In this document: positions 1-64,000 of the stretch, in pieces | Position numbering within the stretch: position 1 is the first letter of the stretch | Layout of the letters: every line of letters starts with the position of its first letter | Assembly: GCA_963786955.1 (NCBI GenBank) | Contig: CAWBAT010000003.1 | Coordinates: 96,001 to 160,000 of the forward strand | Direction: 5' to 3' | Source of the DNA: an uncultured Acidimicrobiia bacterium | GTDB lineage: Bacteria; Acidobacteriota; Terriglobia; Versatilivoradales; Versatilivoraceae | Length of the DNA: 64,000 nucleotides | The notes under the pieces: generated by a model | What the model saw: only the letters and a program-made list of their open reading frames with translations | Database searches by the model: none | Told to the model about the DNA's origin: nothing | Position numbers and translations under genes: made by a program

Positions 1-164
1 TCCACATAGTAGGTCCTGGAAAATTGGAGCGGTTTTTCCCAGGAAACAAACTCTCGCCCGTCAGGCAGCAGCACACCGGTACCCGTTGGCCCGGCAGTTA
101 ATGATCCACCAACGAGAATTCTTAGACTGAGGGCAGCAACAAGCAGCATTCGCCAGCTAATCAT
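1..164 (-). CDS. N-terminus of a secreted protein (runs off the window start), possibly right-handed beta-helix family
   Basis: Own translation from ATG at 164: MISWRMLLVAALSLRILVGGSLTAGPTGTGVLLPDGREFVSWEKPLQFSRTYYV. Signal-peptide-like start and a TYYV motif typical of beta-helix proteins. Not in the ORF track. Confidence 0.6.
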   Translation of the reverse strand, partial: MISWRMLLVAALSLRILVGGSLTAGPTGTGVLLPDGREFVSWEKPLQFSRTYYV

Positions 165-771
165 TGCAGGCAGTTCTACTTGAGGTTTTGTCTGGGACAG
201 GTATTTCACGCCGGGGATTTGCAGGAGTTTCCTGTTGCCGGGTTTTTGTTTCATTGGATCGCGAGCTCCTTTTGAGGCGTAAACCGCAAGACATTTATTG
301 GTTTATCGTTGTTAATGCAAGCTTCTGCCAGCGTGATTTCAGTCTAAAGAAGCATTCAGTTCATCTTTTGCTAATGCAGCGGAAGCCTGATTTCATATCT
401 TCGAGCAGTTTGGGGACATTAATGACAGCTTTGGAGAGTTCTCTCCTTAGGGTTAGATGCGGAGAGTGGACATTCAAAACCCCTGCTCTTGACTCTGGCT
501 TCGCTTTCGGCAAGGTCATTTGCCGCGGCGAAGAAGTAAAGAAGAGAATATGATGTTTTCAATAGAGGTTGCAATCTTTAGCTGAGAAAAGGAGATAGAA
601 TTTATTGTCGGATAAGGGGTGTGCGCGCACAGGGAAGGAATATTAGTTCCGCCCCACAGTTATCGAAATGTACAATAATAAGATTTGAAAATTAGACCGG
701 CAATTCTCAGTCAATCCCATGGATAATATTCTTGAATCACGTAAATGATAGCCGAGGGGCTTTACTTTAAA

Positions 772-1830
772 ATGCTATTCTCCGCTCGGAGAAATCTAAT
801 TTTTCCGTTTCTGGTTATCGGAGCTGTCTCTCCTTGCCAGTCTGATTCTCATAGAGTCAGCCTACCGGATTCAGGTAATCGACTTCTACCGTCCGGAATT
901 GATCGCCTTTAATTCAGACAACGATCTCCATGATTCCTCCCAAAAGCCAACGTTACTTGTTTTTGGAGACTCTTTTTCAGCTTGGAACGAATCCTATCTC
1001 AACAGTTTGCGAACTCAGTTGCATTGCCTCAGGATCATCAACTCCAGCATTTCGGGTTCTGGGATTGTTCAGGCCTCCTAATCGCTAAATCAAGAATTCA
1101 ACAGTTTCGGCCGTCCAAGTTGATGGTCCAGATTTATGTCGGCAATGATTTGTTTGATATCACTTATCCGACCAACTGGAAAACTCTCTCTCTGATTCAG
1201 AAATATTGTATTGGGGAAGCTTCTAATAATTTTCGTTCTCTGGCATTTATTAATTACCGTTTGGGCCAGGTTAATGCAAGGGCATTGGCCACCGGGCTAT
1301 CGGCCCTACCAGCCCCAAAATCCGTTTATCGCAAGTCATGAAGAATTTTCACCAGACAAGTTTCAGAACAATGAAAAATTGATTCTTAATAGCTGATCCG
1401 CGATTGATCGAGAAAGAGATTCTTCTTCTCGACGATCGTATCAAGGATTTTGATTTCCTAGTGAAGAAGCTCCAATGGATCGCTTCCATTAAAGCGCCAG
1501 ACTGTACTCTCTATCTTCTGGTAATCCCCCATTCATGTCAGGTCAGCCAGGCTTACCTCGAGAGAACGAAAAGGTTGGGTGCGAAGTTTGAAAACCAGAC
1601 TGGATCGAGCAAAATGAGTATCCCTTTGTCCAACAACTGCGGCAAAGAGTCAAAGAGGCCATTGTTATCAATCCCTTGAAGAGTATTCAAGAAGCGGAAA
1701 ATCGGGATTCCTCTGTATTTGGCCCAATGATATTCACCTCAATCCCAATGGGAATGAAGTTCTGGCCAATTACGTCTCAGCCATTTTAATGACCGATCAT
1801 CAACGAACTGAATGTGCGTCCAACCAATAA
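772..1830 (+). CDS. SGNH/GDSL hydrolase-like membrane-anchored protein (frameshifted)
   Basis: Joined fragments give block I FGDSFS, block III YVGNDL and C-terminal NDIHLNPNG (DxH). Stop TAA at 1830. Confidence 0.7.
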
Positions 1831-2176
1831 ACTCATGACAACAGACTGCCATCCTTACTTTGCTCGTTTCCCGCGAGAACGGTCATTCACAGCTTCTTGT
1901 CTAAACAATAATCGAAGCTCGCGGCAACGGTGAAACTGAAAGTTGGGTTCAAGCCAAATCCATTCATCATCTTGTATTCTCGGCAAAGCTGATGAGGTGA
2001 GATCAAAGCTGCGCCAGAGTTTGGAACGCCGTTTAGGAAAAGGTAATTTGAGAGAAATTCGAGAAGAGTGTAAGCTAAGAGATGTAGGGTGAGTTCACCC
2101 TGGTTAGGATTGCACCTGCGCTGTCTGTCCGAGACCCTCATCCAATGGATAGTCGATTTCATATGGGAACTGAAAA

Positions 2177-3487
2177 ATGAAGTTTCGGCGGTTAATGACG
2201 ATCCTGACTCTCATCCTAATCGCAACCCTTCCAAGTCTAGGCCAGCACCAGCCACCCCTGCCATTCTCATTCCGCCCACAGCTTCGACTCCTGCATCCAA
2301 TGATGAAATTCTTGCAGACGGAATTGATCAGGATGCAGATGGAATTGAGCCGCATTGCCCAGGACATGGACTCCGTTGATGCCAAGATGATGCTGGGAAT
2401 CGCCAACATAGCCTCCAGTGGAAATCCCAAGACTATCTCGGAGGCTCACGAATTGCTCTTCGGCTTACGGTGCGAGCCGTACGATCAAGGTTTTTACCGA
2501 TCCTGCGGGTAATTCCATCAAGTGGGAATCGTGTGTGAAGACCAGCAAACTATATATGGGTCTCTTTGACAAGGTCTTCGAGCTCATGAAGGCCGCAAAC
2601 CGCGCAATGAAAGAACTCTGACGGCTTCATCGGTCGCCGGCGGAATCCCCAGAACTGGTTCAACTCGTATTTCTAGCAAGAATGATGACAGAACTGCAAT
2701 TGCGCTGTTCAGAGTTGCAGTCTCAACTGATGAAAACCCCAGATGCTAAGGAGCAAGGACTCTGGCGTGGATTGCGCGAGGCTATTCAAAATGATGACCG
2801 GTCTTACCTGGACAGGTTAATGTACTCTTGACTCAGTCGGGTATGTCCATGCCCCAATTTGCGGCAAGAGTGGTCCTCGAAGTACAAAAGACGAATCACA
2901 CGGCAGCTGCCACCGTTGTCGAAGGAATGGCGATTGTCAATTCCGGGGAGGATATCTGGAGGTTATCTGAGATTCCGGAGATCAATCCTGAATTTCATCC
3001 GGTCTCTCGATTGCGACAAAAAAGCAATGAAGGATTTCATTGCAACAGGTTCCGATACCGCTTTCCTTCAGGTCCAAAAGTGCAGGAAATCTGCTGAGGG
3101 TCCATCCATTCTGGCTTTTAATACCAGACCCACCTGACCCGGAAAAATCTGCAATCGTTGTCGGCAAGACTCAGCCAAATTTTCGCGAGCTTTCCGAGCA
3201 TCCAGATATCTTTCAATTGCCGACAAGGACAGTCCAGTGGAGAATCGTCAAGCACTTACAAAGGGGATCCGAAAGTTGGGGCAGACCCTCCCCCATCCGA
3301 GGATAAAGGTGCTGCCTTTGGAGCCACATTCAAGGTGCGCCTCAGCAGAAGATCCCATCCTGGTGGATTCGATGTATGTGTCCCGAGCGACCATTCGGAT
3401 GCCGGCATGGTCGTCAGCGGCGTTCGATGGCATGCACCCGTACTCCAATGTCCAAACCCTGAATTAAAGCGTTATGAAGTGAAATAG
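2177..3487 (+). CDS. Hypothetical secreted protein (multiply frameshifted)
   Basis: Signal peptide MKFRRLMTILTLILIATLPSLG, then consecutive overlapping + strand ORFs to 3487. No family recognised. Confidence 0.45.
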
Positions 3488-3816
3488 CCGTATGCCTGAA
3501 AAACCTTAACGCGAGCGTCGCATAGAAGGAGTTGACAGGGAACATGTGTATCCTAAAAGGGCGTGGGTTGAAGAATGATCTCCTTCAAACGGCCTACCAT
3601 CTTTACTATCGAGACACTAGTGGTTACTTCTTTATCAAGTAGCTCTTTATATGAAGTCGATGCAGATGAACGACACTTGCGATTGGGAATGGAAACAGCG
3701 CTCCACATTTGTCCACGTGATTGGGCGCAGGATGAGTGAATGATAATTATCATGATCGAGCTTCCGATTAACACCCACTGATGATCAATCAAGCATGATA
3801 ACCCTCTAAAGAAACC

Positions 3817-5211
3817 GTGGCCGAACGCAAGCTCACGAATCACGATATAAATCCCGAGATATTTAAAACCATCATCGAGCCATTCAAAATCAAGACGGTC
3901 GAACCCATTCGTTGGACATCCCAGAATGAGCGCGAGACGTTGCTTCTCCGGGCTCACCATAACTTGTTTCTGCTTCCGGCGGATGCCATTCTCATTGATC
4001 TCTTGACTGATTCAGGCACGGCCGCCATGAGCACGCGACAATGGTCTGCCATGATGGTAGGCGATGAGAGTTATGCTGGGAGCCACAGTTTTGAACACTT
4101 TCGCCAGACAGTTCAGAATATTTTTGGTTTTTCACATGTCATTCCCAACCCATCAAGGCCGGGCTGCTGAGCGCATCCTTTTTACAGTAATGTGCAAGAA
4201 AGGGGATATCGTTCCGAACAACACTCATTTTGACACCACTCGGGCCAACATTGAGTTTGTTGGCGCTGAAGCCCTCGACCTGATAATCCCGGAAGGGACG
4301 CGACCCGGCTTATCTCCACCCTTTCAAGGGGAACATGGACATTGGCAAGTTAGAGCAACTCATCGACCGGGTTGGAGCCGCTCGGATTCCCCTCGTCATG
4401 TTGACGATCACGAATAATTCGGGTGGTGGTCAGCCTGTTTCGTTGGAAAATATGCGCGCCGTTAAGGCCATCTGTCGGCGTCATTCCATTCCGCTTTATT
4501 TTGACGCTTGCCGTTTTGCGGAAAATTCCTATTTCATCAAACTGCGGGAACAGGGGTATGAGAACAAGACACCCCGAGAAATTGCGCGTGAGATGTTCTC
4601 CCTCGGGGACGGCTGCACCATGTCGGCTAAGAAAGATGGACTCGCAAATATTGGGGGATTTCTTTGCACCAACGATGACGGTCTCGCGCAGCAGGAGGAG
4701 AATCTACTGATCCTGACGGAAGGGTACCCCACTTACGGCGGTTTGGCAGGGCGCGATCTCGAGGCCGTTGCGGTCGGACTTGAAGAAGCCCTCGAAGAGG
4801 ATTACTTAAAGTATCGAATCGTCTCCACAGCCTATTTGGGCAGCCACATTGCGGAACGAGGAGTGCCAATCGTTCAGCCCCCGGAGGGCATGCGATCTAC
4901 ATTGATGCCCGGGCCTTCTTGCCTCACATCCCCCCGGAAAATTTCCCCGGGGTGGCCCTCGCCAATAAGCTCTATCTGGTGGCGTGGGATCCGTTCCGTT
5001 GAAATCGGGTCCCTCATGTTTGGGCAACATGCGAGAATGGATTTGGTGACGGCTCGCGATCCCCCGCCGAGTCTATACGCAAAGTCATATGGACTACGTG
5101 ATCGAGGCTATTTTGAAAGTATGGGAGAAGCGAGATGAAATCCGCGGGCTAAGACTTACTTACGAAGCGCCATTTCTCCGGCATTTTACGGCCCGGCTGG
5201 AGCTTCTGTAG
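3817..5211 (+). CDS. tnaA: Tryptophanase (PLP beta-eliminating lyase), frameshifted
   Basis: [35 protein letters not shown] lysine motif MSAKKD, RSVEIGS (TnaA-like rather than TPL SMERG), C-terminal LRHFTARL, stop at 5211. Confidence 0.85.
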
Positions 5212-5312
5212 TCATGCGGGGCGCATTCAGGCATCCACTTTGGGAGGGGCGAAGCAGTCCTTCAGCTCGGGGGATGGTACCGCCCCACTCCATCGAGTAA
5301 AAAGGAGGATTT

Positions 5313-6164
5313 ATGAAGGGAAGTGCGGAAAGCGAAATTAGAAACGTCACTGATTTGTGTGAACCCGCCCACCAGTTCCAAAAGAATAGGGCTATCTTTC
5401 CCGATCGCTACTCTTTCTTTTTTGATTGTCGAGTGCTGATCCATGCCGCTTACGGCCAAGAATCCAGTTTGTCACAGCCGGGGATCAAATTGTCGGAGCA
5501 ACAAATAATTGAAAAGCTGGAGAGCCTCGGAGGCCGTATTTTCAAGGAGTCAGGACGTGTTGTTGACGTGAACATGGACGAACCAAAATTGAGGACAAGG
5601 ACTTGTCTCTCATTGCTTCGCTCGCAGACGTGACGGATCTCTCCTTGGAACAAACCCAGATGGGTGACTCTGGGAATCGCTATCTCGAAAGCCTCAAAAA
5701 ACTCGAATGGCTGAATTTGTACGGTACGCAAGTGACTGATGCCGGAATGAAGGTGTTGCAAGGATTCAATAACCTCCAGCATCTGCCCATCGGTAGGACA
5801 AAGGTGACGGACGTCGGGATTGGCGGAGTTGGGCAAAATGTCGCAACTCAATTATCTTGGACTTCGTGGCGATAACGTGTCTGATAGCGGGGTGAAATAA
5901 TTGGGAAACTTAACAAATCTCACCGGACTCCACCTTGGCGAAACGAAGATCACTGACAACGGTCTGGTCTATTTGCAGACCTTGACCAAGCTTAAGAAAC
6001 TCTGGTTAAACAATACCTTCATATCCGATGAAGGATTAGCCCACCTGGCCACGCTCAAGAATCTCGAGCAACTTCATATTTACGAAACGCAAGTTACGGA
6101 AGAAGGGTACAGGCAACTTCATTCGGAATTGCCTGAATGTCTGATCATTTATCGTGTGGAGTAA
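5313..6164 (+). CDS. Leucine-rich repeat protein, probably secreted (frameshifted)
   Basis: Repeated 24-aa units such as LKKLEWLNLYGTQVTDAGM, LTGLHLGETKITDNGL and LEQLHIYETQVTEEG. Confidence 0.8.
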
Positions 6165-6345
6165 AAGATCTAGAACAGACGCGCTCCCCGAGGACTGCTA
6201 AAGCGGAGCATTTCGAAGGACTATAGAAGCGAAGGTGGGGATCCAGTATCAGTATCCTTCATGGTTGAAAGAATCAACGGACGAGCGATTGAGAAAAGGT
6301 CCCATGCGACCTAGATAAGAGCGTTCAGCTTTGTCAAGCTTAACC

Positions 6346-6525
6346 CTAGGCTACCTTATTGGTTTCATCAACCTCCGCCGATACATCTTGCGTGAGTTTG
6401 TCATCAATGGATTTAAACATATAGGATTTTTTCCGCATTTGCAGCAATGAATGACCGATGAGTAACAATCCCCATACTCCATACAACAAAGCAAAACTCA
6501 GGATCACAATTCGTTCTAGATCCAT
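6346..6525 (-). CDS. Small single-pass membrane protein (59 aa)
   Basis: Own translation MDLERIVILSFALLYGVWGLLLIGHSLLQMRKKSYMFKSIDDKLTQDVSAEVDETNKVA*. One hydrophobic helix followed by RKK. Just below the ORF-track cutoff. Confidence 0.6.
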   Translation of the reverse strand: MDLERIVILSFALLYGVWGLLLIGHSLLQMRKKSYMFKSIDDKLTQDVSAEVDETNKVA

Positions 6526-6704
6526 ACTCTTGTCTCAGTGTACTTAATTGCGGTTATCCGATTTGCCTTCGAAACGCGAAAGCAACTGGGCACGGATTTA
6601 ATGGTTGTTTGCCTAAAGAGATCTGGTTTGGCTACAAATCGTGCAAGAATTTCCAATCTCTGCAGAAGCCATCATCGCAACAATTGATCTACCACATATT
6701 TTTA

Positions 6705-6723
6705 GGGCATGAATCATGCCAAA
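6705..6723 (-). promoter_or_regulatory. Putative sigma54 -24/-12 promoter for the small membrane protein
   Basis: Minus strand TTGGCATGATTCATGC (GG-N10-GC). The core GGCATGA-A-TCATGCC is also palindromic. Confidence 0.5.
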
Positions 6724-6982
6724 CTCCATTCTCTGTTTTCCTTGAGGATTAGAGGAAGCTAGAGGCAAACGACAACGGAAAAATTACATGGTTTGACTTT
6801 GGATCAGCAAAAATTACCAATCGTTTTGCTGACCGCACCCCAGAGTATTGATTTCTTTGCCTGAAAAGGGAATTGCATCTGAGCAACTATTGTTGCCAGA
6901 AGTCCAAGTTCACACGCCATATTGAACACGGGTCTGGAGAAATCATCGGAAACACGATTTGTTCTCATCACGCACGTGTCGA

Positions 6983-8879
6983 TCAGATTCTCTCCTGCTG
7001 CTGATCTGAGGATTCCTTGTACGGGATCACCAGTACCGGACGATCGACGCGAGACAGGACTTGAAGGATCAAGCTATCCACGGCAACACTCTTGCGGGAG
7101 TCCGGATCTGTGCTGTCCTATCACAAGGATCTCATGATGTCCCGTATGGAATTCAGCGATAATCCCTTGCACAGGTGTGGAAGCCTGACGAAGGCTCAAA
7201 TCACAGCTGACTCCAAGCTCTTTCAATGCTGTAAGCTCGCGATTCAGATGGGATTCGGTCTCAGGGGTTAGCTTGTCTGTGGCTGAAGCCAAATGCAGGA
7301 GCGTTACCGGCAGTCCCAAACGCTGGGCTAACCGGCCTCCGACAAGAACATCGATCAGGTCTTTCTCACCGTCTGCCAAGTAGATGACCATGCGTTCCAT
7401 CTCATGGCTTCTTCCGTTGACCACGAGCACCGGTATCGTCGCGTTTTTCAAGATTCTCATGAGCGTTGAACTGATTCGATTGGGGCGGGGATCGAATCTT
7501 CCAAACAGTCTGGGTTTGACCGACAGAATTAACATCTCATAAAGTGTTTCCGTCTGCTCACGGGTGATTTGGTGAACGGGATTTCCGTATCGGAGACGCA
7601 AGTCAGCATGGGAAAAGCCCGCCTTTTTCTGACGTTTCGTCAGTCTGTTCATAAACGCGTCACCCGATTCAGAGTCCTGGCTAATTCCAACTAAACTAGC
7701 CGCTGCATTTAGCCGTTCGACGAGTTGACGGGCTATTTTCAGCGCAGTTATGGGACCTCTGCCATCATCGTAGACCAACAGACGGGCCGGTGGTTGCTCC
7801 AGAATGTGCCACTCTTTTAAGCTGATCCAGGGATCACATTCGGGCAGCTTTAAATCTGTAGGGAGAATAGCGTCGAACCGCAGTCCTTCTTCTCCGAATG
7901 GGAGCGGGGGAGAAATCTGGTGGGTCTCAGTCAATCGAGGAAGGGACACTCGGACTCGCCGAGAGGCCGCTGCAAAACTCGTCTCTATAATTTCACCCCG
8001 ACCGAGCAATGGTTTGTCATTGTCCGGTTTTTCGGGGGTAAGAATCACATGCTCAGGCCTGAAGAGCAGTTGTATCGACGTTCCCTCGGTATGCGGGACA
8101 GATGAAGGTATCGGGAGTCGAACGGGACCGAAGCACCCAGCGCCATCTTTGACTTTCCCGACGAGCACGGTCCCATTGCCAAGGAACGTTGCGCCAAAGA
8201 GCGTCTTCGGTTTTCCATAAAGTTTTTCCGCAACGCCAATCTCCAAAAGCTTTCCATGTTCGATGACCCCAATCCGGTCTGCTAGCTCAAAAGCTTCCTC
8301 CTGATCGTGAGTCACCAAGATCGTCGTGATTCGGAGCCTCTGTTGGATTGCCTTAAGGCTCCTTCGCAGTTGGGTGCGCGTCTTCCCATCCAACGCCCCG
8401 AAGGGTTCGTCGAGCAACAAGACCTTGGGTTGATAGGCCAAAGCCCTCGCCAGAGCTACCCGCTGTTGCTGTCCTCCGGAAAGCTGGTTTGCATAGCGGC
8501 TTCCGAAACCGGGCAGTCCGACTAGGTCGAGCAACTGGGCGAGTCTTCGCGCCCGGTCGGCTGCTGGCATTTTGCGGATCTTCATCCCGAAATCAACATT
8601 TTGGGCGACATTCAGGTGTTGGAAAATTGAGTAATTTTGAAATACAAATCCAATTCTGCGTTTTTGGGGAACCCATTGAGTGACATCTTTCCCCCCCAGC
8701 AAGATTCTTCCTCCGTCCGGTATTGAAAGACCCGCGATCATCTTCAGGATCGTACTTTTGCCACTGCCACTAGCCCCTAACAAAACAAAGAACTCCCCAT
8801 CCTGAATGTCGAGCGAAAGATCGTCGACGATTGTCTGGTTTCCATATCGCTTGGTGAGCTGTTTCAGAATGATGGACAT
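6983..8879 (-). CDS. cysA: Sulfate/thiosulfate-type ABC ATPase fused to tandem universal stress protein domains
   Basis: GASGSGKS, LSGGQQQR, LLLDEP. Two USP-like repeats ending IPVLVV and, after a frameshift near 7100, RPVLVIP. Stop at 6983. Confidence 0.8.
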
Positions 8880-8922
8880 GAAATGTGTGTTCGGTACCCC
8901 TCATGACATTTTCTTCAGTCAA

Positions 8923-9771
8923 TCAAAAATCGTCTCCAGCATTTCCAGGTCGGCCCGTAGAGTGAATGAGAAGGAAGAATATGCAGAATGAGACGAGGGC
9001 TAAAAGGGCCGCCACTGCGTTAGCAGTCGCGATGTTGCCCGCCTCAAATTGAGAGAAGATATATAAAGGTGCGGTCTGTGTTCTGAGTTGGAGATTACCT
9101 GAAACGAGAACCGTAGCCCCAAATTCACCCAAAGAGTGAGAAAAAGTTAAGAGAGTTCCGCTGAAGAGACCCCCTTTCAGCGAAGGCAGGATGATGTACC
9201 AGAAGGTTTGCCAACGGTTGGCTCCAATCGTATAGGCGGCCTGCTCGTAAGTGGTCTCTTGTTCATCGAGAAGTGGTTTTACGGCTCCCAGCATGTAAGG
9301 AAAGGTCACAAATAGATGTGCCAGCAAGACGGCTGCTGGCGTAAACATCGGCTGTAGGCCAAGTGGATCAATCCAACGCCCTAGAAGACCAATGGGGCCC
9401 CACAGTAACAGGAGAGAAGTCCCGACGACGACTGTGGGAATTGCCACAGGCAAATTGATCATGATGTTCAAGGGCCGCTTGCCAACAAACTGGAATTTGC
9501 TGAGTACATAGGCAGTAAAAGTCCCGAGGGCAGCATTAATTGTGGCCGTAGCGAAGGCGATGAGAAAACTGAAGCGCAAGGCAAACTGGGCATCAGGGGT
9601 TGACAAAGCCGCAACGAAAGCAGATATGCCTCCTTTGAAGGCAAAAAAGAAGATCGCTCCCAGCGGCAAGATCAACAAGGGAAGTAAGAAAAGAATCAGA
9701 AATCCGACAGGAAGAGCGGCGGATGGCCGGTTTAACCGTATATTCCGTGAACCCAGAAAAGACACATTCAT
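8923..9771 (-). CDS. cysT: Sulfate ABC transporter permease (CysT/CysW family)
   Basis: LPVAIPTVVVG, EAA loop YEQAAYTIGA, SLGEFGA, multiple TM helices. Confidence 0.8.
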   Translation of the reverse strand: MNVSFLGSRNIRLNRPSAALPVGFLILFLLPLLILPLGAIFFFAFKGGISAFVAALSTPDAQFALRFSFLIAFATATINAALGTFTAYVLSKFQFVGKRPLNIMINLPVAIPTVVVGTSLLLLWGPIGLLGRWIDPLGLQPMFTPAAVLLAHLFVTFPYMLGAVKPLLDEQETTYEQAAYTIGANRWQTFWYIILPSLKGGLFSGTLLTFSHSLGEFGATVLVSGNLQLRTQTAPLYIFSQFEAGNIATANAVAALLALVSFCIFFLLIHSTGRPGNAGDDF

Positions 9772-10817
9772 CTCCTTATTCCCTTTAGAGCCTGGTTCTT
9801 CCAGATTCCCTCAATGATGTCTGATTTGGCTTTCCCCCATCCTCCAAATTCTTCGATGGAACAGAGATCGGGTATATTTCCGAAATCGGATCGCTCTTCA
9901 TTCAAGCAGTCATTGATACTTCGAAAGCCATAATTGACAAAGATCCGTTGAGCCTGATCACTCCACAAAAATGTGACGAAGGCATCCACAAGACCACGTC
10001 CCTCCGGGGGGATGTTTTTGTCTAATAAAACCAAGGTGTTCTCACATAAAATAGATGTTTTCGGATAGATAATCTCACCCCGCAAAATGCCTTTGGAACG
10101 ATCGAAGAGAACTTCTTGCTCGTCGGTGACCAACACATCACCAAAACCGTTTTCAAACATGGTTCGAGCCGCACGAGCTGAAGAAGCGCGAGCGACAACG
10201 TTGTTCCAAATGCCCGAGAGCATGTCAGCTGCGGCTGGCGAATTTCCCGAGTTAAGAGCCAGGGCAGAGCCGTATTCGGCCACAATCGCCCAGTTGGCCC
10301 CTCCCGAAGTCGAGGGATCGGGATGAATGAGTCGTATTCCGGGACGGGCCAGGTCTGCAAAATCCTGAACTCCTTTGGGATTTCCGGGCCGAACGAGCAA
10401 AACAATCGGAGTACGATTGAGAACCCCTCGATGCGGCAGGCGATGCCAACTCTGATCTTCAATCAAATGCGAGGCACTGAGTCTCTGGGCATCCAGTTGG
10501 AGGGAAAGCAAAGCCATTTCAGCTGGCACACCCAGCAGAAGCTGATTCGTGATTGTGCCGGATCCAGCGAAGGAGCTGATTATCTCGAGTCGTTCGCCGG
10601 ATTTCATGAACCAGAGATTCTCGAAGGCCGGAAAAGCGACTTGCTTCATCACCCGCTCTAGAATACTGCTGCCATAAAAAATGAGAGTCTTGGGCCGCGT
10701 TTCCCGCAGGCGGAAGGGTAACCAGGGCCAAAGGGCATAGATAAAGAGCATCCCCAGAAGTACACCAGTGATGGATCTCAGGAGGAAACGACCCAGCATC
10801 TTGCCGGTGATGACCAT
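9768..10817 (-). CDS. sbp: Sulfate-binding protein (Sbp/CysP family), N-terminally anchored
   Basis: VRPGNPKGVQDFADL, PDPSTSGGANW and GFGDVLV match Sbp family motifs. Overlaps the permease start. Confidence 0.75.
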   Translation of the reverse strand: MVITGKMLGRFLLRSITGVLLGMLFIYALWPWLPFRLRETRPKTLIFYGSSILERVMKQVAFPAFENLWFMKSGERLEIISSFAGSGTITNQLLLGVPAEMALLSLQLDAQRLSASHLIEDQSWHRLPHRGVLNRTPIVLLVRPGNPKGVQDFADLARPGIRLIHPDPSTSGGANWAIVAEYGSALALNSGNSPAAADMLSGIWNNVVARASSARAARTMFENGFGDVLVTDEQEVLFDRSKGILRGEIIYPKTSILCENTLVLLDKNIPPEGRGLVDAFVTFLWSDQAQRIFVNYGFRSINDCLNEERSDFGNIPDLCSIEEFGGWGKAKSDIIEGIWKNQALKGIRR

Positions 10818-10900
10818 TTTAGTCCCATTCTTCTTGTCTTATTCCAGATGTGATCCGAAGTCGTGCTTGAGCCATCGAGCAGATAAGGCGTCACTTACGA

Positions 10901-10916
10901 TGCAAGCAATGGACCA
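10901..10916 (-). promoter_or_regulatory. Putative sigma54 promoter of the sulfate ABC operon
   Basis: Minus strand TGGTCCATTGCTTGCA (GG-N10-GC with TTGCA -12 box), ~85 nt upstream of the sbp start. Confidence 0.5.
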
Positions 10917-11338
10917 TTAATATACTTATTTAGCTGAGGTCATTGCTCTACTCAAGTACTTATAAAACATGATTTTACAAGAACTAGGGAGTGTGGGAGA
11001 GGCGAGGTCCCTGGAGAGGTCGTGAGATGAGGTAGCAAAAATTACACATGTCCAGGGGGTTGGGAAAAGATTTGTACTGTTAAAACCATTTGCCAGTGTA
11101 GGCACTTTCACTATCCAGTCTAATATTTCCCCTGAGTCCGTAGAGAATCGTCGTAGGCCAAGAGGCTGCCCTGAGAAAAAGTGTATGGACGCTAATTTGG
11201 GAGGAAGTCATCATCTATCGATAATCCCTGTGATCCTGAAGAGAGTCGATGTATTCTCTCCATTGCACAGACAGAAGGAGTCTCACGAACGAGAAAGTTA
11301 CAGTCTTAATTCAATGAACCGCCGTTAGGGAGGAAATC

Positions 11339-11809
11339 ATGATTGTGGGTGAGCTGAAGCAATGGAAGAACATTAGTGGATTGGCTGGATTGGAAGGAGC
11401 TTTCGAGTTCTTGGAGAAAAATCAAAACCAGGAATTACCCCTAGGAAGATATCCGATCGATGGGGACGACATCTATGCCATCATCGTTCGTGCGCCATCA
11501 CGGCCCGATGAGGCGGGGCAATTTGAATCTCACCGGAAATACATAGACGTGCAGTATCTGGATGCGGGTATGGAGAGCATTGGCTACGCACCCATCGCCA
11601 ACTTAAATGTAGCGACTCCCTATCTGGAATCCAAAGATGTTGAATTCTATGAACTCCCCGAAAATTACGAAAAACTCTCCATGTATCCGGGCCGATTTGC
11701 AGTTTTTTTCCCAGGCGAAGGTCATCTCCCGAACTGCCACTTGGGGGGAGAACACCCGTTGAGCAAAATTGTCGTCAAGATCCTATCCTCGTTGCACAGA
11801 AGAAGTTGA
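11339..11809 (+). CDS. YhcH/YjgK/YiaL (NanQ-like) family protein
   Basis: FESHRKYIDVQY and FAVFFPGEGHLP motifs. GGAGG RBS. Confidence 0.9.
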   Translation: MIVGELKQWKNISGLAGLEGAFEFLEKNQNQELPLGRYPIDGDDIYAIIVRAPSRPDEAGQFESHRKYIDVQYLDAGMESIGYAPIANLNVATPYLESKDVEFYELPENYEKLSMYPGRFAVFFPGEGHLPNCHLGGEHPLSKIVVKILSSLHRRS

Positions 11810-11822
11810 ATCATTATTCAGT

Positions 11823-12036
11823 GTAGGGGCAAAGCATTTGCAACTGCCGCGTGATGGTCTCCAACATTTCTGAGGCGAATGCTTTGCCCTTAGAATCAGA
11901 CCCTGCCGATTTCACAAGGGCGAAGGATCAAGCGTGTGGCAAACGACAATCACGAGGGCGACGAAGGATCAAGCGCGTCGCAAACGTCAATCACGAGGGC
12001 GAAGCATCCGTCAGTTGACGGATGCTTCGCCCCTAC
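11823..12036. repeat. REP/REPIN cluster, left flank of RAYT
   Basis: Starts GTAGGGGCAAAGCATT and ends GGGCGAAGCATCCGTCAGTTGACGGATGCTTCGCCCCTAC. Internal ~40-nt unit is tandemly duplicated. Confidence 0.85.
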
Positions 12037-12056
12037 AAGCGGTTTGTTTGAAACAA

Positions 12057-12629
12057 ATGCCATTTGATCCTGAAAAAGACCATCGGCGTTCGATTCGCCT
12101 GCGAAGTTATGACTATTCTCAGCCTGGCGCCTATTTTGTGACGATCTGCACGCATCAGCGTAAGTGCCTATTGGGCTGTGAAGAAGACGGAAAGATCATC
12201 CTTTCAGCCTTTGGTTACCTAGTAGAAAGAACCTGGCAGGCTCTGCCAAAACATTTTCCAGGGATTGAATTGGATGCCTATGTGATCATGCCGAATCACA
12301 TTCACGGGATTATCAGGCGTAGGGGCGAAGCATTTTCGGCTGAAACATCCAGAATTACATCCATCTCGTGGGCCAATGCTTCGCCCCCTTCTCCATTTCT
12401 TGGCACGAAGCCAAATTCATTGGCAGCCATCATCCAGAATTTCAAATCGGTTTCGACGCGGAAAATGAATCAGAGGACCAACAGTACTGGAACCCAATGG
12501 TGGCAACGTAATTATTACGAACAAGTGATTCGGAATGAGAAGTCACTGTTGAAGGCTCAACAATACATATCCGAAAACCCGCTACGGTGGGCATTTGACA
12601 AGGAAAATCCCACCAAAATAGTTCTGTAG
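12057..12629 (+). mobile_element. rayT: REP-associated tyrosine transposase (RAYT, Y1/HUH family)
   Basis: RRSIRLRSYDYSQPGAYFVTICT, HUH motif MPNHIHG, WQRNYYEQVIR, catalytic Tyr in YISENP. Flanked by GTAG REPs. Likely start is ATG 12057. Confidence 0.9.
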
Positions 12630-12798
12630 GGGTGAAGTATTCGCAACTTCAGCCTGATGGTCTCCAATATTTTTGAGGCGAATGCTTTGCCCCTGGGATC
12701 AGACCCTGCAAATTTCATAAGGGCGAAGGATCTGCTGTGTGGCAAACGCCAATCATAAGGGCGAAGCATCCGTTAGCTGACGGATGCTTCGCCCCTAC
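12626..12798. repeat. REP/REPIN cluster, right flank of RAYT (direct repeat of the left flank)
   Basis: GTAGGGGTGAAGTATTCGC...TGATGGTCTCCAA...GAGGCGAATGCTTTGCCC...GGGCGAAGCATCCGTTAGCTGACGGATGCTTCGCCCCTAC, colinear with 11823-12036. Confidence 0.85.
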
Positions 12799-12843
12799 AA
12801 GACGAATTATTCTGTGATTGTGGCGTTTGCAATCTGCGAGACT

Positions 12844-14413
12844 TCATCCGGAGTTGGAATGCCCCCGGTGACGGAATAACGAATCTTGTTTTTCCTCTGG
12901 GCCATTAAGCCGGATTTCATAACGCTGGCAATAGTTGGAAGATTGCTCGACTAAAAGTTTAATCCAAGTCCGCCAAGTCATCTGACGAAAGTAAATCCCA
13001 CGAAACAAAAGACGGGCGACAAAATGCATTAGTTGCGGGCCAAAGGTCTTTTGATTATCCAGCAGCCATTTTTGTGCCCGACGAAATGCCGCAGGATCGT
13101 AGCAATGAGTCCACGCCTGCCGTATTTCCTCTTCCGCTGCATCAGCAGAAATATTTTTGGGAATGTAAGCAGACTTAAAGGCCTGAAAGTCAAGCCAGTG
13201 TTCCGGCCGAGTCAGACGCCCTTCTTTTTGCAAACGATAGTACAAAGGGGTAGCGGGGTAAGGGGTGAGAATTCCGAATACCGGCAATCCGGGCGGCCAG
13301 GTATCGATCTTACGGTAAGTTTGCTCGGAAACACCTCGCCGGTCGCCCTCCATTCCAAAAATAAACGAGGTAATTGCATACAGATGGTACTTGGCGAGCA
13401 AGTTTAGAATCTCCTGGTATTCTTCCGGTTTATTAAATTCCTTGTGCGCCACCTTGAGGCTTTCCGGATCCATGGACTCCAGTCCCATGAATATCCAACG
13501 CCCGCCACTGGCCGCGATCAATTGTACGAGTTCCTCATCTCGCAGGAGATTCATGCTGATCTGGGCGATCCAAGGCATGCAAGCATCCTGTTTGATCATC
13601 TCGCGTAGAAGAGACTTCGTCCGTTTACGATTAATGGCAAAGTTATCATCAATAAAAAAGACCATGGTCAAGGCATTCTTCTCTTTGGCCATGGCCTTCA
13701 AGTTCAGTAATTCTTGAATGACATTGTCATTATCCCGAAATCGAATCTCGTCTCCGAAGAAGCCGGTCACGGTGCAAAACTCGCACCCATAGGGGCAGCC
13801 TCGGCCAGATTCCATGGGGATAATATAAACGTTTTCGTAGCCGATTCCGATTGCCTTCAATACTCTCCTGGCCGTTCTCGGGACAAAACGCATCATATCA
13901 AAAAGAGTCAAATTAGCTTTGTCCCAGGCCATGGCCGGATAATTTTTAAGAGTCGGTTTTACGTCTTTTCCTTCGTGTTTTGCGGGCTCATAGACTTTCT
14001 GCAATCGTCCGAGAGAGGCATCTCGAACCACTAACGGCCAAGTATCGTCTGCTTCACCGAGGACGACGGTATCGGCATATTGTGGATGTCCTGTCAGTCC
14101 CAACGGTTCGTCCGGGACTTCGGTCACGTGAGGGCCTCCCATCACGATCGGTACAGTTGGTGGCACAGCGAATGGCATCTGCCATGCGATAGGCTTTTTG
14201 CGCCATCCGCGTCATGAAGCCCATGCCGACTAACTCAATCCTTTCGCGAATAATAAATTCGACCAGCTCTTGCTCTGTATAGTGTTGTGCGTTGCCATCG
14301 ATGATGGTAACGCGATGCTCACTTGGCGTGAGTCGCTTCAGCACAAAGGGCCAAAGTTGTGGGACGAAGTTGTTGGTGATCTGGTTGTCAGGAACATACA
14401 AGAGGATGTGCAT
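12844..14413 (-). CDS. B12-binding domain radical SAM protein (frameshift near 14180)
   Basis: N-terminal B12-binding domain (VMGGPHVT, VLGEAD), RGCPYGCEFC, FFIDDNF, GLES. Confidence 0.85.
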
Positions 14414-14721
14414 AAAGACTCCTATCGAAACTCAGAGAGTTCATCGAACGAGGGAATGCAAATTTGACCATTCACCATTCAAGGTCAATCTGCTTCCGCA
14501 GCGAATCAATGAACACGTTCAAATTCTGTATGTGCCTGGGAAGATTAATTTTTGTCCCGCTGAGAAGTTGCGTCTGTTTTGCGAGGAAGCCTCGGATGAG
14601 TGGGTAACAATAGAGAGAGTTCCATCGGACCAATTTGAGATACCGCAGAGCTTGAAAGGAAGAACAGAGGCAAAGGCAGGATGTCATCTCGCATGATCTC
14701 ACCGGGATCAATACTAAAAGA

Positions 14722-14766
14722 CTAAAACAAACAAAAAGCTACCCAAGTCAATTGACTGGTGGCTCC
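14722..14766 (-). terminator. Intrinsic terminator
   Basis: Minus strand AGCCACCAGTC-AATT-GACTTGGGTAGCT imperfect hairpin followed by TTTTGTTTGTTTT. Confidence 0.5.
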
Positions 14767-14863
14767 AAGAACCCAAGTGAAGACCAGGAGTCGATATCTT
14801 GACAGCCAGGATTAACCGACTTTAGTACAGTATTTAATCGGTTGTCAAACGCCATTTACTGAA

Positions 14864-14936
14864 GTGGGTGCGAAACATTTGCGGCTGAGACCTCCTGGGA
14901 TGGCTTCTCATCTCATGACCAATGCTCCGCCCCTAC
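14864..14936. repeat. Degenerate REPIN of the RAYT-associated family
   Basis: GTGGGTGCGAAACATTTG ... CCAATGCTCCGCCCCTAC inverted pair. Confidence 0.6.
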
Positions 14937-14978
14937 ACAGGACTAGACCAGAACCGGGACAAGGATTCAAAGACTGAC

Positions 14979-16124
14979 TTACGACCGGCCCACGAGTCGC
15001 GGTGGACGAGCAGAATATTTGCCATCGCCTAATAGACCCACGACAGGCGAGAATTGCGAGTGGACAACCAGACCCTCGTATGTTTGGCCATCCAGCAACT
15101 GGTGAAAATAGCTTTCAAAGTCGATAGGTGTAAAATCACAAGCGAATAGCGCGATTCGTCCTTGCAATTTCGCGCGCAGCGCATGAAAGCGTTTGGTGTC
15201 GTGAAGCAAATAATTATTGATGGCCAGCAGTCCTTCGGTTGCCAGAAAGTTGTCTGCCTGATGCGTCGCGCAGCCGCAATAGTGGAGACATCCGCCGCCA
15301 AATTCCCTTAAGATTCTGGAATTGTACGGTACAACGAATTCTTGATAAGTCTTCGCTGACATGAGAACGGCGTCATCGTCAGAAAACCAAATGCCAGCAT
15401 GGCGACCCGTGTAGACTTGCTGATCGGAAATGCACTCATGGGCGGGCTCGCCGATGATTTTCTTCTGCTTTTTCACCCACCGGATCAAAGCCCAAGTGAC
15501 TTTATCCATTAACTCGTGAGTTGCGACGGGGTCATCCTGCATCAGGTAAATGAGTTTATCGTAGCCCATAAGCTGATTGGCGGTGGTCAACGGTCCTTGA
15601 AAATCAGTGATCCCGATTGGCAAAAAGCTATGGGTCTTCATATAACTCATAAAATCAAGAACCTTGGGCATCAACCCATCTTTTTCGGGATCGGGGATCT
15701 CAAGCTTCCGGACATCTGCAGCCGTTCTGACAGGATAATGACGAGGGTCGACAGCCGGATCCTGTTTTGAAGGGAATACAATTTGGCATCCGAAAGCCGA
15801 TGCGGCGACTCCAGTGCCAAACCAAGGCATGAGATAAGGGACGAAGTCATCTTCGATTTCCCTGATTTGATTATAATAGCTGCGCTCTTGGAAGTGAGTC
15901 ATCACTCCCGCATCGTCAAAGTAGTCAGCCGGAAAGGATTCTGTGTCCAGGCCAAACACCCAGTAGAAGGCGCTATTGACCACGAATGGGGGCCGATCCA
16001 CTTTCTTAAACGCAAAGACTTCGGCCGTCTTCGCTTTTACAGTTTCGATTCGTTTTTCAAACCGCTTACGGAAATCTTCTCGTTCAGAGGGCGACAATGG
16101 AGTGGTCCGAGATTCTGGATTCAT
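14979..16124 (-). CDS. Uroporphyrinogen decarboxylase / MtaA-CmuA family protein
   Basis: DFQGPLTTANQLMG, SDDDAVLMS, LHYCG Zn-type motif. C-terminus may be frameshifted. Confidence 0.75.
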   Translation of the reverse strand: MNPESRTTPLSPSEREDFRKRFEKRIETVKAKTAEVFAFKKVDRPPFVVNSAFYWVFGLDTESFPADYFDDAGVMTHFQERSYYNQIREIEDDFVPYLMPWFGTGVAASAFGCQIVFPSKQDPAVDPRHYPVRTAADVRKLEIPDPEKDGLMPKVLDFMSYMKTHSFLPIGITDFQGPLTTANQLMGYDKLIYLMQDDPVATHELMDKVTWALIRWVKKQKKIIGEPAHECISDQQVYTGRHAGIWFSDDDAVLMSAKTYQEFVVPYNSRILREFGGGCLHYCGCATHQADNFLATEGLLAINNYLLHDTKRFHALRAKLQGRIALFACDFTPIDFESYFHQLLDGQTYEGLVVHSQFSPVVGLLGDGKYSARPPRLVGRS

Positions 16125-16147
16125 TTTCTTAGAACAAAGAACTCATG

Positions 16148-16218
16148 GTAGGGGCAAAGCATTTGCGGTGATATGTGCCGTTCAATCGTTTCACGTCATA
16201 CAAATGCTTCGGCCCTAC
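16148..16218. repeat. REPIN of the RAYT-associated family
   Basis: GTAGGGGCAAAGCATTTG ... CAAATGCTTCGGCCCTAC inverted pair between the two URO-D genes. Confidence 0.8.
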
Positions 16219-16253
16219 GGCGCACACACAGAACTCGTGCACGGATTGATTAT

Positions 16254-17284
16254 TTAGTAACAACCATACTTTCTACTTGCTTCAACAAGGGCGTGGATAT
16301 TGTCTGCCGGTGTTTGGGTCCCCAGGGCACAACCCGGCCCTAAAATGAATCCGCTATCCGGCTTCCAAATTGTAATCAGCTCGCGGCAGGCAGCGTCCAC
16401 ATCTTCGGGTTTGCCGAAGGCCAGCAATCCTGTATCAATATTGCCTAGGAGGCAAGTCCTGTGGCGGGCGGCTTCCTTGATCTTGATGCAGATCGGTCTT
16501 ATGGTCCACTTCTAAGACTTGCGCGCCGGTCGAAATAAAATCCTCCAGAATCTCGCGTTGTGTTCCCGCAGATATGGTTGTGTAGAATGACTCCGTGCTG
16601 CTTCAGTTCTTCCGCCATCGCCTTTTCATGCCGCCACGGATATTGACGATAGTGTTTTGGTGACAATAAGTCAGGTCCAGCGACAGGCTCACCAATTGAA
16701 GTGGAATGCCCGCCGCATTCGATCAGAGCGTAAGCATAACGAGTAGCGACACGCCGGCAGAAATCGAGGAGGTCATGAACCCATTCTTCTTGCTCGCCAA
16801 GGGCAATATCGATCATCAACTCGCTCATCCCACGCAGTTGAGCGGCCAAGTCCATGGGCCCCTGATCGGCTCGGGCGCAGATCCAGACTTTGTCCCCCAA
16901 CTCCTTCGATAATATGCGGGTGGCCTTCAAGATTTCAGACATGGGAAAGGTTGTATAGGGGTCCGGCACCAGAAGATCGCGAACCTCTTCCAGCCGACTG
17001 ATCAAAGGCTTTTCGACTGCCGGAGCCGATTCATCTCGATAGACCACTGTTGCTCCACAGGCCTGCGCGTTGCAGGCTGTGCCATTCTCGAGCAGGATCA
17101 TGTCGTGGCCGAATTCCCTCCAGGCCTTCAGCATGGCTTCAGCTAAAAGTTCGCCACTTCGAAAGACCTCACTCAGAGGCAATCCCGTGGCATAAGCCGC
17201 AGGCTGGAAATTATGCAAATCCACAGGGACACGGTCAGGAGGGCGAAGCTCAATTGCCGCTAGGACACGCTCGATGGAGTTCAT
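16254..17284 (-). CDS. Uroporphyrinogen decarboxylase / MtaA-CmuA family methyltransferase (frameshifted)
   Basis: MNSIERVLAAI..PDRVPV, QGPMDLAAQLRG, LHNHICG, GNID, FILGPGCAL..TPADNIHAL. Confidence 0.8.
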
Positions 17285-17521
17285 GCTTTCGAATGGCACC
17301 TTTGTTTGCCAGGGATTCCGGTAGTGACTATGGCAGTGCGGGTTCAATTCATATTCCCGCTCTTTTCGGCTGGATCCATTGTCGCCCTCGCGTCATTTGC
17401 GACGTCAAGGAATTCTGAATTTCAATAGAGTTCTGGCTAGATCAATAGGAACGCTCGGATTTGAATCATTCAGCGGAGACCACCATATTATTGGCTCCGT
17501 GTGAAGCTCGGGAGGCTGGTC

Positions 17522-18771
17522 TCAGAAAGGCCAAAAGAGCAACAGCAGTATTCCACCAATTAGCGCAACGCCGTAGAGGACTGCAATTCTGACGAACAAT
17601 TGCCGATGTCCTAATATCCAAATCACCGCAGCCTTGAAAATCAGATTGGATAAGGCTGCCACCAGAATAATCCGCCACCCGCTGGCGGGCACCGAGTGTT
17701 CCCGAATTGACCAACTGAGCCGTTGACAGAGAGATGGCATCCATGTCGGTCAGTCCCGAGAGGCCGGCCACGAAATAAAGCCCGCCTTGGCCGAGACGCT
17801 CTTTGGCTGCGGCTACTGCAAGGAGAACAATGGCAAAGAGCAGACCAAACCACAAAGCTGCCTTGAGTTCAGTAGGATTTTCCTGAATCGGCATAGGCGC
17901 TTTGCTCTTGGCGAGCCCAGAGCCAGATCCCCAAAGACAGCAGAGCGAGGAGAGCCAGCATGAGAAGCAGCGGAGGGAACACGGCCGGGAAAAATGCGGG
18001 TGACAAGAGACCGACAATCAGCAGCACGCGCACGAATACAATGGTTGAGGCAATCATCACGACGATTGCCGCTCCGGCACTGCTTTTAGGGGTTTCCGCA
18101 GTGCGTCGCGCGTAACTCACCGCTGTGGCAGTACTAGAGATCAGGCCGCCCAGGATACCCCCCAGGACAATGCCGGCTTTTTCCCCGACGAATTTATAGA
18201 CAATGTAGCCACCGAGGCTGATCCCAACGATGAGACACACCATGAGCCAGATATGATGTGGATTCAGCACCGCATAGGGACCATAAGCCCTGTTTGGCAG
18301 GATCGGAAGGATCACTAGGGACAACAACACGAACTGCATGATCGCCTTGAGATCTTCATCGCCTAGTCTTCGAGCGATCTCCATGCATCTGCCCCTTGGC
18401 CTGGAGCAAGACAGCGACTCCTCCACCGATGACAATCGCTACTTCTTTGTGACCAATGACGAGGTAGGCGCCGACCGCAAACATGAGCAACATGGCCACT
18501 TCCGTGGTTAAACCCGGATCGGCAGACCCCTCCCTGAACTCGGAATATTCCCCACAATGATGATGCCAGCCAGCGCCACCAAGCCCATGGCCACTGGCCA
18601 GCCACCGAAGCTTTGACCGAGCATCGCACAAACTGTGCCGAGAATGGTGACCATTGGAAAGGTTCGAATTCCGGCCAGACGGGAGGCTGCGTGTTCCCGC
18701 TGCAAACCTACCAGTAGGCCTAATCCCAGCGCGATGCTAAGCTGTTGAAGTGAGTTTGAGAGATCGATCAT
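17522..18771 (-). CDS. MgtC/SapB family membrane protein with DUF4010 (frameshifted)
   Basis: [40 protein letters not shown]. Confidence 0.85.
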
Positions 18772-19879
18772 GATCCATTACCGGGAGCCGGCGTGCGCGG
18801 CACAAGATGGATTGCTGTAGCCTTGACAATAGCGGTTACTTGTCTCCATCCTTGAGATTCAATTCTTCACAGGACTGCCGGGTCACAAGGGCACATAATG
18901 GAATCCCACAATCCAGCATCACTTTTACCAGAACACCCTCGAAGATGATCGAAGTGATGCGGCCGGGCAGATGATTCCGGGCACTGTCTCGGCTCGTGGG
19001 TCCTCGTTCTATAATTACATCTTCAGCCCGAATGCAGAAATAGACATCCCGCCCGCCAAGGTCTCCGGGGTCGACACTGGTGATCCGGACCTGTCCTGCC
19101 TGCACAGTCAACAACCCATTCCTTGCTTCGGTGATTTCGCCCGGGGTCAGAGTCTCCGTTCCGACCGACTGAGCGACCGCGTGATTGGCGGGAAAACTGA
19201 AAACCTCTCGAACCGGCCCCGTTTGCTGGATTCGTCCGTCCACCATGACAACCAGACGGTCCCCCAAAGCAATAGCCTCCACGCGGTCATGCGTCACTAA
19301 CAAGGTAGGAATTCCAACCTGGTTGAGCAGACGCCGGAGCTCACTCCGTAAGCGACTTCGCGTAGGGTCGTCCAGAGCAGAAAGGGGTTCATCCAGCAAC
19401 AGAAGTCGAGGACGGGGAGCAAGCGTTCGAGCTAACGCGACTCTTTGCAACTGACCCCCGGAGAGCTGCCGGGGAAAACGACCCTCAATCCCGTTGAGCT
19501 GAAAGAGGTGAATCAAGTGACTGACCCGTTCTGCTCGTTGTTCCCGGCTGCAGCCGGTCAATCCAAACTCCAAATTTCCTTTTACCGTCTTATGAGGAAA
19601 CAATGCGTATTCTTGGAAGAGATAACCTATGTGCCGTTGCTGGGGAGAAAGTGATATTCCGCGACTGCTCTCGTACCAGATTTCCTTACCACGGAAGATG
19701 AAGCCGCGGTCGGGCTGCTCCAATCCCGCCAGGCAGCGCAAAAGAGTGGTCTTCCCCGAACCCGAGGGTCCAAACAAAACGGTGACTGATGGAGGACTTT
19801 GAGGGAGTTCCAGCTCCGCTTCGACCGTCGCCCCGCTCGGGAACCGCTTCTCAATTTTCAGCGTTAAGTCGTCGGCCAT
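18768..19879 (-). CDS. modC: Molybdate ABC transporter ATPase
   Basis: [17 protein letters not shown] domain SARNHL...VKATAIHL. Frameshift near 18840. Stop overlaps the MgtC ATG (ATGA). Confidence 0.9.
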
Positions 19880-20538
19880 CCGGTTGACACTCGCCGCTGC
19901 AGCCCATAGGTGATGACGAGAACTACAAAAGAAAAACAAAGCAGCAGCAGGGAAGTTTGACCTGCCAGGTTGTAATTCAAAGCCTGAACATCATCATAGA
20001 TGGAAATCGAGACGGTCCGGGTAATCCCCGGCAAATTGCCTCCAACCATCAAGACGACTCCGAACTCACCCAACGTGTGTGCAAAGCTCAGTACCATCCC
20101 CGCGACAATTCCCGGGATGGATAAAGGAATGATCACCTGCCAGAAGGTCCTGAATCGGGAAATTCCCAAACACCACGAGGCTTCAATGAGACGCCGATCG
20201 ACGACCTTAAAGGCCGAAGCAAAAGGTTGCACCGCAAAGGGGAGGCTATAGAGAACTGAGGCAACGAGCAAGCCTCGAAAGGAGAAGGGTAATAACTCGC
20301 CGGTCAACTGCTGATAGAATCGCCCGACAGGGCTCCTGGGACCAATGGCAATCAGCACGTAAAATCCCAGGACCGTGGGGGGCAACACTATCGGCAAGGC
20401 GACTATCGCTTCAATGGCCACTTTCCAGCGTCTGGGAGAAAAGGTCAGCCAATGGGCAATGGGCAATCCCAGAAGCAGCAAAATGAAGGTTGTCCAAAAG
20501 GACAAACGTAAGCTTAAACCGATAGCAGCCCAGTCCAA
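19864..20538 (-). CDS. modB: Molybdate ABC transporter permease
   Basis: LPIVLPPTVLGFY and FAHTLGEFGVVLMVGGN. Confidence 0.92.
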   Translation of the reverse strand: MDWAAIGLSLRLSFWTTFILLLLGLPIAHWLTFSPRRWKVAIEAIVALPIVLPPTVLGFYVLIAIGPRSPVGRFYQQLTGELLPFSFRGLLVASVLYSLPFAVQPFASAFKVVDRRLIEASWCLGISRFRTFWQVIIPLSIPGIVAGMVLSFAHTLGEFGVVLMVGGNLPGITRTVSISIYDDVQALNYNLAGQTSLLLLCFSFVVLVITYGLQRRVSTGWPTT

Positions 20539-20541
20539 ATT

Positions 20542-21378
20542 TTATTTATCTCCTGGCAAACTGAAGCCATAGCGCTTCAAGAGCAAACGGCCTTTTGATC
20601 CCGTGACAAACTCGCGAAAATCTTTGAGCGCCGCTTTGGGTTCTTAGTCCATTTGAGAATGACTCCGCCTTGCTCCAAGCGGGGATAAGCGTCGGGCGGG
20701 ATCTGCCAATAACGGCCTTGGTCTTTTATTCGGGGCGCCATAGCCAACGAGAGGGCTACAATACCAATCTCGGCATTTCCAGTCTGGACAAATTGCAATG
20801 CCTGCGACACATTTTCTCCTAAAACGACTTTGTGCTGCACGACCTCCCAGAGAGTTGAAGAGCGCAGAGTCACTTCCGCAGCCTTCCCATAAGGCGCATG
20901 CTTGGGATTCGCTATGGCGATGTGATGCACCGATTCATCCCGAACGGCTTCCATCTTTAGACGCTCAACATCAATGGGCGATGAGTTGGGCACCCAGATC
21001 ACCAGATTCCCCACCGCATATAAAAACTCAGATCCCGGCAATGTCAGTCCTTGTTCACTTAATTTGTGAGGATAACCAATGTCTGCGGAGAAGAATAGAT
21101 CATAAGGAGCTTGATTGGATAATTGTGAATAAAAGTTTCCTGATGAACCATAAACGACCTTTACTGTGATTTCGGGATGATCCTTCTGAAACTCCTGGAT
21201 CATCTCATCCATGACAAACTTGAGGTCGGCGGCTGCGGCCACCAACAGCTCTCTTGGAGCCTGAGCGGCGTCCTGTCGGCTTGCCGCCCTTGGATCTCGA
21301 AAGAATCTGAATGTCCCAATTCGGGAATAGAAACACCAACCCGAGGATTAAGGATTTGATGCAATCTCTTCTGTTCAT
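20542..21378 (-). CDS. modA: Molybdate-binding periplasmic protein (frameshifted)
   Basis: VAAAADL, YGSSG, DLFFSAD, IANPKHAPYG, GENVSQ. Confidence 0.9.
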
Positions 21379-21434
21379 GCGAAACACATCCTTAATAGGA
21401 ACTCTTCGAAACAATATGTTGGAGGAGTCTCGGA

Positions 21435-22556
21435 TCACACCAAGATCCGTCCCGTTTGACTGGTATCGTAACCTCCGAGCGCTTCTAGCTCTCGCTTTAA
21501 GGACGAGCGGTTTAGCACATCCAGTATGATCTGAACCGCCTCTAGATCGAAATAGGCCTCGGGAAGAATCAGGTCGTAACGCTCACTCAGGAGCGGAATA
21601 AACCCTAAACCAAAGACCTGTGCGGCCGCCCGCACTGCGATGCAACAGTCCACTTCCCCGCTGAAAACATGCCAGGCAGCGGGGATATGTCCATAAGCGA
21701 TTCGTTCATAGCCGCGCACCGCTCCGGCTGCGATGCCGTGTTTTTGCAAAAATGAGTCCAACAGGAATCGGCTGCCTGCACCAGGCTCACGATTCACCCA
21801 AATCAAGTCCTTGCGCGCCAGCTGTTCAACGTTGCGAATCCGCTTCGGGTTGCCTTTTGCGACGACCAAGCCTTCCTCCCAGTTTGCGAATGTGACCGCG
21901 CGATAACCTCCACAGGGAAACAGCTTCTTCACCGCCGGCAAGTTGGATTCTCCCGTGGCTTCATCGCGGAGGTGAGTTCCTGCAATATGAATTCTTTTCT
22001 GCTTGAGCCATTGGAGAGCCTGGGAACTGGAACACCCCGCCACGATAAGTTGGAAATCGCTATAACGGTTCAGTTGGCGGGCCAGGACTGACATGCCTGG
22101 ATCACACCCCGCTACCACTAAGCTTTTGGTGAGGGTGGCTTCGAGATTCAATGGTTGTACTGTAGCCCTCCGCAAACGGTCCATACTGAGCACGATACCG
22201 TCGGCCCTCGGCAACCCGATCGAAATGGGCGAGGACGGGATACCCACACGTGTTTGTCAACCCGACACAGACGAACAGGTTGGCGAGGATGGAGGCTTTC
22301 TCCGAGATTTGAAACGAGCAGGTCGACTTCTTCGTAATGTCTGCAAGACCCCAGGATTTTCCTCAATTGAGAAGAGATCTTCGACAGAAACATCAAATGC
22401 TTTGGCTAGCTTTAAAGCCACCACAGTATTTGGAATATAGCTCCCCGCTTCAATTGCATAGATAGTCTGTCGCTTGATTCCCACTTGGTCGGCTAAAGCG
22501 ACTACCGTGAGGCCACTTTTCTGACGAATTTTGGCCAGGTTATTTTTTGCCCGCAT
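21435..22556 (-). CDS. XRE-HTH regulator fused to a PBP-like (molybdate-binding) domain (frameshifted)
   Basis: N-terminal LADQVGIKRQTIYAIEAGSYIPN. C-terminal AGCDPG, HIAGTHL, VNREPGAGSR, ERYDL, GGYD. Confidence 0.8.
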
Positions 22557-22707
22557 TGAAAAAGCTCCTCGATATGAAAATTATGCTATCATACTGTCTT
22601 TTTAAAATGACTAATTACTCGTAAACTTTACTTCGTGGATGTGAAGTAAATCAAGAACGGAAAGAAGGGGAGGACTTTTAGGTGCTTCGAATAATCCGAA
22701 AAACCGT

Positions 22708-25700
22708 TTGGCATATTGTTGGAGCCGTGTTTATCTAACTATAATTCCAGTGGCAAATGCCCAAGTGGGACAAGCGGATTTGACAGGAGAAATTCGTGAT
22801 CCCTCCGCGGCGATTGTTTCATCAGCTAAGGTAACTGTAACGGAGTTGCAAACCAACCAGTCCTATATCGCGACCACAGACCAAGCCGGCGTATACGATT
22901 TTGGCTACCTTAAGCCAGGAGTGTATACCCTGACCGTTGAAGCCCAGGGGTTCAAACGTTATGTGCGAGAGGGCATCCAGCTGGCGACGGGAGAATTGAT
23001 TCGTGTGGATGCGGCACTGGTGCTTGGAAGCGAAAGTGAAATCGTCACCGTGACCGAAAACGCGTCCCTTCTTCGAACCGAGTCTGGCACGCTAGGCCAG
23101 GTCATCAGCAATCGCAAGATTATCGATTTGCCTCTTAATGGCCGCAATTTCATCCCGTTAGTTGCACTTGTTCCTGGTGTGGCGTTGCCTCCTGGGTCCT
23201 CTTTCCCGCGTATCAATGGAGGCAGGCCGCGAGTGAACGAGTACTTGTTTGATGGTATCTCGGTCCTGCAGCCTGAACCTGGGCAGGTAGCGTATTTCCC
23301 GATCATTGACGCCATCCAGGACTTCAAAGTCGTTACGAACAGCCCGCCGGCTGAGTTCGGGCGTTTTAATGGTGGAGTTATAAATCTGACCACGAAATCT
23401 GGCACCAATGGTTTTCATGGTTCGATTTTTGAGTTCTTCAGAAACGAAGCGCTGAACGCGCGGAATCTTTTCGCTCCCCCGACGCCATCCAATCCCGACA
23501 AGCCGCGCTTTCGACGCAATCAGTTCGGATTTGTGTTTGGTGGCCCAATCATTCAGGATAAGACTTTCTTTTTTTGGGACTATCAGGGAACCCGCCAGGA
23601 CATTGGACGGGTGAGGGTCTCCACCGTGCCAACGCTGTTCCAGCGCCAAGGAATCTTTACCGAAAAAATTGCCGGCAGTGTCCCCAAAATCTATGACCCG
23701 GCGACCACGGCGCCAAAGCCCGGTGGTGGCTTCGTCCGCGATCCATTTGCCAATAATACAATCCCCCAAGCGCGGATTGATCCCGTAGCACTGACCTTGC
23801 TGCAACGTTATCCCCTGCCCACCAGCGGGGGCACCGCCAACAACTATCGCAGAATAGACAACGAAGGCGATAGTCAAGACCAGCTTGACTTTCGCGTCGA
23901 TCATCGTTTTTCAGACCGTGATCAGATGTTTGGTCGCTTTTCTTATGCGAACGATGTCATTAATCCCGTCACGCCTTTACCGGATGGGAGCGGAAGTATC
24001 ACGAGCGGCGCCATTGCGTTGACCCAGACTCCGAGTTACTCCGTAGCTTCGAACTATTTGCATACTTTTAATGCCCGATTTATCAATGAACTCCGATTTG
24101 GTTACACGCGTCGATCCATCGATCGTAGAGCGCTCTTGCTGAACAGTCCTCCCTCTGAAAGCTTGAATTTACCGGGGATTCCTACGAATAGTGCTTTTCA
24201 GAACGAACTCCCCACTTTTCTAATCGATGGCATTCAGCAACAAGGTCCTGCGCCCAACACGGACTCTGTTTTTCGCACCGATGTCACGCAGCTTACCGAT
24301 GTATTCTCCGTCTTACGTGGCAGACACTCCCTTAAGTTCGGCCTTGATTTTCGTTGGGAACGCCTGGATGTGGTCCAGCCTCCCTCTCCGACGGGCCAAT
24401 TCCGCTTTAGTACTCTATTTACCGATCTGCCGGGAGTGACCGGTACAGGGAATTCCCTGGCTAGCTTTCTTTTAGGGCAGGTGCAAACCTTCTCGATTGA
24501 CCTGCAAAATAACGTTCTTCGTCCCAGGGCCGCCATTCAGGAATATTTCATACAGGATGATTGGAAAGTCACCCCTCGATTGACGATTAATGCCGGCCTT
24601 AGATATACCCTGAACTTTCCGTCGACGGAGGTGGATAATCAGGGAGCGGTGTTTAACCTACAAACCGAACAAATGGACTATCTTGGCAAAGATGGAATTT
24701 CCCGGAGTGCCCGAGAGTTGCAGTTGCACGACTTCGGCCCCCGGCTTGGCATCGCTTATCGGCTTAGGGAAAAAACCGTAATTCGTTCCGGCTATGGTTT
24801 GGTGTGGCTAGAACAGGCCGGAATCACGACGCCCTTCACAGTACCGCAGTTCCCGTTTCTTCAGACTGTGAACCAGCGGAATCTAGACAATATCAACCCG
24901 GCATTTGTGCTGGCGAAAGGACCCACTGTGGCGCCCAGCCCTCTCACGCCGGATGCCGGGCTGGGACAGGGCGTATTTTCGGTGGATTCTGGACTAGGCT
25001 CCGGTTATGCCCAGCAATGGAACCTGGCGATCCAGCAAGAGCTCAGCCGCAATTTCGTATTTGAAGTGGCCTACGCCGGATCCAAAATCACTCATATTGG
25101 TATCCCTGATACCAATATCAATCAGCTCACCGCTGAACAGCTCAGCTTGGGGTCGGCCTTACTCCAACGGGTACCCAATCCCTTTTTCGGAGAGATTCCT
25201 CGGTCTTCGTCTTTGGGTGACCCCACAATCCCCCGAGGGCAACTTTTGAAGCCTTACCCTCGTTTCACCGCGGTGAGCTTGTACCGGAATAATGTCGGCA
25301 ACACCAATTACAATGCCCTGCAGGTGAAACTTGAAAAGCGTTTCGCTTCCGGCTTCTCTTTCTTAATTAGCTATACTCGCTCGAAGTTGATCGATGACGC
25401 CTCTTCGGTTTTTGATGCGAGCATTTTGACAGGTCCTGTGGCCAACTACCCGGTGGCAGATAGCTTTAATCGAAGGCTGGAACGGGACCTTTCCATGGGC
25501 GATATCCCCAATGTCTTTGTGGCCAGTTACGTCTATGAGCTGCCATTTGGGCCGGGACGCCGCTTTGACCCCAGAGGATTTTCGGGGAAGCTCTTGCGCG
25601 GTTGGGAACTGGCCGGGGTAGTCACCTTCCAATCAGGAATACCTCTAGCCGTTACCCAGGCAACCAATTTCAATGCTTTTGCCGGTTTTGGGACGCAAAG

Positions 25701-26040
25701 GCCGAACCGTGTAGCCAACCCGGAGTTGCCCAGTGATGAACGCAGCACGGCCCAGTTTTTTAACACCGCTGCTTTCTTGGTGGCGCCGCAGTTTACTTTG
25801 GGGAGTAGCTCACGAAATCCAGTTCGCGGCCCCAACTATCAGAACGTCGACCTGGCGTTGATCAAACGAACCTACGTCCGAGAGCAGATGAACGTCGAAT
25901 TTCGGGCCGAGACTTTTAACCTTACCAACACACCACCCCTCAACGCTCCGAATGCCGTCTTAGGTACACCGGGGTTTGGCTCAATCAACTCGGCAGGAGA
26001 TCCAAGAGTGATCCAGTTCGCTTTGAAATTCAATTTCTGA
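22708..26040 (+). CDS. TonB-dependent receptor, Oar-like with carboxypeptidase regulatory-like N-domain
   Basis: LPLNGRNF, RRNQFG..GGPI, YFIQDDWKV, terminal ALKFNF. True start probably ~22682. Confidence 0.9.
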   Translation: MAYCWSRVYLTIIPVANAQVGQADLTGEIRDPSAAIVSSAKVTVTELQTNQSYIATTDQAGVYDFGYLKPGVYTLTVEAQGFKRYVREGIQLATGELIRVDAALVLGSESEIVTVTENASLLRTESGTLGQVISNRKIIDLPLNGRNFIPLVALVPGVALPPGSSFPRINGGRPRVNEYLFDGISVLQPEPGQVAYFPIIDAIQDFKVVTNSPPAEFGRFNGGVINLTTKSGTNGFHGSIFEFFRNEALNARNLFAPPTPSNPDKPRFRRNQFGFVFGGPIIQDKTFFFWDYQGTRQDIGRVRVSTVPTLFQRQGIFTEKIAGSVPKIYDPATTAPKPGGGFVRDPFANNTIPQARIDPVALTLLQRYPLPTSGGTANNYRRIDNEGDSQDQLDFRVDHRFSDRDQMFGRFSYANDVINPVTPLPDGSGSITSGAIALTQTPSYSVASNYLHTFNARFINELRFGYTRRSIDRRALLLNSPPSESLNLPGIPTNSAFQNELPTFLIDGIQQQGPAPNTDSVFRTDVTQLTDVFSVLRGRHSLKFGLDFRWERLDVVQPPSPTGQFRFSTLFTDLPGVTGTGNSLASFLLGQVQTFSIDLQNNVLRPRAAIQEYFIQDDWKVTPRLTINAGLRYTLNFPSTEVDNQGAVFNLQTEQMDYLGKDGISRSARELQLHDFGPRLGIAYRLREKTVIRSGYGLVWLEQAGITTPFTVPQFPFLQTVNQRNLDNINPAFVLAKGPTVAPSPLTPDAGLGQGVFSVDSGLGSGYAQQWNLAIQQELSRNFVFEVAYAGSKITHIGIPDTNINQLTAEQLSLGSALLQRVPNPFFGEIPRSSSLGDPTIPRGQLLKPYPRFTAVSLYRNNVGNTNYNALQVKLEKRFASGFSFLISYTRSKLIDDASSVFDASILTGPVANYPVADSFNRRLERDLSMGDIPNVFVASYVYELPFGPGRRFDPRGFSGKLLRGWELAGVVTFQSGIPLAVTQATNFNAFAGFGTQRPNRVANPELPSDERSTAQFFNTAAFLVAPQFTLGSSSRNPVRGPNYQNVDLALIKRTYVREQMNVEFRAETFNLTNTPPLNAPNAVLGTPGFGSINSAGDPRVIQFALKFNF

Positions 26041-26120
26041 CGCCTTGGACATCTGATTCAGGCAGTTTTTATGATCAGCCCATGACTCTGGACAGGAAGC
26101 TTAATCTGGACTAAAATGTA

Positions 26121-26165
26121 ATGAAATTGTTTGTCCCTCTCAGGAAACGGAGGTTACTGGCTTGA
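26121..26165 (+). CDS. Putative leader peptide of the ABC-F gene (MKLFVPLRKRRLLA)
   Basis: 14-codon uORF ending 89 nt before the ABC-F ATG, containing R-K-R. Weak RBS. Confidence 0.3.
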   Translation: MKLFVPLRKRRLLA

Positions 26166-26253
26166 GACAGTAAAGATATTCACAATCCTCAAATCTGCAT
26201 ACTGGGCTTTCCCAGGAATTCCCAAGGGATCGCTGTTTTTTCTGGAGGAAAGA

Positions 26254-27890
26254 ATGTCTCTACTGAATGTTCAGGTCTCAGTTTCCGCCACCCCTCTCAA
26301 TCTGATCCCCTATTCGAAAAAGTTTCTTTCGAAATCAATCCAGGTGACCATATTGGGCTTGTCGGTCCCAATGGTTCTGGCAAGTCAACTTTGCTTCGCC
26401 TGCTTACTGGCGAGTTGGAACCGAACACCGGTTCCATTGTCCGCCGCCATCCACTCCGTGTGAGCTATGTACCGCAGGAGAGCAATGCGCCGGACGAACT
26501 GTCGCTTGGGGATTATCTGCATGATGGCCAACCCAGAGCTTGGAGCGATTTATCGACAGATCCGTGCCCTGGAGTCTCAATTGGATAGCAGTGAACAGGC
26601 CAGCCGGTACGCTGAACTCTTAAATACATACCAAGAGCGAGATGGATTCCGGCTGCAGGCAGAAGCAGAAAAATCATGGCGGGACTTGGATTCAGCCCCA
26701 GGAGAAGAAACTTGCCAATGGGCCTGCTGTCCAGTGGTCAACGCGCTCGGTCCGAGTCGTCAGGCTATTGCTCTCCCCGACAGACCTCTTCTGATCGATG
26801 AGCCTAGCAACCATCTTGATATTGCAGCTAGAGAATGGCTGGAGGAATATCTGTCCCGTCTGAATGCAGCCTATCTGGCGGTATCACATGACCGGTTTTT
26901 TTTAAACGAAGCGACAAGTCGGATACTTGAAATATGCCATTGAAGCTTTGCCGTGTATGAAGGGAATTATGAGTTCTATCTTGAACAGCGTGATCTTCGG
27001 GAAAGACAAGCTTGGGAGCAGTATCAAGCCCAACAGCGACGGTCGGAGACCGCCGACTATTCGGCTCGACGGCGCATGGGTCTGGCAAATAAAGTGGCCA
27101 GAACTCCCCGGGGCATTCGATCCGGCCATGACTTCTATAGAAGCCAAGGCTGCCAAGGTTGCTCGCACAGCCCGTATTCTCCGCGAGAGAGTTCAGTCGA
27201 GAGCCCATCGCCAAAAAACCCTGGCAAGAAGATCCCATTCCTACACTCCATTTTGCTAATGTGGTTGCTTCGTCTGACGTTGCACTCCGGGTCGAGGGCC
27301 TGAGCAAGGCCTATCCTGGGAAAGAGCTGTTTCGGGATTTGAGTTTTACCGTCCGTTCAGGAGAACGGTGGGCGATTCTCGGATCAAACGGCTCAGGGAA
27401 GACCACGCTGCTGCGTGTTTTACTGGGACAAATGCCTGCCGATGCAGGAACCGTTCAGATTGGATCGAAAGTAAGAATTGGTTATTACGCGCAAGAGGGC
27501 GAAAATCTGGATCCTGACAGGTCGCCTGTTGAGCTCGGTCTTGCAGTCAACCCAGACGAAACTTGGGTTCGTACGATCCTCGGTTGTCTGCGTTTGCGCG
27601 GGGAAAAGGCGAATGGTCCCGATACAAAACAATGAGTGCCGGAGAACGCGCCAAAGGTCGCCTTGGCGAGAATCCTCTTCAGCGGAGCCAATCTGCTATT
27701 TCTTGACGAGCCGACAAATCATCTCGACATCGATGCACGGGAAGCCGTCGAAGAGACGCTCTCGTACTATCCGGGCACTCTTCTCTTTGTTTCGCACGAT
27801 CGCTATTTCATCAAGACTCTGGCAGACGAGATTCTCGAACTTTCAACAATAGCAGGTGGGTCCGAACTCAACCCCCAATCGATGCTCTGA
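26254..27890 (+). CDS. ABC-F family ATPase (multiply frameshifted)
   Basis: Two NBDs (GPNGSGKS; GSNGSGKT), DEPSNHLD and DEPTNHLD, VSHDR twice, YEGNY linker start, no TM segments. Confidence 0.85.
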
Positions 27891-27950
27891 TGAAAAGTAA
27901 AAGCACGAACAAGGGTTCGCAAATATCCTCAAAACGCCTCTGCTGTTTGC

Positions 27951-27979
27951 TTGAGTTGTTCTAGAAGGAAATCTATAAT
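27951..27979 (+). promoter_or_regulatory. Sigma70-type promoter of the ALDH gene
   Basis: TTGAGT-17 nt-TATAAT, followed by AGGAGG RBS before ATG 28033. Confidence 0.6.
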
Positions 27980-28032
27980 GAATCTACTTGCAAACAAGAT
28001 GGTTCAAAAGGAACCCGTGAGAAGGAGGAGCT

Positions 28033-29533
28033 ATGAATGCACCCGCTATTCAAATTGATCCCCGTGTCAGTTCAACTCTGGCGAAGCAGGGAAGATTGTT
28101 GATCAACAATCGCTGGGAAGAAGCTGCTTCAGGAAAGTCTTTCCCAACCTACAATCCCGCCACTGGAGAAGTTCTAGCCCGAGTGGCCGAGGGAGATAAA
28201 GATGACGTTAATCAGGCCGTGAAGGCAGCACGGTCTGCCTTCGAAAAGGGGCCGTGGCCCAAGATGACACCTTCAGAGAGGGGTCGTTTGATTTGGAAAC
28301 TGGGCGATCTCATTAGAAGTTCACCTCGAAGAATTTGCAGAGCTCGAAAGTCTCGACAATGGCAAACCGCTGACGGTAGCTCGAGTAGCAGACGTCCCGC
28401 TAGCGGCGGATTTGTTCCGCTATATGGCCGGCTGGGCCACGAAGATTGAAGGGCACACGATTCCGATCTCGGTTCCCTATACTCCGGGAGCCAGCTACCA
28501 CGCTTATACCCTGCGCGAACCGGTGGGTGTGGTTGCCCAGATCATCCCATGGAATTTCCCGTTGCTTATGGCAGCCTGGAAACTAGGTCCAGCCTTAGCG
28601 ACTGGTTGCACAGTTATCCTGAAACCAGCAGAACAAACTCCTCTGACGGCATTACGACTCGGGGAAGTGATTCTTGAGGCGGGATTTCCCGAAGGAGTCG
28701 TGAATATTGTTACGGGCTTCGGAAATGCAGGGGCTGCTCTCGCCAGCCACCCGGATGTGGATAAGGTGGCCTTTACCGGCTCAACAGAGGTAGGCAAGCT
28801 CATCGTCCAAGCTGCAGCCGGAAATCTTAAGAAAGTCTCTCTGGAACTGGGTGGAAAATCTCCCAACATTATTCTAAAAGATGCCGACATCGAAACTGCC
28901 GTGCAGGGTGCCGCCAGCGCCATTTTCTTCAATCATGGCCAGTGCTGCTGCGCCGGCTCACGTCTCTACGTGGAAAGCAGCATTTTTGACAAGGTGGTCG
29001 ATGGCGTGGCCGAGCTCGCCAAGAAGATCAAACTAGGATCAGGATTTGACCCAGCCACCGAAATGGGACCCCTGGTATCCACTGAGCAACTCGACCGGGT
29101 GTGTGGTTATCTGGAGGCGGGTATTGCTGAGGGAGCCAGCGCGGTGGCGGGAGGACACAAAATTCCGGGTAAGGGATACTTTGTCGAGCCGACGGTTCTG
29201 GTGAATACAAACGAAAGAATGAAAGTGGTCGAGGAAGAAATTTTTGGCCCCGTCGTCGCAGCGCTTCCTTTCAAGGATCTTGATGAAGTCATGCCCAGGG
29301 CCAACGACTCCGCATATGGTCTGGCTGCAGGAATCTGGACATCGGATATTACGAAAGCGCATCACTTGGCCTCCAAGTTGCGTGCAGGAACGGTTTGGAT
29401 CAACTGCTATAACATTTTCGACGCCGCATTGCCTTTCGGTGGCTACAAACAATCGGGATGGGGAAGAGAGATGGGGCATGATGTGCTCGAGATGTATACG
29501 GAAGTCAAAGCCATCTGCGCCAGAATAGGCTAG
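28033..29533 (+). CDS. NAD-dependent aldehyde dehydrogenase (one frameshift near 28315)
   Basis: [46 protein letters not shown]. Confidence 0.93.
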
Positions 29534-29582
29534 GGTCAGACTCTTTTGATTCTCTTGGATGTGGCACCTTGTATCGAGGACT

Positions 29583-29765
29583 GGTCACCCCTTGCGGTGC
29601 TAATGTATCTTCAACGCCCGCCTATTGATTGGTCGCCCTACGGGGCTTTATGCCATGCTATTCAAGGGTTTATGGTGTGTAGACTTGAAGTCCCGTTAGG
29701 GACGACCTATTTATAGAACGCGTTTCCCGCATTTACCCTGAGCCCCACTAGGGGCGGCCTATTTA
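29583..29765. repeat. Cluster of short hairpin repeats of the GCCCCGTAGGGGCGACC type (second REP-like family)
   Basis: GGTCGCCCTACGGGGCT (reverse orientation), AGTCCCGTTAGGGACGACCTATTTA, AGCCCCACTAGGGGCGGCCTATTTA. Confidence 0.6.
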
Positions 29766-29935
29766 GCGGTGATGAACTTGTCGATCCGGCATCGATATTG
29801 AAAATTGAATCTTGTGATAGTGTGCTCTCCCCGGCCCCTCTTTGTTTAGCCCGAGACATACTGACAGTGTTCGGGGACATCACTGACACTTTAATTTAGG
29901 AAGCCCTAATTCCCAAAAACCCAGGAGAACATGCG

Positions 29936-30517
29936 ATGAAGAAGACAAGTATTTTAGCAGTGTTAATTTTTATTTTCGCGAGTGTTTCCTCTTGGATTCA
30001 GGCAGGGGACTCAGCAAAAGGAGGCAATACTCCATTGATCTATGATTTTGTTCTTAAAAGCATCGATGGCAAAGAGGTGAAATTGGATCAATACCGCGGG
30101 AAAACTCTTCTGCTGGTGAACGTTGCCAGCCAGTGTGGCTACACTCCACAGTATGAAGGCCTGCAGAAGATCTACCTGAAGTATAAAGATCAGGGATTCG
30201 TTGTTCTCGGGTTCCCGGCCAATAATTTTGGCGCTCAGGAGCCAGGCACTGATCAAGAGATCAAAACTTTTTGTTCTACTCGCTATCAAGTGACGTTTCC
30301 CATGTTTTCCAAGATTTCCGTGAAAGGTCCTGACAAAAATCCACTTTATAAGTTTTTGACGGAAGAGAAAACCGACCCTAAATTTGCGGGAGAGATTAAG
30401 TGGAACTTTAGCAAGTTCTTGGTTGATAAGAATGGCAATATCGTTGCCCGCTTCGACTCTAAAGATACTCCCGAAAGTGAAAAAGTTGTCGAGGCCATTG
30501 AGCAGGCCGTGAAATAA
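29936..30517 (+). CDS. gpx: Glutathione peroxidase family protein (Cys type, signal peptide)
   Basis: NVASQCGYT, LGFPANNFGAQEPG, KWNFSKFLV. Confidence 0.92.
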   Translation: MKKTSILAVLIFIFASVSSWIQAGDSAKGGNTPLIYDFVLKSIDGKEVKLDQYRGKTLLLVNVASQCGYTPQYEGLQKIYLKYKDQGFVVLGFPANNFGAQEPGTDQEIKTFCSTRYQVTFPMFSKISVKGPDKNPLYKFLTEEKTDPKFAGEIKWNFSKFLVDKNGNIVARFDSKDTPESEKVVEAIEQAVK

Positions 30518-30545
30518 ATAAGGACGATTTCATCCTAGCTGCCTC

Positions 30546-31097
30546 TTGCTGATGGTGACTGAGAAGGTCGTGGATACAAAAAACCCAGAATCGCCGGGTT
30601 CCGGGAGTTCTAAGCTCCATTCTTTCGAGTCCTACGAACGAGCTTCAGGCGCAAGTTATAGTTGGACCGTTCGCGCTCGCGGAAGTGATCGGGCGGAAGC
30701 CGCAGCCTACGCCCGTAACCAGGCATTCACTGTCTGCGGGCAGGCCAGTTTCAGAGCATCGGACCCCCATCCGAGCGCGGTTGAATATTTGCTAGGCGCC
30801 CTCGGTGGGGATCTTCTCACAGGATTTGCTGTGAGTGCCGCCCGACGAGCAATCCAGCTGCATGACACGGAAGTCAGCATTTCGGGTTGCCTCAACAATC
30901 CGCTGGTGTTTTTGGGCGTGATTGGGGAAAAAGGTCATCCTGGCTTCGAGACAATCACTGGAACTCTGTATGTCAGCGCAGATGCCGAAGCTTCGACCTT
31001 ACGGCAGATCTGGGAAGAGGTGCTGGCACAATCTCCCCTTGTCAACACATTGCGGCGAGCCGTAAATCTTGCTTTGGAGCTTCAGATCACCGTCTAA
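30546..31097 (+). CDS. OsmC-like protein lacking the catalytic cysteines
   Basis: PSAVEYLLGALGGDL and SPLVNTL occupy the two Cys-motif positions of the OsmC/Ohr fold. Confidence 0.7.
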   Translation: MLMVTEKVVDTKNPESPGSGSSKLHSFESYERASGASYSWTVRARGSDRAEAAAYARNQAFTVCGQASFRASDPHPSAVEYLLGALGGDLLTGFAVSAARRAIQLHDTEVSISGCLNNPLVFLGVIGEKGHPGFETITGTLYVSADAEASTLRQIWEEVLAQSPLVNTLRRAVNLALELQITV

Positions 31098-31338
31098 ATG
31101 TTTTTGATTTTGGATTCACCGCCAAGTAGAGTGTGGCAACCGTCCCATCCTCAATGAACCTACCCTTATCCTCTCGTCGAAATTCATAGGATGTGAACGA
31201 TAGGAGAATCTTTGGTGGAATGGACATTGTTCCGTCCATTTGTGGGAGGGAGGACTATGAGGACTGTCAAGTTAAGCGTGCATGGTAGCGACTCATCATA
31301 AATGAATAATATAAATCCCAAATTGCTCGAGGAGAATT

Positions 31339-32487
31339 ATGTACCGACTCAACGAAAAGCAGACCGTTTTGATCGACCAGATCCGTCGTCTCGCTGACGA
31401 AACGATTGCCCCCAATGCGGCGGAAGTCGATGAAAAGGGCCGTTTCCCGCGGCAGAGTATAGAAGCCCTGGCCAAGCACGGTTTCCTGGGATTAACGATT
31501 CCCCAGGAGTATGGCGGTCTGGGTGAAGGGATGCGCACGTCCTGTGCGGTTCTCGAAGAAGTTGCCCGGCGCTGCGCTTCGACGGGGATGGTCTATTTGA
31601 TGCACTTGTGCGGCTGCGCTTGCTACACGGCCCATCCTAAAGGGCATGAGGAGACTTTGCGGCAGGCCGCGCGCGGGGAGCATCTCTCCACACTAGCGTG
31701 GAGCGAAAGAGGCTCGCGTAGCCATTTCTGGGCTCCGGTTAGCCAGGGCATCAAAAAGAATGGAAACATTCTCCTGCAGGCGCAAAAATCCTGGGTGACA
31801 TCGGCCGGAGAAGCAGATGGATATGTGGTCTCTACACGAATGCCCGGCAGCGAGCAAGCGAATGATACCATCCTTTATTTGGTGCGAAAGGGAGATGCCG
31901 GGGTGGCGGTAAGTGGTGTCTGGAACAGTCTGGGAATGCGAGGGAATGCGAGCGCGCCCATGGCTTTGGATCAGTGCGAGATTCCACTGGAACGGGCGTT
32001 GTGTGAGCCGAGTCAGGGTTTTCCCCGCATGCTTGAGATATTACCTTGGTTTAATCTGGGTAATGCCGCAATTTCGGTGGGGATTGCAGAGGCGGCCACG
32101 CAGACGGCCGCTGCCCATTTAATCGCAGCGAAATTGGAACATATGAACAGTCGTTTATCGGATTTGCCCAATCTCCGTGCCCGACTGGCTCAGATGAGGA
32201 TTGAAACAGACCGTGCCCGGGCCTATTTGCTGGCGACGCTGGATGCTCTAGAAGAGGGAGCTGCGAATGCGATGCTGTTGGTGCTCGGGTCCAAAGTGGC
32301 GGGCGCAGAGGCCGCTATCCGTGTCACAGATTGGGGAATGCAGACCTGCGGTGGCGCGGCTTTCAGTAAACACCTCAGTTTAGAGCGCAACTTCCGAGAT
32401 GCCCGAGCGTCCGGCGTCATGGCGCCAACCTCAGACGTCTTGCAGGAATTTATTGGACGGGCATTATGCGGCATGAACTTATTTTGA
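31339..32487 (+). CDS. Acyl-CoA dehydrogenase-fold flavoprotein
   Basis: IPQEYGGLG, LAWSERGS, KSWVTSA, LGMRGN, LERNFRDAR. Confidence 0.88.
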   Translation: MYRLNEKQTVLIDQIRRLADETIAPNAAEVDEKGRFPRQSIEALAKHGFLGLTIPQEYGGLGEGMRTSCAVLEEVARRCASTGMVYLMHLCGCACYTAHPKGHEETLRQAARGEHLSTLAWSERGSRSHFWAPVSQGIKKNGNILLQAQKSWVTSAGEADGYVVSTRMPGSEQANDTILYLVRKGDAGVAVSGVWNSLGMRGNASAPMALDQCEIPLERALCEPSQGFPRMLEILPWFNLGNAAISVGIAEAATQTAAAHLIAAKLEHMNSRLSDLPNLRARLAQMRIETDRARAYLLATLDALEEGAANAMLLVLGSKVAGAEAAIRVTDWGMQTCGGAAFSKHLSLERNFRDARASGVMAPTSDVLQEFIGRALCGMNLF

Positions 32488-32534
32488 CCTGAAACTGTCA
32501 ACACCGATACAAAGTACACTCAAGGAGAATTTGA

Positions 32535-33359
32535 ATGCCTTCCCCCATCCTGGTTGGAGCCGTCGTTTACGATCCCAAAGTGGTCGTGATCTGGGAGATC
32601 ATCAAGGATTTCTTTAAGTCCGAGGGCTGTCCCATGGATTCGGTTTTTTATTCGAACTATGAACTGCAAGTCGATGCTTTACTCGCCGGCCATATCCACA
32701 TCGCTTGGAACTCGCCACTAGCCTGGGTGGACGCGCAACGGCGCAATTCCGGGAACTGCCGGGCCATTGCTATGCGCGACACCGATCGCGATCGCATCAC
32801 CCATTGGGTTGTGCGGCAGCAAAGCGGCATTCAGCGGGTGGAAGACTTGCGCGGAAAGACGGTCGCGACGGGTGCCAAAGATTCCCCTCAGGCAACTTTG
32901 CTTCCTTTGCATCATTTAGCCACGGCGGGACTGAAACCTTATAAAAATGTTCAAGTAAGACGCTTTGACATGATGGTGGGGAAACACGGAGATCATGTTG
33001 GAGGCGAATTAGAGGCCTTGCGCTGCCTCCAAAGTGGTGACTGCGACGCTTGTGCTATCCTGGACCTGAACTGGCAGACGTGGCAGGCGGATGGGACGGC
33101 GAATCCCGAAACGCTCGTGTCCCTGGCGACGACAGAACCCTTCGACCACTGCAATTTCACTGTCAAAGACAGCTTTCCAGTCGAACGGGAAGCACATTGG
33201 ATCGAGGCGCTGTTCCGAATGAGCTACAACAATCCTGATCATCGCATGATGATGGATATGGAGGGGCTTAAGGCATGGTTGCCAGGGCGTACGAGTGGCT
33301 ATCGTGCTTTGACTGAGGCAGTGGCTCAACAACATTTTTTTGAAGATCTCGAGAAGTGA
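32535..33359 (+). CDS. PhnD/SsuA-type PBP2-fold protein without signal peptide
   Basis: GAVVYDPKV, HIAWNSPLAW, DLRGKTVATGAKDS, FDHCNF. No N-terminal hydrophobic signal. Confidence 0.75.
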   Translation: MPSPILVGAVVYDPKVVVIWEIIKDFFKSEGCPMDSVFYSNYELQVDALLAGHIHIAWNSPLAWVDAQRRNSGNCRAIAMRDTDRDRITHWVVRQQSGIQRVEDLRGKTVATGAKDSPQATLLPLHHLATAGLKPYKNVQVRRFDMMVGKHGDHVGGELEALRCLQSGDCDACAILDLNWQTWQADGTANPETLVSLATTEPFDHCNFTVKDSFPVEREAHWIEALFRMSYNNPDHRMMMDMEGLKAWLPGRTSGYRALTEAVAQQHFFEDLEK

Positions 33360-34564
33360 TTTCCCCACCGACTCCACCCAAAATAAATCTGACCAAACCG
33401 CTGCCTCTCTTCCCCGTGACCACTGTCGGTAGCTGGCCGCGTTCTCTTGAAGTTCTTCGCGCTCAACGGCGGAAACAACGCGGTTTGATTTCCGAGGCCG
33501 ACTTTGAACGGATCGCCACTGCCGCGATTCTTGAAGTACTGCGCCTGCAAGAAGAGGCTGGCGTCGACTTGGTAACCGACGGGGAACAGCGGCGTGACAG
33601 TTTTTATTCATTTGTGGCTGAAAAGTTGAACGGTGTGCGGCTGACCTCGCTGGCTGAAATGCTGGATTGGGTAGAAGACAAGGCCGGGTTTGAGCGTATC
33701 CTTCAAACACTAGATGTCCCCGCCTTCGCCATCAACAATCCGACGTGCACAGGACGCCTCGAACGACGGCTCCCTCTTGCTGTGAATGAGTTTCGGTTTT
33801 TGCGTCAACATACAGACCGCTTCATTAAGATTCCGCTTCCGGGCCCCTACCTGCTGACAAGGGCGATGTGGGTTAAAGAGGTGACTCGCCCCATTTACCC
33901 TACCAAAGAAGACCTTGCCGAAGACGTTGTGCGTCTCTTACGCGCGGAAGTCTGCGAGTTGCGCGACGCAGGTGCGGATTTCATTCAATTGGACGAACCG
34001 GTATTGACGGAATTGGTCTTTACCCAGGGGCAGACCCGAACGTTTATGTGCGCAGCCTTGGCGGCGCGGAAGGATCCGGCGGAGGAATTGGAATTTGCCG
34101 TCGATCTGATCAATCGAGTGGTTGAAGGATTGTCGGATGTGCGAATCGGTCTGCACATTTGCCGGGGGAATTGGAGTCAGCAGGAGGCCATTTTACTGAA
34201 AGGGTCTTATCATCCGCTGACTTCGTATCTTTCCCGGTTAAAGGTGAAGCAACTGGTTCTGGAATTTGCGACACCCCGGGCCGGTGAGCTCGCGGCTCTG
34301 CTAAGTTCGAAGGAAATTGCAGAAAATAAGGAGCTGGGGCTAGGTGTGACAAATCCCCGGTCCCTAGAAATCGAGTCCGTTGCAGCCATCGTTTCTCGTG
34401 TTGAAGAGGCGCTCAATTATCTGCCTGCCGAACGAATCTTCCTGAATCCTGATTGTGGTTTTGGCACCTTCTCTTCACGTCCAGTCAGTAATGTCGAAAT
34501 TGCTACCCGAAAGCTGGAGGTGATGGTAAAAGCTGCGACCATCTTGCGTGAGCGTTATGGTTAG
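33356..34564 (+). CDS. Cobalamin-independent methionine synthase II family (single-barrel MetE core)
   Basis: TTVGSWPR, TDGEQRR, IQLDEP; Zn ligands in LHICRGN, LEF and NPDCGF. Overlaps the previous gene (GTGA). Confidence 0.88.
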   Translation: MISPPTPPKINLTKPLPLFPVTTVGSWPRSLEVLRAQRRKQRGLISEADFERIATAAILEVLRLQEEAGVDLVTDGEQRRDSFYSFVAEKLNGVRLTSLAEMLDWVEDKAGFERILQTLDVPAFAINNPTCTGRLERRLPLAVNEFRFLRQHTDRFIKIPLPGPYLLTRAMWVKEVTRPIYPTKEDLAEDVVRLLRAEVCELRDAGADFIQLDEPVLTELVFTQGQTRTFMCAALAARKDPAEELEFAVDLINRVVEGLSDVRIGLHICRGNWSQQEAILLKGSYHPLTSYLSRLKVKQLVLEFATPRAGELAALLSSKEIAENKELGLGVTNPRSLEIESVAAIVSRVEEALNYLPAERIFLNPDCGFGTFSSRPVSNVEIATRKLEVMVKAATILRERYG

Positions 34565-34782
34565 GGGAATTGTGTTTCAGCTATCTTCAATGATTACAAT
34601 CGATTGCCTCTACTACCGTTTCGAGAATAGAAATCAGATCATGAGCTGAAGTTCATCCTGGAGAGCGATTTAAAATAAATCCGAAGCAGCAGTTTCAAAA
34701 AAAGTGAGACTCAGAGTTTCTTTTGGCGGTAAAATACAATCATAGGAATTGAGTTGATCAATTTCTCTTCCAGGGGGAAGCT

Positions 34783-35334
34783 GTGAAACCAGCGCTAACG
34801 CTTTTTCTGCTCATGGGCATGCTTTTTGTTGGTCGTATGGAGGGTCAGGGGCGCGGGAATTTCGGGGCAGGCAGATCCCAACAGGGCGGACACCACGGGC
34901 ATGCTGGCTTCGGGGAGGGGCGTGGGCATTCTGGCTCCAATATTCGACCTTATGCGATTGGCGGCTTGAATGTCGGGTCTTCCTACCGGGGGGCTTACTC
35001 CCGCCACCGCCTTTATAGTCCGGGTTTCTTTTCCCCATTTTACTGGGGTGATGGTTACTCAGAGCCCTTCATCGACGCCGAACTTCTCCTGCCCGAGTCT
35101 CTAAATGGCGAAAAACTCTATTACCGAAGAGCACCTGCTCCGGATGTGGAACCGAACTGCAAGGATGCCTGGTCGGGAAATCCCCCGACCAATTCGGTGA
35201 GTCATACCATGAACCGGATATTTGAAATGCAGTGTGAGAACAGACATCCGAGCCCAGATACGGAGCTAAGACATCCGACTAGCGCCCCTTCCGGGACGTC
35301 GAACCCCTCGACAACGCCTGCTACAAGAGACTAA
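34783..35334 (+). CDS. Hypothetical secreted Gly-rich protein
   Basis: Signal-like N-terminus, Gly/His-rich and Tyr/Phe-rich segments. Confidence 0.55.
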   Translation: MKPALTLFLLMGMLFVGRMEGQGRGNFGAGRSQQGGHHGHAGFGEGRGHSGSNIRPYAIGGLNVGSSYRGAYSRHRLYSPGFFSPFYWGDGYSEPFIDAELLLPESLNGEKLYYRRAPAPDVEPNCKDAWSGNPPTNSVSHTMNRIFEMQCENRHPSPDTELRHPTSAPSGTSNPSTTPATRD

Positions 35335-35403
35335 TTCGACTTCTTTGAGTTCTTTCCGATCGTCCTCGCAGGAGATCGACCCTTCTGGAGAGCAGCGGTA
35401 AAT

Positions 35404-37122
35404 TTAGAGGTATTCCACGCGAAGGATTGTGTCTGCGTTTTTCCAAGCAGACTCGAATTCCTTTTGCACCATTGCCGCAGCGTCCATCTTTTGCTGAGCC
35501 GCGAGACTTTTCATAAGACCAAACAGCATCCTGCCATTACGAGGGTGGCGGCGAAGTCCTTCTCTAAAGACAGCCTCAGCCTGAGCGGCCATGCCGGCGC
35601 GCAGCAGAGCCCCACCCAACGATTCCCGAACCGGGTAGAACCACGGAGGAGGCTCGTCATAAACAAGAGCATCCTCGAGCGCGACAGCGCGCTCCCAATA
35701 CGGGATGGATGCCCGGTCATTATCGGCCATTCGGGCTTCTAGAATAATGGAAGCTAAATCGAGAATGTCGTCTGACTTGTTATTTAGCCAAAGCCAATCT
35801 TTGGGAATAGTTCGGCGTGCAGCTTCAAACGAATTCTTTGCCTGAAGGGCGTCTTGACCTTTCCCTTTGGCTGTAAACGCAATCGCTCGTCCAAAATGCC
35901 AAAGGGCAGTGGAACTGACCAATTGCGGATCCGGGGCCTTGAGAGCGAGCAACGGATCCCATTGCTGGAATCGGAGCAAGGCAAAAAGCGGAGCCGACAC
36001 GAAGGCATCCACCATCATGGGCATTTCCTTGACAAGCGGCGACGTTGACTCACTGATGGTTTCAGCGGAACGAATGGCCTCTGTCATTCGGCCCTGCATT
36101 TGACGGGCGTAGGCAATGAAATGGAGATTGTGGACGTAGTACCCCGCATAAGAACTCCCGGAGACTCCGGTAAGCTTCATATATTCCCGGTCTCGTTCCG
36201 CGGCGTTTTCGTTGACTTCGGCGGCGAGCTCATAATCGCCCACGAGCAACCAGATATGCCCAGGCATATGGACCAGGTGACCTGCGGCTGGAACGGCTCC
36301 CATCAATCGTTGCGCACTGGGTATCGCTCTCTCCGGGGTTGGCGACATTTCCACGGCATGAATGTAGTAATGGTTGGCGCCAGGATGATCCGGATCTCGT
36401 CGCAGGACAGCTTCCAAAACCTTCACAGCCTCGTCCATCCCCTCTGCTGGCGTGCCATCAGGTAACCACCATTTCCAGCGGACTGGAATCATGAGACTCT
36501 CTGCATAGAGCGTGGCCGCATCCAGATCGTCTGGATATTTTTGTGAGAGTTCCCTCATCACCCGGATGTAATCGGCTGGACGATACTCCGGACAGCGCGA
36601 AGCCACTGCGTCAAAGTAACCGCGCTCTCGTTCCGAGCCATGGCTGCGCAGCGCCATGCCGGCTTGAACCGATTCACACGACTCTTTCATTTGGATACCT
36701 CCATCAAGATCAATATTGATGTAAGGTCCCTGTGCCATGGCCATCCCCCAGTAAGGCATCAGTGCCTCCGGATCCAATTCGGCAGCCCGTCGAAATAAAC
36801 GCAACGCTTCATACCGGTTGAATCCATATAACAGCGACAATCCTTGGTCAAAAAACTTTTGCGTTTCAGGATTTTGGGTGGTGATCGTGTGGGAATGAGT
36901 GCCGAGACCATTGAGAAGCATTGGGGGCTTTTCGCTTCCTGACTCATGCCGGTGTTGAGCAGAGGCCGGGTAAAGAAGAGAAAGCCATACTGCGGTCATC
37001 GCAAGAATGAAGGGCAGGGAATTGGCATGTTGTGAATTCTTAAATGATCGGGTAGTTGTCATCAAGCTGTCCTTTCGCAGGCCGGTTGAATTGATTTTCC
37101 CTGATTGAATCGAAGAATTCAA
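35404..37122 (-). CDS. Secreted TPR-containing protein
   Basis: QKFFDQGL..YGFN, HPGANHYYIH, GHLVHMPGHI, YDEPPPW. Helical repeats. Start may be downstream. Confidence 0.8.
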   Translation of the reverse strand: MNSSIQSGKINSTGLRKDSLMTTTRSFKNSQHANSLPFILAMTAVWLSLLYPASAQHRHESGSEKPPMLLNGLGTHSHTITTQNPETQKFFDQGLSLLYGFNRYEALRLFRRAAELDPEALMPYWGMAMAQGPYINIDLDGGIQMKESCESVQAGMALRSHGSERERGYFDAVASRCPEYRPADYIRVMRELSQKYPDDLDAATLYAESLMIPVRWKWWLPDGTPAEGMDEAVKVLEAVLRRDPDHPGANHYYIHAVEMSPTPERAIPSAQRLMGAVPAAGHLVHMPGHIWLLVGDYELAAEVNENAAERDREYMKLTGVSGSSYAGYYVHNLHFIAYARQMQGRMTEAIRSAETISESTSPLVKEMPMMVDAFVSAPLFALLRFQQWDPLLALKAPDPQLVSSTALWHFGRAIAFTAKGKGQDALQAKNSFEAARRTIPKDWLWLNNKSDDILDLASIILEARMADNDRASIPYWERAVALEDALVYDEPPPWFYPVRESLGGALLRAGMAAQAEAVFREGLRRHPRNGRMLFGLMKSLAAQQKMDAAAMVQKEFESAWKNADTILRVEYL

Positions 37123-37273
37123 GGGATTGAAAGATGAAAACGTCTAAACAAAGGACGTGTTCTCATGCTGCAGAATAATCTAAACCCGTTAGGAAATGGG
37201 ACAGAGTTGACAAGCTCAACATGTCCCATGTCTTTTTGGCTGGGCAGGGGGTTTGCATTTGGCTACGTCTGCA

Positions 37274-37445
37274 TAGGATGTGGCCCCTACTCCCCACGCC
37301 CCTCTCCCCCTTGCTGAGGGCGAGTTTCAGACTGTTACTGCTAATCCGCGGGGGAGAGGGCTATATTTTGTTCGCCTGGGACCCAGGACGGCGGTCGCTC
37401 TGCTCCCTGGTCCTGGGCTAATTTCTGTGGCCCTTACAGGGCCAA
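37274..37445. repeat. Two adjacent hairpin-type intergenic repeats
   Basis: GCCCCTCTCCCCC...GGGGGAGAGGGC inverted pair, then CCCAGGAC...GTCCTGGG and GGCCCTTACAGGGCC hairpins. Confidence 0.5.
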
Positions 37446-37922
37446 AGGCTTCTGCCCGTGCGGCATTTTAACACCCCCTGTATCTAGTGATCGGAATTAT
37501 GGGCAACGATCAGGTTGATAATGTAGGATTACTGAGAGGCAAAGAATTACTGGCAAACAAAACATAATGCATCTGTATTAGAAAAGTGCATTCAATGTTT
37601 GGAAAGCAGTGAAAGGAGGAAGCCAGGACCGGGCCGGTGACCAGCCCTGGATGATCATTTTCTGCATAGCGGAAATCATGGCGGACAGCTTGCAAAAAGC
37701 TGAAAACGGTTGAGGGGTATCAGATTCGCAAATCTATTTTTGAATTGGATTTGCAGTGTCTTTTGAAGGAGTCGGATCTTCCTGAATTGAGTCGGTTGAC
37801 TTGCGCTCAACTGAGCAGTTTCGGGACATTCAGGTTGACACCCCGAACTTCGGTAACACCCAAATCTGCATGACGAGCCATAGCGCGATAAAAATCAACA
37901 ACCAGCTGCCTTCTTTCATAGA

Positions 37923-38390
37923 TTAAACCTCGTTTTCGAGCTGTTCTTCGGCCTTTACAAACTCAGTTTCCAACCTGACTTGGGTCTTGATCGAGTTCGA
38001 AATTAGACAATTCTTCTCTGCTTTCTCAAGCAAATGGTGAGCTTTCTCCAGATCCTTACTGTGGCGAATAACCAGGTGTGGGCGCAGCATAATCTCTGTC
38101 ATTTGATACCCCGCGCCTTCTACTTTGTCGAGCTTTCCCGTGGCCTTGGAATCGAAGCTGACGAACTCGAGTTTAGACATTTGGGCAATGGCCAGGAATG
38201 TTGTCATGAAACAGGAATTGACTGAAGCGACGAAGTAGTGTTCGGGGGTCCATATTCCTTCATGTCCTTGAAATTCAGGCGGGGAAGCCACCTGGAGGGG
38301 CGTTAAACCGGGCGCTTCTAATTCCCCCATTTTTTGTTCGGTCCACTCCACTTCCGTTTCGTAAAAGTATGGCAATGTTGCGGTTCCCAT
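37923..38390 (-). CDS. OsmC family peroxiredoxin-like protein
   Basis: SPPEFQG..WTPEH..SCFMTTF and AEKNCLISNS. Both cysteines are present. Confidence 0.9.
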   Translation of the reverse strand: MGTATLPYFYETEVEWTEQKMGELEAPGLTPLQVASPPEFQGHEGIWTPEHYFVASVNSCFMTTFLAIAQMSKLEFVSFDSKATGKLDKVEGAGYQMTEIMLRPHLVIRHSKDLEKAHHLLEKAEKNCLISNSIKTQVRLETEFVKAEEQLENEV

Positions 38391-38470
38391 GTTTCCTCCA
38401 GAGTAAACAGTTTCTTATCAAACCATTAGTTAACTCAAATCCATCAAAAAATTCTTCCGCACCCATTACC

Positions 38471-38499
38471 TTAGATTCGGAATGTGCCAGAAAGATTCA
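38471..38499 (-). promoter_or_regulatory. Putative ECF sigma promoter of osmC
   Basis: TGAATCTTT-N12-GAATCTAA. Same motif and spacing recur at 38637-38665 on +. Confidence 0.5.
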
Positions 38500-38651
38500 T
38501 TTAAAAGATGTTTGCCCATCCCAGCTCCTGCGCCGCAAAAATCATCAGGAGCGACTCTGAGAGTCATTGACCACCACGATCTCGATTCAATAGAATCTCT
38601 TCCGAGAATATTTGTTCAATCCGGGTCGAAACATTGTGAATCTTTTCTGCG

Positions 38652-39281
38652 ATGAATGAATCCAATAGTCCAGGGCAGGAAGATCAGCTGGTGGCAAAAG
38701 CACGGTCTGGAGACCTCGAAAGCTTTGAAGCCCTTGTCAATCTGTACGCGAAACGCATTTTCCATATTGCTTACAAAATTGTTGAGTCTATCCACGATGC
38801 TGAAGATGTATTACAAGAAACCTTTCTTAAAGCTTTTGAGAACCTGCCCCAGTTTCGTGGGGAATCGAGCTTTTATACCTGGATCGTTCAAATTGCGGTG
38901 AATGGGGCGCTGCAGCGGGTAAAGAAGCGGCGGCTTCAAACAGTTTCCCTGGATGGACTGTACGGTGACGATGATGATTTCAGACCTGAAAGAATCGTGG
39001 CCTGGGATGACAATCCTGAAAAAATCTATTCCAGGAAAGAGACACAGCACATTCTTGAGGAGGCGATTGTTTCTCTCCCGATCCTCTATCGGACGGTGTT
39101 TCTTTTGAAGGACGTGGAAAACATGACGATGGCCAAGATTGCTAGGACCCTGGAGATCTCCCTGCCTGCGGCAAAATCGCGACTGATTCGGGCCCGGCTT
39201 GAACTCCGCGAAAAGTTGAGCCGGTACTTCCAGAAAAAAGGTGCCCCTGTCTATTCCGGAGCACATCCTCATGACCATTGA
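38652..39281 (+). CDS. ECF RNA polymerase sigma factor
   Basis: DAEDVLQETFLKA, FRGESSFYTW, region 4 IARTLEISLPAAKSRLIRAR. Confidence 0.92.
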   Translation: MNESNSPGQEDQLVAKARSGDLESFEALVNLYAKRIFHIAYKIVESIHDAEDVLQETFLKAFENLPQFRGESSFYTWIVQIAVNGALQRVKKRRLQTVSLDGLYGDDDDFRPERIVAWDDNPEKIYSRKETQHILEEAIVSLPILYRTVFLLKDVENMTMAKIARTLEISLPAAKSRLIRARLELREKLSRYFQKKGAPVYSGAHPHDH

Positions 39282-39544
39282 AGCGTACGAAAGCGACTGA
39301 AGTTATGGACTGCAAGCATATTCTGGAAGAATTGAATCTCTATATAGACGGAGAACTCGAGCAAGAATTGTGCCGGCAGTTGGAAGCTCATCTGAAAGGG
39401 TGCGATCGTTGTCGGATTGTATTGGATACAACCCAGCGTACGATCCAGCTCTACCGCGACCAAACCCCTATGGAGCTCCCGGAGGGTGTTAGGGACCGCC
39501 TGCAGGCTGTCTTGCGAGCTTGCTGGAATAAAACTCAATCCTAA
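39278..39544 (+). CDS. Soluble zf-HC2 (ZAS) anti-sigma factor
   Basis: MDC..YIDGEL..HLKGCDRC (HxxxCxxC). No TM segment. Confidence 0.88.
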   Translation: MKRTKATEVMDCKHILEELNLYIDGELEQELCRQLEAHLKGCDRCRIVLDTTQRTIQLYRDQTPMELPEGVRDRLQAVLRACWNKTQS

Positions 39545-39664
39545 CCTCCCTCCCGGCTGGGCTCCGCTCATGGGAAAACGGCCCCCGTCGTGCACTCTAT
39601 GAAGAACGTGATAGAATGTTGCCGGGGCGGTTAAGCGTTCATTATTTTTGAAAGGTTTAAACGA

Positions 39665-40647
39665 GTGGAACTACGCAAAGATCCCATTACTCAAAGCTGG
39701 GTCATTCAGGACCAGGGGGAACGCCTCTGGCAGCGGATGGATGTCTGTCCTTTATGCCCGGGGCAAGAATCCTACTGTCCGCAAACGATCTGTGCGTTGC
39801 CTCAAGGGCAGGCGAACTGGCAGGTACGGGTTGTCCCACATCTTTGGCCGCTCTATCAAATCGAAGGAGATGCTCAGCGCGCCGGGGAAGGGATCTACGA
39901 CAAAATGCGTAATCTCGGGGCCCACGAAATCGTGATCGAGCATCCGAACCACCATTTAACTCTCTCCCAGTTGAGTGTTGAGCATGTCGCCCTGGTATTA
40001 CAAGCTTATGTGACCCGGTCGATCGACCTGAGGAAAGACCGGCGTTTTCGATATGTCAATGTGTTTCGAAATCAAGGGACGCTAGCCGGGCAAGATTGGG
40101 AACATCCGCATTCCCAGATTATTGCCACGCCTTTTATCCCGCGCCGGGTGGGTTACGAGCTGCGCTCGACCAAGCGTTACTTTGAAATGAAGGAACGCTG
40201 TCTGATTTGCGATTGTGTGCAACAGGAATTGAAACAGCAGGTCAGAGTCGTTGAAGCGGACGAGCAATTCGTGGCATTTTGCCCTTTCGCCTCTCGGGTT
40301 CCGTATGAAACCTGGATATTGCCCATCCAGCACAGTGCTTCATTCGAACAGAACTTGGTCCCTTGGGAGCGGCAAGTGCAGTTTGCCCGCCTCCTCAAAT
40401 CAGTTCTTCAGAGATTGGAGGCGGTGACCAAAGCATATCATCTGGTTCTGCATACTCTCCCAGTATACCTCTAAAAGCGGAGCGGATGGGTAATTGGGAA
40501 ACACTGGAAGAGGATTACCATTGGCATTTCGAGATCCTTCCGATCGTTCCATCTAAGTCAAGGTCTTACAGCCTCAAAGAGGTCTATTACAATTCACTAT
40601 TACCGGAGACCGCGGCGGAAGAATTGCGCCGGGTTGTCCAATCATGA
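39665..40647 (+). CDS. galT: Galactose-1-phosphate uridylyltransferase family (frameshift near 40460)
   Basis: ELRKDP, CPLCPG, GAHEIVIE, HPHSQ, PFASRVPYE, YHWHFEI. Confidence 0.85.
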
Positions 40648-40897
40648 TATGATGAAATGACGTTTTGAAAGGCGTGCAGTTTGTTACGACAGCAAAATTC
40701 TTAAACTTTTGTTGTTGCATGATCTTCTTTGCTCGCACAGCGCCGTCCGCATGAATGGAACAACTTAACTCGTTATCGTGATCAATATTTCAACATAGAA
40801 TCGTTGAGTAGTTCATCTCCGCAGTGTTTTTAAACAACGTGGCCTCTTCCAAAAACCGCTCCCATAATAGGTTTCTCTCGGCTCATTTTCCCCATTC

Positions 40898-40916
40898 AAG
40901 GGTGAAGTCACCCGCC
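40898..40916 (+). promoter_or_regulatory. Putative enhancer (bEBP upstream activator site) for the etf operon
   Basis: AAGGGTGAAGTCACCCGCC with palindromic core, 131 nt upstream of the sigma54 motif. Twin at 48437. Confidence 0.7.
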
Positions 40917-41028
40917 CCCCTTTTTTGTACAGCTGCCCGTTGATGCACCTTCGGGGCGTCTGTGAAGATAACATTTAATTTACGATCAACACTCAGGCAT
41001 TATCTGCAATTACCCTCAAACATAGCAA

Positions 41029-41044
41029 TGGCTCGGTAATTGCT
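41029..41044 (+). promoter_or_regulatory. Sigma54 -24/-12 promoter of the etfB operon
   Basis: TGGCTCGGTAATTGCT versus consensus TGGCACG-N4-TTGCW. Confidence 0.75.
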
Positions 41045-41129
41045 CAGTTGATCGGTAAGGGGGAGTGTCCCAAGGAAAAATATCTACTATTACAATTTAA
41101 AAAACAGGAACCAGGAAGGAGGAAAAACG

Positions 41130-41915
41130 ATGAACATCGCCGTCCTTCTGAAACAGGTACCTGACCTGGTCGAAGAATTGGGAGTAGACGAATCCGGCAG
41201 GGGGCTTGACCACTCCTGGCTGAGATTTGTTCTCAATGAATTCGATGCTCACGCGTTGGAGCAGGCTCTTGTTGCTCAAAGAGCAACAGCGGCGGAGCAA
41301 TCGTGGTCTTTGCACTGAATAGAGGTGAAGTTGATGAAACCCTATTTGCAGCTTTAGCAAAAGGTGCCGATTCGGCAGTTAAGATAACCGGTGATTTCGA
41401 CGAAGGTCTAGACAGCCATACTGCCGGGCGTATCTTCCAATCCATCCTTGGTAGTACCACTTACGATCTTATCCTTACAGGTGTTCAAACTAATGACGAT
41501 GTAGACGGGCAAGTCGGAGGGATCCTGGCCGGATACCTCCATCTTCCCTATGTCAGTGTTGTCAGTGGCCTCCGCATTTCCGAGGACCACAAAGTGGCAA
41601 CGGTGCGCAAGGAATTTCCTGGCGGGCTTCTTTCTGAGATTGCGATAAGAATGCCAGCCGTAATAGGCATTCAGGCGGCCTCCCAACCGCCGCGCTATGT
41701 CCCGATTGCTCGGTTGCGGCAAATCATGAAAACAGGACACATCGAAGAAGTCGCTGCCGATGTCGCCCGTGCAAGCAAGGAAAGTTCCAGGATTCCAAAT
41801 TCGGCGAATGTTCAAGCCAGAGGTGACAGGTCGAGCGGAAATTATTTCAGGAAGTCACGACGTAATTGCTAACCGAATTATCGGCATCCTTGCGGAAAAA
41901 GGGATCGTGAGGTGA
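41130..41915 (+). CDS. etfB: Electron transfer flavoprotein beta subunit (frameshifted)
   Basis: LKQVPD, NEFDAHALEQA, ALAKGAD, DLILTGVQ, PPRY. Confidence 0.9.
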
Positions 41916-41918
41916 GGC

Positions 41919-42902
41919 ATGAATAGAGATATTTATGTGTATGCCGAATACCAGAAAGGACAACTAGCGGAGGTTACCTTTGAGATGCTAGGCAAGGGTC
42001 GACAGCTGGCTGATCTTGCGGGAGGGCGGCTTTTTGCCATGTTAGCGGGGAAGGGTGTGTCAAGCCTGGCCATGCAAATGGCAGCGGCCGATGGGGTGGT
42101 CTATCTCGAAGATGAGCGGCTTGCCAATTTCACTCCCGAGGCTTATCAAATTGCTCTTGCCGAACTGATCAGAGAGAGACAGCCTTGGTTAATCCTTTTC
42201 GGCTCGACCTCGATAGGATTGGATCTGGCCGCCTATCTGTCGGCAGAGCTCGGGATACCTTTCATCGCCTACTGCAAAGATCTGTGCCTCGAGGACGGAG
42301 TTCCCCTTGCGACAAGCCGGCTATTCGGGGGCAAGATGTTTGTCGAAATAGCCATTGAGCACGAACAGGCTGTCCTCTCTGTTCTCCCAGGCGCTTTTCC
42401 TGTCGAGCCGGGATTGACCACCACTACTCCCCAAGTCGAACAATTGAAGCCGACTGCTCTCGACCAGGAGTTGCGAACGCATTTTGTACGCTTCATCGAA
42501 CCCGAAAAAACCGATGTGGACATTACGGCAGTTCCCATATTGGTTTCTCTTGGGCGCGGAATTGAAGCTAAAGAAAATGTTGCATTGGCTCAGGAATTGG
42601 CGGACGAACTCGGCGGGGCCTTAGCGGCATCTCGGCCGGTTGTTGACCAAGGATGGCTACCGATGAGCCGGCAAGTGGGAAGGTCGGGAGTGATTGTCAA
42701 ACCGAGACTGTATCTTGCCTTGGGGATCAGTGGGGCCCCGGAGCATACAGAAGGAATGCGCGGCGCTGAGTTAATCATCGCCATCAACAAAGATCCCCAA
42801 GCGCCCATTTTCGAGATCGCTCACTACGGGGTGCACGGCAATGTGCTGGACCTCGTTCCGGCTTTAACGGATGCGATAAAGTGCAGAAAACTTGCAGCGT
42901 AG
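41919..42902 (+). CDS. etfA: Electron transfer flavoprotein alpha subunit
   Basis: GRGI, ASRPVVD, QVGRSG, GISGAPEH, AINKDPQAPIF. Confidence 0.93.
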   Translation: MNRDIYVYAEYQKGQLAEVTFEMLGKGRQLADLAGGRLFAMLAGKGVSSLAMQMAAADGVVYLEDERLANFTPEAYQIALAELIRERQPWLILFGSTSIGLDLAAYLSAELGIPFIAYCKDLCLEDGVPLATSRLFGGKMFVEIAIEHEQAVLSVLPGAFPVEPGLTTTTPQVEQLKPTALDQELRTHFVRFIEPEKTDVDITAVPILVSLGRGIEAKENVALAQELADELGGALAASRPVVDQGWLPMSRQVGRSGVIVKPRLYLALGISGAPEHTEGMRGAELIIAINKDPQAPIFEIAHYGVHGNVLDLVPALTDAIKCRKLAA

Positions 42903-42917
42903 CGAGGGGAGGGGACC

Positions 42918-44910
42918 ATGCATCCCTGCGTGCGCGAATACCTCTCAGTATCAGGAACAGTCTGGCTGTGGATCGCTTTTCTGACGTCGGCGGGGTTGTT
43001 CTCCTATCGGCTTGCTTTCTTTGTCCGCCTTCTGCAATTGGCGAGACAGGAAGATCGATCCAAACAGATTGTCACTCGACTCAAGATTTTTATTACAGAT
43101 GTATTTGTCCAGCCTAGACTCCGCGACGGCATGATCTGGCCGGCGCATCTTTTGATCTTCTGGGGGTTCTTACTTTTCGCGGCAGCCTTCGGATTCACCT
43201 TGTTCAAGGGGCTTTTCCCTTTTCTTCCCTATCCCTGGCCCGAAGATGTCGGCCCAGCCAATTTGATTCTTGAAGTAGGTGCGGTCTTCGTATTGATTGC
43301 GTTGGCGGTTGCCGCTTACCGGCGCTTTGTTGTGCGTCCGCCCGGAGTTAAGCAGACTCTGGATGCAGCCTTCATCCTCGTCTTGATAGGATTGCTGATG
43401 ATCACCTTTCTGTCAGCAGGAGCGTTCAAGAAACTTGGGGATGAAGACCAGGCTGCGATCTGGTCTCCGGTTTCGAGCACTTTGCTTTTTGGCTCAGCTA
43501 TTGGCAATGCCAGTAACTATGGCCTTCGCCCTCTCCGCTTGGATGTGGTGGGGACATGTTCTCCTCGTTTTGGGCTTTCTCGCTTACCTGCCATACTCAA
43601 AACACTTTCATCTGCTGGCTGCCCCCTTCAGCGTTTTCCTGACTGACCTGAACCCAAAGGGAAGGATGCTTCTTGAAGAGAGCCCGGATACAAATTTCGG
43701 AGAGCTTGGATTGAAGGATTTTACATGGCGAGAATTGATGTCTCCGCTGGCGTGTGCGGAATGCGGGCGGTGTGATCGAGTCTGCCCGGCATTCAACAGT
43801 GGCAGTCCCTTATCTCCACAAATTATCGTTCATCATCTGAAGGAACATCTATTGGAGGCCGGCCCCTTACTTTTGTCTAGACGCTCTAAATCGGAGTCTT
43901 TCCGTTCTCTTCTAGACGGAATTGTCTCCCCTGAAGAACTGCAGGCTTGTACTACTTGTTTGGCCTGCACGGAAAACTGTCCGGTTCGGAATGAACATCT
44001 TCCCTTGATCCTACGCATGCGCCGGCATTTAGTGGGGATGGGCAGGATTGAAGACAAAATTCAAGGTACCTTGGCGTATTTCAATCGTTACGGCAATTCT
44101 TTTGGAAAATCTGAGCGGATGCGGACTCAATGGACCCAGGGTCTGCCCTTCAAAATAAAAGATGCTCGAAAGGAGCCGGTGGAATACTTATGGTTTGTCG
44201 GGGATTATGCCTCCTACGATCCCCGGGCGCAAGGAGTCACGCGGACCGTGGCCCAGTTGTTTCACGCCGCCGGTCTGGATTTTGGCCTGCTGTATGAGGC
44301 GGAACGAAATTCTGGAAACGATCTCCGCCGGATTGGAGAAGAGGGGCTTTTTCAATTGATGGCGGAAAGGAACATTGCTTCTTTATCACGCTGCCAGTTC
44401 CACCGAATCGTCACTACAGACCCTCATACCTACAATACCCTTAAGAATGAATATTCTGACCTCGGAGCAAAGTATGAGGTCTGTCATTACACCGAATTGC
44501 TCTTCTCCGTGATTCGCGAAGGTCGCTTGGCCCTGAAGAGCAATGGGAAGTTGGCTGTGACTTATCATGATCCTTGCTACCTGGGCCGCTATAACGGAAT
44601 TTACGAAGAGCCTCGACAAGTTCTCAAGGCACTGGGTCATGAAATACTCGAAATGCCAAGAAACCGAAGTCAAGGGTATTGCTGCGGTGCCGGGGGAGGG
44701 CGGATCTGGGCGGAAGATAAAGGAAAGCTTACAGAACGGCCTGCGGAGAATCGTGTCCGAGAAGCAGCAACGCTCCAGGGAGTTCAAGTGATGGTTGTGA
44801 GTTGCCCTAAAGACCTCGTCATGTTTCAAGATGCAGCCAAAATTACGGGCAACGAAGGAAGGATTGCGATTAAAGATCTTGCTCAGCTGGTCTGGGAATA
44901 TGCGGCTTAA
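42918..44910 (+). CDS. Membrane-anchored FadF/EtfD-type Fe-S oxidoreductase (putative ETF:menaquinone oxidoreductase), frameshifted
   Basis: Cytochrome-b-like TM part (AHLLIFWGF, WWGH, YSKHFH), CAECGRCDRVCP, CTTCLACTENCP, CCG domain HDPC / CCGAGGG. Confidence 0.85.
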
Positions 44911-45039
44911 CGCACGATCTGAGGAAGTGTGTCCACTGAAAGTATTTTGAAAAGATTCTGCCGTGCCGGGGAATGAGAAATTGACAATGCTCGTTGCCTG
45001 CAACACAGGGATAAGCATTGTGGAATCAAGGAGGAATCG

Positions 45040-46256
45040 GTGATGCCCACGACCACGCATGAAGTCATTGAATCATTATGGGGCGTGACTCTCGATAAAC
45101 TCCATGAGACCGAAGAAGGCAGACGCATTCTGTCCTGTATTCAATGCGGTGTGTGTGCCGGGACATGCCCTTACGGAGAATACATGGACTGGCCCCCGCG
45201 TCGGATTATCAAGATGCTGCAGTCAGGCCAATTGGAAGAAGTCTTCCGGTCGGACAGCCTTTTGAAGTGTGTGAACTGTTATGCCTGCATGGAGAAGTGC
45301 CCGCGGAATATCCGATCTAACGGAAATACTTCTCCCGCTGATTAAGGAACAAACAGTCTTGCGTCTTCCCCATGTACCTGCAGAGTTGCAGAAAGCGGTT
45401 GAAAATAGCTTACCGTTATGGCAATCCGATGGGAGAGTCTGGAAGAAAGCGGGCGGCGTGGGTGAAGACAACAAGTGTGCCAGTTCGCATTCTGGCTCAA
45501 GATCCTCGACCCACAGACGTCCTTTGGTTTCTGGAGTCTGATCTTTCCTATCACCCCGGGGACAAGATACGGCACGGGCAACCGCTAGAGTTTTCCACGA
45601 CTTGGGTGTCGATTTCGCCATCTTGGGGCCTGAAGAAAAAAGTGCCGGCGACTGTGGCCGTTTGTCATGGGAAAAAGGGCTGTCTGAAGTCCTCATCGAA
45701 TACAACATGGCCATTTTTGCCAAATATCAGTTTAACCAGATCGTAACCTCTGATCCGCATGCTTTGGACGCTTTCCGATATCGATATACGATGTTTGGAT
45801 TCGACTACAAAGTGACTCACATCGTCCCCTACGTCTTCTCCCACATTGAACAGCTTAAACCATTGCTGAAAAAGAAACTGAATCACAGGGTGACCTATCA
45901 CGACTCCTGCTGTCTGGGACGTCATAATAGCATCTATACCGAGCCAAGAGCTTTGCTGCAAGCCATACCAGGCATTCAGCTGTCTGAGATGGTGCACAAC
46001 CGCAACAACACTCTCTGTTGCGGCGGCGGTGGGCGGCGGGATGTGGCTCGATGCGTATTATAAGTCCAAAGGGATGGATCGACTTTCGGATAGGCGGATT
46101 CAAGAGGCAATCGACACCGGCGCCGATGTGCTGGCCGTGGCCTGTCCATACGAGGTTTCCCGATTCGAGGACTCCCTGAAGGTAACAGGCTATGAGGGGA
46201 AGATGATTGTGCGCGACATTATGGAGCTTTTGGCTGAATCGATGGGAGGTGAGTAA
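45040..46256 (+). CDS. Soluble HdrD-like protein (HdrC-type di-cluster domain plus CCG domains), frameshifted
   Basis: CIQCGVCAGTCP, CVNCYACMEKCP, YHDSCCLGR, LCCGGGG, VACP. Confidence 0.8.
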
Positions 46257-46257
46257 T

Positions 46258-48246
46258 ATGGAAGTTGCGTACGATCCCATCCGCATCGGCTTTTACATCT
46301 GCCATTGTGGGACGAACATAGCAGGAGTAATAGACGTCAAAACAGTAACTCAATTCGCTTCCGGCTTGCCTCACGTTGTTGTGTCTCGTGATTACAAATA
46401 CATGTGTTCTGATCCCGGGCAGGAAATGATCCAACAGGATATTATGGATCATCGACTCACGCGCGTTGTCGTTGCTTCCTGTTCCCCTTTGCTTCATGAA
46501 TCGACTTTTCGGAATGCTATCGCAAAAGGAGGGCTGAACCCTTTCTATTTGCAGATGGTCAATATCCGCGAGCATGATTCCTGGGTCCACGAAAACCGCC
46601 AGTCAGCAACAGAGAAGGCAATGGATTTGACTCGTGCCGCCGTGCTGAGAGTGGCGCTTCATCAACCCCTCGAACGCAAGCGAGTGCCCATCCGTTCTGA
46701 TGCGCTTGTTGTTGGAGGGGGAATTGCCGGAATTCATGCGGCTTTGACAATTGCGAATGCCGGCAAGCACGTCTATTTAGTGGAGCGGGAACCGACCATC
46801 GGCGGACACATGGCCCAGTTCGACAAAACATTCCCGACACTGGACTGTGCCGCCTGCATCCTCACGCCGAAGATGACTGCTGTGAAGGCACATCCGAATA
46901 TCACGCTCTGGACGTACTCGGAAGTGATTCATGTCAAAGGCTTCGTTGGGGATTACCAGGTCACCGTGCGACACAAGCCGCGCTATGTTTTGGAAGATCT
47001 CTGTGTAGGCTGTTTGGAGTGTATTGAAGCTTGCGTCTACAAGGATGCGCGGTTTCCGGATGAATTCAATCTGGGGCTGGGAAGACGTAAGCCGATCTAT
47101 ATCCCTTTTCCTCAAGCCGTGCCTCAAGTGGCGGTGATTGACAGGGAAGCATGTATTCAATTTAAATCGGGCAAATGCAAGCAGACCTGCGTCGAGGCTT
47201 GTGGAGACCGCCATGCGATTGATTTTAAACAGGAGGAATCGACAGAGGAAGTCCAGGTAGGCTCCGTCATCCTGGCAACCGGGTTTCAAGTTTTCGATGC
47301 TCACCGGGTTTCCTACTATGGCTACGGAACCTATCCCAACGTGTACACCGCACTTGAGGTCGAGCGATTGGTCAATGCATCCGGACCGACTGGCGGTGAA
47401 GTAGTCCTGCGCGATGGACGAAAACCAAAGTCGGTTGCGATCATTCACTGTGTGGGGTCTCGAGACGAGAATACGAATCGCTGGTGCTCGCGTGTGTGCT
47501 GCATGTACTCGCTAAAGCTGGCCCATCTTCTTAAGGAGCGGACTGGGGCGGAAATCTATAATTTCTACATTGATATCCGGGCTCCAGGGAAGAGCATGGA
47601 GGAGTTTTATAATCGTGTCGCCGAGGAAGGGGTGCATTTTATCCGAGGAAAAGTGGCAGATGTTTATCCGGCCATTCCAAAGGAGACGAACCGGCTCATT
47701 GTTCAGGGAGAAGATACACTCATTGGAAGGATAGTAAAGATTCCGGTGGACATGGTTATTCTATCAGTAGGACTTGAGCCCCAACCTGATACACCCAAGG
47801 TTCGCCGGATGTTCAATGTCTGTTGTGCATCAGAAGGATTTTTCATGGAGCGCCACCCGAAGCTCGCTCCGGTGAACACCTTCACGGACGGCATCTTTCT
47901 GGCGGGTGCCTGCCAGGGACCGAAGGATATCCCGGACACTGTTGCACAGGCCGGAGCAGCTGCCAGTGAAGCTCTAGCCCTGATTGACGCGGGATACATG
48001 GAGCTAGAGCCAAATGCTGCCATAATTGTGGAAGAGGATTGTTCAGGCTGCAAATCATGCATCCCACTTTGCCCCTATTCTGCAATTGATTTTGTTGAGG
48101 AAACCAAGAAAGCCAGAGTTCAAGAAGCTCTCTGCAAAGGATGCGGTGTCTGCGTAGCCGCCTGTCCGTCTGGATCCATTCGGCAGCCCATGTTTGAGGA
48201 TGAAGAGATTTACACTGAAATCAGAGGAGTGCTGGCTGGCGTCTAA
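46258..48246 (+). CDS. hdrA: Heterodisulfide reductase subunit A, copy 1
   Basis: ICHCG.NI, YMCSDPG, GGGIAG, DKTFPTLDC, CVGSRD, CSRVCCMY.LK, GACQGPKDI, C-terminal ferredoxin. Confidence 0.93.
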   Translation: MEVAYDPIRIGFYICHCGTNIAGVIDVKTVTQFASGLPHVVVSRDYKYMCSDPGQEMIQQDIMDHRLTRVVVASCSPLLHESTFRNAIAKGGLNPFYLQMVNIREHDSWVHENRQSATEKAMDLTRAAVLRVALHQPLERKRVPIRSDALVVGGGIAGIHAALTIANAGKHVYLVEREPTIGGHMAQFDKTFPTLDCAACILTPKMTAVKAHPNITLWTYSEVIHVKGFVGDYQVTVRHKPRYVLEDLCVGCLECIEACVYKDARFPDEFNLGLGRRKPIYIPFPQAVPQVAVIDREACIQFKSGKCKQTCVEACGDRHAIDFKQEESTEEVQVGSVILATGFQVFDAHRVSYYGYGTYPNVYTALEVERLVNASGPTGGEVVLRDGRKPKSVAIIHCVGSRDENTNRWCSRVCCMYSLKLAHLLKERTGAEIYNFYIDIRAPGKSMEEFYNRVAEEGVHFIRGKVADVYPAIPKETNRLIVQGEDTLIGRIVKIPVDMVILSVGLEPQPDTPKVRRMFNVCCASEGFFMERHPKLAPVNTFTDGIFLAGACQGPKDIPDTVAQAGAAASEALALIDAGYMELEPNAAIIVEEDCSGCKSCIPLCPYSAIDFVEETKKARVQEALCKGCGVCVAACPSGSIRQPMFEDEEIYTEIRGVLAGV

Positions 48247-48436
48247 GGGTTATCATTCGTTTTTACCAGTTCTGGCCGAATGCTTCACGGTGGCTTTCAA
48301 TTTCATTGCCATCGCCGATGTTGAATATTTCTATATCCCCCCCCCAAGGGCGGGGGCTGTGTGCAAGATTCGAGGATAGAACTGTCCCTCTTTGTTTTTC
48401 TTGCTTTTTCTTTACTCGAACGAATTTCCCCCAAAT

Positions 48437-48455
48437 AAGGGTGAACTCACCCGCC
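48437..48455 (+). promoter_or_regulatory. Putative enhancer site for the hdrCBA-mvh operon
   Basis: AAGGGTGAACTCACCCGCC, 18/19 identical to 40898-40916 and 131 nt upstream of the sigma54 motif. Confidence 0.7.
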
Positions 48456-48567
48456 TCTACCTTCATTTCTAATTTCAAACCGTTTCAAAATTATCACCTT
48501 TCTACAGCTTCTTTTGTTTCTATCACCGTTTTGCTCTACTCCTGACCAACATCCGCAATATTTCGAA

Positions 48568-48583
48568 TGGCGCGGAAATTGCA
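48568..48583 (+). promoter_or_regulatory. Sigma54 -24/-12 promoter of the hdrC operon
   Basis: TGGCGCGGAAATTGCA. Confidence 0.75.
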
Positions 48584-48725
48584 GATTATGAGAAGAAGTC
48601 ATTAGAAAAAGTGGAGGATATCGCAATTTCAATTGGGGCAGGGCAAAGTTGAAGAAGAGTTGGACAATGATGAATTCTTCAGCATAACAAGCAGAGCAGG
48701 TTGACCGAGTGAGGAGTCAAACTCT

Positions 48726-49295
48726 ATGGAAAGAACGATCAAGTACCAACGCGATGTTGATCCGGAGTGGACGCATCAAGTCAACGAACGACCCGGATGT
48801 GAGAGTCTCTTGGCATGCATGCAATGCGGAACCTGTTCTGGCGCCTGTCCGCTTTCAATTTACATGGATCTTTCTCCGCGTCGGATCATGGCATTGGTTC
48901 GCGAAGGATTTCGGGCTGAAGCTTTGAAATCCCAAACCATCTGGCTGTGTGCTTCCTGTTATGCCTGCGGTGTACACTGTCCACAAAAGATCAAAATTAC
49001 GGATGTGATGTACAGCTTGAAGAGAGAGGCGATCTCTTCGGGTCTTTACCCCCGGCATTTCCCCATTCCTGTGTTGTCGAGCGAGTTTTACAAAATGGTG
49101 AAACAACGCGGGCGCAATGCCGAGTTTTGGCTTGTCCTCCAGATGGCCTTGCGTTCCCATCCTTTGATGTTACTCGGCATGGTGAATTCAGGCTGGCATC
49201 TATGGCGAACAGGCCGGCTTTTCATGCGTCGGGATCGGATCAATCGTATTACTGAACTACAGCGGGCCCTCGGTTTTACCAAGGAGGACAATTGA
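48726..49295 (+). CDS. hdrC: Heterodisulfide reductase subunit C
   Basis: CMQCGTCSGACP and WLCASCYACGVHCP. Confidence 0.9.
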   Translation: MERTIKYQRDVDPEWTHQVNERPGCESLLACMQCGTCSGACPLSIYMDLSPRRIMALVREGFRAEALKSQTIWLCASCYACGVHCPQKIKITDVMYSLKREAISSGLYPRHFPIPVLSSEFYKMVKQRGRNAEFWLVLQMALRSHPLMLLGMVNSGWHLWRTGRLFMRRDRINRITELQRALGFTKEDN

Positions 49296-50207
49296 ATGGA
49301 ATCCCCGAATCAAGGTTACCTGTACTATCCTGGCTGCACCTTGAAGGCAAGCGCAATTGCTTATGAGGAAAGCCTGCTTACCCTTTATCGTCTCTTGGGT
49401 GTGCCGATCAAGGAACTTGAGGACTGGAATTGTTGTGGTGCCACCTCGTATATGTCTATTGAGGAGAGTTCAGCCTTCATTTTAGCGGCGAGAAATCTCT
49501 CTCTGGCGCACCAGGAAGGCTACCGAGAATTGATGACGCCATGTTCCGCCTGCTACCTGATTCTGAAGAAAGCCCAGGATTATGTGCAACGTTATCCGGC
49601 CATTGGCCGTCAGGTGGGGGAGGCGCTCCATCGGGCGGGTTTGCCGCCGATGGACTCGGTTCAAGTCCGTCATCCCCTGGAAATACTTTACAACGACATT
49701 GGAGTGGAGCGGATACGCTCAAAGGTTGCGCGCCACTGGCAAGGGGGGAGGGTCGCATGCTATTACGGATGTCAGATTGTTCGACCTTATTCCGAGGTGG
49801 ATACTCCCTACAACCCCACACGAATGGATGAACTCCTTCAGGCAGTCGGGATTCCCACTGTAGATTTCCCCTTGAAAACTAAGTGCTGTGGGGGGTCTCT
49901 GACGGGGACGATTCACTCCGTCGGAGTACGTCTCAATTACATTCTTCTCAAGGAAGCTGTCCGAAAGGGTGCTCAGGCTATTGTTACAGTATGCGGGCTC
50001 TGCCAATTCAACCTGGATGCCTATCAGTCGGAAATTCGCGGCGAGGCGCACGAACAGTACAATATACCTGTTTTTTACCTGCCCCAGGTCCTCGGTTGGC
50101 AATTAGGGGGCGACTATCGCTCTCTCGGACTTCATAGGGCAATCTCCGGCAGGCATCTCATCAAGCAGTGGTTCTCTGCAGAGAAAGAGGTAGAGGCATA
50201 TGTTTGA
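49296..50207 (+). CDS. hdrB: Heterodisulfide reductase subunit B
   Basis: YYPGC, WNCCG, CSAC, YYGC, KCCGG, CGLCQFNLD. Confidence 0.92.
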   Translation: MESPNQGYLYYPGCTLKASAIAYEESLLTLYRLLGVPIKELEDWNCCGATSYMSIEESSAFILAARNLSLAHQEGYRELMTPCSACYLILKKAQDYVQRYPAIGRQVGEALHRAGLPPMDSVQVRHPLEILYNDIGVERIRSKVARHWQGGRVACYYGCQIVRPYSEVDTPYNPTRMDELLQAVGIPTVDFPLKTKCCGGSLTGTIHSVGVRLNYILLKEAVRKGAQAIVTVCGLCQFNLDAYQSEIRGEAHEQYNIPVFYLPQVLGWQLGGDYRSLGLHRAISGRHLIKQWFSAEKEVEAYV

Positions 50208-52194
50208 AAATAATGGTCGGGCTCGGATTGGATTCTACATCTGTCATTGCGGCAGCAATATTGCAGGAATCGTCGATGTCAAATCTGTTGCGGAATATGT
50301 CGCCACACTGCCTGGCGTCGTCATTTCCAGAGACTATAAGTACATGTGTTCCGATCCCGGACAGGAACTCATCATACAGGATATCGAAGACAATGATCTG
50401 AACCGGATTGTGGTTGCTTCCTGTTCACCTCTTCTGCATGAGCACACTTTCCGAAAGGCAACGGCACGAGCCGGTTTGAATCCCTATTTTCTTCAGATGG
50501 TCAACATTCGCGAGCACGACTCTTGGGTCCATAGTGATAAGGCGAAAGCGACTACCAAAGCCAAAGATTTGGCTCGGGCGGCGGTCCGGCGGGTCGCCTC
50601 GCACAAACCCCTGGAGCAAAAAAGGGTACCCATCCATCCCAAAGTCCTGGTCCTCGGCGGCGGAATAGCTGGAATTCATGCCGCGTTGACATTGGCGGAT
50701 GCGGGAAAACATGTCTATCTCGTCGAGCGAGAGCCCAGCATTGGTGGGCACATGGCTCAGTTTGACAAGACTTTCCCAACTCTGGACTGTGCGGCTTGCA
50801 TCTTGACACCAAAGATGAGTGCGGTACGCGCTCATCCTAATATCACTTTATGGACCTACTCGGAAGTATCCCGGGTGGAAGGTTATGTCGGAAATTTCAA
50901 GGTGACCGTGACCCGCAACCCTCGCTACGTAAAAGAAGAGTTATGTGTCGGATGCCTGGAATGTGTTGAGGCCTGTGTCTATAAGGAAGCTCGATTTGTA
51001 GACGAGTTCAATGTCGGACTAGGGAAACGGAAACCGATCTATATTCCTTTCCCTCAGGCCACCCCGCAGATGGTGCTCATCGACCGTGAAGCTTGCATTC
51101 AATTCAAATCAGGAAAATGCAAGAAAACATGTGTGGAAGCGTGCGCGGATCGCAAAGCGATCGACTTTGGGCAACAGGAAAGGATCGAAGAGATCGAGGT
51201 GGGTGCCATTATTGTCGCCACGGGATTTCAAACCTTTGATGCACGCCGGATACCGTATTACGGTTATGGGACGAATCCTAGCGTTTACACGGCGCTGGAA
51301 ATTGAACGGCTGGTAAATGCCTCTGGCCCTACAGGTGGTGAAGTCATTCTTCGAGACGGAAGCCATCCCAAGGCCGTCGGAATCATCCATTGTGTGGGAT
51401 CGAGAGATGAAAACACCAATCGATGGTGCTCACGTGTCTGCTGCATGTACTCGTTGAAACTGGCGCACCTGATCAAAGAGCATACCGATGCAGAAGTATT
51501 CAACTTCTACATTGATATCCGTACGCCGGGGAAAGGATTTGAAGAGTTCTACCAAAAGCTGCGCAATGAAGGGGTGCATTTCATCCGGGGGCGTGTGGCG
51601 GAAGTTACGGATTGGGCGCTAGACCCATCTGAAGAGGGCAAAGCCGTCATCCGTGTAGAAGATACCTTGACGGGATTTGTTCGCAGAATTCCCGTCGATA
51701 TGGTGGTGTTAGCGGTAGGGCTAGAACCCCAAGCCGACTCCCAGGAAGTACGTCGTTTGTTCAACATCAGCTGTTCTACAGAAGGGTTCTTCCTGGAACG
51801 CCATCCTAAGCTTGCGCCAGTCAATACTTTTACCGATGGCATTTTCATAGCAGGTGCCTGTCAGGGGCCGAAAGATATTCCAGATACTGTAGCCCAAGCT
51901 GGAGCCGCTGCCGGGGAGGCCCTAGCCTTGATTGATCGGGGTTTCATGGAACTGGAACCCAATACAGCCTACATCGTCGAAGAAGACTGCTCCGGCTGTA
52001 AGTCGTGTATACCCCTCTGCTCCTATAACGCGATTACTTTTGTAGAGGAAAAGAACAAGGCTGCCATTCAAGAGGCTCTGTGCAAAGGATGCGGCACCTG
52101 TGTTGCGGCGTGCCCGTCGGGCTCCATTCGACAACATCTTTTCGAAGACGAGGAGATCTATGGGGAGATTGAAGGGATACTAACTCCGGTGTAG
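50200..52194 (+). CDS. hdrA: Heterodisulfide reductase subunit A, copy 2
   Basis: Same motif set as copy 1. Overlaps the hdrB stop. Confidence 0.93.
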   Translation: MFENNGRARIGFYICHCGSNIAGIVDVKSVAEYVATLPGVVISRDYKYMCSDPGQELIIQDIEDNDLNRIVVASCSPLLHEHTFRKATARAGLNPYFLQMVNIREHDSWVHSDKAKATTKAKDLARAAVRRVASHKPLEQKRVPIHPKVLVLGGGIAGIHAALTLADAGKHVYLVEREPSIGGHMAQFDKTFPTLDCAACILTPKMSAVRAHPNITLWTYSEVSRVEGYVGNFKVTVTRNPRYVKEELCVGCLECVEACVYKEARFVDEFNVGLGKRKPIYIPFPQATPQMVLIDREACIQFKSGKCKKTCVEACADRKAIDFGQQERIEEIEVGAIIVATGFQTFDARRIPYYGYGTNPSVYTALEIERLVNASGPTGGEVILRDGSHPKAVGIIHCVGSRDENTNRWCSRVCCMYSLKLAHLIKEHTDAEVFNFYIDIRTPGKGFEEFYQKLRNEGVHFIRGRVAEVTDWALDPSEEGKAVIRVEDTLTGFVRRIPVDMVVLAVGLEPQADSQEVRRLFNISCSTEGFFLERHPKLAPVNTFTDGIFIAGACQGPKDIPDTVAQAGAAAGEALALIDRGFMELEPNTAYIVEEDCSGCKSCIPLCSYNAITFVEEKNKAAIQEALCKGCGTCVAACPSGSIRQHLFEDEEIYGEIEGILTPV

Positions 52195-52333
52195 CGGAAT
52201 ATCAGAGCCAAGCTCGCCGAGCTCGAGCATGCATGAATTCAAAGTGGTGTCCGGATCGATGAGTCTTACAAAACCAGCAAGGAGATTAGCCATAGATCGT
52301 CATTAGAGACGAGTTGAAAGAGTCGAGGCCTCA

Positions 52334-52819
52334 ATGAACACATACGCATTGATCCAAGAATTTCTGGACCAAAAAAAATCGCGATGGTCGGGGTTTCCCG
52401 GGACCCGAAGCATTTCAGCCGCAAGCTGTTTAGGACACTGAGTGAGCGCGGTCATGCCATGCTGCCGGTGAATCCGAGTGCCCTAGAAATCGACGGGATT
52501 CATTGTTATCCGAGTATCGAAGCGATCCCCTTCCCAGTGAAGTGTGCCTTGTTGATGACCCCTCGGAAGGTAACCGATCATGTCGTGGAAGAGTGTGCCT
52601 CGGCCGGAAGCGACTTGGTTTGGATCTATGGGATCTCAGGGCCAAAACAGGTCAGTGCCCACACACTCAGGATTTGTGAACAGCATGGATCTAGGGGTTA
52701 TTCCGGGGTATTGCCCGTATATGTTCCTTGGTAATGGTGCGTTTTTCCATCGTCTCCATGGATTCGTCTTGAAGGCGACAGGGAAATATCCGAAATTAGG
52801 AATGCCGATGAGGACATAG
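52334..52819 (+). CDS. CoA-binding protein (YccU-like), frameshifted
   Basis: IAMVGVSRDP..FS, PVNP, CYPSI, C-terminal CPYMF...LHG. Confidence 0.8.
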
Positions 52820-52929
52820 CCCAAAATTGCTCTATGACCCGTCAGAAATGGATGAAGAGCGGAAAGGAAACACATAAGCTCATAAAGTGAGCCCGCGTTA
52901 CAAGGTGGCAATAGGAGGCCCAGATATGG

Positions 52930-53439
52930 ATGAGAAAGCGAAGGCGGATACCGAAAAGGGCGAGAGAGTGGGAACCACGTATCGTGGCATTTTTTTGTAA
53001 CTGGTGCACTTACACGGCTGCTGATTTGGCTGGAGTCTCGAGAATGCGTCATGCTCCCAACGCACGTGTCATCCGTGTCATGTGTTCCGGGCGAGTCGAT
53101 CCTCAATTTATTCTGGACGCATTTGCCCGAGGCGCCGACGGAGTGCTGATCGGTGGCTGCCATCCGGGTGATTGCCATTATGCGGAGGGCAATTACAAGA
53201 CTTTACGGCGGTTTCAGCTCTTGAAGCGTCTGGTAAAAGACATGGGGATCGAAGAAGATCGCCTTCGCCTCGAGTGGATTTCCGCTTCCGAAGGCGAGAA
53301 GGTAAAGATCGTCATCAACGACTTGGTCGAGAAGGTTCGCCTTTTGGGGCCTCTTGCGATGCCCCATCAGTTCGAGACCTGGGATGAGGAACTACAGTCT
53401 ATTGCGGGAGAGGAAACGGAGGTGAGCACTCATGTCTGA
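52930..53439 (+). CDS. mvhD: Hydrogenase iron-sulfur subunit MvhD/FlpD
   Basis: FCNWCTY.AAD, MCSGRVD, GGCHPGDCHY, WISASEG. True start probably 52926. Confidence 0.93.
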   Translation: MRKRRRIPKRAREWEPRIVAFFCNWCTYTAADLAGVSRMRHAPNARVIRVMCSGRVDPQFILDAFARGADGVLIGGCHPGDCHYAEGNYKTLRRFQLLKRLVKDMGIEEDRLRLEWISASEGEKVKIVINDLVEKVRLLGPLAMPHQFETWDEELQSIAGEETEVSTHV

Positions 53440-54398
53440 GAAGCCCAAAGTTGCTTTTTACTGGTGCGCTTCTTGTGGCGGCTGTGAGGAGTCAATCGTT
53501 GATCTTGGCTGAAGACCTTCTCGAGGTGGTCGGAGCAATAGAGATTGTTCTCTGGCCGGTGGCAATGGACTTCAAAAAACATGATATTGAAGGGATGCCC
53601 GACTCTTCGATCCTGGCAGCTTTGGTTAACGGCAGCATCCGGACTTCAGAGCAGGAAGAGATGGCACGGCTATTGCGTCGCAAGAGCAAGATTCTCGTGG
53701 CCTATGGATCCTGTGCCCAATTAGGCGGTATTCCCAGTTTGGCAAACCAGTTTGGTAAGGAGCAAATCCTGGAGTACGTTTATCAACAATCACCCTCGGT
53801 CGTGAACGAATCTAAGCTGTTTCCCCAAAGGGAAACTCAAGTCAACGGCTTCAATGCAATACTTCCCCGGTTCCACACTCTCGTTCGTTCCTTGGACCAG
53901 ATCGTCGAAGTGGATTATTATCTCCCGGGCTGCCCTCCGACACCTAAATTGATTAAGCAAGCCTTGACAACTCTTCTTTCCGGCGATGCTCCTCCCAAAG
54001 GGACTGTTTTGGCGCCTGACGTCGCTCTTTGTGAGGAATGCGCCAGGAAATCATCGAAGCCTACCGACTTGCACTTCTCTCGTTTCAAACGCCCGCATGA
54101 AATCATGATTGATCCGGACAAATGTTTGCTGGCACAAGGGGTCTTATGTATGGGCCCTGCAACTCGAGGAGGATGTGAAGCGCTTTGTGTGCAGGGAAAC
54201 ATGCCTTGCACGGGCTGTTTTGGCCCTACGTCACGGGTCCGAGACCAAGGTGCTAAAATGCTTTCAAGCCTGGCCTCCTCTGTTGACGCCAAAGAGAAAA
54301 AGGAAATTGACGAGATTCTTGCGGGGATCCCGGATCCTGTTGGGAGTTTCTATCGATATGGTATGGCAAAGTCCTTGCTTAGAGGCAAATTAAATTGA
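53432..54398 (+). CDS. mvhG: F420-non-reducing [NiFe]-hydrogenase small subunit (frameshift near 53505)
   Basis: WCASCGGC, GSCA, PGCPP, CEEC, CMGP.T..GC.A.C, PCTGCFG. Confidence 0.9.
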
Positions 54399-54501
54399 TC
54401 GGGAAATAAAGAAGAATTTCAACTTATTAAGTTGCGACTGAGTGCGCCAGAGTCGCCGGGACGTTTTAAGGAAACTATTGGAAGGCGTTGGAGGTAGAGA
54501 G

Positions 54502-56052
54502 ATGGATGAAAGTATTCGCACCGTTTGGAGCGAAGCCCAGAAAAAGGCAAATGCGAGCTACATGCAAACTCGCCGAATCACGATTGATCCCATTACACGG
54601 CTGGAAGGACATGGGAAGATCGACATTTTTTTGGATGATCAAGGTGAGGTGGAGAAGGCTTATTTTCAAGTACCGGAACTTCGAGGGTTTGAGGTGTTCA
54701 GTATTGGACGTCCGGCTGAAGACATGCCACAGATTACAAGTCGTATCTGTGGGGTCTGTCCCACTGCTCATCATATGGCGGCTACCAAAGCCCTGGACGA
54801 TCTTTATAAGGTCGAACCTCCTCCTGCAGCGAAGAAAATACGGGAGCTAGTTTATAGTACATTCATGTTGGAGGACCATGCTCTCCATGTGTATTTGCTG
54901 GGAGGGCCGGATTTTATTGTCGGCCCGGATGCTCCTCGCGAACTCAGAAACGTACTGGGGGTTATTGATAAAGTGGGACTTGAAACTGGCAAGAAGGTCA
55001 TCAGCATGCGCCGCCGATTACGCGAACTCATCACCTACGTCGGCGGAAAGGTGATTCATCCGGTTCTTGGCTTGCCGGGAGGGGTCGCCAAGGGGATCAC
55101 CTCTGATGAGCTCCCTCGATTCCAGCAACTCGCAAAAGACGGCCTGGAGTTTGCTCTTTTCACTCTCCAGGTTTTCAAAGACATTGTCCTAAAGAACAAG
55201 GACTATGTGAATCTCATTTCTTCAGATATCTATACTCACAACACTTATTATATGGGCCAAGTGGATGAATCCAACCGGGTAAATTTCTACGACGGGATGC
55301 TAAGAGTCGTAGACCCCAATGGCGTGGAGTTTGTCAAATTTCGAGCGCAAGACTATCTGAATCAGATTGCGGAACGCGTTGAAACATGGAGTTATGTGAA
55401 GTTTTGTTATCTCAAATCAGTGGGTTGGCATGGCTTTACTGATGGAAAAGAAAGCGGAATCTACTGTGTGGCCCCGTTGGCGAGATTGAATGCGTCCGTG
55501 GGAATGGCTACTGCAAAAGCACAACAGGCTTATGAGGAATTTTACACAACTTTAGGAGGCAAACCCGTTCAGCACACCTTGGCAAATCATTGGGCAAGGA
55601 TCGTCGAAATGATTTATGCAGCAGAAAGAATGAACGAATTGCTCAATGATCGCGAAATCACTAGCAAAGACCTTCGAGTGATCCCCACCATGACTCCCAC
55701 CTCGGGGATTGGTGTTGTAGAAGCTCCTCGCGGCACACTCTTCCATCATTATGAGACCGATGACAATGGAATCATCCGGAAAGCAAACTTGATCGTTGCA
55801 ACGCAAAACAACTCTGCCCGGATGGCCATGAGCGTTGAAAAAGCAGCCAAAGGTGTCATTCATCATGGTGAAGTTTCTGAAGGGTTGTTAAATCGAATCG
55901 AGATGGCATTTCGAGCCTATGATCCCTGCCACGCTTGTGCCACTCACTCCCTTCCAGGAAACATGCCGCTCATCGTACGGGTGCGTGATCAAAGGGGTGA
56001 AACGTTGAGCATCCTGCAACGCGATCCGGACGGAAAGATATCCAGGAGTTAA
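54502..56052 (+). CDS. mvhA: Group 3c [NiFe]-hydrogenase large subunit
   Basis: TRLEGHG, ELRGFE, L1 SRICGVCP, EAPRG, L2 RAYDPCHACATH plus a cleavable C-terminal tail. mvhD/hdr context. Confidence 0.92.
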   Translation: MDESIRTVWSEAQKKANASYMQTRRITIDPITRLEGHGKIDIFLDDQGEVEKAYFQVPELRGFEVFSIGRPAEDMPQITSRICGVCPTAHHMAATKALDDLYKVEPPPAAKKIRELVYSTFMLEDHALHVYLLGGPDFIVGPDAPRELRNVLGVIDKVGLETGKKVISMRRRLRELITYVGGKVIHPVLGLPGGVAKGITSDELPRFQQLAKDGLEFALFTLQVFKDIVLKNKDYVNLISSDIYTHNTYYMGQVDESNRVNFYDGMLRVVDPNGVEFVKFRAQDYLNQIAERVETWSYVKFCYLKSVGWHGFTDGKESGIYCVAPLARLNASVGMATAKAQQAYEEFYTTLGGKPVQHTLANHWARIVEMIYAAERMNELLNDREITSKDLRVIPTMTPTSGIGVVEAPRGTLFHHYETDDNGIIRKANLIVATQNNSARMAMSVEKAAKGVIHHGEVSEGLLNRIEMAFRAYDPCHACATHSLPGNMPLIVRVRDQRGETLSILQRDPDGKISRS

Positions 56053-56361
56053 TGGATCCATCCTTCAATGAGAAAAATCAAGTCGCATTCGTATGGTTAT
56101 GGAAGACCTTGGAAACACAATCCCTGTTTATTCCTCCAACCCCTCTCTTTAACGGAAAGGGTCGTTCGCCAGACGGCAGACCGGGTGACCTCGACTCGAC
56201 GTGTCTGTCTATTTGCAACTTGGTACAAAACCCGGAGACAGAGAGAAGATCTCTGAGAATCAAGATTCAATATCGAGGAATAGAGGCGTCATTTCGCTCC
56301 ACCGGTTTTTGTAAGAGTAGAAGGGGAGCGACTGCCCTATGCCTGTATCAAATATGGAAAT

Positions 56362-56844
56362 ATGGGAATGATACCGAAAATTCTAGTTTTGGGACTGGGA
56401 AACGAGCTCCTGAGTGACGATGGAGTTGGAATTAAAGCTGCCCGAGCTCTGCGAGAAGAGCTTCAGTCCCAGGTCGATGTCATCGAATGTTCTGAATCCG
56501 GTTTATCCCTGTTGGATGTTCTGGAGGGATATGAGCGAGTCCTGCTCCTCGATGCGATTTTAACCGGCCAACACCCCCCCGGAACCGTCTTAGAGTTTTG
56601 CGCGCAAGATTTTCCTGATACGGTCATCCTTTCACCCCACTCCGCTGGGATTCCAGAACTCCTCCAACTGGCCAAAAGGCTGGGAATCCACTTTCCTGAA
56701 AAACTGTACATCCTTGCCATAGAGGTAGAAAATCTGTTTGAACTGGGGGAAAAGTTGACCCCAGCGGTGGAAGCCGCTCTCCCTGAATTTATTTCCAAGG
56801 GAAAGGAACTCATAGGCAGGCTGGAATGCCACACTACCCGCTGA
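56362..56844 (+). CDS. Hydrogenase maturation protease
   Basis: GLGNELLSDDGVG, LLDA, SPH. Confidence 0.92.
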   Translation: MGMIPKILVLGLGNELLSDDGVGIKAARALREELQSQVDVIECSESGLSLLDVLEGYERVLLLDAILTGQHPPGTVLEFCAQDFPDTVILSPHSAGIPELLQLAKRLGIHFPEKLYILAIEVENLFELGEKLTPAVEAALPEFISKGKELIGRLECHTTR

Positions 56845-56897
56845 CTGCCGACCTTTCGCCATAGGGATTCAGGTGATTTGAACAGGAGAGTAAACCC

Positions 56898-58523
56898 ATG
56901 ATGACCGTTGCTGAACTCATCATCGCGGATGCCCATGCCCGAGGACTGCGTCATTTCTTTGGCCTTCCAGGCGGCGGTTTCCCGTTGGATATGATGGAGG
57001 CGGGGCGAAGGTTTGGAGTTGACTTTGTGTCGACGAGCCACGAATCTTCTGCAGCGATAATGGCTGCTTACTATGGAGTGTTGAAGCAGACTGCGGGCCT
57101 GGCGCTATCGGTCAGAGGTGTAGGGGCCGGAAACCTGCTGGGTGGAGTCGTCAATGCGCATTTTGAACGCGTTCCTGTCGTGGCGGTGTGCGAAACCGTT
57201 CCAACATCGATGGCGGCTTATCCATCAATTCAATACTGCGACCAGTTAAGCTGTTATCAGGGGATTTGCAAATATGCCGCTGCTGTCTCGAAAGAGGACG
57301 CAGCTGCTCAAATACAAGCATCTGTCTATCATTCATTGGAAGGCCGGCCAGGCCCGACTTTGTTAAATGTTCCGGCAGATCTCAATCAAACGGCTTGGGA
57401 TGCTCCTCTCTCATCCAAGCCCGTCGCTTCTCCTTCTCCTGCTAGTTCTGCCCAAATCGCTTTAGCCCGAACCTTTCTTGGTGAAAAAAAACGTCTAGTT
57501 GTAATTGCCGGTGCTGATGTGATTCGCGCCGGTGCCACTGAGGAGCTCCGCGAGCTGGTGGAGTCGTTAGAGGCGGTGGTCCTCGTAACAATGGATGCCC
57601 GCGGGGTTTTCCATGAACGGCATCGTCGCTGGGCGGGAGTGCTGGTGGGTTCGTTTAACCCCAATATTATTGAGTCGAAAGTATTGGCCAAAGCCGATGG
57701 CGTGCTCGTAGTGGGTGCAGATGCCATGATGACCCACGCTGCTTGGAATGTTAACCTGCCTGTCTGCGAGCTGTCTGCCCGATCTGAATATGCTGCTCTC
57801 TCGGTCCACCCCGAATTGCGAGTTGACGGCGAGCTCAGAAGTTCATTACGGGCCATGGGGGATCTTAATCAGCAGGGGTTTCCTTTAGAAGAGATTCAAG
57901 CATTGCGCCGCGACATTTTGTTTTACTTCAAACGGCCCGGGCAGGCTCGCTTGGCTGCTCAGGATGTCATTGAGATTGTGCGGCGCATTCTTCCACCCGA
58001 AGGGATTCTTTTTTCGGAAACGGGCGCCTTTGTCTGTATGCTCGAGCACATTTGGTCGGTTGAACACCCAGGCACCTATTACGGAACTTCCGGAGGCCGC
58101 ACCATGGGTCTCATGTTGCCCGCGATCCTTGGAGCCCGGCTGGCAGAGCAGAAACGGCCCATGGTCGGGATTGGTGCCGATGGGAGTTTGTTGATGAGAC
58201 TCGGTGAATTGGAGGTCCTCAAGCGTTCGGGGGTGGCCGTTCCTCTTGTAATCCTGAATGACCAGGCTCTCGGCACCATGAAATCTCGCCAGAAATCTCG
58301 CGGCATGCCAGATTACGGTCTCGATTTTTCACCAGTGGACTTTGCCGCTATTGCCCGGGCCTGTGGCCTCCAGGGTGTCCAGGTAGACTGCCCGGAGGCC
58401 TTGGAGAAGGAACTGCAGCGAGCGATGGTTTCTTCAACCTCGACTTTGATTGATGCTCGAGTAGATTCTCAAATCTATCAGGACAGCTTTGGGCCTGCAA
58501 TCGGGGTCTTGAGTCCAAATTAG
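56898..58523 (+). CDS. Thiamine pyrophosphate-binding enzyme (acetolactate synthase-like family)
   Basis: FGLPGG, HESSAAIMA, GRPGP, TMG, ADGS..ND TPP motif. Confidence 0.85.
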   Translation: MMTVAELIIADAHARGLRHFFGLPGGGFPLDMMEAGRRFGVDFVSTSHESSAAIMAAYYGVLKQTAGLALSVRGVGAGNLLGGVVNAHFERVPVVAVCETVPTSMAAYPSIQYCDQLSCYQGICKYAAAVSKEDAAAQIQASVYHSLEGRPGPTLLNVPADLNQTAWDAPLSSKPVASPSPASSAQIALARTFLGEKKRLVVIAGADVIRAGATEELRELVESLEAVVLVTMDARGVFHERHRRWAGVLVGSFNPNIIESKVLAKADGVLVVGADAMMTHAAWNVNLPVCELSARSEYAALSVHPELRVDGELRSSLRAMGDLNQQGFPLEEIQALRRDILFYFKRPGQARLAAQDVIEIVRRILPPEGILFSETGAFVCMLEHIWSVEHPGTYYGTSGGRTMGLMLPAILGARLAEQKRPMVGIGADGSLLMRLGELEVLKRSGVAVPLVILNDQALGTMKSRQKSRGMPDYGLDFSPVDFAAIARACGLQGVQVDCPEALEKELQRAMVSSTSTLIDARVDSQIYQDSFGPAIGVLSPN

Positions 58524-58549
58524 TGACAGGCGCATCCATGTCTTTTGCT

Positions 58550-58705
58550 GTAGCCGGGGCCGCTGGCCCCGGAAATAGACAGGCCGGGAGGCCTGTCTCT
58601 ACCCGGCCACCGCCGATCTTTCTATTTCGATGGAATGCGCGCCCGCGAACGCCGTCCCCCGCTTCCGCGTTTGTTGAGCGTGCGTCGGAGCGCCCGCTCC
58701 ACCAC
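58550..58705. repeat. REP-like doublets between convergent genes
   Basis: GTAG-CCGGGGCC-GCT-GGCCCCGG facing an inverted GTAG-AGACAGGCC-TCCC-GGCCTGTCT. A further GTGGAGCGGGCGCTCC hairpin lies on -. Confidence 0.6.
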
Positions 58706-58741
58706 ACTGCGCTAAAGCAAATTCGGGATTGGGTTTAATAA

Positions 58742-59782
58742 TTAATGCGGGAGTTGGACTCCGTAGTTGTGTGCCACTTCGGCGATTTGTCTCCAGGTCT
58801 CGTCATCGATGGGGATGCCCGCTTCTTGGCGTCTGGCTTTTTCCCTGGCCTCCGGTTCCCCCGGAATCAAGATGGAATCAAACCCTGGCGCCAAAGCGCT
58901 GCTTTTGACGAATTCGATGAGCCCTTCAACATCGAAATAAAATGCGGCTTCCGGGCGGAATCGCTCGATATGGATCACAATCCCTAGAAAAGCATTGCCT
59001 ACGCGATCGGCGTCCTTTCGGCTGCATCCAGCGCCAGATAAGGCCCCTGCCAGAATATCCGTGACCAGTCCTAAGGCAAAGCCCTTATGGCCTCCAAACG
59101 GGAGCAATGCTCCTTCCGGTGGGCCGTAGAATGTGGCAGGGTCTGTCGTAGGATTTCCATTGGAATCGATGATGTTGCCCGGCGGAACCGGGATTTTCTT
59201 GTTGAGCATCGTGCGCACTTTACCTTCCGCGATGGAACAGGTGGAGAGATCCAACAGAATAGGCCAGCTGTCCTTCCTGGGGATGGCGGCGGCAATGGGA
59301 TTTGCCGATAGCCTTCTTTCTCTGCCTCCCCAGGGAGCCACCAATTTACCTCCCCCATGGGTATTCACAAATAGCAGAGCAATCATTCCTTTATTTGCGG
59401 CCATTTGAGGATATTCGCCGATGCGACCTAAGTGGCAACTCTGGCGGACCGAAACGATCCCGATCCCTGCCCGCTCTGCTTTTTGGATGGCTAGATTCAT
59501 CGACTCTTCCCCGATGACCTGACCAAATCCCCATCCTCCATCAATGATGGCCAGGGTATCGGTTTCGTGCACAACACGCGCATGGGCTCCCAAAGTGACG
59601 AGCTTCTGCTCCATCCATCGCACATATTCAGGGATTCTCAGGACTCCGTGAGAGTCGTGCCCCACCAGATTGGCTTCCACGAGGGAACCGGCAACACGGT
59701 TGGCCTCATTTAAATCTGCTCCGGCTTCATGAAAGATCTGGCTGGTAAATTGTATTAACACTCCGGCTGGTAAAATTGGCAT
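58742..59782 (-). CDS. Ldh_2 family oxidoreductase (malate/L-lactate/hydroxycarboxylate dehydrogenase type)
   Basis: GHDSHG, HLGRIG, SANP, GHKGFAL, IPGEPE. Confidence 0.9.
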   Translation of the reverse strand: MPILPAGVLIQFTSQIFHEAGADLNEANRVAGSLVEANLVGHDSHGVLRIPEYVRWMEQKLVTLGAHARVVHETDTLAIIDGGWGFGQVIGEESMNLAIQKAERAGIGIVSVRQSCHLGRIGEYPQMAANKGMIALLFVNTHGGGKLVAPWGGRERRLSANPIAAAIPRKDSWPILLDLSTCSIAEGKVRTMLNKKIPVPPGNIIDSNGNPTTDPATFYGPPEGALLPFGGHKGFALGLVTDILAGALSGAGCSRKDADRVGNAFLGIVIHIERFRPEAAFYFDVEGLIEFVKSSALAPGFDSILIPGEPEAREKARRQEAGIPIDDETWRQIAEVAHNYGVQLPH

Positions 59783-60438
59783 TAATTAACCTCCATCGCA
59801 ATTGCGCGGACAGGGGAAGCTTCCCGTCCACTGAGTTTCAAAGGAATGGCCATGAGATGAAATACATCGGAGGGGATCAGGTCCAGGCGAGTCAAGTTTT
59901 CGAGGATGACAACATCGTGCCCCAGCAGTTCCAGGTGTGCTTCAAAAGGAGTGCGATCCACAGAGGGCAGGTCGACTCCCAATAAGTGAACTCCACAACG
60001 AACCAGGTATTGTGCGGCTTCTCCGGTCAAGATTGGGTGTTGTTCGAAATAATTCTGATCCCCCCAATGCCGGCTCCACCCTGTCCACAACACCACCTTT
60101 CTCAAGGAACGAAGTGAGTGCTCATGCCTGTCGAGGTCTTTTTTCTCAATGGGGGCATTGGGCGGTAGAGTTGAAAGGTTTATGAGAAGTGTCAGTCCGA
60201 TGCACTGGCTGAAAGAAATCTGATCAATCGTGTGGCCATTTTTGAAGAAATGAAACGGGGAATCCATGTGAGTTCCACAATGCAACCCCAATTCGATGCT
60301 ACTGCTTTTCAAGGTTCTTCGGCCGCTGGAATCGTCGCCCGCGGTTTCCGTCATGCGGGCTCGGAATGGAGGGTAGTCAGGATAGACCGGAGTTGATTCC
60401 TGCAGATCGTAGCTCAGATCAATGTAACGCGATGGCAT
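59782..60438 (-). CDS. Cyclase family metal-dependent hydrolase (KynB-like)
   Basis: HCGTHMDSPFHF, GVDLPSVD, ILENL, EASPVRA. Confidence 0.9.
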   Translation of the reverse strand: MPSRYIDLSYDLQESTPVYPDYPPFRARMTETAGDDSSGRRTLKSSSIELGLHCGTHMDSPFHFFKNGHTIDQISFSQCIGLTLLINLSTLPPNAPIEKKDLDRHEHSLRSLRKVVLWTGWSRHWGDQNYFEQHPILTGEAAQYLVRCGVHLLGVDLPSVDRTPFEAHLELLGHDVVILENLTRLDLIPSDVFHLMAIPLKLSGREASPVRAIAMEVN

Positions 60439-60553
60439 TAGGCTCCCCTTTGGTAGAAAGACTGTAATGGCCCGCCTGATTCTAGGATAGCCCTCAGCCG
60501 AATCAAAGGAGTATTTGCAAAATTTGGAGGCCCGAACTCCGCGAAACCGCTCG

Positions 60554-60597
60554 GTAGGGGCGAAGCATCCGTCAACTGGCGGATGCTTCGCCCCTAC
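60554..60597. repeat. REP doublet of the RAYT-associated family
   Basis: GTAGGGGCGAAGCATCCGTCAACTGGCGGATGCTTCGCCCCTAC, a near-perfect hairpin almost identical to the RAYT flank ends. Confidence 0.88.
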
Positions 60598-60710
60598 ATA
60601 TTCAACCCCACAGTGTCATCTACCTCGGACGGCGATGGACGAGATGGATCTTCTCCAGGAGAATCATTAGACAAACGACAAGATTTTAAGGAATATAAGT
60701 TGCCGTTATT

Positions 60711-61686
60711 TTGAACCACATTCCAAATTATCCAAAAGGATTTAGCCGAGGAAGACCTTTGCAGGAAGGGAAAAAGTCCCGCCGTATAGCTGTCTTAGTT
60801 GTAATAATTGGCCTGGTGGTCATCAAGCTTATTGCCCCATCTTTTTTTGGGATTGGAAACCTGACCAATTTGTTACGTCAGGTCTCCATTAATGGGGTCA
60901 TCGCCTGCGGCATGACAATCTTGATCATCTCTGGTGGATTTGACCTCTCCGTTGGCGCCATGCTCGCTTTTTCCGGAGTCCTGGCGATTCATTTTGCTCA
61001 ACAGGGCACTTGTCCTGGCAATCCTGGTCCCTCTTTCGATTGGAGTCCTCGGAGGATGTGCGAATGGGATTCTAGTCAGCTGGTTTTCGATTAATCCGTT
61101 AATCGTGACGCTCGGATTTCGATATCTCTTGTATGCAGCCGCAAATCTTTTTACTGCGGGATTCATCCAATATAACCAAAACCCTGATTTTCTTCCCTTA
61201 GGTCGGAGCCATCTCTTTGGAGTCCCGGCGCCTGGGATCATCTTTCTTGGCCTGGCTCTGCTGTCTCACTTCGTTCTGCATTACACCCGGTTAGGGTTGT
61301 CGTTCTTTGCGGTCGGGAGTAACGAGCGGGCTGCCTATTTTTCCGGCTTGCCGACGCGGAGAATCCGGGTGTTGGGGTACCTCGCTTCTGGTCTCTGTGC
61401 CGCCTTGGCTGGGGTCGTCCTCGCTTCACGGTTGGGCGTCGCTGCTCCGGATGCAGGAGAAGGCTACGAACTAGAGGCGATCGCGGCAGTGGTCGTTGGA
61501 GGTACCAGCTTATTCGGCGGTTCTGGAGGGATTGGTAAGACAATATTGGGTGTTGGGTTGTTGGGGATCCTGAGTAATTTACTCGTTCTGGCTGGACAAT
61601 CTTACGAAACGCAGCGAATCGCAACTGGAACGATCATTGTGCTGGCAGTCGCCGTGGACGTTCACCTTCGCAAAAAGGCGGCATGA
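60711..61686 (+). CDS. Sugar ABC transporter permease (RbsC type), frameshifted
   Basis: GMT.LIISGGFDLSVG and GYELEAIAAVVVGGTSLFGG. Confidence 0.88.
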
Positions 61687-62625
61687 GAAGACAATCGCAT
61701 TATTGGGAAAAATCAAGAACCGCGGTCATCCTCTGTTTACTCATTGCCCTAATGGCCTGCCTGGAGCCGCGCTTTCTGAGTCCTTCAAATATTTCCAATG
61801 TTCTCTTACAAGTTTCCATTGAAGGAATTGTAGCGACAGGTTTAACCCTGGTGGTCCTTACGGGAGGCCTGGACTTGTCTGTGGGAGCCGTGACTGCGTT
61901 GAGTGGAGTGATCTTTGTTCTCTCGGCTCCGCTGGGGTTGGCATGGGCCGGTCTGATTGCTCTCCTTTCGGGCACTCTGGTCGGAATGGTCAATGGCTTT
62001 TTGATCGGACCCTGCAAACTGAATTCATTTATTGTCACCCTGGGAGCCATGGCAGGAGTTCAAGGGATTGCTTTGTGGATCAGTCGAGGGTATCCACTCG
62101 CGGGAACTGGCGGCGATTTTGAAATGCTGGGCGGAGGTTTTTTTCTTCATATTCCACTTCCGATTGTCTTCTATTCGTGTATCTTGATTCCCTCGCATCT
62201 TCTTGTTGTCCCATACACAATTTGGAAGGGACCTCTATGCGATTGGGGGAAATCGAAAAGCGGCAAAACTGGCTGATATCGATATCGTTCAGCGGGAGTG
62301 GGTTGCCTATGTTCTCTGTTCGATACTGGCCGCGTTCTCTGGAATGATTCTGGCTTCGCGTTTGAATACAGGGTCTCCAATTATTGGACAGGATTTGCCC
62401 TTGCAGGCTATTGCCGCGATCGTTTTGGGGGGGACGAGCCTCTATGGAGGCCGGGGAGGAACGATTCGAACAATGGTCGGAATTTTGACCATCGGAGTTC
62501 TTTCCAACGGATTAAACCTGCTGAACGTATCTCCCGCTTATCAATGGGGCATCAAAGGCTCCGTCTTGATCTTAGTGGCGGGGATCGATAGTGCCCGAGG
62601 AAGAATGCGCTCACAGACTGTTTAG
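61683..62625 (+). CDS. Second sugar ABC transporter permease, frameshifted
   Basis: GGLDLSVG, YAIGGN, AIAAIVLGGTSLYGG. Confidence 0.88.
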
Positions 62626-62740
62626 GGTAAACGAATTTCAGAGTATCGCGTCCGGCGGGCGTCGGTCCCGTGAGTTGAGTAGGAATGAATTGAGGCTGAA
62701 AAGAAGTTAAACCCATCCAGCTAAAAACTAAGGAGGCAAT

Positions 62741-63847
62741 TTGCAACAATATTCGCGAAGACTATGGCTTACTTATTCTTCACTCGTCGCATGGGGAATT
62801 GCTTTTGCACAAGGCGGCTGTCAGAAACCGAGTGGAAGCTCGCCCTCTCCCTCCACGGCTTCGATGCCTCCGGTCGGGGTTTCACAGCAAAGCCAATTGC
62901 GAGGCGCCGAGGCAGTCATCGAGAAACTCCCGGCAGTGCTTCCGGAGCAAGCTCCTGCAAGTTGGGAGTGGCTTGAGAACAAACCAGTGACCATTGGTCT
63001 GCTCATGATTTCCACGGCCGCCCCCTATCTTGCCGGCTATCGGAAAGCTTTTGACGTTGAAGCCAAGCGGTTGAATCTGAATGTCATTGCCCTGGACGCC
63101 AACAATGATCCGGCCCGGCAAGCGGCTCAGGCCGAAGATTTGATCGGGAAGGGAGTCGCAGTCTTATGTTTTTGGCCGGTGGATGCAAAAGCGATTGTTC
63201 CCAGTGTGAGGAAAGCCTATGAAGCGGGGATCCCTCTGGTATGCACCAATACATGGACAGAGCCCTCGGCATTGAACTATTTCAAGGGATTCGTTGGGGC
63301 CAGCATGATCGAAGAAGGAATCATTGCTGCTCAATTGATGTCAGAGGCACTCACTGGGAAAGGGAAGGTGGCGATCATCGAAGGGAACCCAGGACAAGAT
63401 GCTACCTATTGGCGGTCTACCGCGTTTATTGACGAATTGAAACGCATTGCTCCGGGAATCCAAGTTTTGGATCGGCAGACGGCTCGCTGGGATAGAGCCC
63501 GGGCGACGGCAGTCGCTGAGAACTTTTTAACAACCTATGCTGACCTGAACGCGATCATGGCGCAGGACGACAATATGGCTATGGGTGCGTTACAAGCCAT
63601 CAAGGCTGCTGGAAAGTCTGCTGTCGTCCGATTGATCTCTATCAATGCCAGTAAAGAGGGGCTCGAGGCGATTCGGGACGGCGAGATTTATGGCAGTTGC
63701 ACGCAGTCTCCAACCTTTGAGGGAATCTATACCGCGCGGGTCATCAGGGATGTGGCGAATGGATGGCCTCCCGTTCCCCGATGGATTCGCAACCCGGTGC
63801 TGCGAGTCGATCGAAGGAATGCCCATCAAGTCTTCGGGGAGTGGTGA
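62741..63847 (+). CDS. Sugar ABC transporter substrate-binding protein (RbsB type)
   Basis: DANNDPARQ, AGIPLV, WDRARA, AQDDNMAMGA, TQSP. Confidence 0.9.
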   Translation: MQQYSRRLWLTYSSLVAWGIAFAQGGCQKPSGSSPSPSTASMPPVGVSQQSQLRGAEAVIEKLPAVLPEQAPASWEWLENKPVTIGLLMISTAAPYLAGYRKAFDVEAKRLNLNVIALDANNDPARQAAQAEDLIGKGVAVLCFWPVDAKAIVPSVRKAYEAGIPLVCTNTWTEPSALNYFKGFVGASMIEEGIIAAQLMSEALTGKGKVAIIEGNPGQDATYWRSTAFIDELKRIAPGIQVLDRQTARWDRARATAVAENFLTTYADLNAIMAQDDNMAMGALQAIKAAGKSAVVRLISINASKEGLEAIRDGEIYGSCTQSPTFEGIYTARVIRDVANGWPPVPRWIRNPVLRVDRRNAHQVFGEW

Positions 63848-64000
63848 AATGCCCTCCGGCAAATTTGCCTCGGTTTTAAGGAATAGTCGGCAGTGTTGGG
63901 TTCCTGGCGCCGTCGATTGAGCGATTCGTGAATTGCCGGTACTCTATGAATCCCGCCGGCTGTTTGGGCATTGTGGATGGGTCGTAACCCCTCGATTTAT

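Follow-up and report, generated by a model that had tools for sequence, protein, structure and literature searches.

Among the described systems closest to the genes analyzed here are the methionine synthases built on the MetE fold. Canonical MetE (TIGR01371; T. maritima structures 1xpg and 1xdj) combines the barrel with the HxC/E/C zinc site and the homocysteine site with an N-terminal, folate-supporting barrel. The core methionine synthases MesA-D consist of the barrel without the N-terminal domain, and one of them, MesD, requires MesX and oxygen (Price, Deutschbauer and Arkin 2021; PMC7857596). That source describes, for MesD/MesX, a single MetE-type barrel with zinc ligands and homocysteine-binding Ser/Glu/Asp residues, a non-corrinoid accessory protein, and occurrence in aerobes alongside MetH. 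The cassette described here shares these features; it is a widely conserved enzyme set centered on a MetE-like zinc enzyme.

In the window (the whole stretch of 64,000 nucleotides under study), four neighboring ORFs, all on the + strand (30546–34564), encode an OsmC-like, an acyl-CoA dehydrogenase (ACAD)-fold, a PhnD-fold and a MetE-like protein. An earlier note on this DNA had proposed four co-oriented genes at this location, of which the last two overlap (GTGA); the ORFs bear this out, the GTG start of the MetE-like gene overlapping the stop of the PhnD-like gene. To gather related loci, relatives of the PhnD-like gene were sought by similarity; there are at least 576, of which the best 80 are covered here. 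Of the 53 well-flanked loci (those with at least 3.5 kb of sequence on both sides), 46 hold all four genes within a 4.5-kb span, and in 50 of the 53 the OsmC-like gene adjoins the module. Such clustering is far beyond chance. Among the best 80 of the at least 576 relatives, cassette loci carry more than 10 phylum labels from bacteria and archaea, including Nitrososphaerota, and display at least five different gene orders. No other family recurs in the 79 related loci, and across these no recurring transporter, permease, ATPase, reductase or CoA ligase was found. The neighborhood check suggested by the earlier note was thus answered by conserved ACAD, MetE, OsmC and binding-protein partners, with no linked transporter and no catalytic Glu in the ACAD-fold protein (see below), which supports the view of the four genes as one conserved, self-contained and presumably cytoplasmic unit. 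All four proteins miss the curated family cut-offs of NCBIfam. In the window, the cassette is preceded by a glutathione peroxidase gene; among the related loci, this neighbor was found only in L034, a near-identical locus.

The MetE-like gene (33356–34564, + strand) encodes 402 amino acids matching Pfam Meth_synt_2 (PF01717, 119 bits). Because this match spans profile positions 1–323 of 324, the protein comprises one barrel only; it is half as long as canonical MetE and lacks the N-terminal folate-supporting barrel. Its predicted structure resembles T. maritima MetE (TM 0.75) and the PDB entries 3rpd and 1ypx (TMt 0.82 each), of which 3rpd is a MesD structure that phmmer matches with just 64.6 bits. 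The zinc ligands are His267-x-Cys269 (34154–34162, + strand), aligned to the HxC of T. maritima MetE and invariant in 32 sequences, and Glu303 (34262–34264, + strand) and Cys367 within NPDCG (34454–34456, + strand), both placed by the same alignment and 32-sequence survey. With S26, E77, and D213 added to H267, C269, E303, and C367, all seven MetE functional residues listed in PMC7857596 are present; the relatives, too, keep these zinc- and homocysteine-binding positions with little or no variation. This supports the prediction that the protein is a thiol-activating zinc enzyme that has retained three homocysteine-binding residues. It shares the single barrel and the zinc and homocysteine residues with MesA-D, but falls outside the curated methionine-synthase equivalogs, scoring below the cut-off of each of nine NCBIfam models (best PRK04326, 203.5 versus 406 bits; canonical MetE, TIGR01371, 119.5 versus 929.95 bits). 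In contrast to MesD, its partners are unrelated to MesX, and it bears an extra invariant Cys or Sec on an inserted loop. Methionine synthesis, the function of MesD, is for the MetE-like enzyme a candidate role.

The extra residue, Cys232 (codon TGC, 34049–34051, + strand), is part of an FMC motif on a 12-residue insertion relative to canonical MetE, and this motif is invariant in all 53 aligned relatives. It is located between strand 5 (residues 209–213) and helix 5, in a region where pLDDT is below 50 (residues 231–233 included), and the model shows the loop as flexible and placed on the predicted catalytic face of the barrel. When the codon was surveyed in the 56 loci in which the motif pattern was found, TGC was present in 43, TGT in 9 and TGA, the selenocysteine codon, in 4 (L031, L052, L057 and L064, of Verrucomicrobiota/Planctomycetota type). 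In the TGA forms, the frame runs on past this codon and through the zinc ligands, and 13 nt past the UGA of all four starts a hairpin, ACCCGC-CGUGAY-GCGGGU, which is missing from the four Cys forms folded for comparison. The hairpin is SECIS-like. selA scored above the cut-off in all four genomes with TGA forms. With an in-frame TGA, a SECIS-type hairpin and selA, the MetE-like enzymes of these four loci are predicted selenoproteins.

The other three proteins each depart from their family. The ACAD-fold flavoprotein (31339–32487, + strand; 382 aa) displays the three-domain fold of acyl-CoA dehydrogenases (Pfam ACAD N, M, and C domains with 85.9, 48.3, and 63.7 bits). Within GVMAPT (residues 359–364), VMAPT aligns with the IYEGT of a solved ACAD (PDB 3pfd), and the alternative helix-G site is occupied by the LPWFN of ILPWFN (residues 234–239). 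Among 64 family members, no conserved Glu was found at either catalytic site (YEGT-type or helix G), and the VMAPT-type motif is kept in 64 relatives as well as in a sister cassette (see below), which supports the prediction that the protein lacks a catalytic base. Its top NCBIfam match is the Rv1679/FadE16 family (NF049984; 428.1 bits, below the cut-off of 600), and the closest characterized relatives among its NCBIfam matches act on CoA thioesters. 3-Sulfinopropanoyl-CoA desulfinase (NF042439), a sulfur enzyme with an ACAD fold devoid of the catalytic Glu, is also among the top matches; however, its score is far below the cut-off (150.8 versus 600 bits), and the cassette has no linked CoA ligase or transferase.

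The PhnD/PtxB-fold protein (32535–33359, + strand; 274 aa; Pfam Phosphonate-bd 107 bits) was modeled with a mean pLDDT of 94.7. Because its first strand begins at residue 5 of the model, there would be no space for a signal peptide. The best fold matches are PhnD, PtxB, HtxB, ArrX, and AioX, at ∼15% identity, and the polar motifs WNSPLAW, MRDTD, KDSPQ, KHGDHxGGE, and DHC are invariant in 41 sequences. The protein scores 268.9 bits against the Rv1680-family SBP-like model (NF049985; cut-off 400) and only 38.1 bits against TIGR03431 (cut-off 261.1). PhnD-type ABC binding proteins possess an export signal and a linked permease and ATPase; neither was found here or, as regards the latter, as a recurring neighbor in 79 loci, which supports the view that it takes no part in transport.

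The OsmC-like protein (30546–31097, + strand) comprises 183 aa when counted from a TTG start, besides which an in-frame ATG is present at 30552, and matches Pfam OsmC with 36.4 bits (cut-off 27.5). The fold is otherwise that of hydroperoxide reductases. In an alignment with the canonical OsmC encoded in the same window (37923–38390, minus strand), D89 and S163 stand at both catalytic Cys positions, and in the family as a whole the first site is D, E or S and the second S or A. Thus, the two catalytic cysteines that define OsmC/Ohr peroxiredoxins are absent. For all of these proteins, the departures from the family norm on which the earlier note had built its case (Asp and Ser for Cys in the OsmC-like protein, no Glu at either base position of the ACAD, a PhnD-like protein devoid of signal peptide and transport partners, and a single MetE-like barrel with intact His/Cys/Glu/Cys ligands) held up.

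In four of the 79 loci (L031, L052, L062 and L064), genes for a DsrE-family protein, a TusA-like protein and a fusion of a TusA-like domain with the OsmC-like fold lie between the PhnD-like and the MetE-like gene. The DsrE-family matches score 45–54 bits (cut-off 22.7), whereas those of the TusA-like domains mostly range from 19 to 27.5 bits, below the Pfam cut-off of 28.6. Three of these loci (L031, L052 and L064) are also TGA loci; the fourth, L062, looks decayed, for it has no MetE-like gene and, in place of the invariant Glu, a stop codon other than TGA. The cassette of these four loci resembles TusA/DsrE sulfur-relay systems in encoding such domains, but that of the window has none and the TusA matches are weak; a link between a TusA/DsrE relay and a MetE-fold enzyme was searched for and none was found. 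The ACAD/PhnD-like pair also occurs next to other enzymes. In L086, a 429-aa protein with a TusA domain adjoins a VMAPT-bearing ACAD and a PhnD-like protein that are 37% and 42% identical, respectively, to the window pair and share the VMAPT, KHGD, and HC motifs with it; in L078 and L079 the neighbor is a TusA::ferritin-like (diiron-like) protein, and in L017 and L026 a DJ-1/PfpI protein. The same cytoplasmic flavoprotein/binding-protein pair is represented by Rv1679 (FadE16)/Rv1680 (NF049984, NF049985) and the TusA::diiron sister cassette. However, the window proteins score under both family cut-offs, and their partners are MetE-like and OsmC-like proteins, not a TusA-fused diiron-like one. 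The finding that the MetE-like enzyme joins an invariant C232 to the seven retained MetE residues, the Cys/Sec exchange at C232, the SECIS-like hairpin, the DsrE/TusA add-ons and the pairing of the ACAD and PhnD-like proteins with other third enzymes are new here; the earlier note had overlooked C232, the add-ons and the differing third enzymes.

Taken together, C232 as Cys or Sec, the DsrE/TusA add-ons and the varied third enzymes shift the picture toward S–S/Se–S or sulfur-relay chemistry. The reading we prefer, tentatively and at somewhat less than even confidence, is that one cytoplasmic enzyme system acts on a homocysteine-type substrate bound to the zinc, by thiol/selenol or sulfur-relay chemistry. 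The zinc would carry a homocysteine-type thiol or selenol, with which Cys/Sec232 would react directly, making or breaking an S–S or Se–S bond or passing on a persulfide sulfur, unlike methyl transfer from folate or cobalamin; partner proteins would supply sulfur species or redox equivalents. The base-less ACAD-fold and the signal-less PhnD-fold protein would form a fixed pair, serving other enzymes in the sister cassettes too; its probable task is to bind and process a co-substrate that is small, anionic and sulfur- (or selenium-) containing. In some lineages, a TusA-like sulfur-carrier domain is joined to the fold of the Cys-less OsmC-like protein, which makes the latter a probable adaptor or carrier partner of the MetE-like enzyme. 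Most likely, homocysteine or a methionine-type amino acid would be made or modified. Against this reading stand the seven MetE residues, which are equally expected of a true methionine synthase, the lack of a cassette step accounting for a CoA substrate, though ACAD relatives use CoA thioesters, the TusA matches, most of which fall short of the Pfam cut-off, and the restriction of the add-ons to four of 79 loci, the decayed-looking L062 among them. A more specific proposal, which is rather doubtful, is that the cassette constitutes an unrecognized route by which the C–S (or C–Se) bond of homocysteine or methionine is formed or rearranged by a MetE-fold zinc enzyme with a catalytic Cys/Sec, to which OsmC/TusA/DsrE-type carriers would pass sulfur fed in by the flavoprotein/binding-protein pair, the same pair that is found with diiron-like and DJ-1 enzymes. 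If true, a general sulfur-donor module would be present in soil bacteria and ammonia-oxidizing archaea, with a sister form in mycobacteria.

According to the main rival of sulfur-relay chemistry, the cassette would be a methionine synthase of a fifth kind, independent of folate and cobalamin, for which the partners would make or deliver the methyl donor, comparable to MesD with MesX and oxygen. In its favor, none of the seven residues for zinc and homocysteine binding has been lost, MetE and 3rpd (MesD) come closest in fold, and the hosts are mostly aerobes in which cobalamin-dependent MetH is the only canonical route (MetH-type PF02574 in 44 of 47 module genomes; full-length canonical MetE in 4 of 49). 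Yet few genomes of the phylum have canonical MetE, with or without the module (9 of 201 genomes of a phylum sample, in which the PhnD-like gene occurs in 7), and therefore its absence from module genomes says nothing. One genome, G018, has no MetH-type domain and the MetE-like gene of the module as its only one, but it is a 10-Mb metagenome bin and may be incomplete. Simple methyl transfer would have no need of an invariant Cys/Sec232, and neither the DsrE/TusA add-ons nor the diiron-like or DJ-1 partners of the pair fit a supply of methyl donor, so that this explanation is unlikely, if well worth keeping in mind. The genome-level tests for a methionine-synthesis role (MetH and MetE co-occurrence) gave no signal. 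Of the route that the earlier note had envisaged, flavin oxidation plus thiol alkylation, the conserved cytoplasmic unit and the thiol-activating zinc enzyme are retained; the oxidation and alkylation steps themselves, and the alternative methionine synthesis it had named as an example, are putative.

A pathway specific for selenium, that is, handling of selenohomocysteine or selenomethionine or carrier-to-carrier selenium transfer, for supply or detoxification, might be suspected from the Sec (TGA) forms, from selD directly adjoining the module in L005, L006 and L036, and from weak top NCBIfam matches to an OsmC-related (seleno)protein and a putative selenate-binding protein. A selenoprotein form, however, is a sign of a reactive residue rather than of a selenium substrate, and the selD neighborhood is confined to 3 of 79 loci. 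Nearly all module genomes (46 of 49) carry selD, but as its background is 163 of 201 (81%) in the phylum sample and 94 of 136 (69%) in a Paenibacillus-type family, this adds no support, and it was not found in the two module-bearing Nitrososphaerota genomes; such a pathway is thus improbable. No better placed is capture or repair of an electrophile, in which the flavoprotein/PhnD-like pair would make or bind a reactive oxidized compound and the variable third enzyme quench or convert it. The swappable third enzyme (zinc-thiolate MetE-like, DJ-1/PfpI Cys enzyme or diiron-like oxidase, two of these versions being Cys-dependent), the hydroperoxide reductase fold of OsmC and the glutathione peroxidase gene before the cassette would fit, but that neighbor recurs just in L034, neither catalytic Cys survives in the OsmC-like protein, and the retained homocysteine-binding residues suggest a specific amino-acid substrate; the odds are poor. 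Automatic names in public records, such as phosphonate transport system substrate-binding protein or methionine synthase family, would have the four as chance neighbors, namely an ordinary acyl-CoA dehydrogenase, a phosphonate-uptake binding protein, a methionine synthase and a peroxiredoxin. This is scarcely credible given a PhnD-fold protein with neither signal peptide nor recurrent transporter, an ACAD lacking Glu, an OsmC-like protein lacking Cys and scores below every curated family cut-off, and it is contradicted by the co-occurrence of the four genes in 46 of 53 loci of bacteria and archaea.

All four genes that the earlier note had described as co-oriented were recovered as plus-strand open reading frames between positions 30546 and 34564 of the window. 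The first (30546–31097; 183 aa) encodes an OsmC-like protein (Pfam OsmC, 36.4 bits; cut-off 27.5), the second (31339–32487; 382 aa) an ACAD-fold protein with all three ACAD domains, whose best NCBIfam match, the Rv1679/FadE16 family, reached 428 bits (cut-off 600). The third product (32535–33359; 274 aa) has the PhnD fold (Phosphonate-bd, 107 bits); its best NCBIfam match was the Rv1680-family SBP-like model, at 269 bits below the cut-off of 400, and the model for true PhnD gave only 38 bits (cut-off 261). The MetE-like protein (33356–34564; 402 aa) consists of one Meth_synt_2 barrel (119 bits) and stayed under the cut-off of every curated methionine-synthase model (119.5 versus 930 bits for canonical MetE). 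The GTGA overlap reported for the last two genes is present. A glutathione peroxidase gene with a signal-like N-terminus lies upstream (29936–30517); among the related loci, this neighbor was found only in the near-identical locus L034.

The departures from family norms that had been read from the sequence held throughout. In an alignment to the canonical OsmC of the window, which has both cysteines, the OsmC-like protein carries D89 and S163 at the sites of the two catalytic cysteines, and these sites were D/E/S and S/A across 39 relatives. The ACAD-fold protein has no Glu at the usual base site, where VMAPT stands opposite IYEGT of PDB 3pfd, or at the alternative position on helix G (LPWFN); among 64 relatives, a conserved Glu occurs at neither site. 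The PhnD-like protein lacks a signal peptide, as its first strand begins at residue 5 in the structural model (mean pLDDT 94.7). In fold it is closest to the oxyanion binders PhnD, PtxB, HtxB, ArrX, and AioX (∼15% identity), and alignment to PDB 7s6g placed an invariant KDSPQ where the phosphonate binder has its serine-rich SESSTS. Many invariant His, Asp, and Cys residues are found in the motifs KHGDHxGGE, MRDTD, and DHC, which would suggest an enzyme or a metal site more than a receptor for transport. The assignment of Rv1680 as a phosphonate transporter component is, in the available text of its source, a structure-based guess (PMC8562490); apart from it, the accessible portions of the literature on Rv1679, Rv1680, moeX, MesX, and DUF1852 yielded no function. 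The canonical OsmC/Ohr-type peroxiredoxin, with both cysteines (37923–38390, minus strand; Pfam 62 bits), lies 3.4 kb downstream of the cassette, near an ORF for an ECF-type sigma factor (38652–39281).

Homologs of the PhnD-like protein are numerous (7871 database proteins at E ≤ 1e-10, the best 120 being 68–92% identical), with thousands in metagenomes. A scan of one genome per species yielded at least 576 confirmed relatives, of which the best 80 loci were kept; the loci were thus picked via the PhnD-like gene and come mostly from metagenome bins. As L034 is 92–97% identical to the window, it was set aside, and the 53 other loci flanked on each side by 3.5 kb or more were counted. The predicted association with ACAD, MetE-like, and OsmC-like partners was borne out, all four genes lying within 4.5 kb in 46 of these 53 loci; individually, the PhnD-like gene was accompanied by the ACAD gene in 52, the OsmC-like gene in 50, and the MetE-like gene in 48. 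The order OsmC-ACAD-PBP-MetE was found in 33 loci and ACAD-PBP-MetE-OsmC in seven, namely, all six well-flanked Bacillota loci (L071–L074, L076, and L077) and L068, which is labeled Gemmatimonadales; four loci have the order OsmC-PBP-MetE-ACAD (ACAD reversed in one) and two ACAD-OsmC-PBP-MetE. The labels of the related loci comprise Acidobacteriota, Chloroflexota, Armatimonadota, Planctomycetota, Verrucomicrobiota, Gemmatimonadota, Latescibacterota, Nitrospinota, Eisenbacteria, a delta-proteobacterium, Bacillota, and Nitrososphaerota archaea.

When the ORFs of 79 loci were all clustered against one another, only the four cassette families proved widespread (77, 68, 67, and 62 loci); the next family, shadow ORFs aside, occurred in 6. 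No transporter recurs among the 79 loci, in agreement with the earlier note, and neither does a flavin reductase, an ETF, or a CoA ligase. The neighbors differed and were unrelated among 12 diverse annotated loci, and an Rfam scan upstream of the cassette in seven Bacillota loci gave no riboswitch match. Locus L034 comes from a record labeled Acidimicrobiia; in a comparison spanning at least 9 kb, most of its proteins share 87–97% identity with those of the window, and one hypothetical protein shares 78%. Indel errors probably account for the shortening of several L034 genes, and the label or binning of the record may be wrong. The truncations of the ACAD gene in L009 and of the MetE-like gene in L048, both from long-read metagenome assemblies, are likewise probably frameshift errors and not true gene loss.

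The single barrel with intact zinc ligands that had been claimed for the MetE-like protein was verified by alignment to Thermotoga maritima MetE: H267, C269, E303, and C367 are retained, and the Ser of IGSxP, the Glu of GE, the Asp of DEP, the HxC pair, the following Glu, and the final Cys are all kept. The seven zinc- and homocysteine-binding residues given for Escherichia coli MetE in the available part of Price et al (PMC7857596) correspond to S26, E77, D213, H267, C269, E303, and C367, which are invariant or nearly so in 32 relatives. The model (mean pLDDT 86.8) superimposes on T. maritima MetE with a TM of 0.75 and on the single-barrel structures 3rpd and 1ypx with a TMt of 0.82. Relative to T. 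maritima MetE, the DEP strand is followed in this family by an insertion with an invariant FMC motif, which supplies an extra cysteine (C232 in the window) and is present in 53 of 53 aligned relatives. C232 lies between strand 5 (residues 209–213) and helix 5, and residues 231–233 have a pLDDT below 50, as would suit a flexible loop at the catalytic face. Seven Arg residues are also invariant in the family and may point to an anionic second ligand. A predicted complex of the MetE-like and PhnD-like proteins scored 0.00 in two runs and carries no weight for or against. An Atlas look-up returned solely clusters named as methionine synthases, and the MetE fusion of Phaeocystis has a different architecture, as far as the accessible text describes it (PMC10861871). 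A second, more distant MetE-like gene of the window's genome (L085; G000:C4:832569-836522; 360 aa; Meth_synt_2, 45 bits) adjoins a gene for a 400-aa AIR-synthase-family protein.

A pattern search found the FMC motif in 56 loci, where the codon for C232 was TGC in 43, TGT in 9, and TGA in 4 (L031, L052, L057, and L064). When TGA is read as Sec, the frame in L031 stays open through HVCRGNW, LEYATPRAG, and NPDCGF to the normal end. A common hairpin (ACCCGC, a CGUGAY loop, and GCGGGU) occurs in each of the four TGA forms; its core stem begins 13 nt past the UGA, and it was missing from the four Cys forms compared, that is, three relatives of the same clade and the window gene. It resembles bacterial SECIS elements. 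The gene selA scored above the cut-off in all four genomes with TGA forms and in the window's own genome. Because Cys alternates with Sec at this position, C232 is probably a reactive residue. Two reviews of prokaryotic selenoproteins name no MetE-type family in their main text (PMC9312934; PMC13188914, 2026), and full-text literature search found none; the Sec form thus appears to be unlisted, and a MetE-fold enzyme, predicted from the in-frame TGA, would join the selenoproteins.

In four loci (L031, L052, L062, and L064), three further genes lie between the PhnD-like and MetE-like genes: a TusA-like gene (19–24 bits, below the Pfam cut-off of 28.6), a DsrE-family gene (45–54 bits; cut-off 22.7), and a fusion of a TusA-like domain (27.5–32.8 bits) with a second OsmC-like domain, the latter sharing 24–48% identity with the regular OsmC-like proteins encoded in nearly every other locus. 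Three of the four are also Sec forms. The cassette of the exception, L062 (9798–13275), looks decayed: the MetE-like gene is absent, a kinase-like insertion is present, and a stop codon other than TGA interrupts the TusA::OsmC fusion at its invariant Glu. Sister cassettes combine the ACAD/PhnD-like pair with another third enzyme. In L086, from a Paenibacillus-type genome, the gene for a 429-aa protein that begins with a TusA domain (35.8 bits) precedes ACAD and PhnD-like genes whose products are 37% and 42% identical to those of the window and keep VMAPT, KHGD, and HC. In L078 and L079, the pair is joined by a 393-aa protein that matches TusA and ferritin-like families (DUF455, AurF) weakly, and a DJ-1/PfpI protein occupies the MetE-like slot after the PhnD-like gene in L026 (8897–9610) and L017 (3421–4152). 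What stays constant is therefore the flavoprotein/PhnD-like pair; the third enzyme differs between cassettes, and a TusA-like or OsmC-like component is usually present as well. NCBI curated models exist only for the sister pair (Rv1679/Rv1680 families).

The distribution of methionine and selenium genes did not discriminate between functions. Of 47 module genomes, 44 encode a MetH-type homocysteine domain (PF02574); in the four Armatimonadota genomes checked (G013, G020, G035, and G036), the 652-aa proteins are halves of a split MetH, so that MetH is divided in these organisms and not missing. Only one bin of unestablished completeness, G018, had neither this domain nor another MetE-like gene. 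The canonical MetE N-domain (PF08267) occurred in 7 of 49 module genomes (full length in four, all Paenibacillaceae) and was rare in a sample of the window's phylum regardless of the module (9 of 201). Complementarity of the module with MetH and MetE is therefore uninformative. Likewise, selD was present in 46 of 49 module genomes, but also in 163 of the 201 phylum genomes (a sample including G230, G328, and G205, which are flagged unpublished and enter only the phylum tallies) and in 94 of 136 genomes of a Paenibacillus-type family, and because of these high background rates, it was dropped as support. The PhnD-like gene occurred in seven of the 201, all with selD; selD lies directly beside the module only in L005 (about 4982–6025), L006 (2064–3065), and L036 (about 11525–12541). 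Most selD genes of the module genomes themselves carry one in-frame TGA. The window's genome has no full-length MetH; it encodes a 607-aa protein in which a homocysteine S-methyltransferase domain is fused to MTHFR, and pterin-binding and B12-binding proteins in ORFs of their own (L082, G000:C5; G000:C4:716445-721681).

The cassette is conserved and comes without a transporter; its ACAD is devoid of the catalytic base and its OsmC-like protein of the two cysteines, and the MetE site is intact. Position 232 of the MetE-like enzyme holds either Cys or Sec, and some lineages insert relay genes. Where Cys and Sec replace each other, the residue usually acts as a reactive nucleophile or in redox chemistry, and C232 would be carried by a lid loop above a zinc site suited to a homocysteine-type thiol. 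Because of this alternation, the predicted lid loop, and the adjacent TusA/DsrE-type carriers, we tentatively favor a reading in which a homocysteine-type substrate would be bound on the zinc of the MetE-like enzyme and undergo direct S–S or Se–S exchange, or persulfide transfer, with C232; the flavoprotein/PhnD-like pair would supply or process a sulfur-bearing co-substrate or redox equivalents, and the OsmC-like protein would act as an adaptor. Taken jointly, these steps are a leading possibility that falls somewhat short of even chances. Methyl transfer via a methylated Cys/Sec was set aside on chemical grounds, as most members have Cys.

The nearest known kind for the cassette are core MetE-type zinc enzymes needing accessory proteins, and the main rival to sulfur or selenium exchange at C232 is an accessory-dependent methionine synthase such as MesD/MesX. 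It accounts equally well for the seven conserved residues but leaves C232, the relay genes, and the interchangeable third enzyme unexplained, and we consider it rather unlikely. A selenium-specific role is possible, albeit improbable, and capture of an electrophile ranks as low. That the chemistry of the cassette is new is a realistic possibility. Searchable literature and databases describe no function for it or its MetE-like clade, and the names routinely given to its proteins (transporter subunit, fatty-acid enzyme, methionine synthase, and peroxiredoxin) are wrong. Solving the cassette would probably also explain the sister cassettes with the same flavoprotein/binding-protein pair, and could reveal how homocysteine-type sulfur or selenium compounds are handled in aerobic soil organisms.

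Two further genes of the window appear to be broken. The aldehyde dehydrogenase on the plus strand (28033–29533) is split into overlapping ORFs (28033–28449 and 28412–29533) that match positions 1–73 and 96–461 of the Pfam Aldedh profile, a frameshift that is either an assembly error or a pseudogene. At 26467–27852 (plus strand), several overlapping ORFs with a LIDEPSNHLD stretch, a linker, and a Walker A piece look like one ABC-F type ATPase gene broken across frames.

Follow-up and report, generated by a model that had tools for sequence, protein, structure and literature searches.

The FlxABCD-HdrABC complex of Desulfovibrio is an NADH-linked Hdr, and EtfABCX (FixABCX) carries out NADH-dependent bifurcation to quinone and ferredoxin. 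In methanogens, MvhAGD-HdrABC (5ODC/5ODH) is the bifurcating complex that couples H2 to the heterodisulfide CoM-S-S-CoB and ferredoxin. A fourth system delivers electrons from ETF to a membrane protein called EtfD in mycobacteria (9ojn, PMC13083937), EMO in Syntrophus and HdrF in Desulfobacterium autotrophicum (PMC2702500), names for one type of protein; the relay clusters of EtfD are described in PMC13083937 as shielded, non-catalytic and receiving electrons from ETF.

The locus analysed here lies in a 64,000-nt stretch (the window) of the genome of a soil or wetland acidobacterium. As in the methanogen complex, HdrA is full-length (HdrA1 aligns end to end with the bifurcating HdrA 5odc_A at 717 bits), MvhA matches 5odc_F at 349 bits, and the locus also encodes MvhD, MvhG, a two-CCG HdrB, HdrC and a maturation protease. 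Unlike that complex, the locus has a bacterial host in whose genome no DsrC was found, two HdrA paralogs for one MvhD, a CoA_binding_2 gene within the operon, and a second branch in which HdrD, ETF and EtfD would replace HdrBC. With mycobacterial EtfAB-EtfD it shares the order etfB-etfA-etfD and a membrane protein in which 2x[4Fe-4S] and CCG come after the TM domain; however, the protein is shorter (682 aa in the ortholog of a related genome, G033, vs 1042 aa), there is no adjoining acyl-CoA dehydrogenase gene, a soluble HdrD paralog and HdrA come next, and in other genomes a group 3c hydrogenase is encoded in the same operon as this type of EtfD. As in EtfABCX (7koe), ETF would hand one electron on to a quinone reductase, with the second going to ferredoxin, and EtfA matches 7koe_B at 168 bits, but the genes for FixC (ETF-QO) and FixX are absent, the quinone reductase is EtfD-type and the bifurcating flavin is likely in HdrA. 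Finally, FlxABCD-HdrABC (PMC6687939) resembles the locus in its bacterial HdrA module, MvhD-like connector and swapped electron-input module, but here H2 would enter by way of MvhGA, and HdrD-ETF would stand in for HdrBC on one output branch.

Results

A resident operon and an inserted cassette

Thirteen genes, all on the + strand, span positions 41130–56844 (Pfam search and three-frame reading). The original prediction had the first start and last stop exactly right, and its gene identities (ETF, FadF/EMO-type, HdrD-HdrA, HdrABC, MvhDGA) are borne out by Pfam; the genes labelled HdrABC are present, but in the order hdrC-hdrB-hdrA. Where one apparently co-regulated island had been proposed, the locus is a composite of a resident operon and an inserted cassette, which weakens that proposal.

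The cassette (7.5 kb) reads etfB-etfA-etfD-hdrD-hdrA1. The ETF beta and alpha subunits are encoded by etfB (41130–41915; Pfam ETF; frame-shifted) and etfA (41919–42902; 327 aa, intact; Pfam ETF and ETF_alpha). These are followed by etfD (42918–44910; Pfam Fer4 and CCG; frame-shifted), for a membrane oxidoreductase of the EtfD/EMO/HdrF type made up of TM, 2x[4Fe-4S] and CCG parts, and by hdrD (45040–46256; Pfam Fer4_17 and CCG on fragments; frame-shifted), for a soluble HdrD-like protein that combines an HdrC-like 2x[4Fe-4S] part with two CCG domains. The start of hdrA1 (46258–48246; intact; Pfam and the match to 5odc_A) overlaps the hdrD stop region. A non-coding spacer of 480 nt (48247–48725), devoid of ORFs, marks the boundary with hdrC; a scan of it for promoters and terminators gave nothing above chance.

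The resident operon comprises hdrC (48726–49295; Pfam Fer4_8/Fer4_17; 91% identity to the congener G002), hdrB (49296–50207; Pfam CCG x2), hdrA2 (50200–52194; intact; Pfam and tree placement), the CoA_binding_2 gene (52334–52819; PF13380; frame-shifted), mvhD or FlpD (52930–53439; Pfam, 179 bits), mvhG for the small subunit (53432–54398; Pfam; frame-shifted), mvhA for the [NiFe] large subunit (54502–56052; Pfam) and a HycI-type hydrogenase maturation protease gene (56362–56844; Pfam HycI), in that order. Inside the island Pfam detected none of mcr, dsr and acyl-CoA dehydrogenase, as had been predicted; one acyl-CoA dehydrogenase gene is located 9 kb further upstream (31339–32487).

This operon is common to G002 (84% nt identity), in which the galT-like gene runs directly into hdrC and window positions 40916–48428 have no counterpart. 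Alignment to the single intergenic copy in G002 revealed a 26-nt direct repeat bounding the cassette: the left copy (40890–40915), just after the galT-like gene, includes the imperfect palindrome GGGTGAAGTCACCC, and the right copy (48429–48454) is identical to it at 23 of 26 positions. No third copy was found in the 5.65-Mb genome with up to five substitutions allowed. The right part of the spacer corresponds to the region upstream of hdrC in G002, in patches of 83–95% identity. A second congener, G001, has neither the island nor a TPP-enzyme gene; one metagenome contig runs from 40634 straight on to 56872, with the island missing; and a search of 41 relatives turned up hdrD orthologs in two, G000 and G033.

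Conserved linkage in other genomes

The HdrD of G033, used as query, led to 32 loci whose gene neighbourhoods were mapped and whose record titles name about 12 phyla, two of them archaeal. etfB, etfA or etfD adjoins hdrD in 30 of them; one exception (L041) ends 263 nt after hdrD and the other (L059) is a distant match of 34%. hdrA is found in 20 loci and mvh genes in 17. Two orders recur, etfBA-etfD-hdrD-hdrA-mvhDGA (for example L029, L031, L056 and L057) and hdrD-etfBA-etfD-hdrA-mvhDGA (for example L040, L046, L054 and L058), and G033 has mvhDGA-protease-etfBA-etfD-hdrD-hdrA as a single tight operon. HdrBC-like genes stand beside the ETF-HdrD genes in L030, L032, L034, L037, L045, L047, L053, L055 and L056, and in a doubtful tenth locus, L054, whose hdrC label falls on the N-terminal portion of a split hdrD and may belong to it. 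Judged by these neighbourhoods, the linkage of ETF, EtfD and HdrD with HdrA and Mvh is no accident, and the functional link that the original prediction drew between them gains the backing of synteny conserved over many phyla. A literature search found no description of an ETF-EtfD-HdrD-HdrA-Mvh cluster.

The flanks of seven of the related loci (46 of 74 flank ORFs scanned) contained no acyl-CoA dehydrogenase, which suggests that ETF serves as an internal carrier.

Properties of the encoded proteins

The two HdrAs are 75% identical. In the tree HdrA1 groups with ETF-linked HdrAs, nearest that of L029, while HdrA2 pairs with two others, the HdrA of G002 (100) and the hdrCBA-linked one of L037 (89). 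The nearest relatives of HdrA1 and of the resident MvhA are the same, L029 and G033. MvhA (93% identical to G002, 79% to G033) carries L1 ICGxCxxxH and L2 AYDPCxxCATH, motifs that PMC6085437 gives for group 3c, and is adjoined by MvhD and MvhG, in keeping with the predicted class. No Tat-type leader was seen in MvhG. Within its own genome mvhD is the only FlpD-family match.

HdrB, which has two full CCG domains with 11 cysteines (5 + 6), looks catalytic. The first CCG domain of 30 HdrD orthologs, by comparison, keeps three invariant cysteines where window HdrB has five, and the best solved match of HdrD is mycobacterial EtfD (9ojn_A, 162 bits, vs 52 bits for HdrC). By these measures HdrD is closer to the EtfD relay domain than to HdrBC. 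The etfD product itself is 58% identical to the intact G033 ortholog, which has five predicted TM helices and matches 9ojn_A at 261 bits.

The type of ETF is ambiguous, as the two subunits disagree. EtfA, with 5ol2_A, 6fah_A and 4kpu_A as best solved relatives, ranks bifurcating ETFs first (193–168 vs 144–117 bits); for EtfB it is a non-bifurcating ETF that scores highest (92 vs 68 bits). A bifurcating ETF, if such it is, would point to NADH as an additional partner.

The genome also has HypD, menaquinone genes of the futalosine type, a separate ETF pair (C6:417037–418272), a total of five acyl-CoA dehydrogenase genes, and a group-1-like uptake hydrogenase (573 aa). A DsrC-linked module was considered and rejected, as neither DsrC (PF04358) nor dsrA (TIGR02064) has a match in the genome, which is 93% complete. 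The host had been called a probable acidobacterium. This agrees with G033, which is placed in the same class as the window's genome and whose HdrD shares 96% identity with one from a record bearing the title 'Terriglobia bacterium'.

Frame shifts in the assembly

Five genes (etfB, etfD, hdrD, the CoA-binding gene and mvhG) are frame-shifted as assembled. In etfB there are two frame changes, near 41274–41279 and at about 41750–41800: in a tblastn comparison with G033 EtfB, residues 1–48 lie in one frame and 50–209 in another, and the C-terminal 44 residues fall in a third. A single change in etfD, between 43481 and 43543, is visible as two one-letter gaps; a short-read contig from run X1 (depth 2) has extra letters at 43481 and 43507. 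The four changes in hdrD (near 45300, 45375, 45556 and 46030) leave pieces 54–76% identical to G033 HdrD spread over three frames, and a contig from run X3, 98% identical, carries one extra letter at 45556. The CoA-binding gene changes frame at 52372 (an A-run) and 52691, its G002 ortholog being intact (171 aa), and in mvhG one extra letter at 53505 separates the N-terminal CxxC motif. Close-strain contigs supply a further extra letter at 40454; all the frame-restoring contigs have depths of 2–6 and may derive from other strains. Split genes also occur elsewhere across the window and in G002. The assembly comprises 9 contigs for 5.65 Mb, as in long-read assemblies, and long-read assemblies are prone to indels. 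Errors in the assembly, probably stemming from long reads, are the most likely cause of the frame shifts in these genes.

Discussion

We propose, with a probability of roughly 0.55, that the island encodes two HdrA-based flavin-bifurcating modules served by one group 3c hydrogenase. The module resident in the genus, MvhAGD-HdrA2BC, would be a bacterial copy of the methanogen complex. The module brought by the cassette would consist of EtfAB, the membrane EtfD-type quinone reductase, the soluble HdrD-like Fe-S protein and HdrA1. MvhA would oxidise H2, and MvhG and MvhD would carry the electrons to the FAD of HdrA1, where they would be split: the low-potential electron would reduce ferredoxin and the other, high-potential one would pass to HdrD (in place of HdrBC), the ETF flavin, EtfD and menaquinone. 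Because the ETF module lies outside the mvh operon here, upstream of the spacer and hdrCBA2, we infer the use of MvhAGD by HdrA1 from other genomes. The single mvhD, the nearest relatives common to HdrA1 and MvhA, and the menaquinone and HypD genes speak for the proposal. Counting against it is the presence of the group-1-like uptake hydrogenase for H2-to-quinone transfer.

The original prediction invoked an unknown thiol/disulfide, perhaps CoA-based: HdrBC and HdrD would reduce a diffusible couple that is re-oxidised towards the quinone pool, joining the ETF/EtfD and Hdr/Mvh halves. HdrB does retain both full CCG motifs, DsrC and dsrA were not found, and a CoA_binding_2 gene between hdrA2 and mvhD is kept in both the window and G002. 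That gene, however, was detected by tblastn only in G002, being absent from all 32 related loci and from the G033 stretches searched, which weakens the hint at CoA or a CoA-disulfide. Moreover, hdrB and hdrC are missing from the one-operon loci G033, L029, L031, L040 and L046, and therefore the ETF-HdrD-HdrA-Mvh set would work without HdrBC. Since HdrD resembles the EtfD relay domain, having lost cysteines from its first CCG domain, bifurcation of H2 electrons without a disulfide on the ETF branch is favoured, and we regard a coupling thiol as unlikely. A disulfide may still take part, as the ten loci with HdrBC-like neighbours (L054 doubtful) indicate, and the HdrBC branch may use one.

An equally doubtful explanation is that the cassette was acquired horizontally and is now in decay, with etfB, etfD and hdrD as pseudogenes, so that only MvhAGD-HdrA2BC works and adjacency is meaningless here. 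In its favour, frame shifts are denser in the cassette: 7–8 in 7.1 kb, affecting three of its five genes, vs 4 in 9.1 kb of shared flanks (about 1.1 vs about 0.4 per kb). Neither congener has the cassette, and HdrD orthologs are as rare among relatives as noted above. Yet all the localised breaks are small frame shifts, several of which coincide with G/C or A/T runs; the identity of the fragments to orthologs is still 47–76%; at three sites the frame is open in near-identical short-read contigs of other samples; and the resident galT-like, CoA-binding and mvhG genes, with many others in the window, are broken likewise in what resembles a long-read assembly. Far less probable still is that the two halves are independent, EtfAB-EtfD being an ordinary acyl-CoA-to-menaquinone route, like EMO in syntrophs and EtfD in mycobacteria, that landed in an insertion hotspot beside a hydrogenase operon. 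What follows the galT-like gene does indeed vary, as G001 and the contig lacking the island attest, and acyl-CoA dehydrogenase genes are at hand; but the upstream one is also present in G002, which is without the cassette, and the genome has its separate ETF pair. An ETF:quinone route, moreover, needs neither hdrD nor hdrA1, both of which the cassette carries, and the same five genes share one operon with mvhDGA in G033 and many other loci.

If the two-module reading is correct, the ETF branch would need no thiol or disulfide to pass electrons from H2 to ferredoxin and to ETF and menaquinone, and the chain should also run backwards, with reduced ETF and reduced ferredoxin yielding H2. The same gene combination, as one operon, recurs in many phyla.

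Gene content of the island

The island consists of 13 genes on the forward strand (41130–56844), and open reading frames together with Pfam searches recovered every gene that the original prediction had named. It opens with etfB and etfA (Pfam ETF and ETF_alpha domains), a gene for a membrane protein of the EtfD/EMO/HdrF type with a 4Fe-4S dicluster and a CCG domain (Pfam Fer4 and CCG), a gene for a soluble HdrD-like protein (Fer4_17 and CCG) and hdrA1, followed by a gap of 480 nt. The second half comprises hdrC (Fer4_8/Fer4_17), hdrB with two CCG domains, hdrA2 directly upstream of the mvh set with a CoA_binding_2 protein gene placed between hdrA2 and mvhD, then mvhD (FlpD, 179 bits), mvhG (Oxidored_q6, 68 bits), mvhA and an adjoining HycI-type protease gene. 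The further claim that no mcr, dsr or acyl-CoA dehydrogenase gene lies within the island was borne out by Pfam; an acyl-CoA dehydrogenase gene is found outside it, at 31339–32487, and the congener G002, which lacks the ETF half, has this gene too. No mvhD remnant follows hdrA1: tblastn with MvhD matched 52969–53436 only. A scan of 40400–58700 gave 10 promoter-like sites versus 15.2 expected, and 21 terminator-like sites versus 18.5 expected.

Elsewhere in the window, the open reading frame at 11934–12629 encodes a partial IS200-like Y1 transposase domain, and the 1110-aa product of 22708–26040 is a beta-barrel protein of the outer membrane that contains CarboxypepD_reg and Plug domains. Proteins of the latter type are abundant in Acidobacteriota, which agrees with the taxonomic call.

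A cassette at a variable site

Comparison with G002 by blastn showed that window segments 39000–40915 (85%) and 48708–58603 (84%) have counterparts that directly adjoin one another in G002, and that 40916–48428, from etfB to hdrA1, has no counterpart there. A 26-nt sequence with an imperfect palindrome is present as a single copy in the G002 intergenic region and twice in the window, at 40890–40915 and 48429–48454 (23 of 26 positions identical), on either side of the extra genes; to the right of the second copy the window again matches the region upstream of G002 hdrC. The gap in G002, and the duplication of the repeat around it, lead us to conclude that the ETF–EtfD–HdrD–HdrA1 block is a cassette of 7,539 bp with a duplicated site at its borders. 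It may have been inserted in the window's genome or lost in G002; the trees are compatible with either history, and the base composition of cassette and flanks shows no contrast. The possibility that the 26-nt repeat is a genome-wide REP element was rejected, the genome holding just two copies. In the cassette tail after hdrA1, nine consecutive C and the G-rich complement that comes after them (48337–48360) make up a hairpin-like element.

The locus that follows the galT-like gene (40634–58700) is a variable hotspot with nested accessory modules. G002 (locus L013) carries here only the hdrCBA–mvhDGA half, and a second congener, G001, has the order sigma factor, galT-like gene, approximately 350 nt and Ldh_2-family gene (L060), the island and the TPP-enzyme gene both being absent. 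One contig assembled from the public sequencing run X4 (~92% identical) joins the galT-like gene to the TPP gene (40634 to 56872), with 191 other letters between them; the whole 16.2-kb island is thus absent from that contig. A search of 41 relatives turned up orthologs of the soluble HdrD in G000 and G033 only (G033 belongs to another family of the same class), and neither congener gave an EtfD-type match.

Recurrence of the linkage in other genomes

G033 encodes a single tight operon, mvhD–mvhG–mvhA–protease–etfB–etfA–etfD (682 aa)–hdrD (414 aa)–hdrA (685 aa), which lacks both hdrB and hdrC. The MvhA of G033 shares 79% identity with that of the window, and the MvhA of G002 shares 93%. On the same contig (G033:C44, loci L014/L027) a second pair of [NiFe]-hydrogenase small and large subunit genes (259 and 450 aa) is located directly upstream of mvhD, and within ~15 kb of the operon there are a large-subunit-like gene (572 aa) and two further maturation proteases.

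Species-representative genomes were scanned with G033 HdrD as the query, which produced 32 loci that were mapped by tblastn. HdrD identity across these ranges from 57 to 96%, with one distant match (L059) at 34%. Record titles place the loci in Terriglobia and other Acidobacteriota, Thermodesulfovibrionales, Bacteroidota, Chlorobiaceae, Ignavibacteriota, Gemmatimonadota, Verrucomicrobia, Anaerolineae, Zixibacteria, Eisenbacteria, Thermoplasmatota and Methanofastidiosia. In this synteny survey, a check proposed with the original prediction, the ETF–EtfD–HdrD linkage recurs: ETF-system genes adjoin hdrD at 30 of the 32 loci, the exceptions being L041, where the contig ends, and the distant match L059. 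The locus includes hdrA in 20 cases and mvh genes in 17, and several loci without hdrA or mvh end at a contig edge. Taken together, the high identity across phyla and the scattered occurrence in close relatives indicate that a functional unit has spread horizontally.

Three arrangements were seen. The order etfBA–etfD–hdrD–hdrA–mvhDGA is found at L029, L031, L056 and L057, and with an insert at L035; the order hdrD–etfBA–etfD–hdrA–mvhDGA at L037, L040, L042, L044, L046, L048, L054 and L058, and at L050 except that etfD is upstream on the opposite strand; and the order hdrC–hdrB–etfBA–etfD–hdrD, with no adjacent hdrA, at L032, L034, L053 and L055, which L030 resembles, its hdrB lying at a contig edge. 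L037 (Bryobacterales) resembles the window in that hdrCBA stands directly upstream of the second of these orders. No acyl-CoA dehydrogenase was found in the flanks of seven annotated loci, where 46 of 74 flank ORFs were scanned.

Individual loci show further variation. In L035 (Ignavibacteriota; 13388–17544) hdrA and mvhD are separated by a second, divergent etfD–etfA–etfB set (30–33% identical) encoded on the opposite strand, and in L056 (Eisenbacteria; 13997–15384) hdrC- and hdrB-like genes interrupt the ETF-linked operon between mvhG and mvhA. The Chlorobiaceae-labelled loci L032 (15600–19863) and L053 (11217–20917) have two-component sensor genes before hdrC–hdrB–etfBA–etfD–hdrD, and after hdrD a truncated HdrA-like flavoprotein, DRTGG and HATPase_c_2 proteins (annotated in L032 only); in L053, hdrA–mvhD follows 8 kb downstream. 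Genes downstream in both include a [FeFe]-hydrogenase-like protein, and in L053 also NuoF-like and Fer2_4/Fer4 proteins; the set could be a version of the module linked to a [FeFe]-hydrogenase.

Hydrogenase and HdrABC

The window's MvhA carries ICGVCPTAH and AYDPCHACATH, both of which match the L1 (ICGxCxxxH) and L2 (AYDPCxxCATH) motifs of group 3c large subunits as defined in PMC6085437. MvhD and MvhG are encoded with it in an HdrA-linked set, mvhG being frame-shifted in the assembly. The best PDB matches of MvhA are 7t2r_D (381 bits), 9sfi_g (355), the MvhA 5odc_F (349) and the NAD-reducing 5xf9_D (319); sequence alone is insufficient to assign the subgroup, and it is the L1 and L2 motifs, together with the MvhD/MvhG/HdrA context, that point to 3c. 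In the MvhA tree the window and G002 fall inside a clade of ETF-linked MvhAs, beside G033 and L029 (92, 95). As to maturation, the HycI protease gene is adjacent, and the search for hyp genes suggested at the outset located HypD in the genome, at C4:836274–837317.

HdrA1 has the FAD and Fe–S domain order of solved, full-length HdrA, its residues 9–660 aligning end to end with residues 4–650 of the bifurcating methanogen HdrA 5odc_A (717 bits). HdrA1 and HdrA2 are 75% identical, yet belong to different lineages in the tree: HdrA2 groups with the HdrA of G002 (100) and the hdrCBA-linked HdrA of L037 (89), and HdrA1 with ETF-linked HdrAs, the nearest being L029 (88). HdrB has five plus six cysteines (14, 46, 47, 83, 86; 155, 159, 197, 198, 233, 236), making two complete CCG motifs, and together with a 2×[4Fe-4S] HdrC has the composition of HdrABC. 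Profile searches of the window's genome, which is 93% complete, gave no match to DsrC (PF04358), which along with CoM-S-S-CoB is a known disulfide substrate of HdrABC, or to dsrA (TIGR02064).

Genome-wide there is one MvhD (FlpD), two ETF pairs, futalosine-type menaquinone genes and three [NiFe] large subunits, one of which, at 573 aa, matches PF00374 over its full length in the way typical of uptake enzymes of the membrane. The check on beta-oxidation found five acyl-CoA dehydrogenase genes.

HdrD, EtfD and the ETF

The best solved match of HdrD is the mycobacterial EtfD 9ojn_A (162 bits, residues 80–411); HdrC matches it at 52 bits in the ferredoxin part only. Across 30 HdrD orthologs both cubane motifs are invariant (eight cysteines), three cysteines are retained in the first CCG domain, and five in the second, in a pattern unlike that of the window's HdrB. 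HdrD was considered as a catalytic subunit of the HdrDE type and rejected: it does not have two complete CCG domains, and the closest structure is EtfD, not HdrB or HdrC. PMC13083937 describes the CCG clusters of EtfD as fully coordinated, solvent-shielded and non-catalytic, and proposes that EtfD accepts electrons from ETF and reduces menaquinone.

The membrane protein encoded after etfBA has the architecture of EtfD/EMO/HdrF proteins (N-terminal transmembrane segments, 2×[4Fe-4S], CCG). Hydropathy gives three peaks in the N-terminal fragment and two, overlapping, in the next, and five in the intact G033 ortholog, which is 58% identical to the window's and matches 9ojn_A at 261 bits. The type of ETF is ambiguous from its structural matches: for EtfA, bifurcating ETFs rank first (193–168 bits versus 144–117 for canonical), and for EtfB the canonical 1o94_C does (92 bits versus 68–54 for bifurcating). 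Complex prediction for G033 EtfA, EtfB and HdrD gave 0.79, compared to 0.73 for a control in which EtfA was replaced, and so counts neither for nor against such a complex.

Frame shifts

Five island genes have frame changes in the assembly, as established by reading all three frames and by tblastn searches with orthologs that are intact: two in etfB, one in etfD (visible as two one-letter gaps, 43481–43543), four in hdrD, two in the CoA-binding gene (52372 and 52691) and one in mvhG (53505). The flanking galT-like gene also contains one (40454). Genes outside the island are likewise truncated or split between neighboring frames, many across the whole length of the window (for example 4335–5138, 16499–17347, 17466–18435, 26467–27635, 28412–29533, 39665–40647 and 60934–62276; Beta_elim_lyase, URO-D, DUF4010, ABC_tran, Aldedh, galT-like and BPD_transp_2 are among those affected), a pattern suggesting that indel errors occur throughout this assembly (5.65 Mb, nine contigs), at a few per 10 kb. 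G002 has splits of its own, in a phosphonate-binding protein, a TPP enzyme and the C-terminus of MvhD.

A search for sequencing runs gave twelve DNA runs, each containing only 5–10% of the words, and no RNA run. Contigs assembled from three runs restore the frame through additional letters, which are found at 40454 in a contig from X4, at 43481 and 43507 in etfD in one from X1 (depth 2), and at 45556 in one from X3 (370 nt, six other differences); these contigs have depths of 2–6 and possibly come from other strains. Other pieces of the cassette were found at 0–1 differences (X3, 43169–43319; X4, 43011–43261; X1, 47707–47857). We consider assembly error the probable cause of the shifts. That the cassette is instead decaying in this strain seems unlikely, and would be compatible with the general model; shift density is in modest excess in the cassette (7–8 in 7.1 kb versus 4 in 9.1 kb of shared flanks), which early decay would fit, as would lower coverage of a cassette carried by part of the population.

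A proposed two-branch model

From the genes, synteny and homologies observed we infer a model, to which we give a probability of roughly 0.55 as a whole, in which one MvhAGD would serve two HdrA modules; the formation of these complexes, the direction of electron flow, the acceptors and the sharing of Mvh are its inferred parts. In branch A, MvhAGD–HdrA2–HdrBC would act on a disulfide in the manner of methanogens. In branch B, MvhAGD–HdrA1–HdrD–EtfAB–EtfD, H2 would reduce the HdrA flavin, one electron would then pass up to ferredoxin, and the other down via HdrD to ETF and on to menaquinone. Standard potentials are about -414 mV for H2, -450 to -500 mV for ferredoxin and -74 mV for menaquinone, so that branch B would be exergonic in sum, and reversible at low H2.

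The circuit envisaged in the original prediction, a thiol/disulfide shuttle, has on its side the two complete CCG motifs of HdrB and the lack of a DsrC match in the genome; the resemblance of HdrD to EtfD speaks against it. We regard such a shuttle as improbable, to much the same degree as decay of the cassette. That the genes are chance neighbors is far less credible still: the linkage of ETF, EtfD and HdrD recurs across phyla.

Beyond the two-branch model, we suggest tentatively, and with less confidence, that etfBA–etfD–hdrD–hdrA–mvhDGA represents an undescribed, disulfide-free class of HdrA bifurcase spanning cytoplasm and membrane, and that here it forms part of a two-HdrA switch between thiol and quinone. 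Such an enzyme would pass electrons from H2 to ferredoxin and, through HdrD, ETF and EtfD, to menaquinone; in reverse, quinol or ETF together with ferredoxin would yield H2. The two HdrA paralogs, one wired to HdrBC and the other to HdrD–ETF, may share a single MvhAGD, or even heterodimerise on it, which would create a switch between a thiol and a quinone acceptor. Within the literature searched in full text, so far as its text was available, no description of the cluster was found. Its components are textbook families, and their combination is both widespread and conserved. Three features are new: the cluster regularly includes the membrane EtfD, it is organised here as a cassette with a duplicated 26-nt site, and it coexists with a complete HdrBC branch although there is just one MvhD.

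Which acceptor serves bacterial MvhADG–HdrA in organisms without methanogenesis or DsrC is a long-standing open question, and the conserved gene set points to a concrete chain: HdrD to ETF to EtfD to menaquinone. The locus suggests that this module moves as a cassette. If the undescribed bifurcase exists, it would provide anaerobes from a dozen phyla, living in soils and wetlands, with a direct junction of H2, ferredoxin and quinone. HdrA-type bifurcation would then extend beyond disulfides to flavoprotein and quinone acceptors, and H2, ferredoxin and the respiratory quinone pool would be tied together in abundant uncultured wetland and soil lineages, with a bearing on H2 and carbon turnover.
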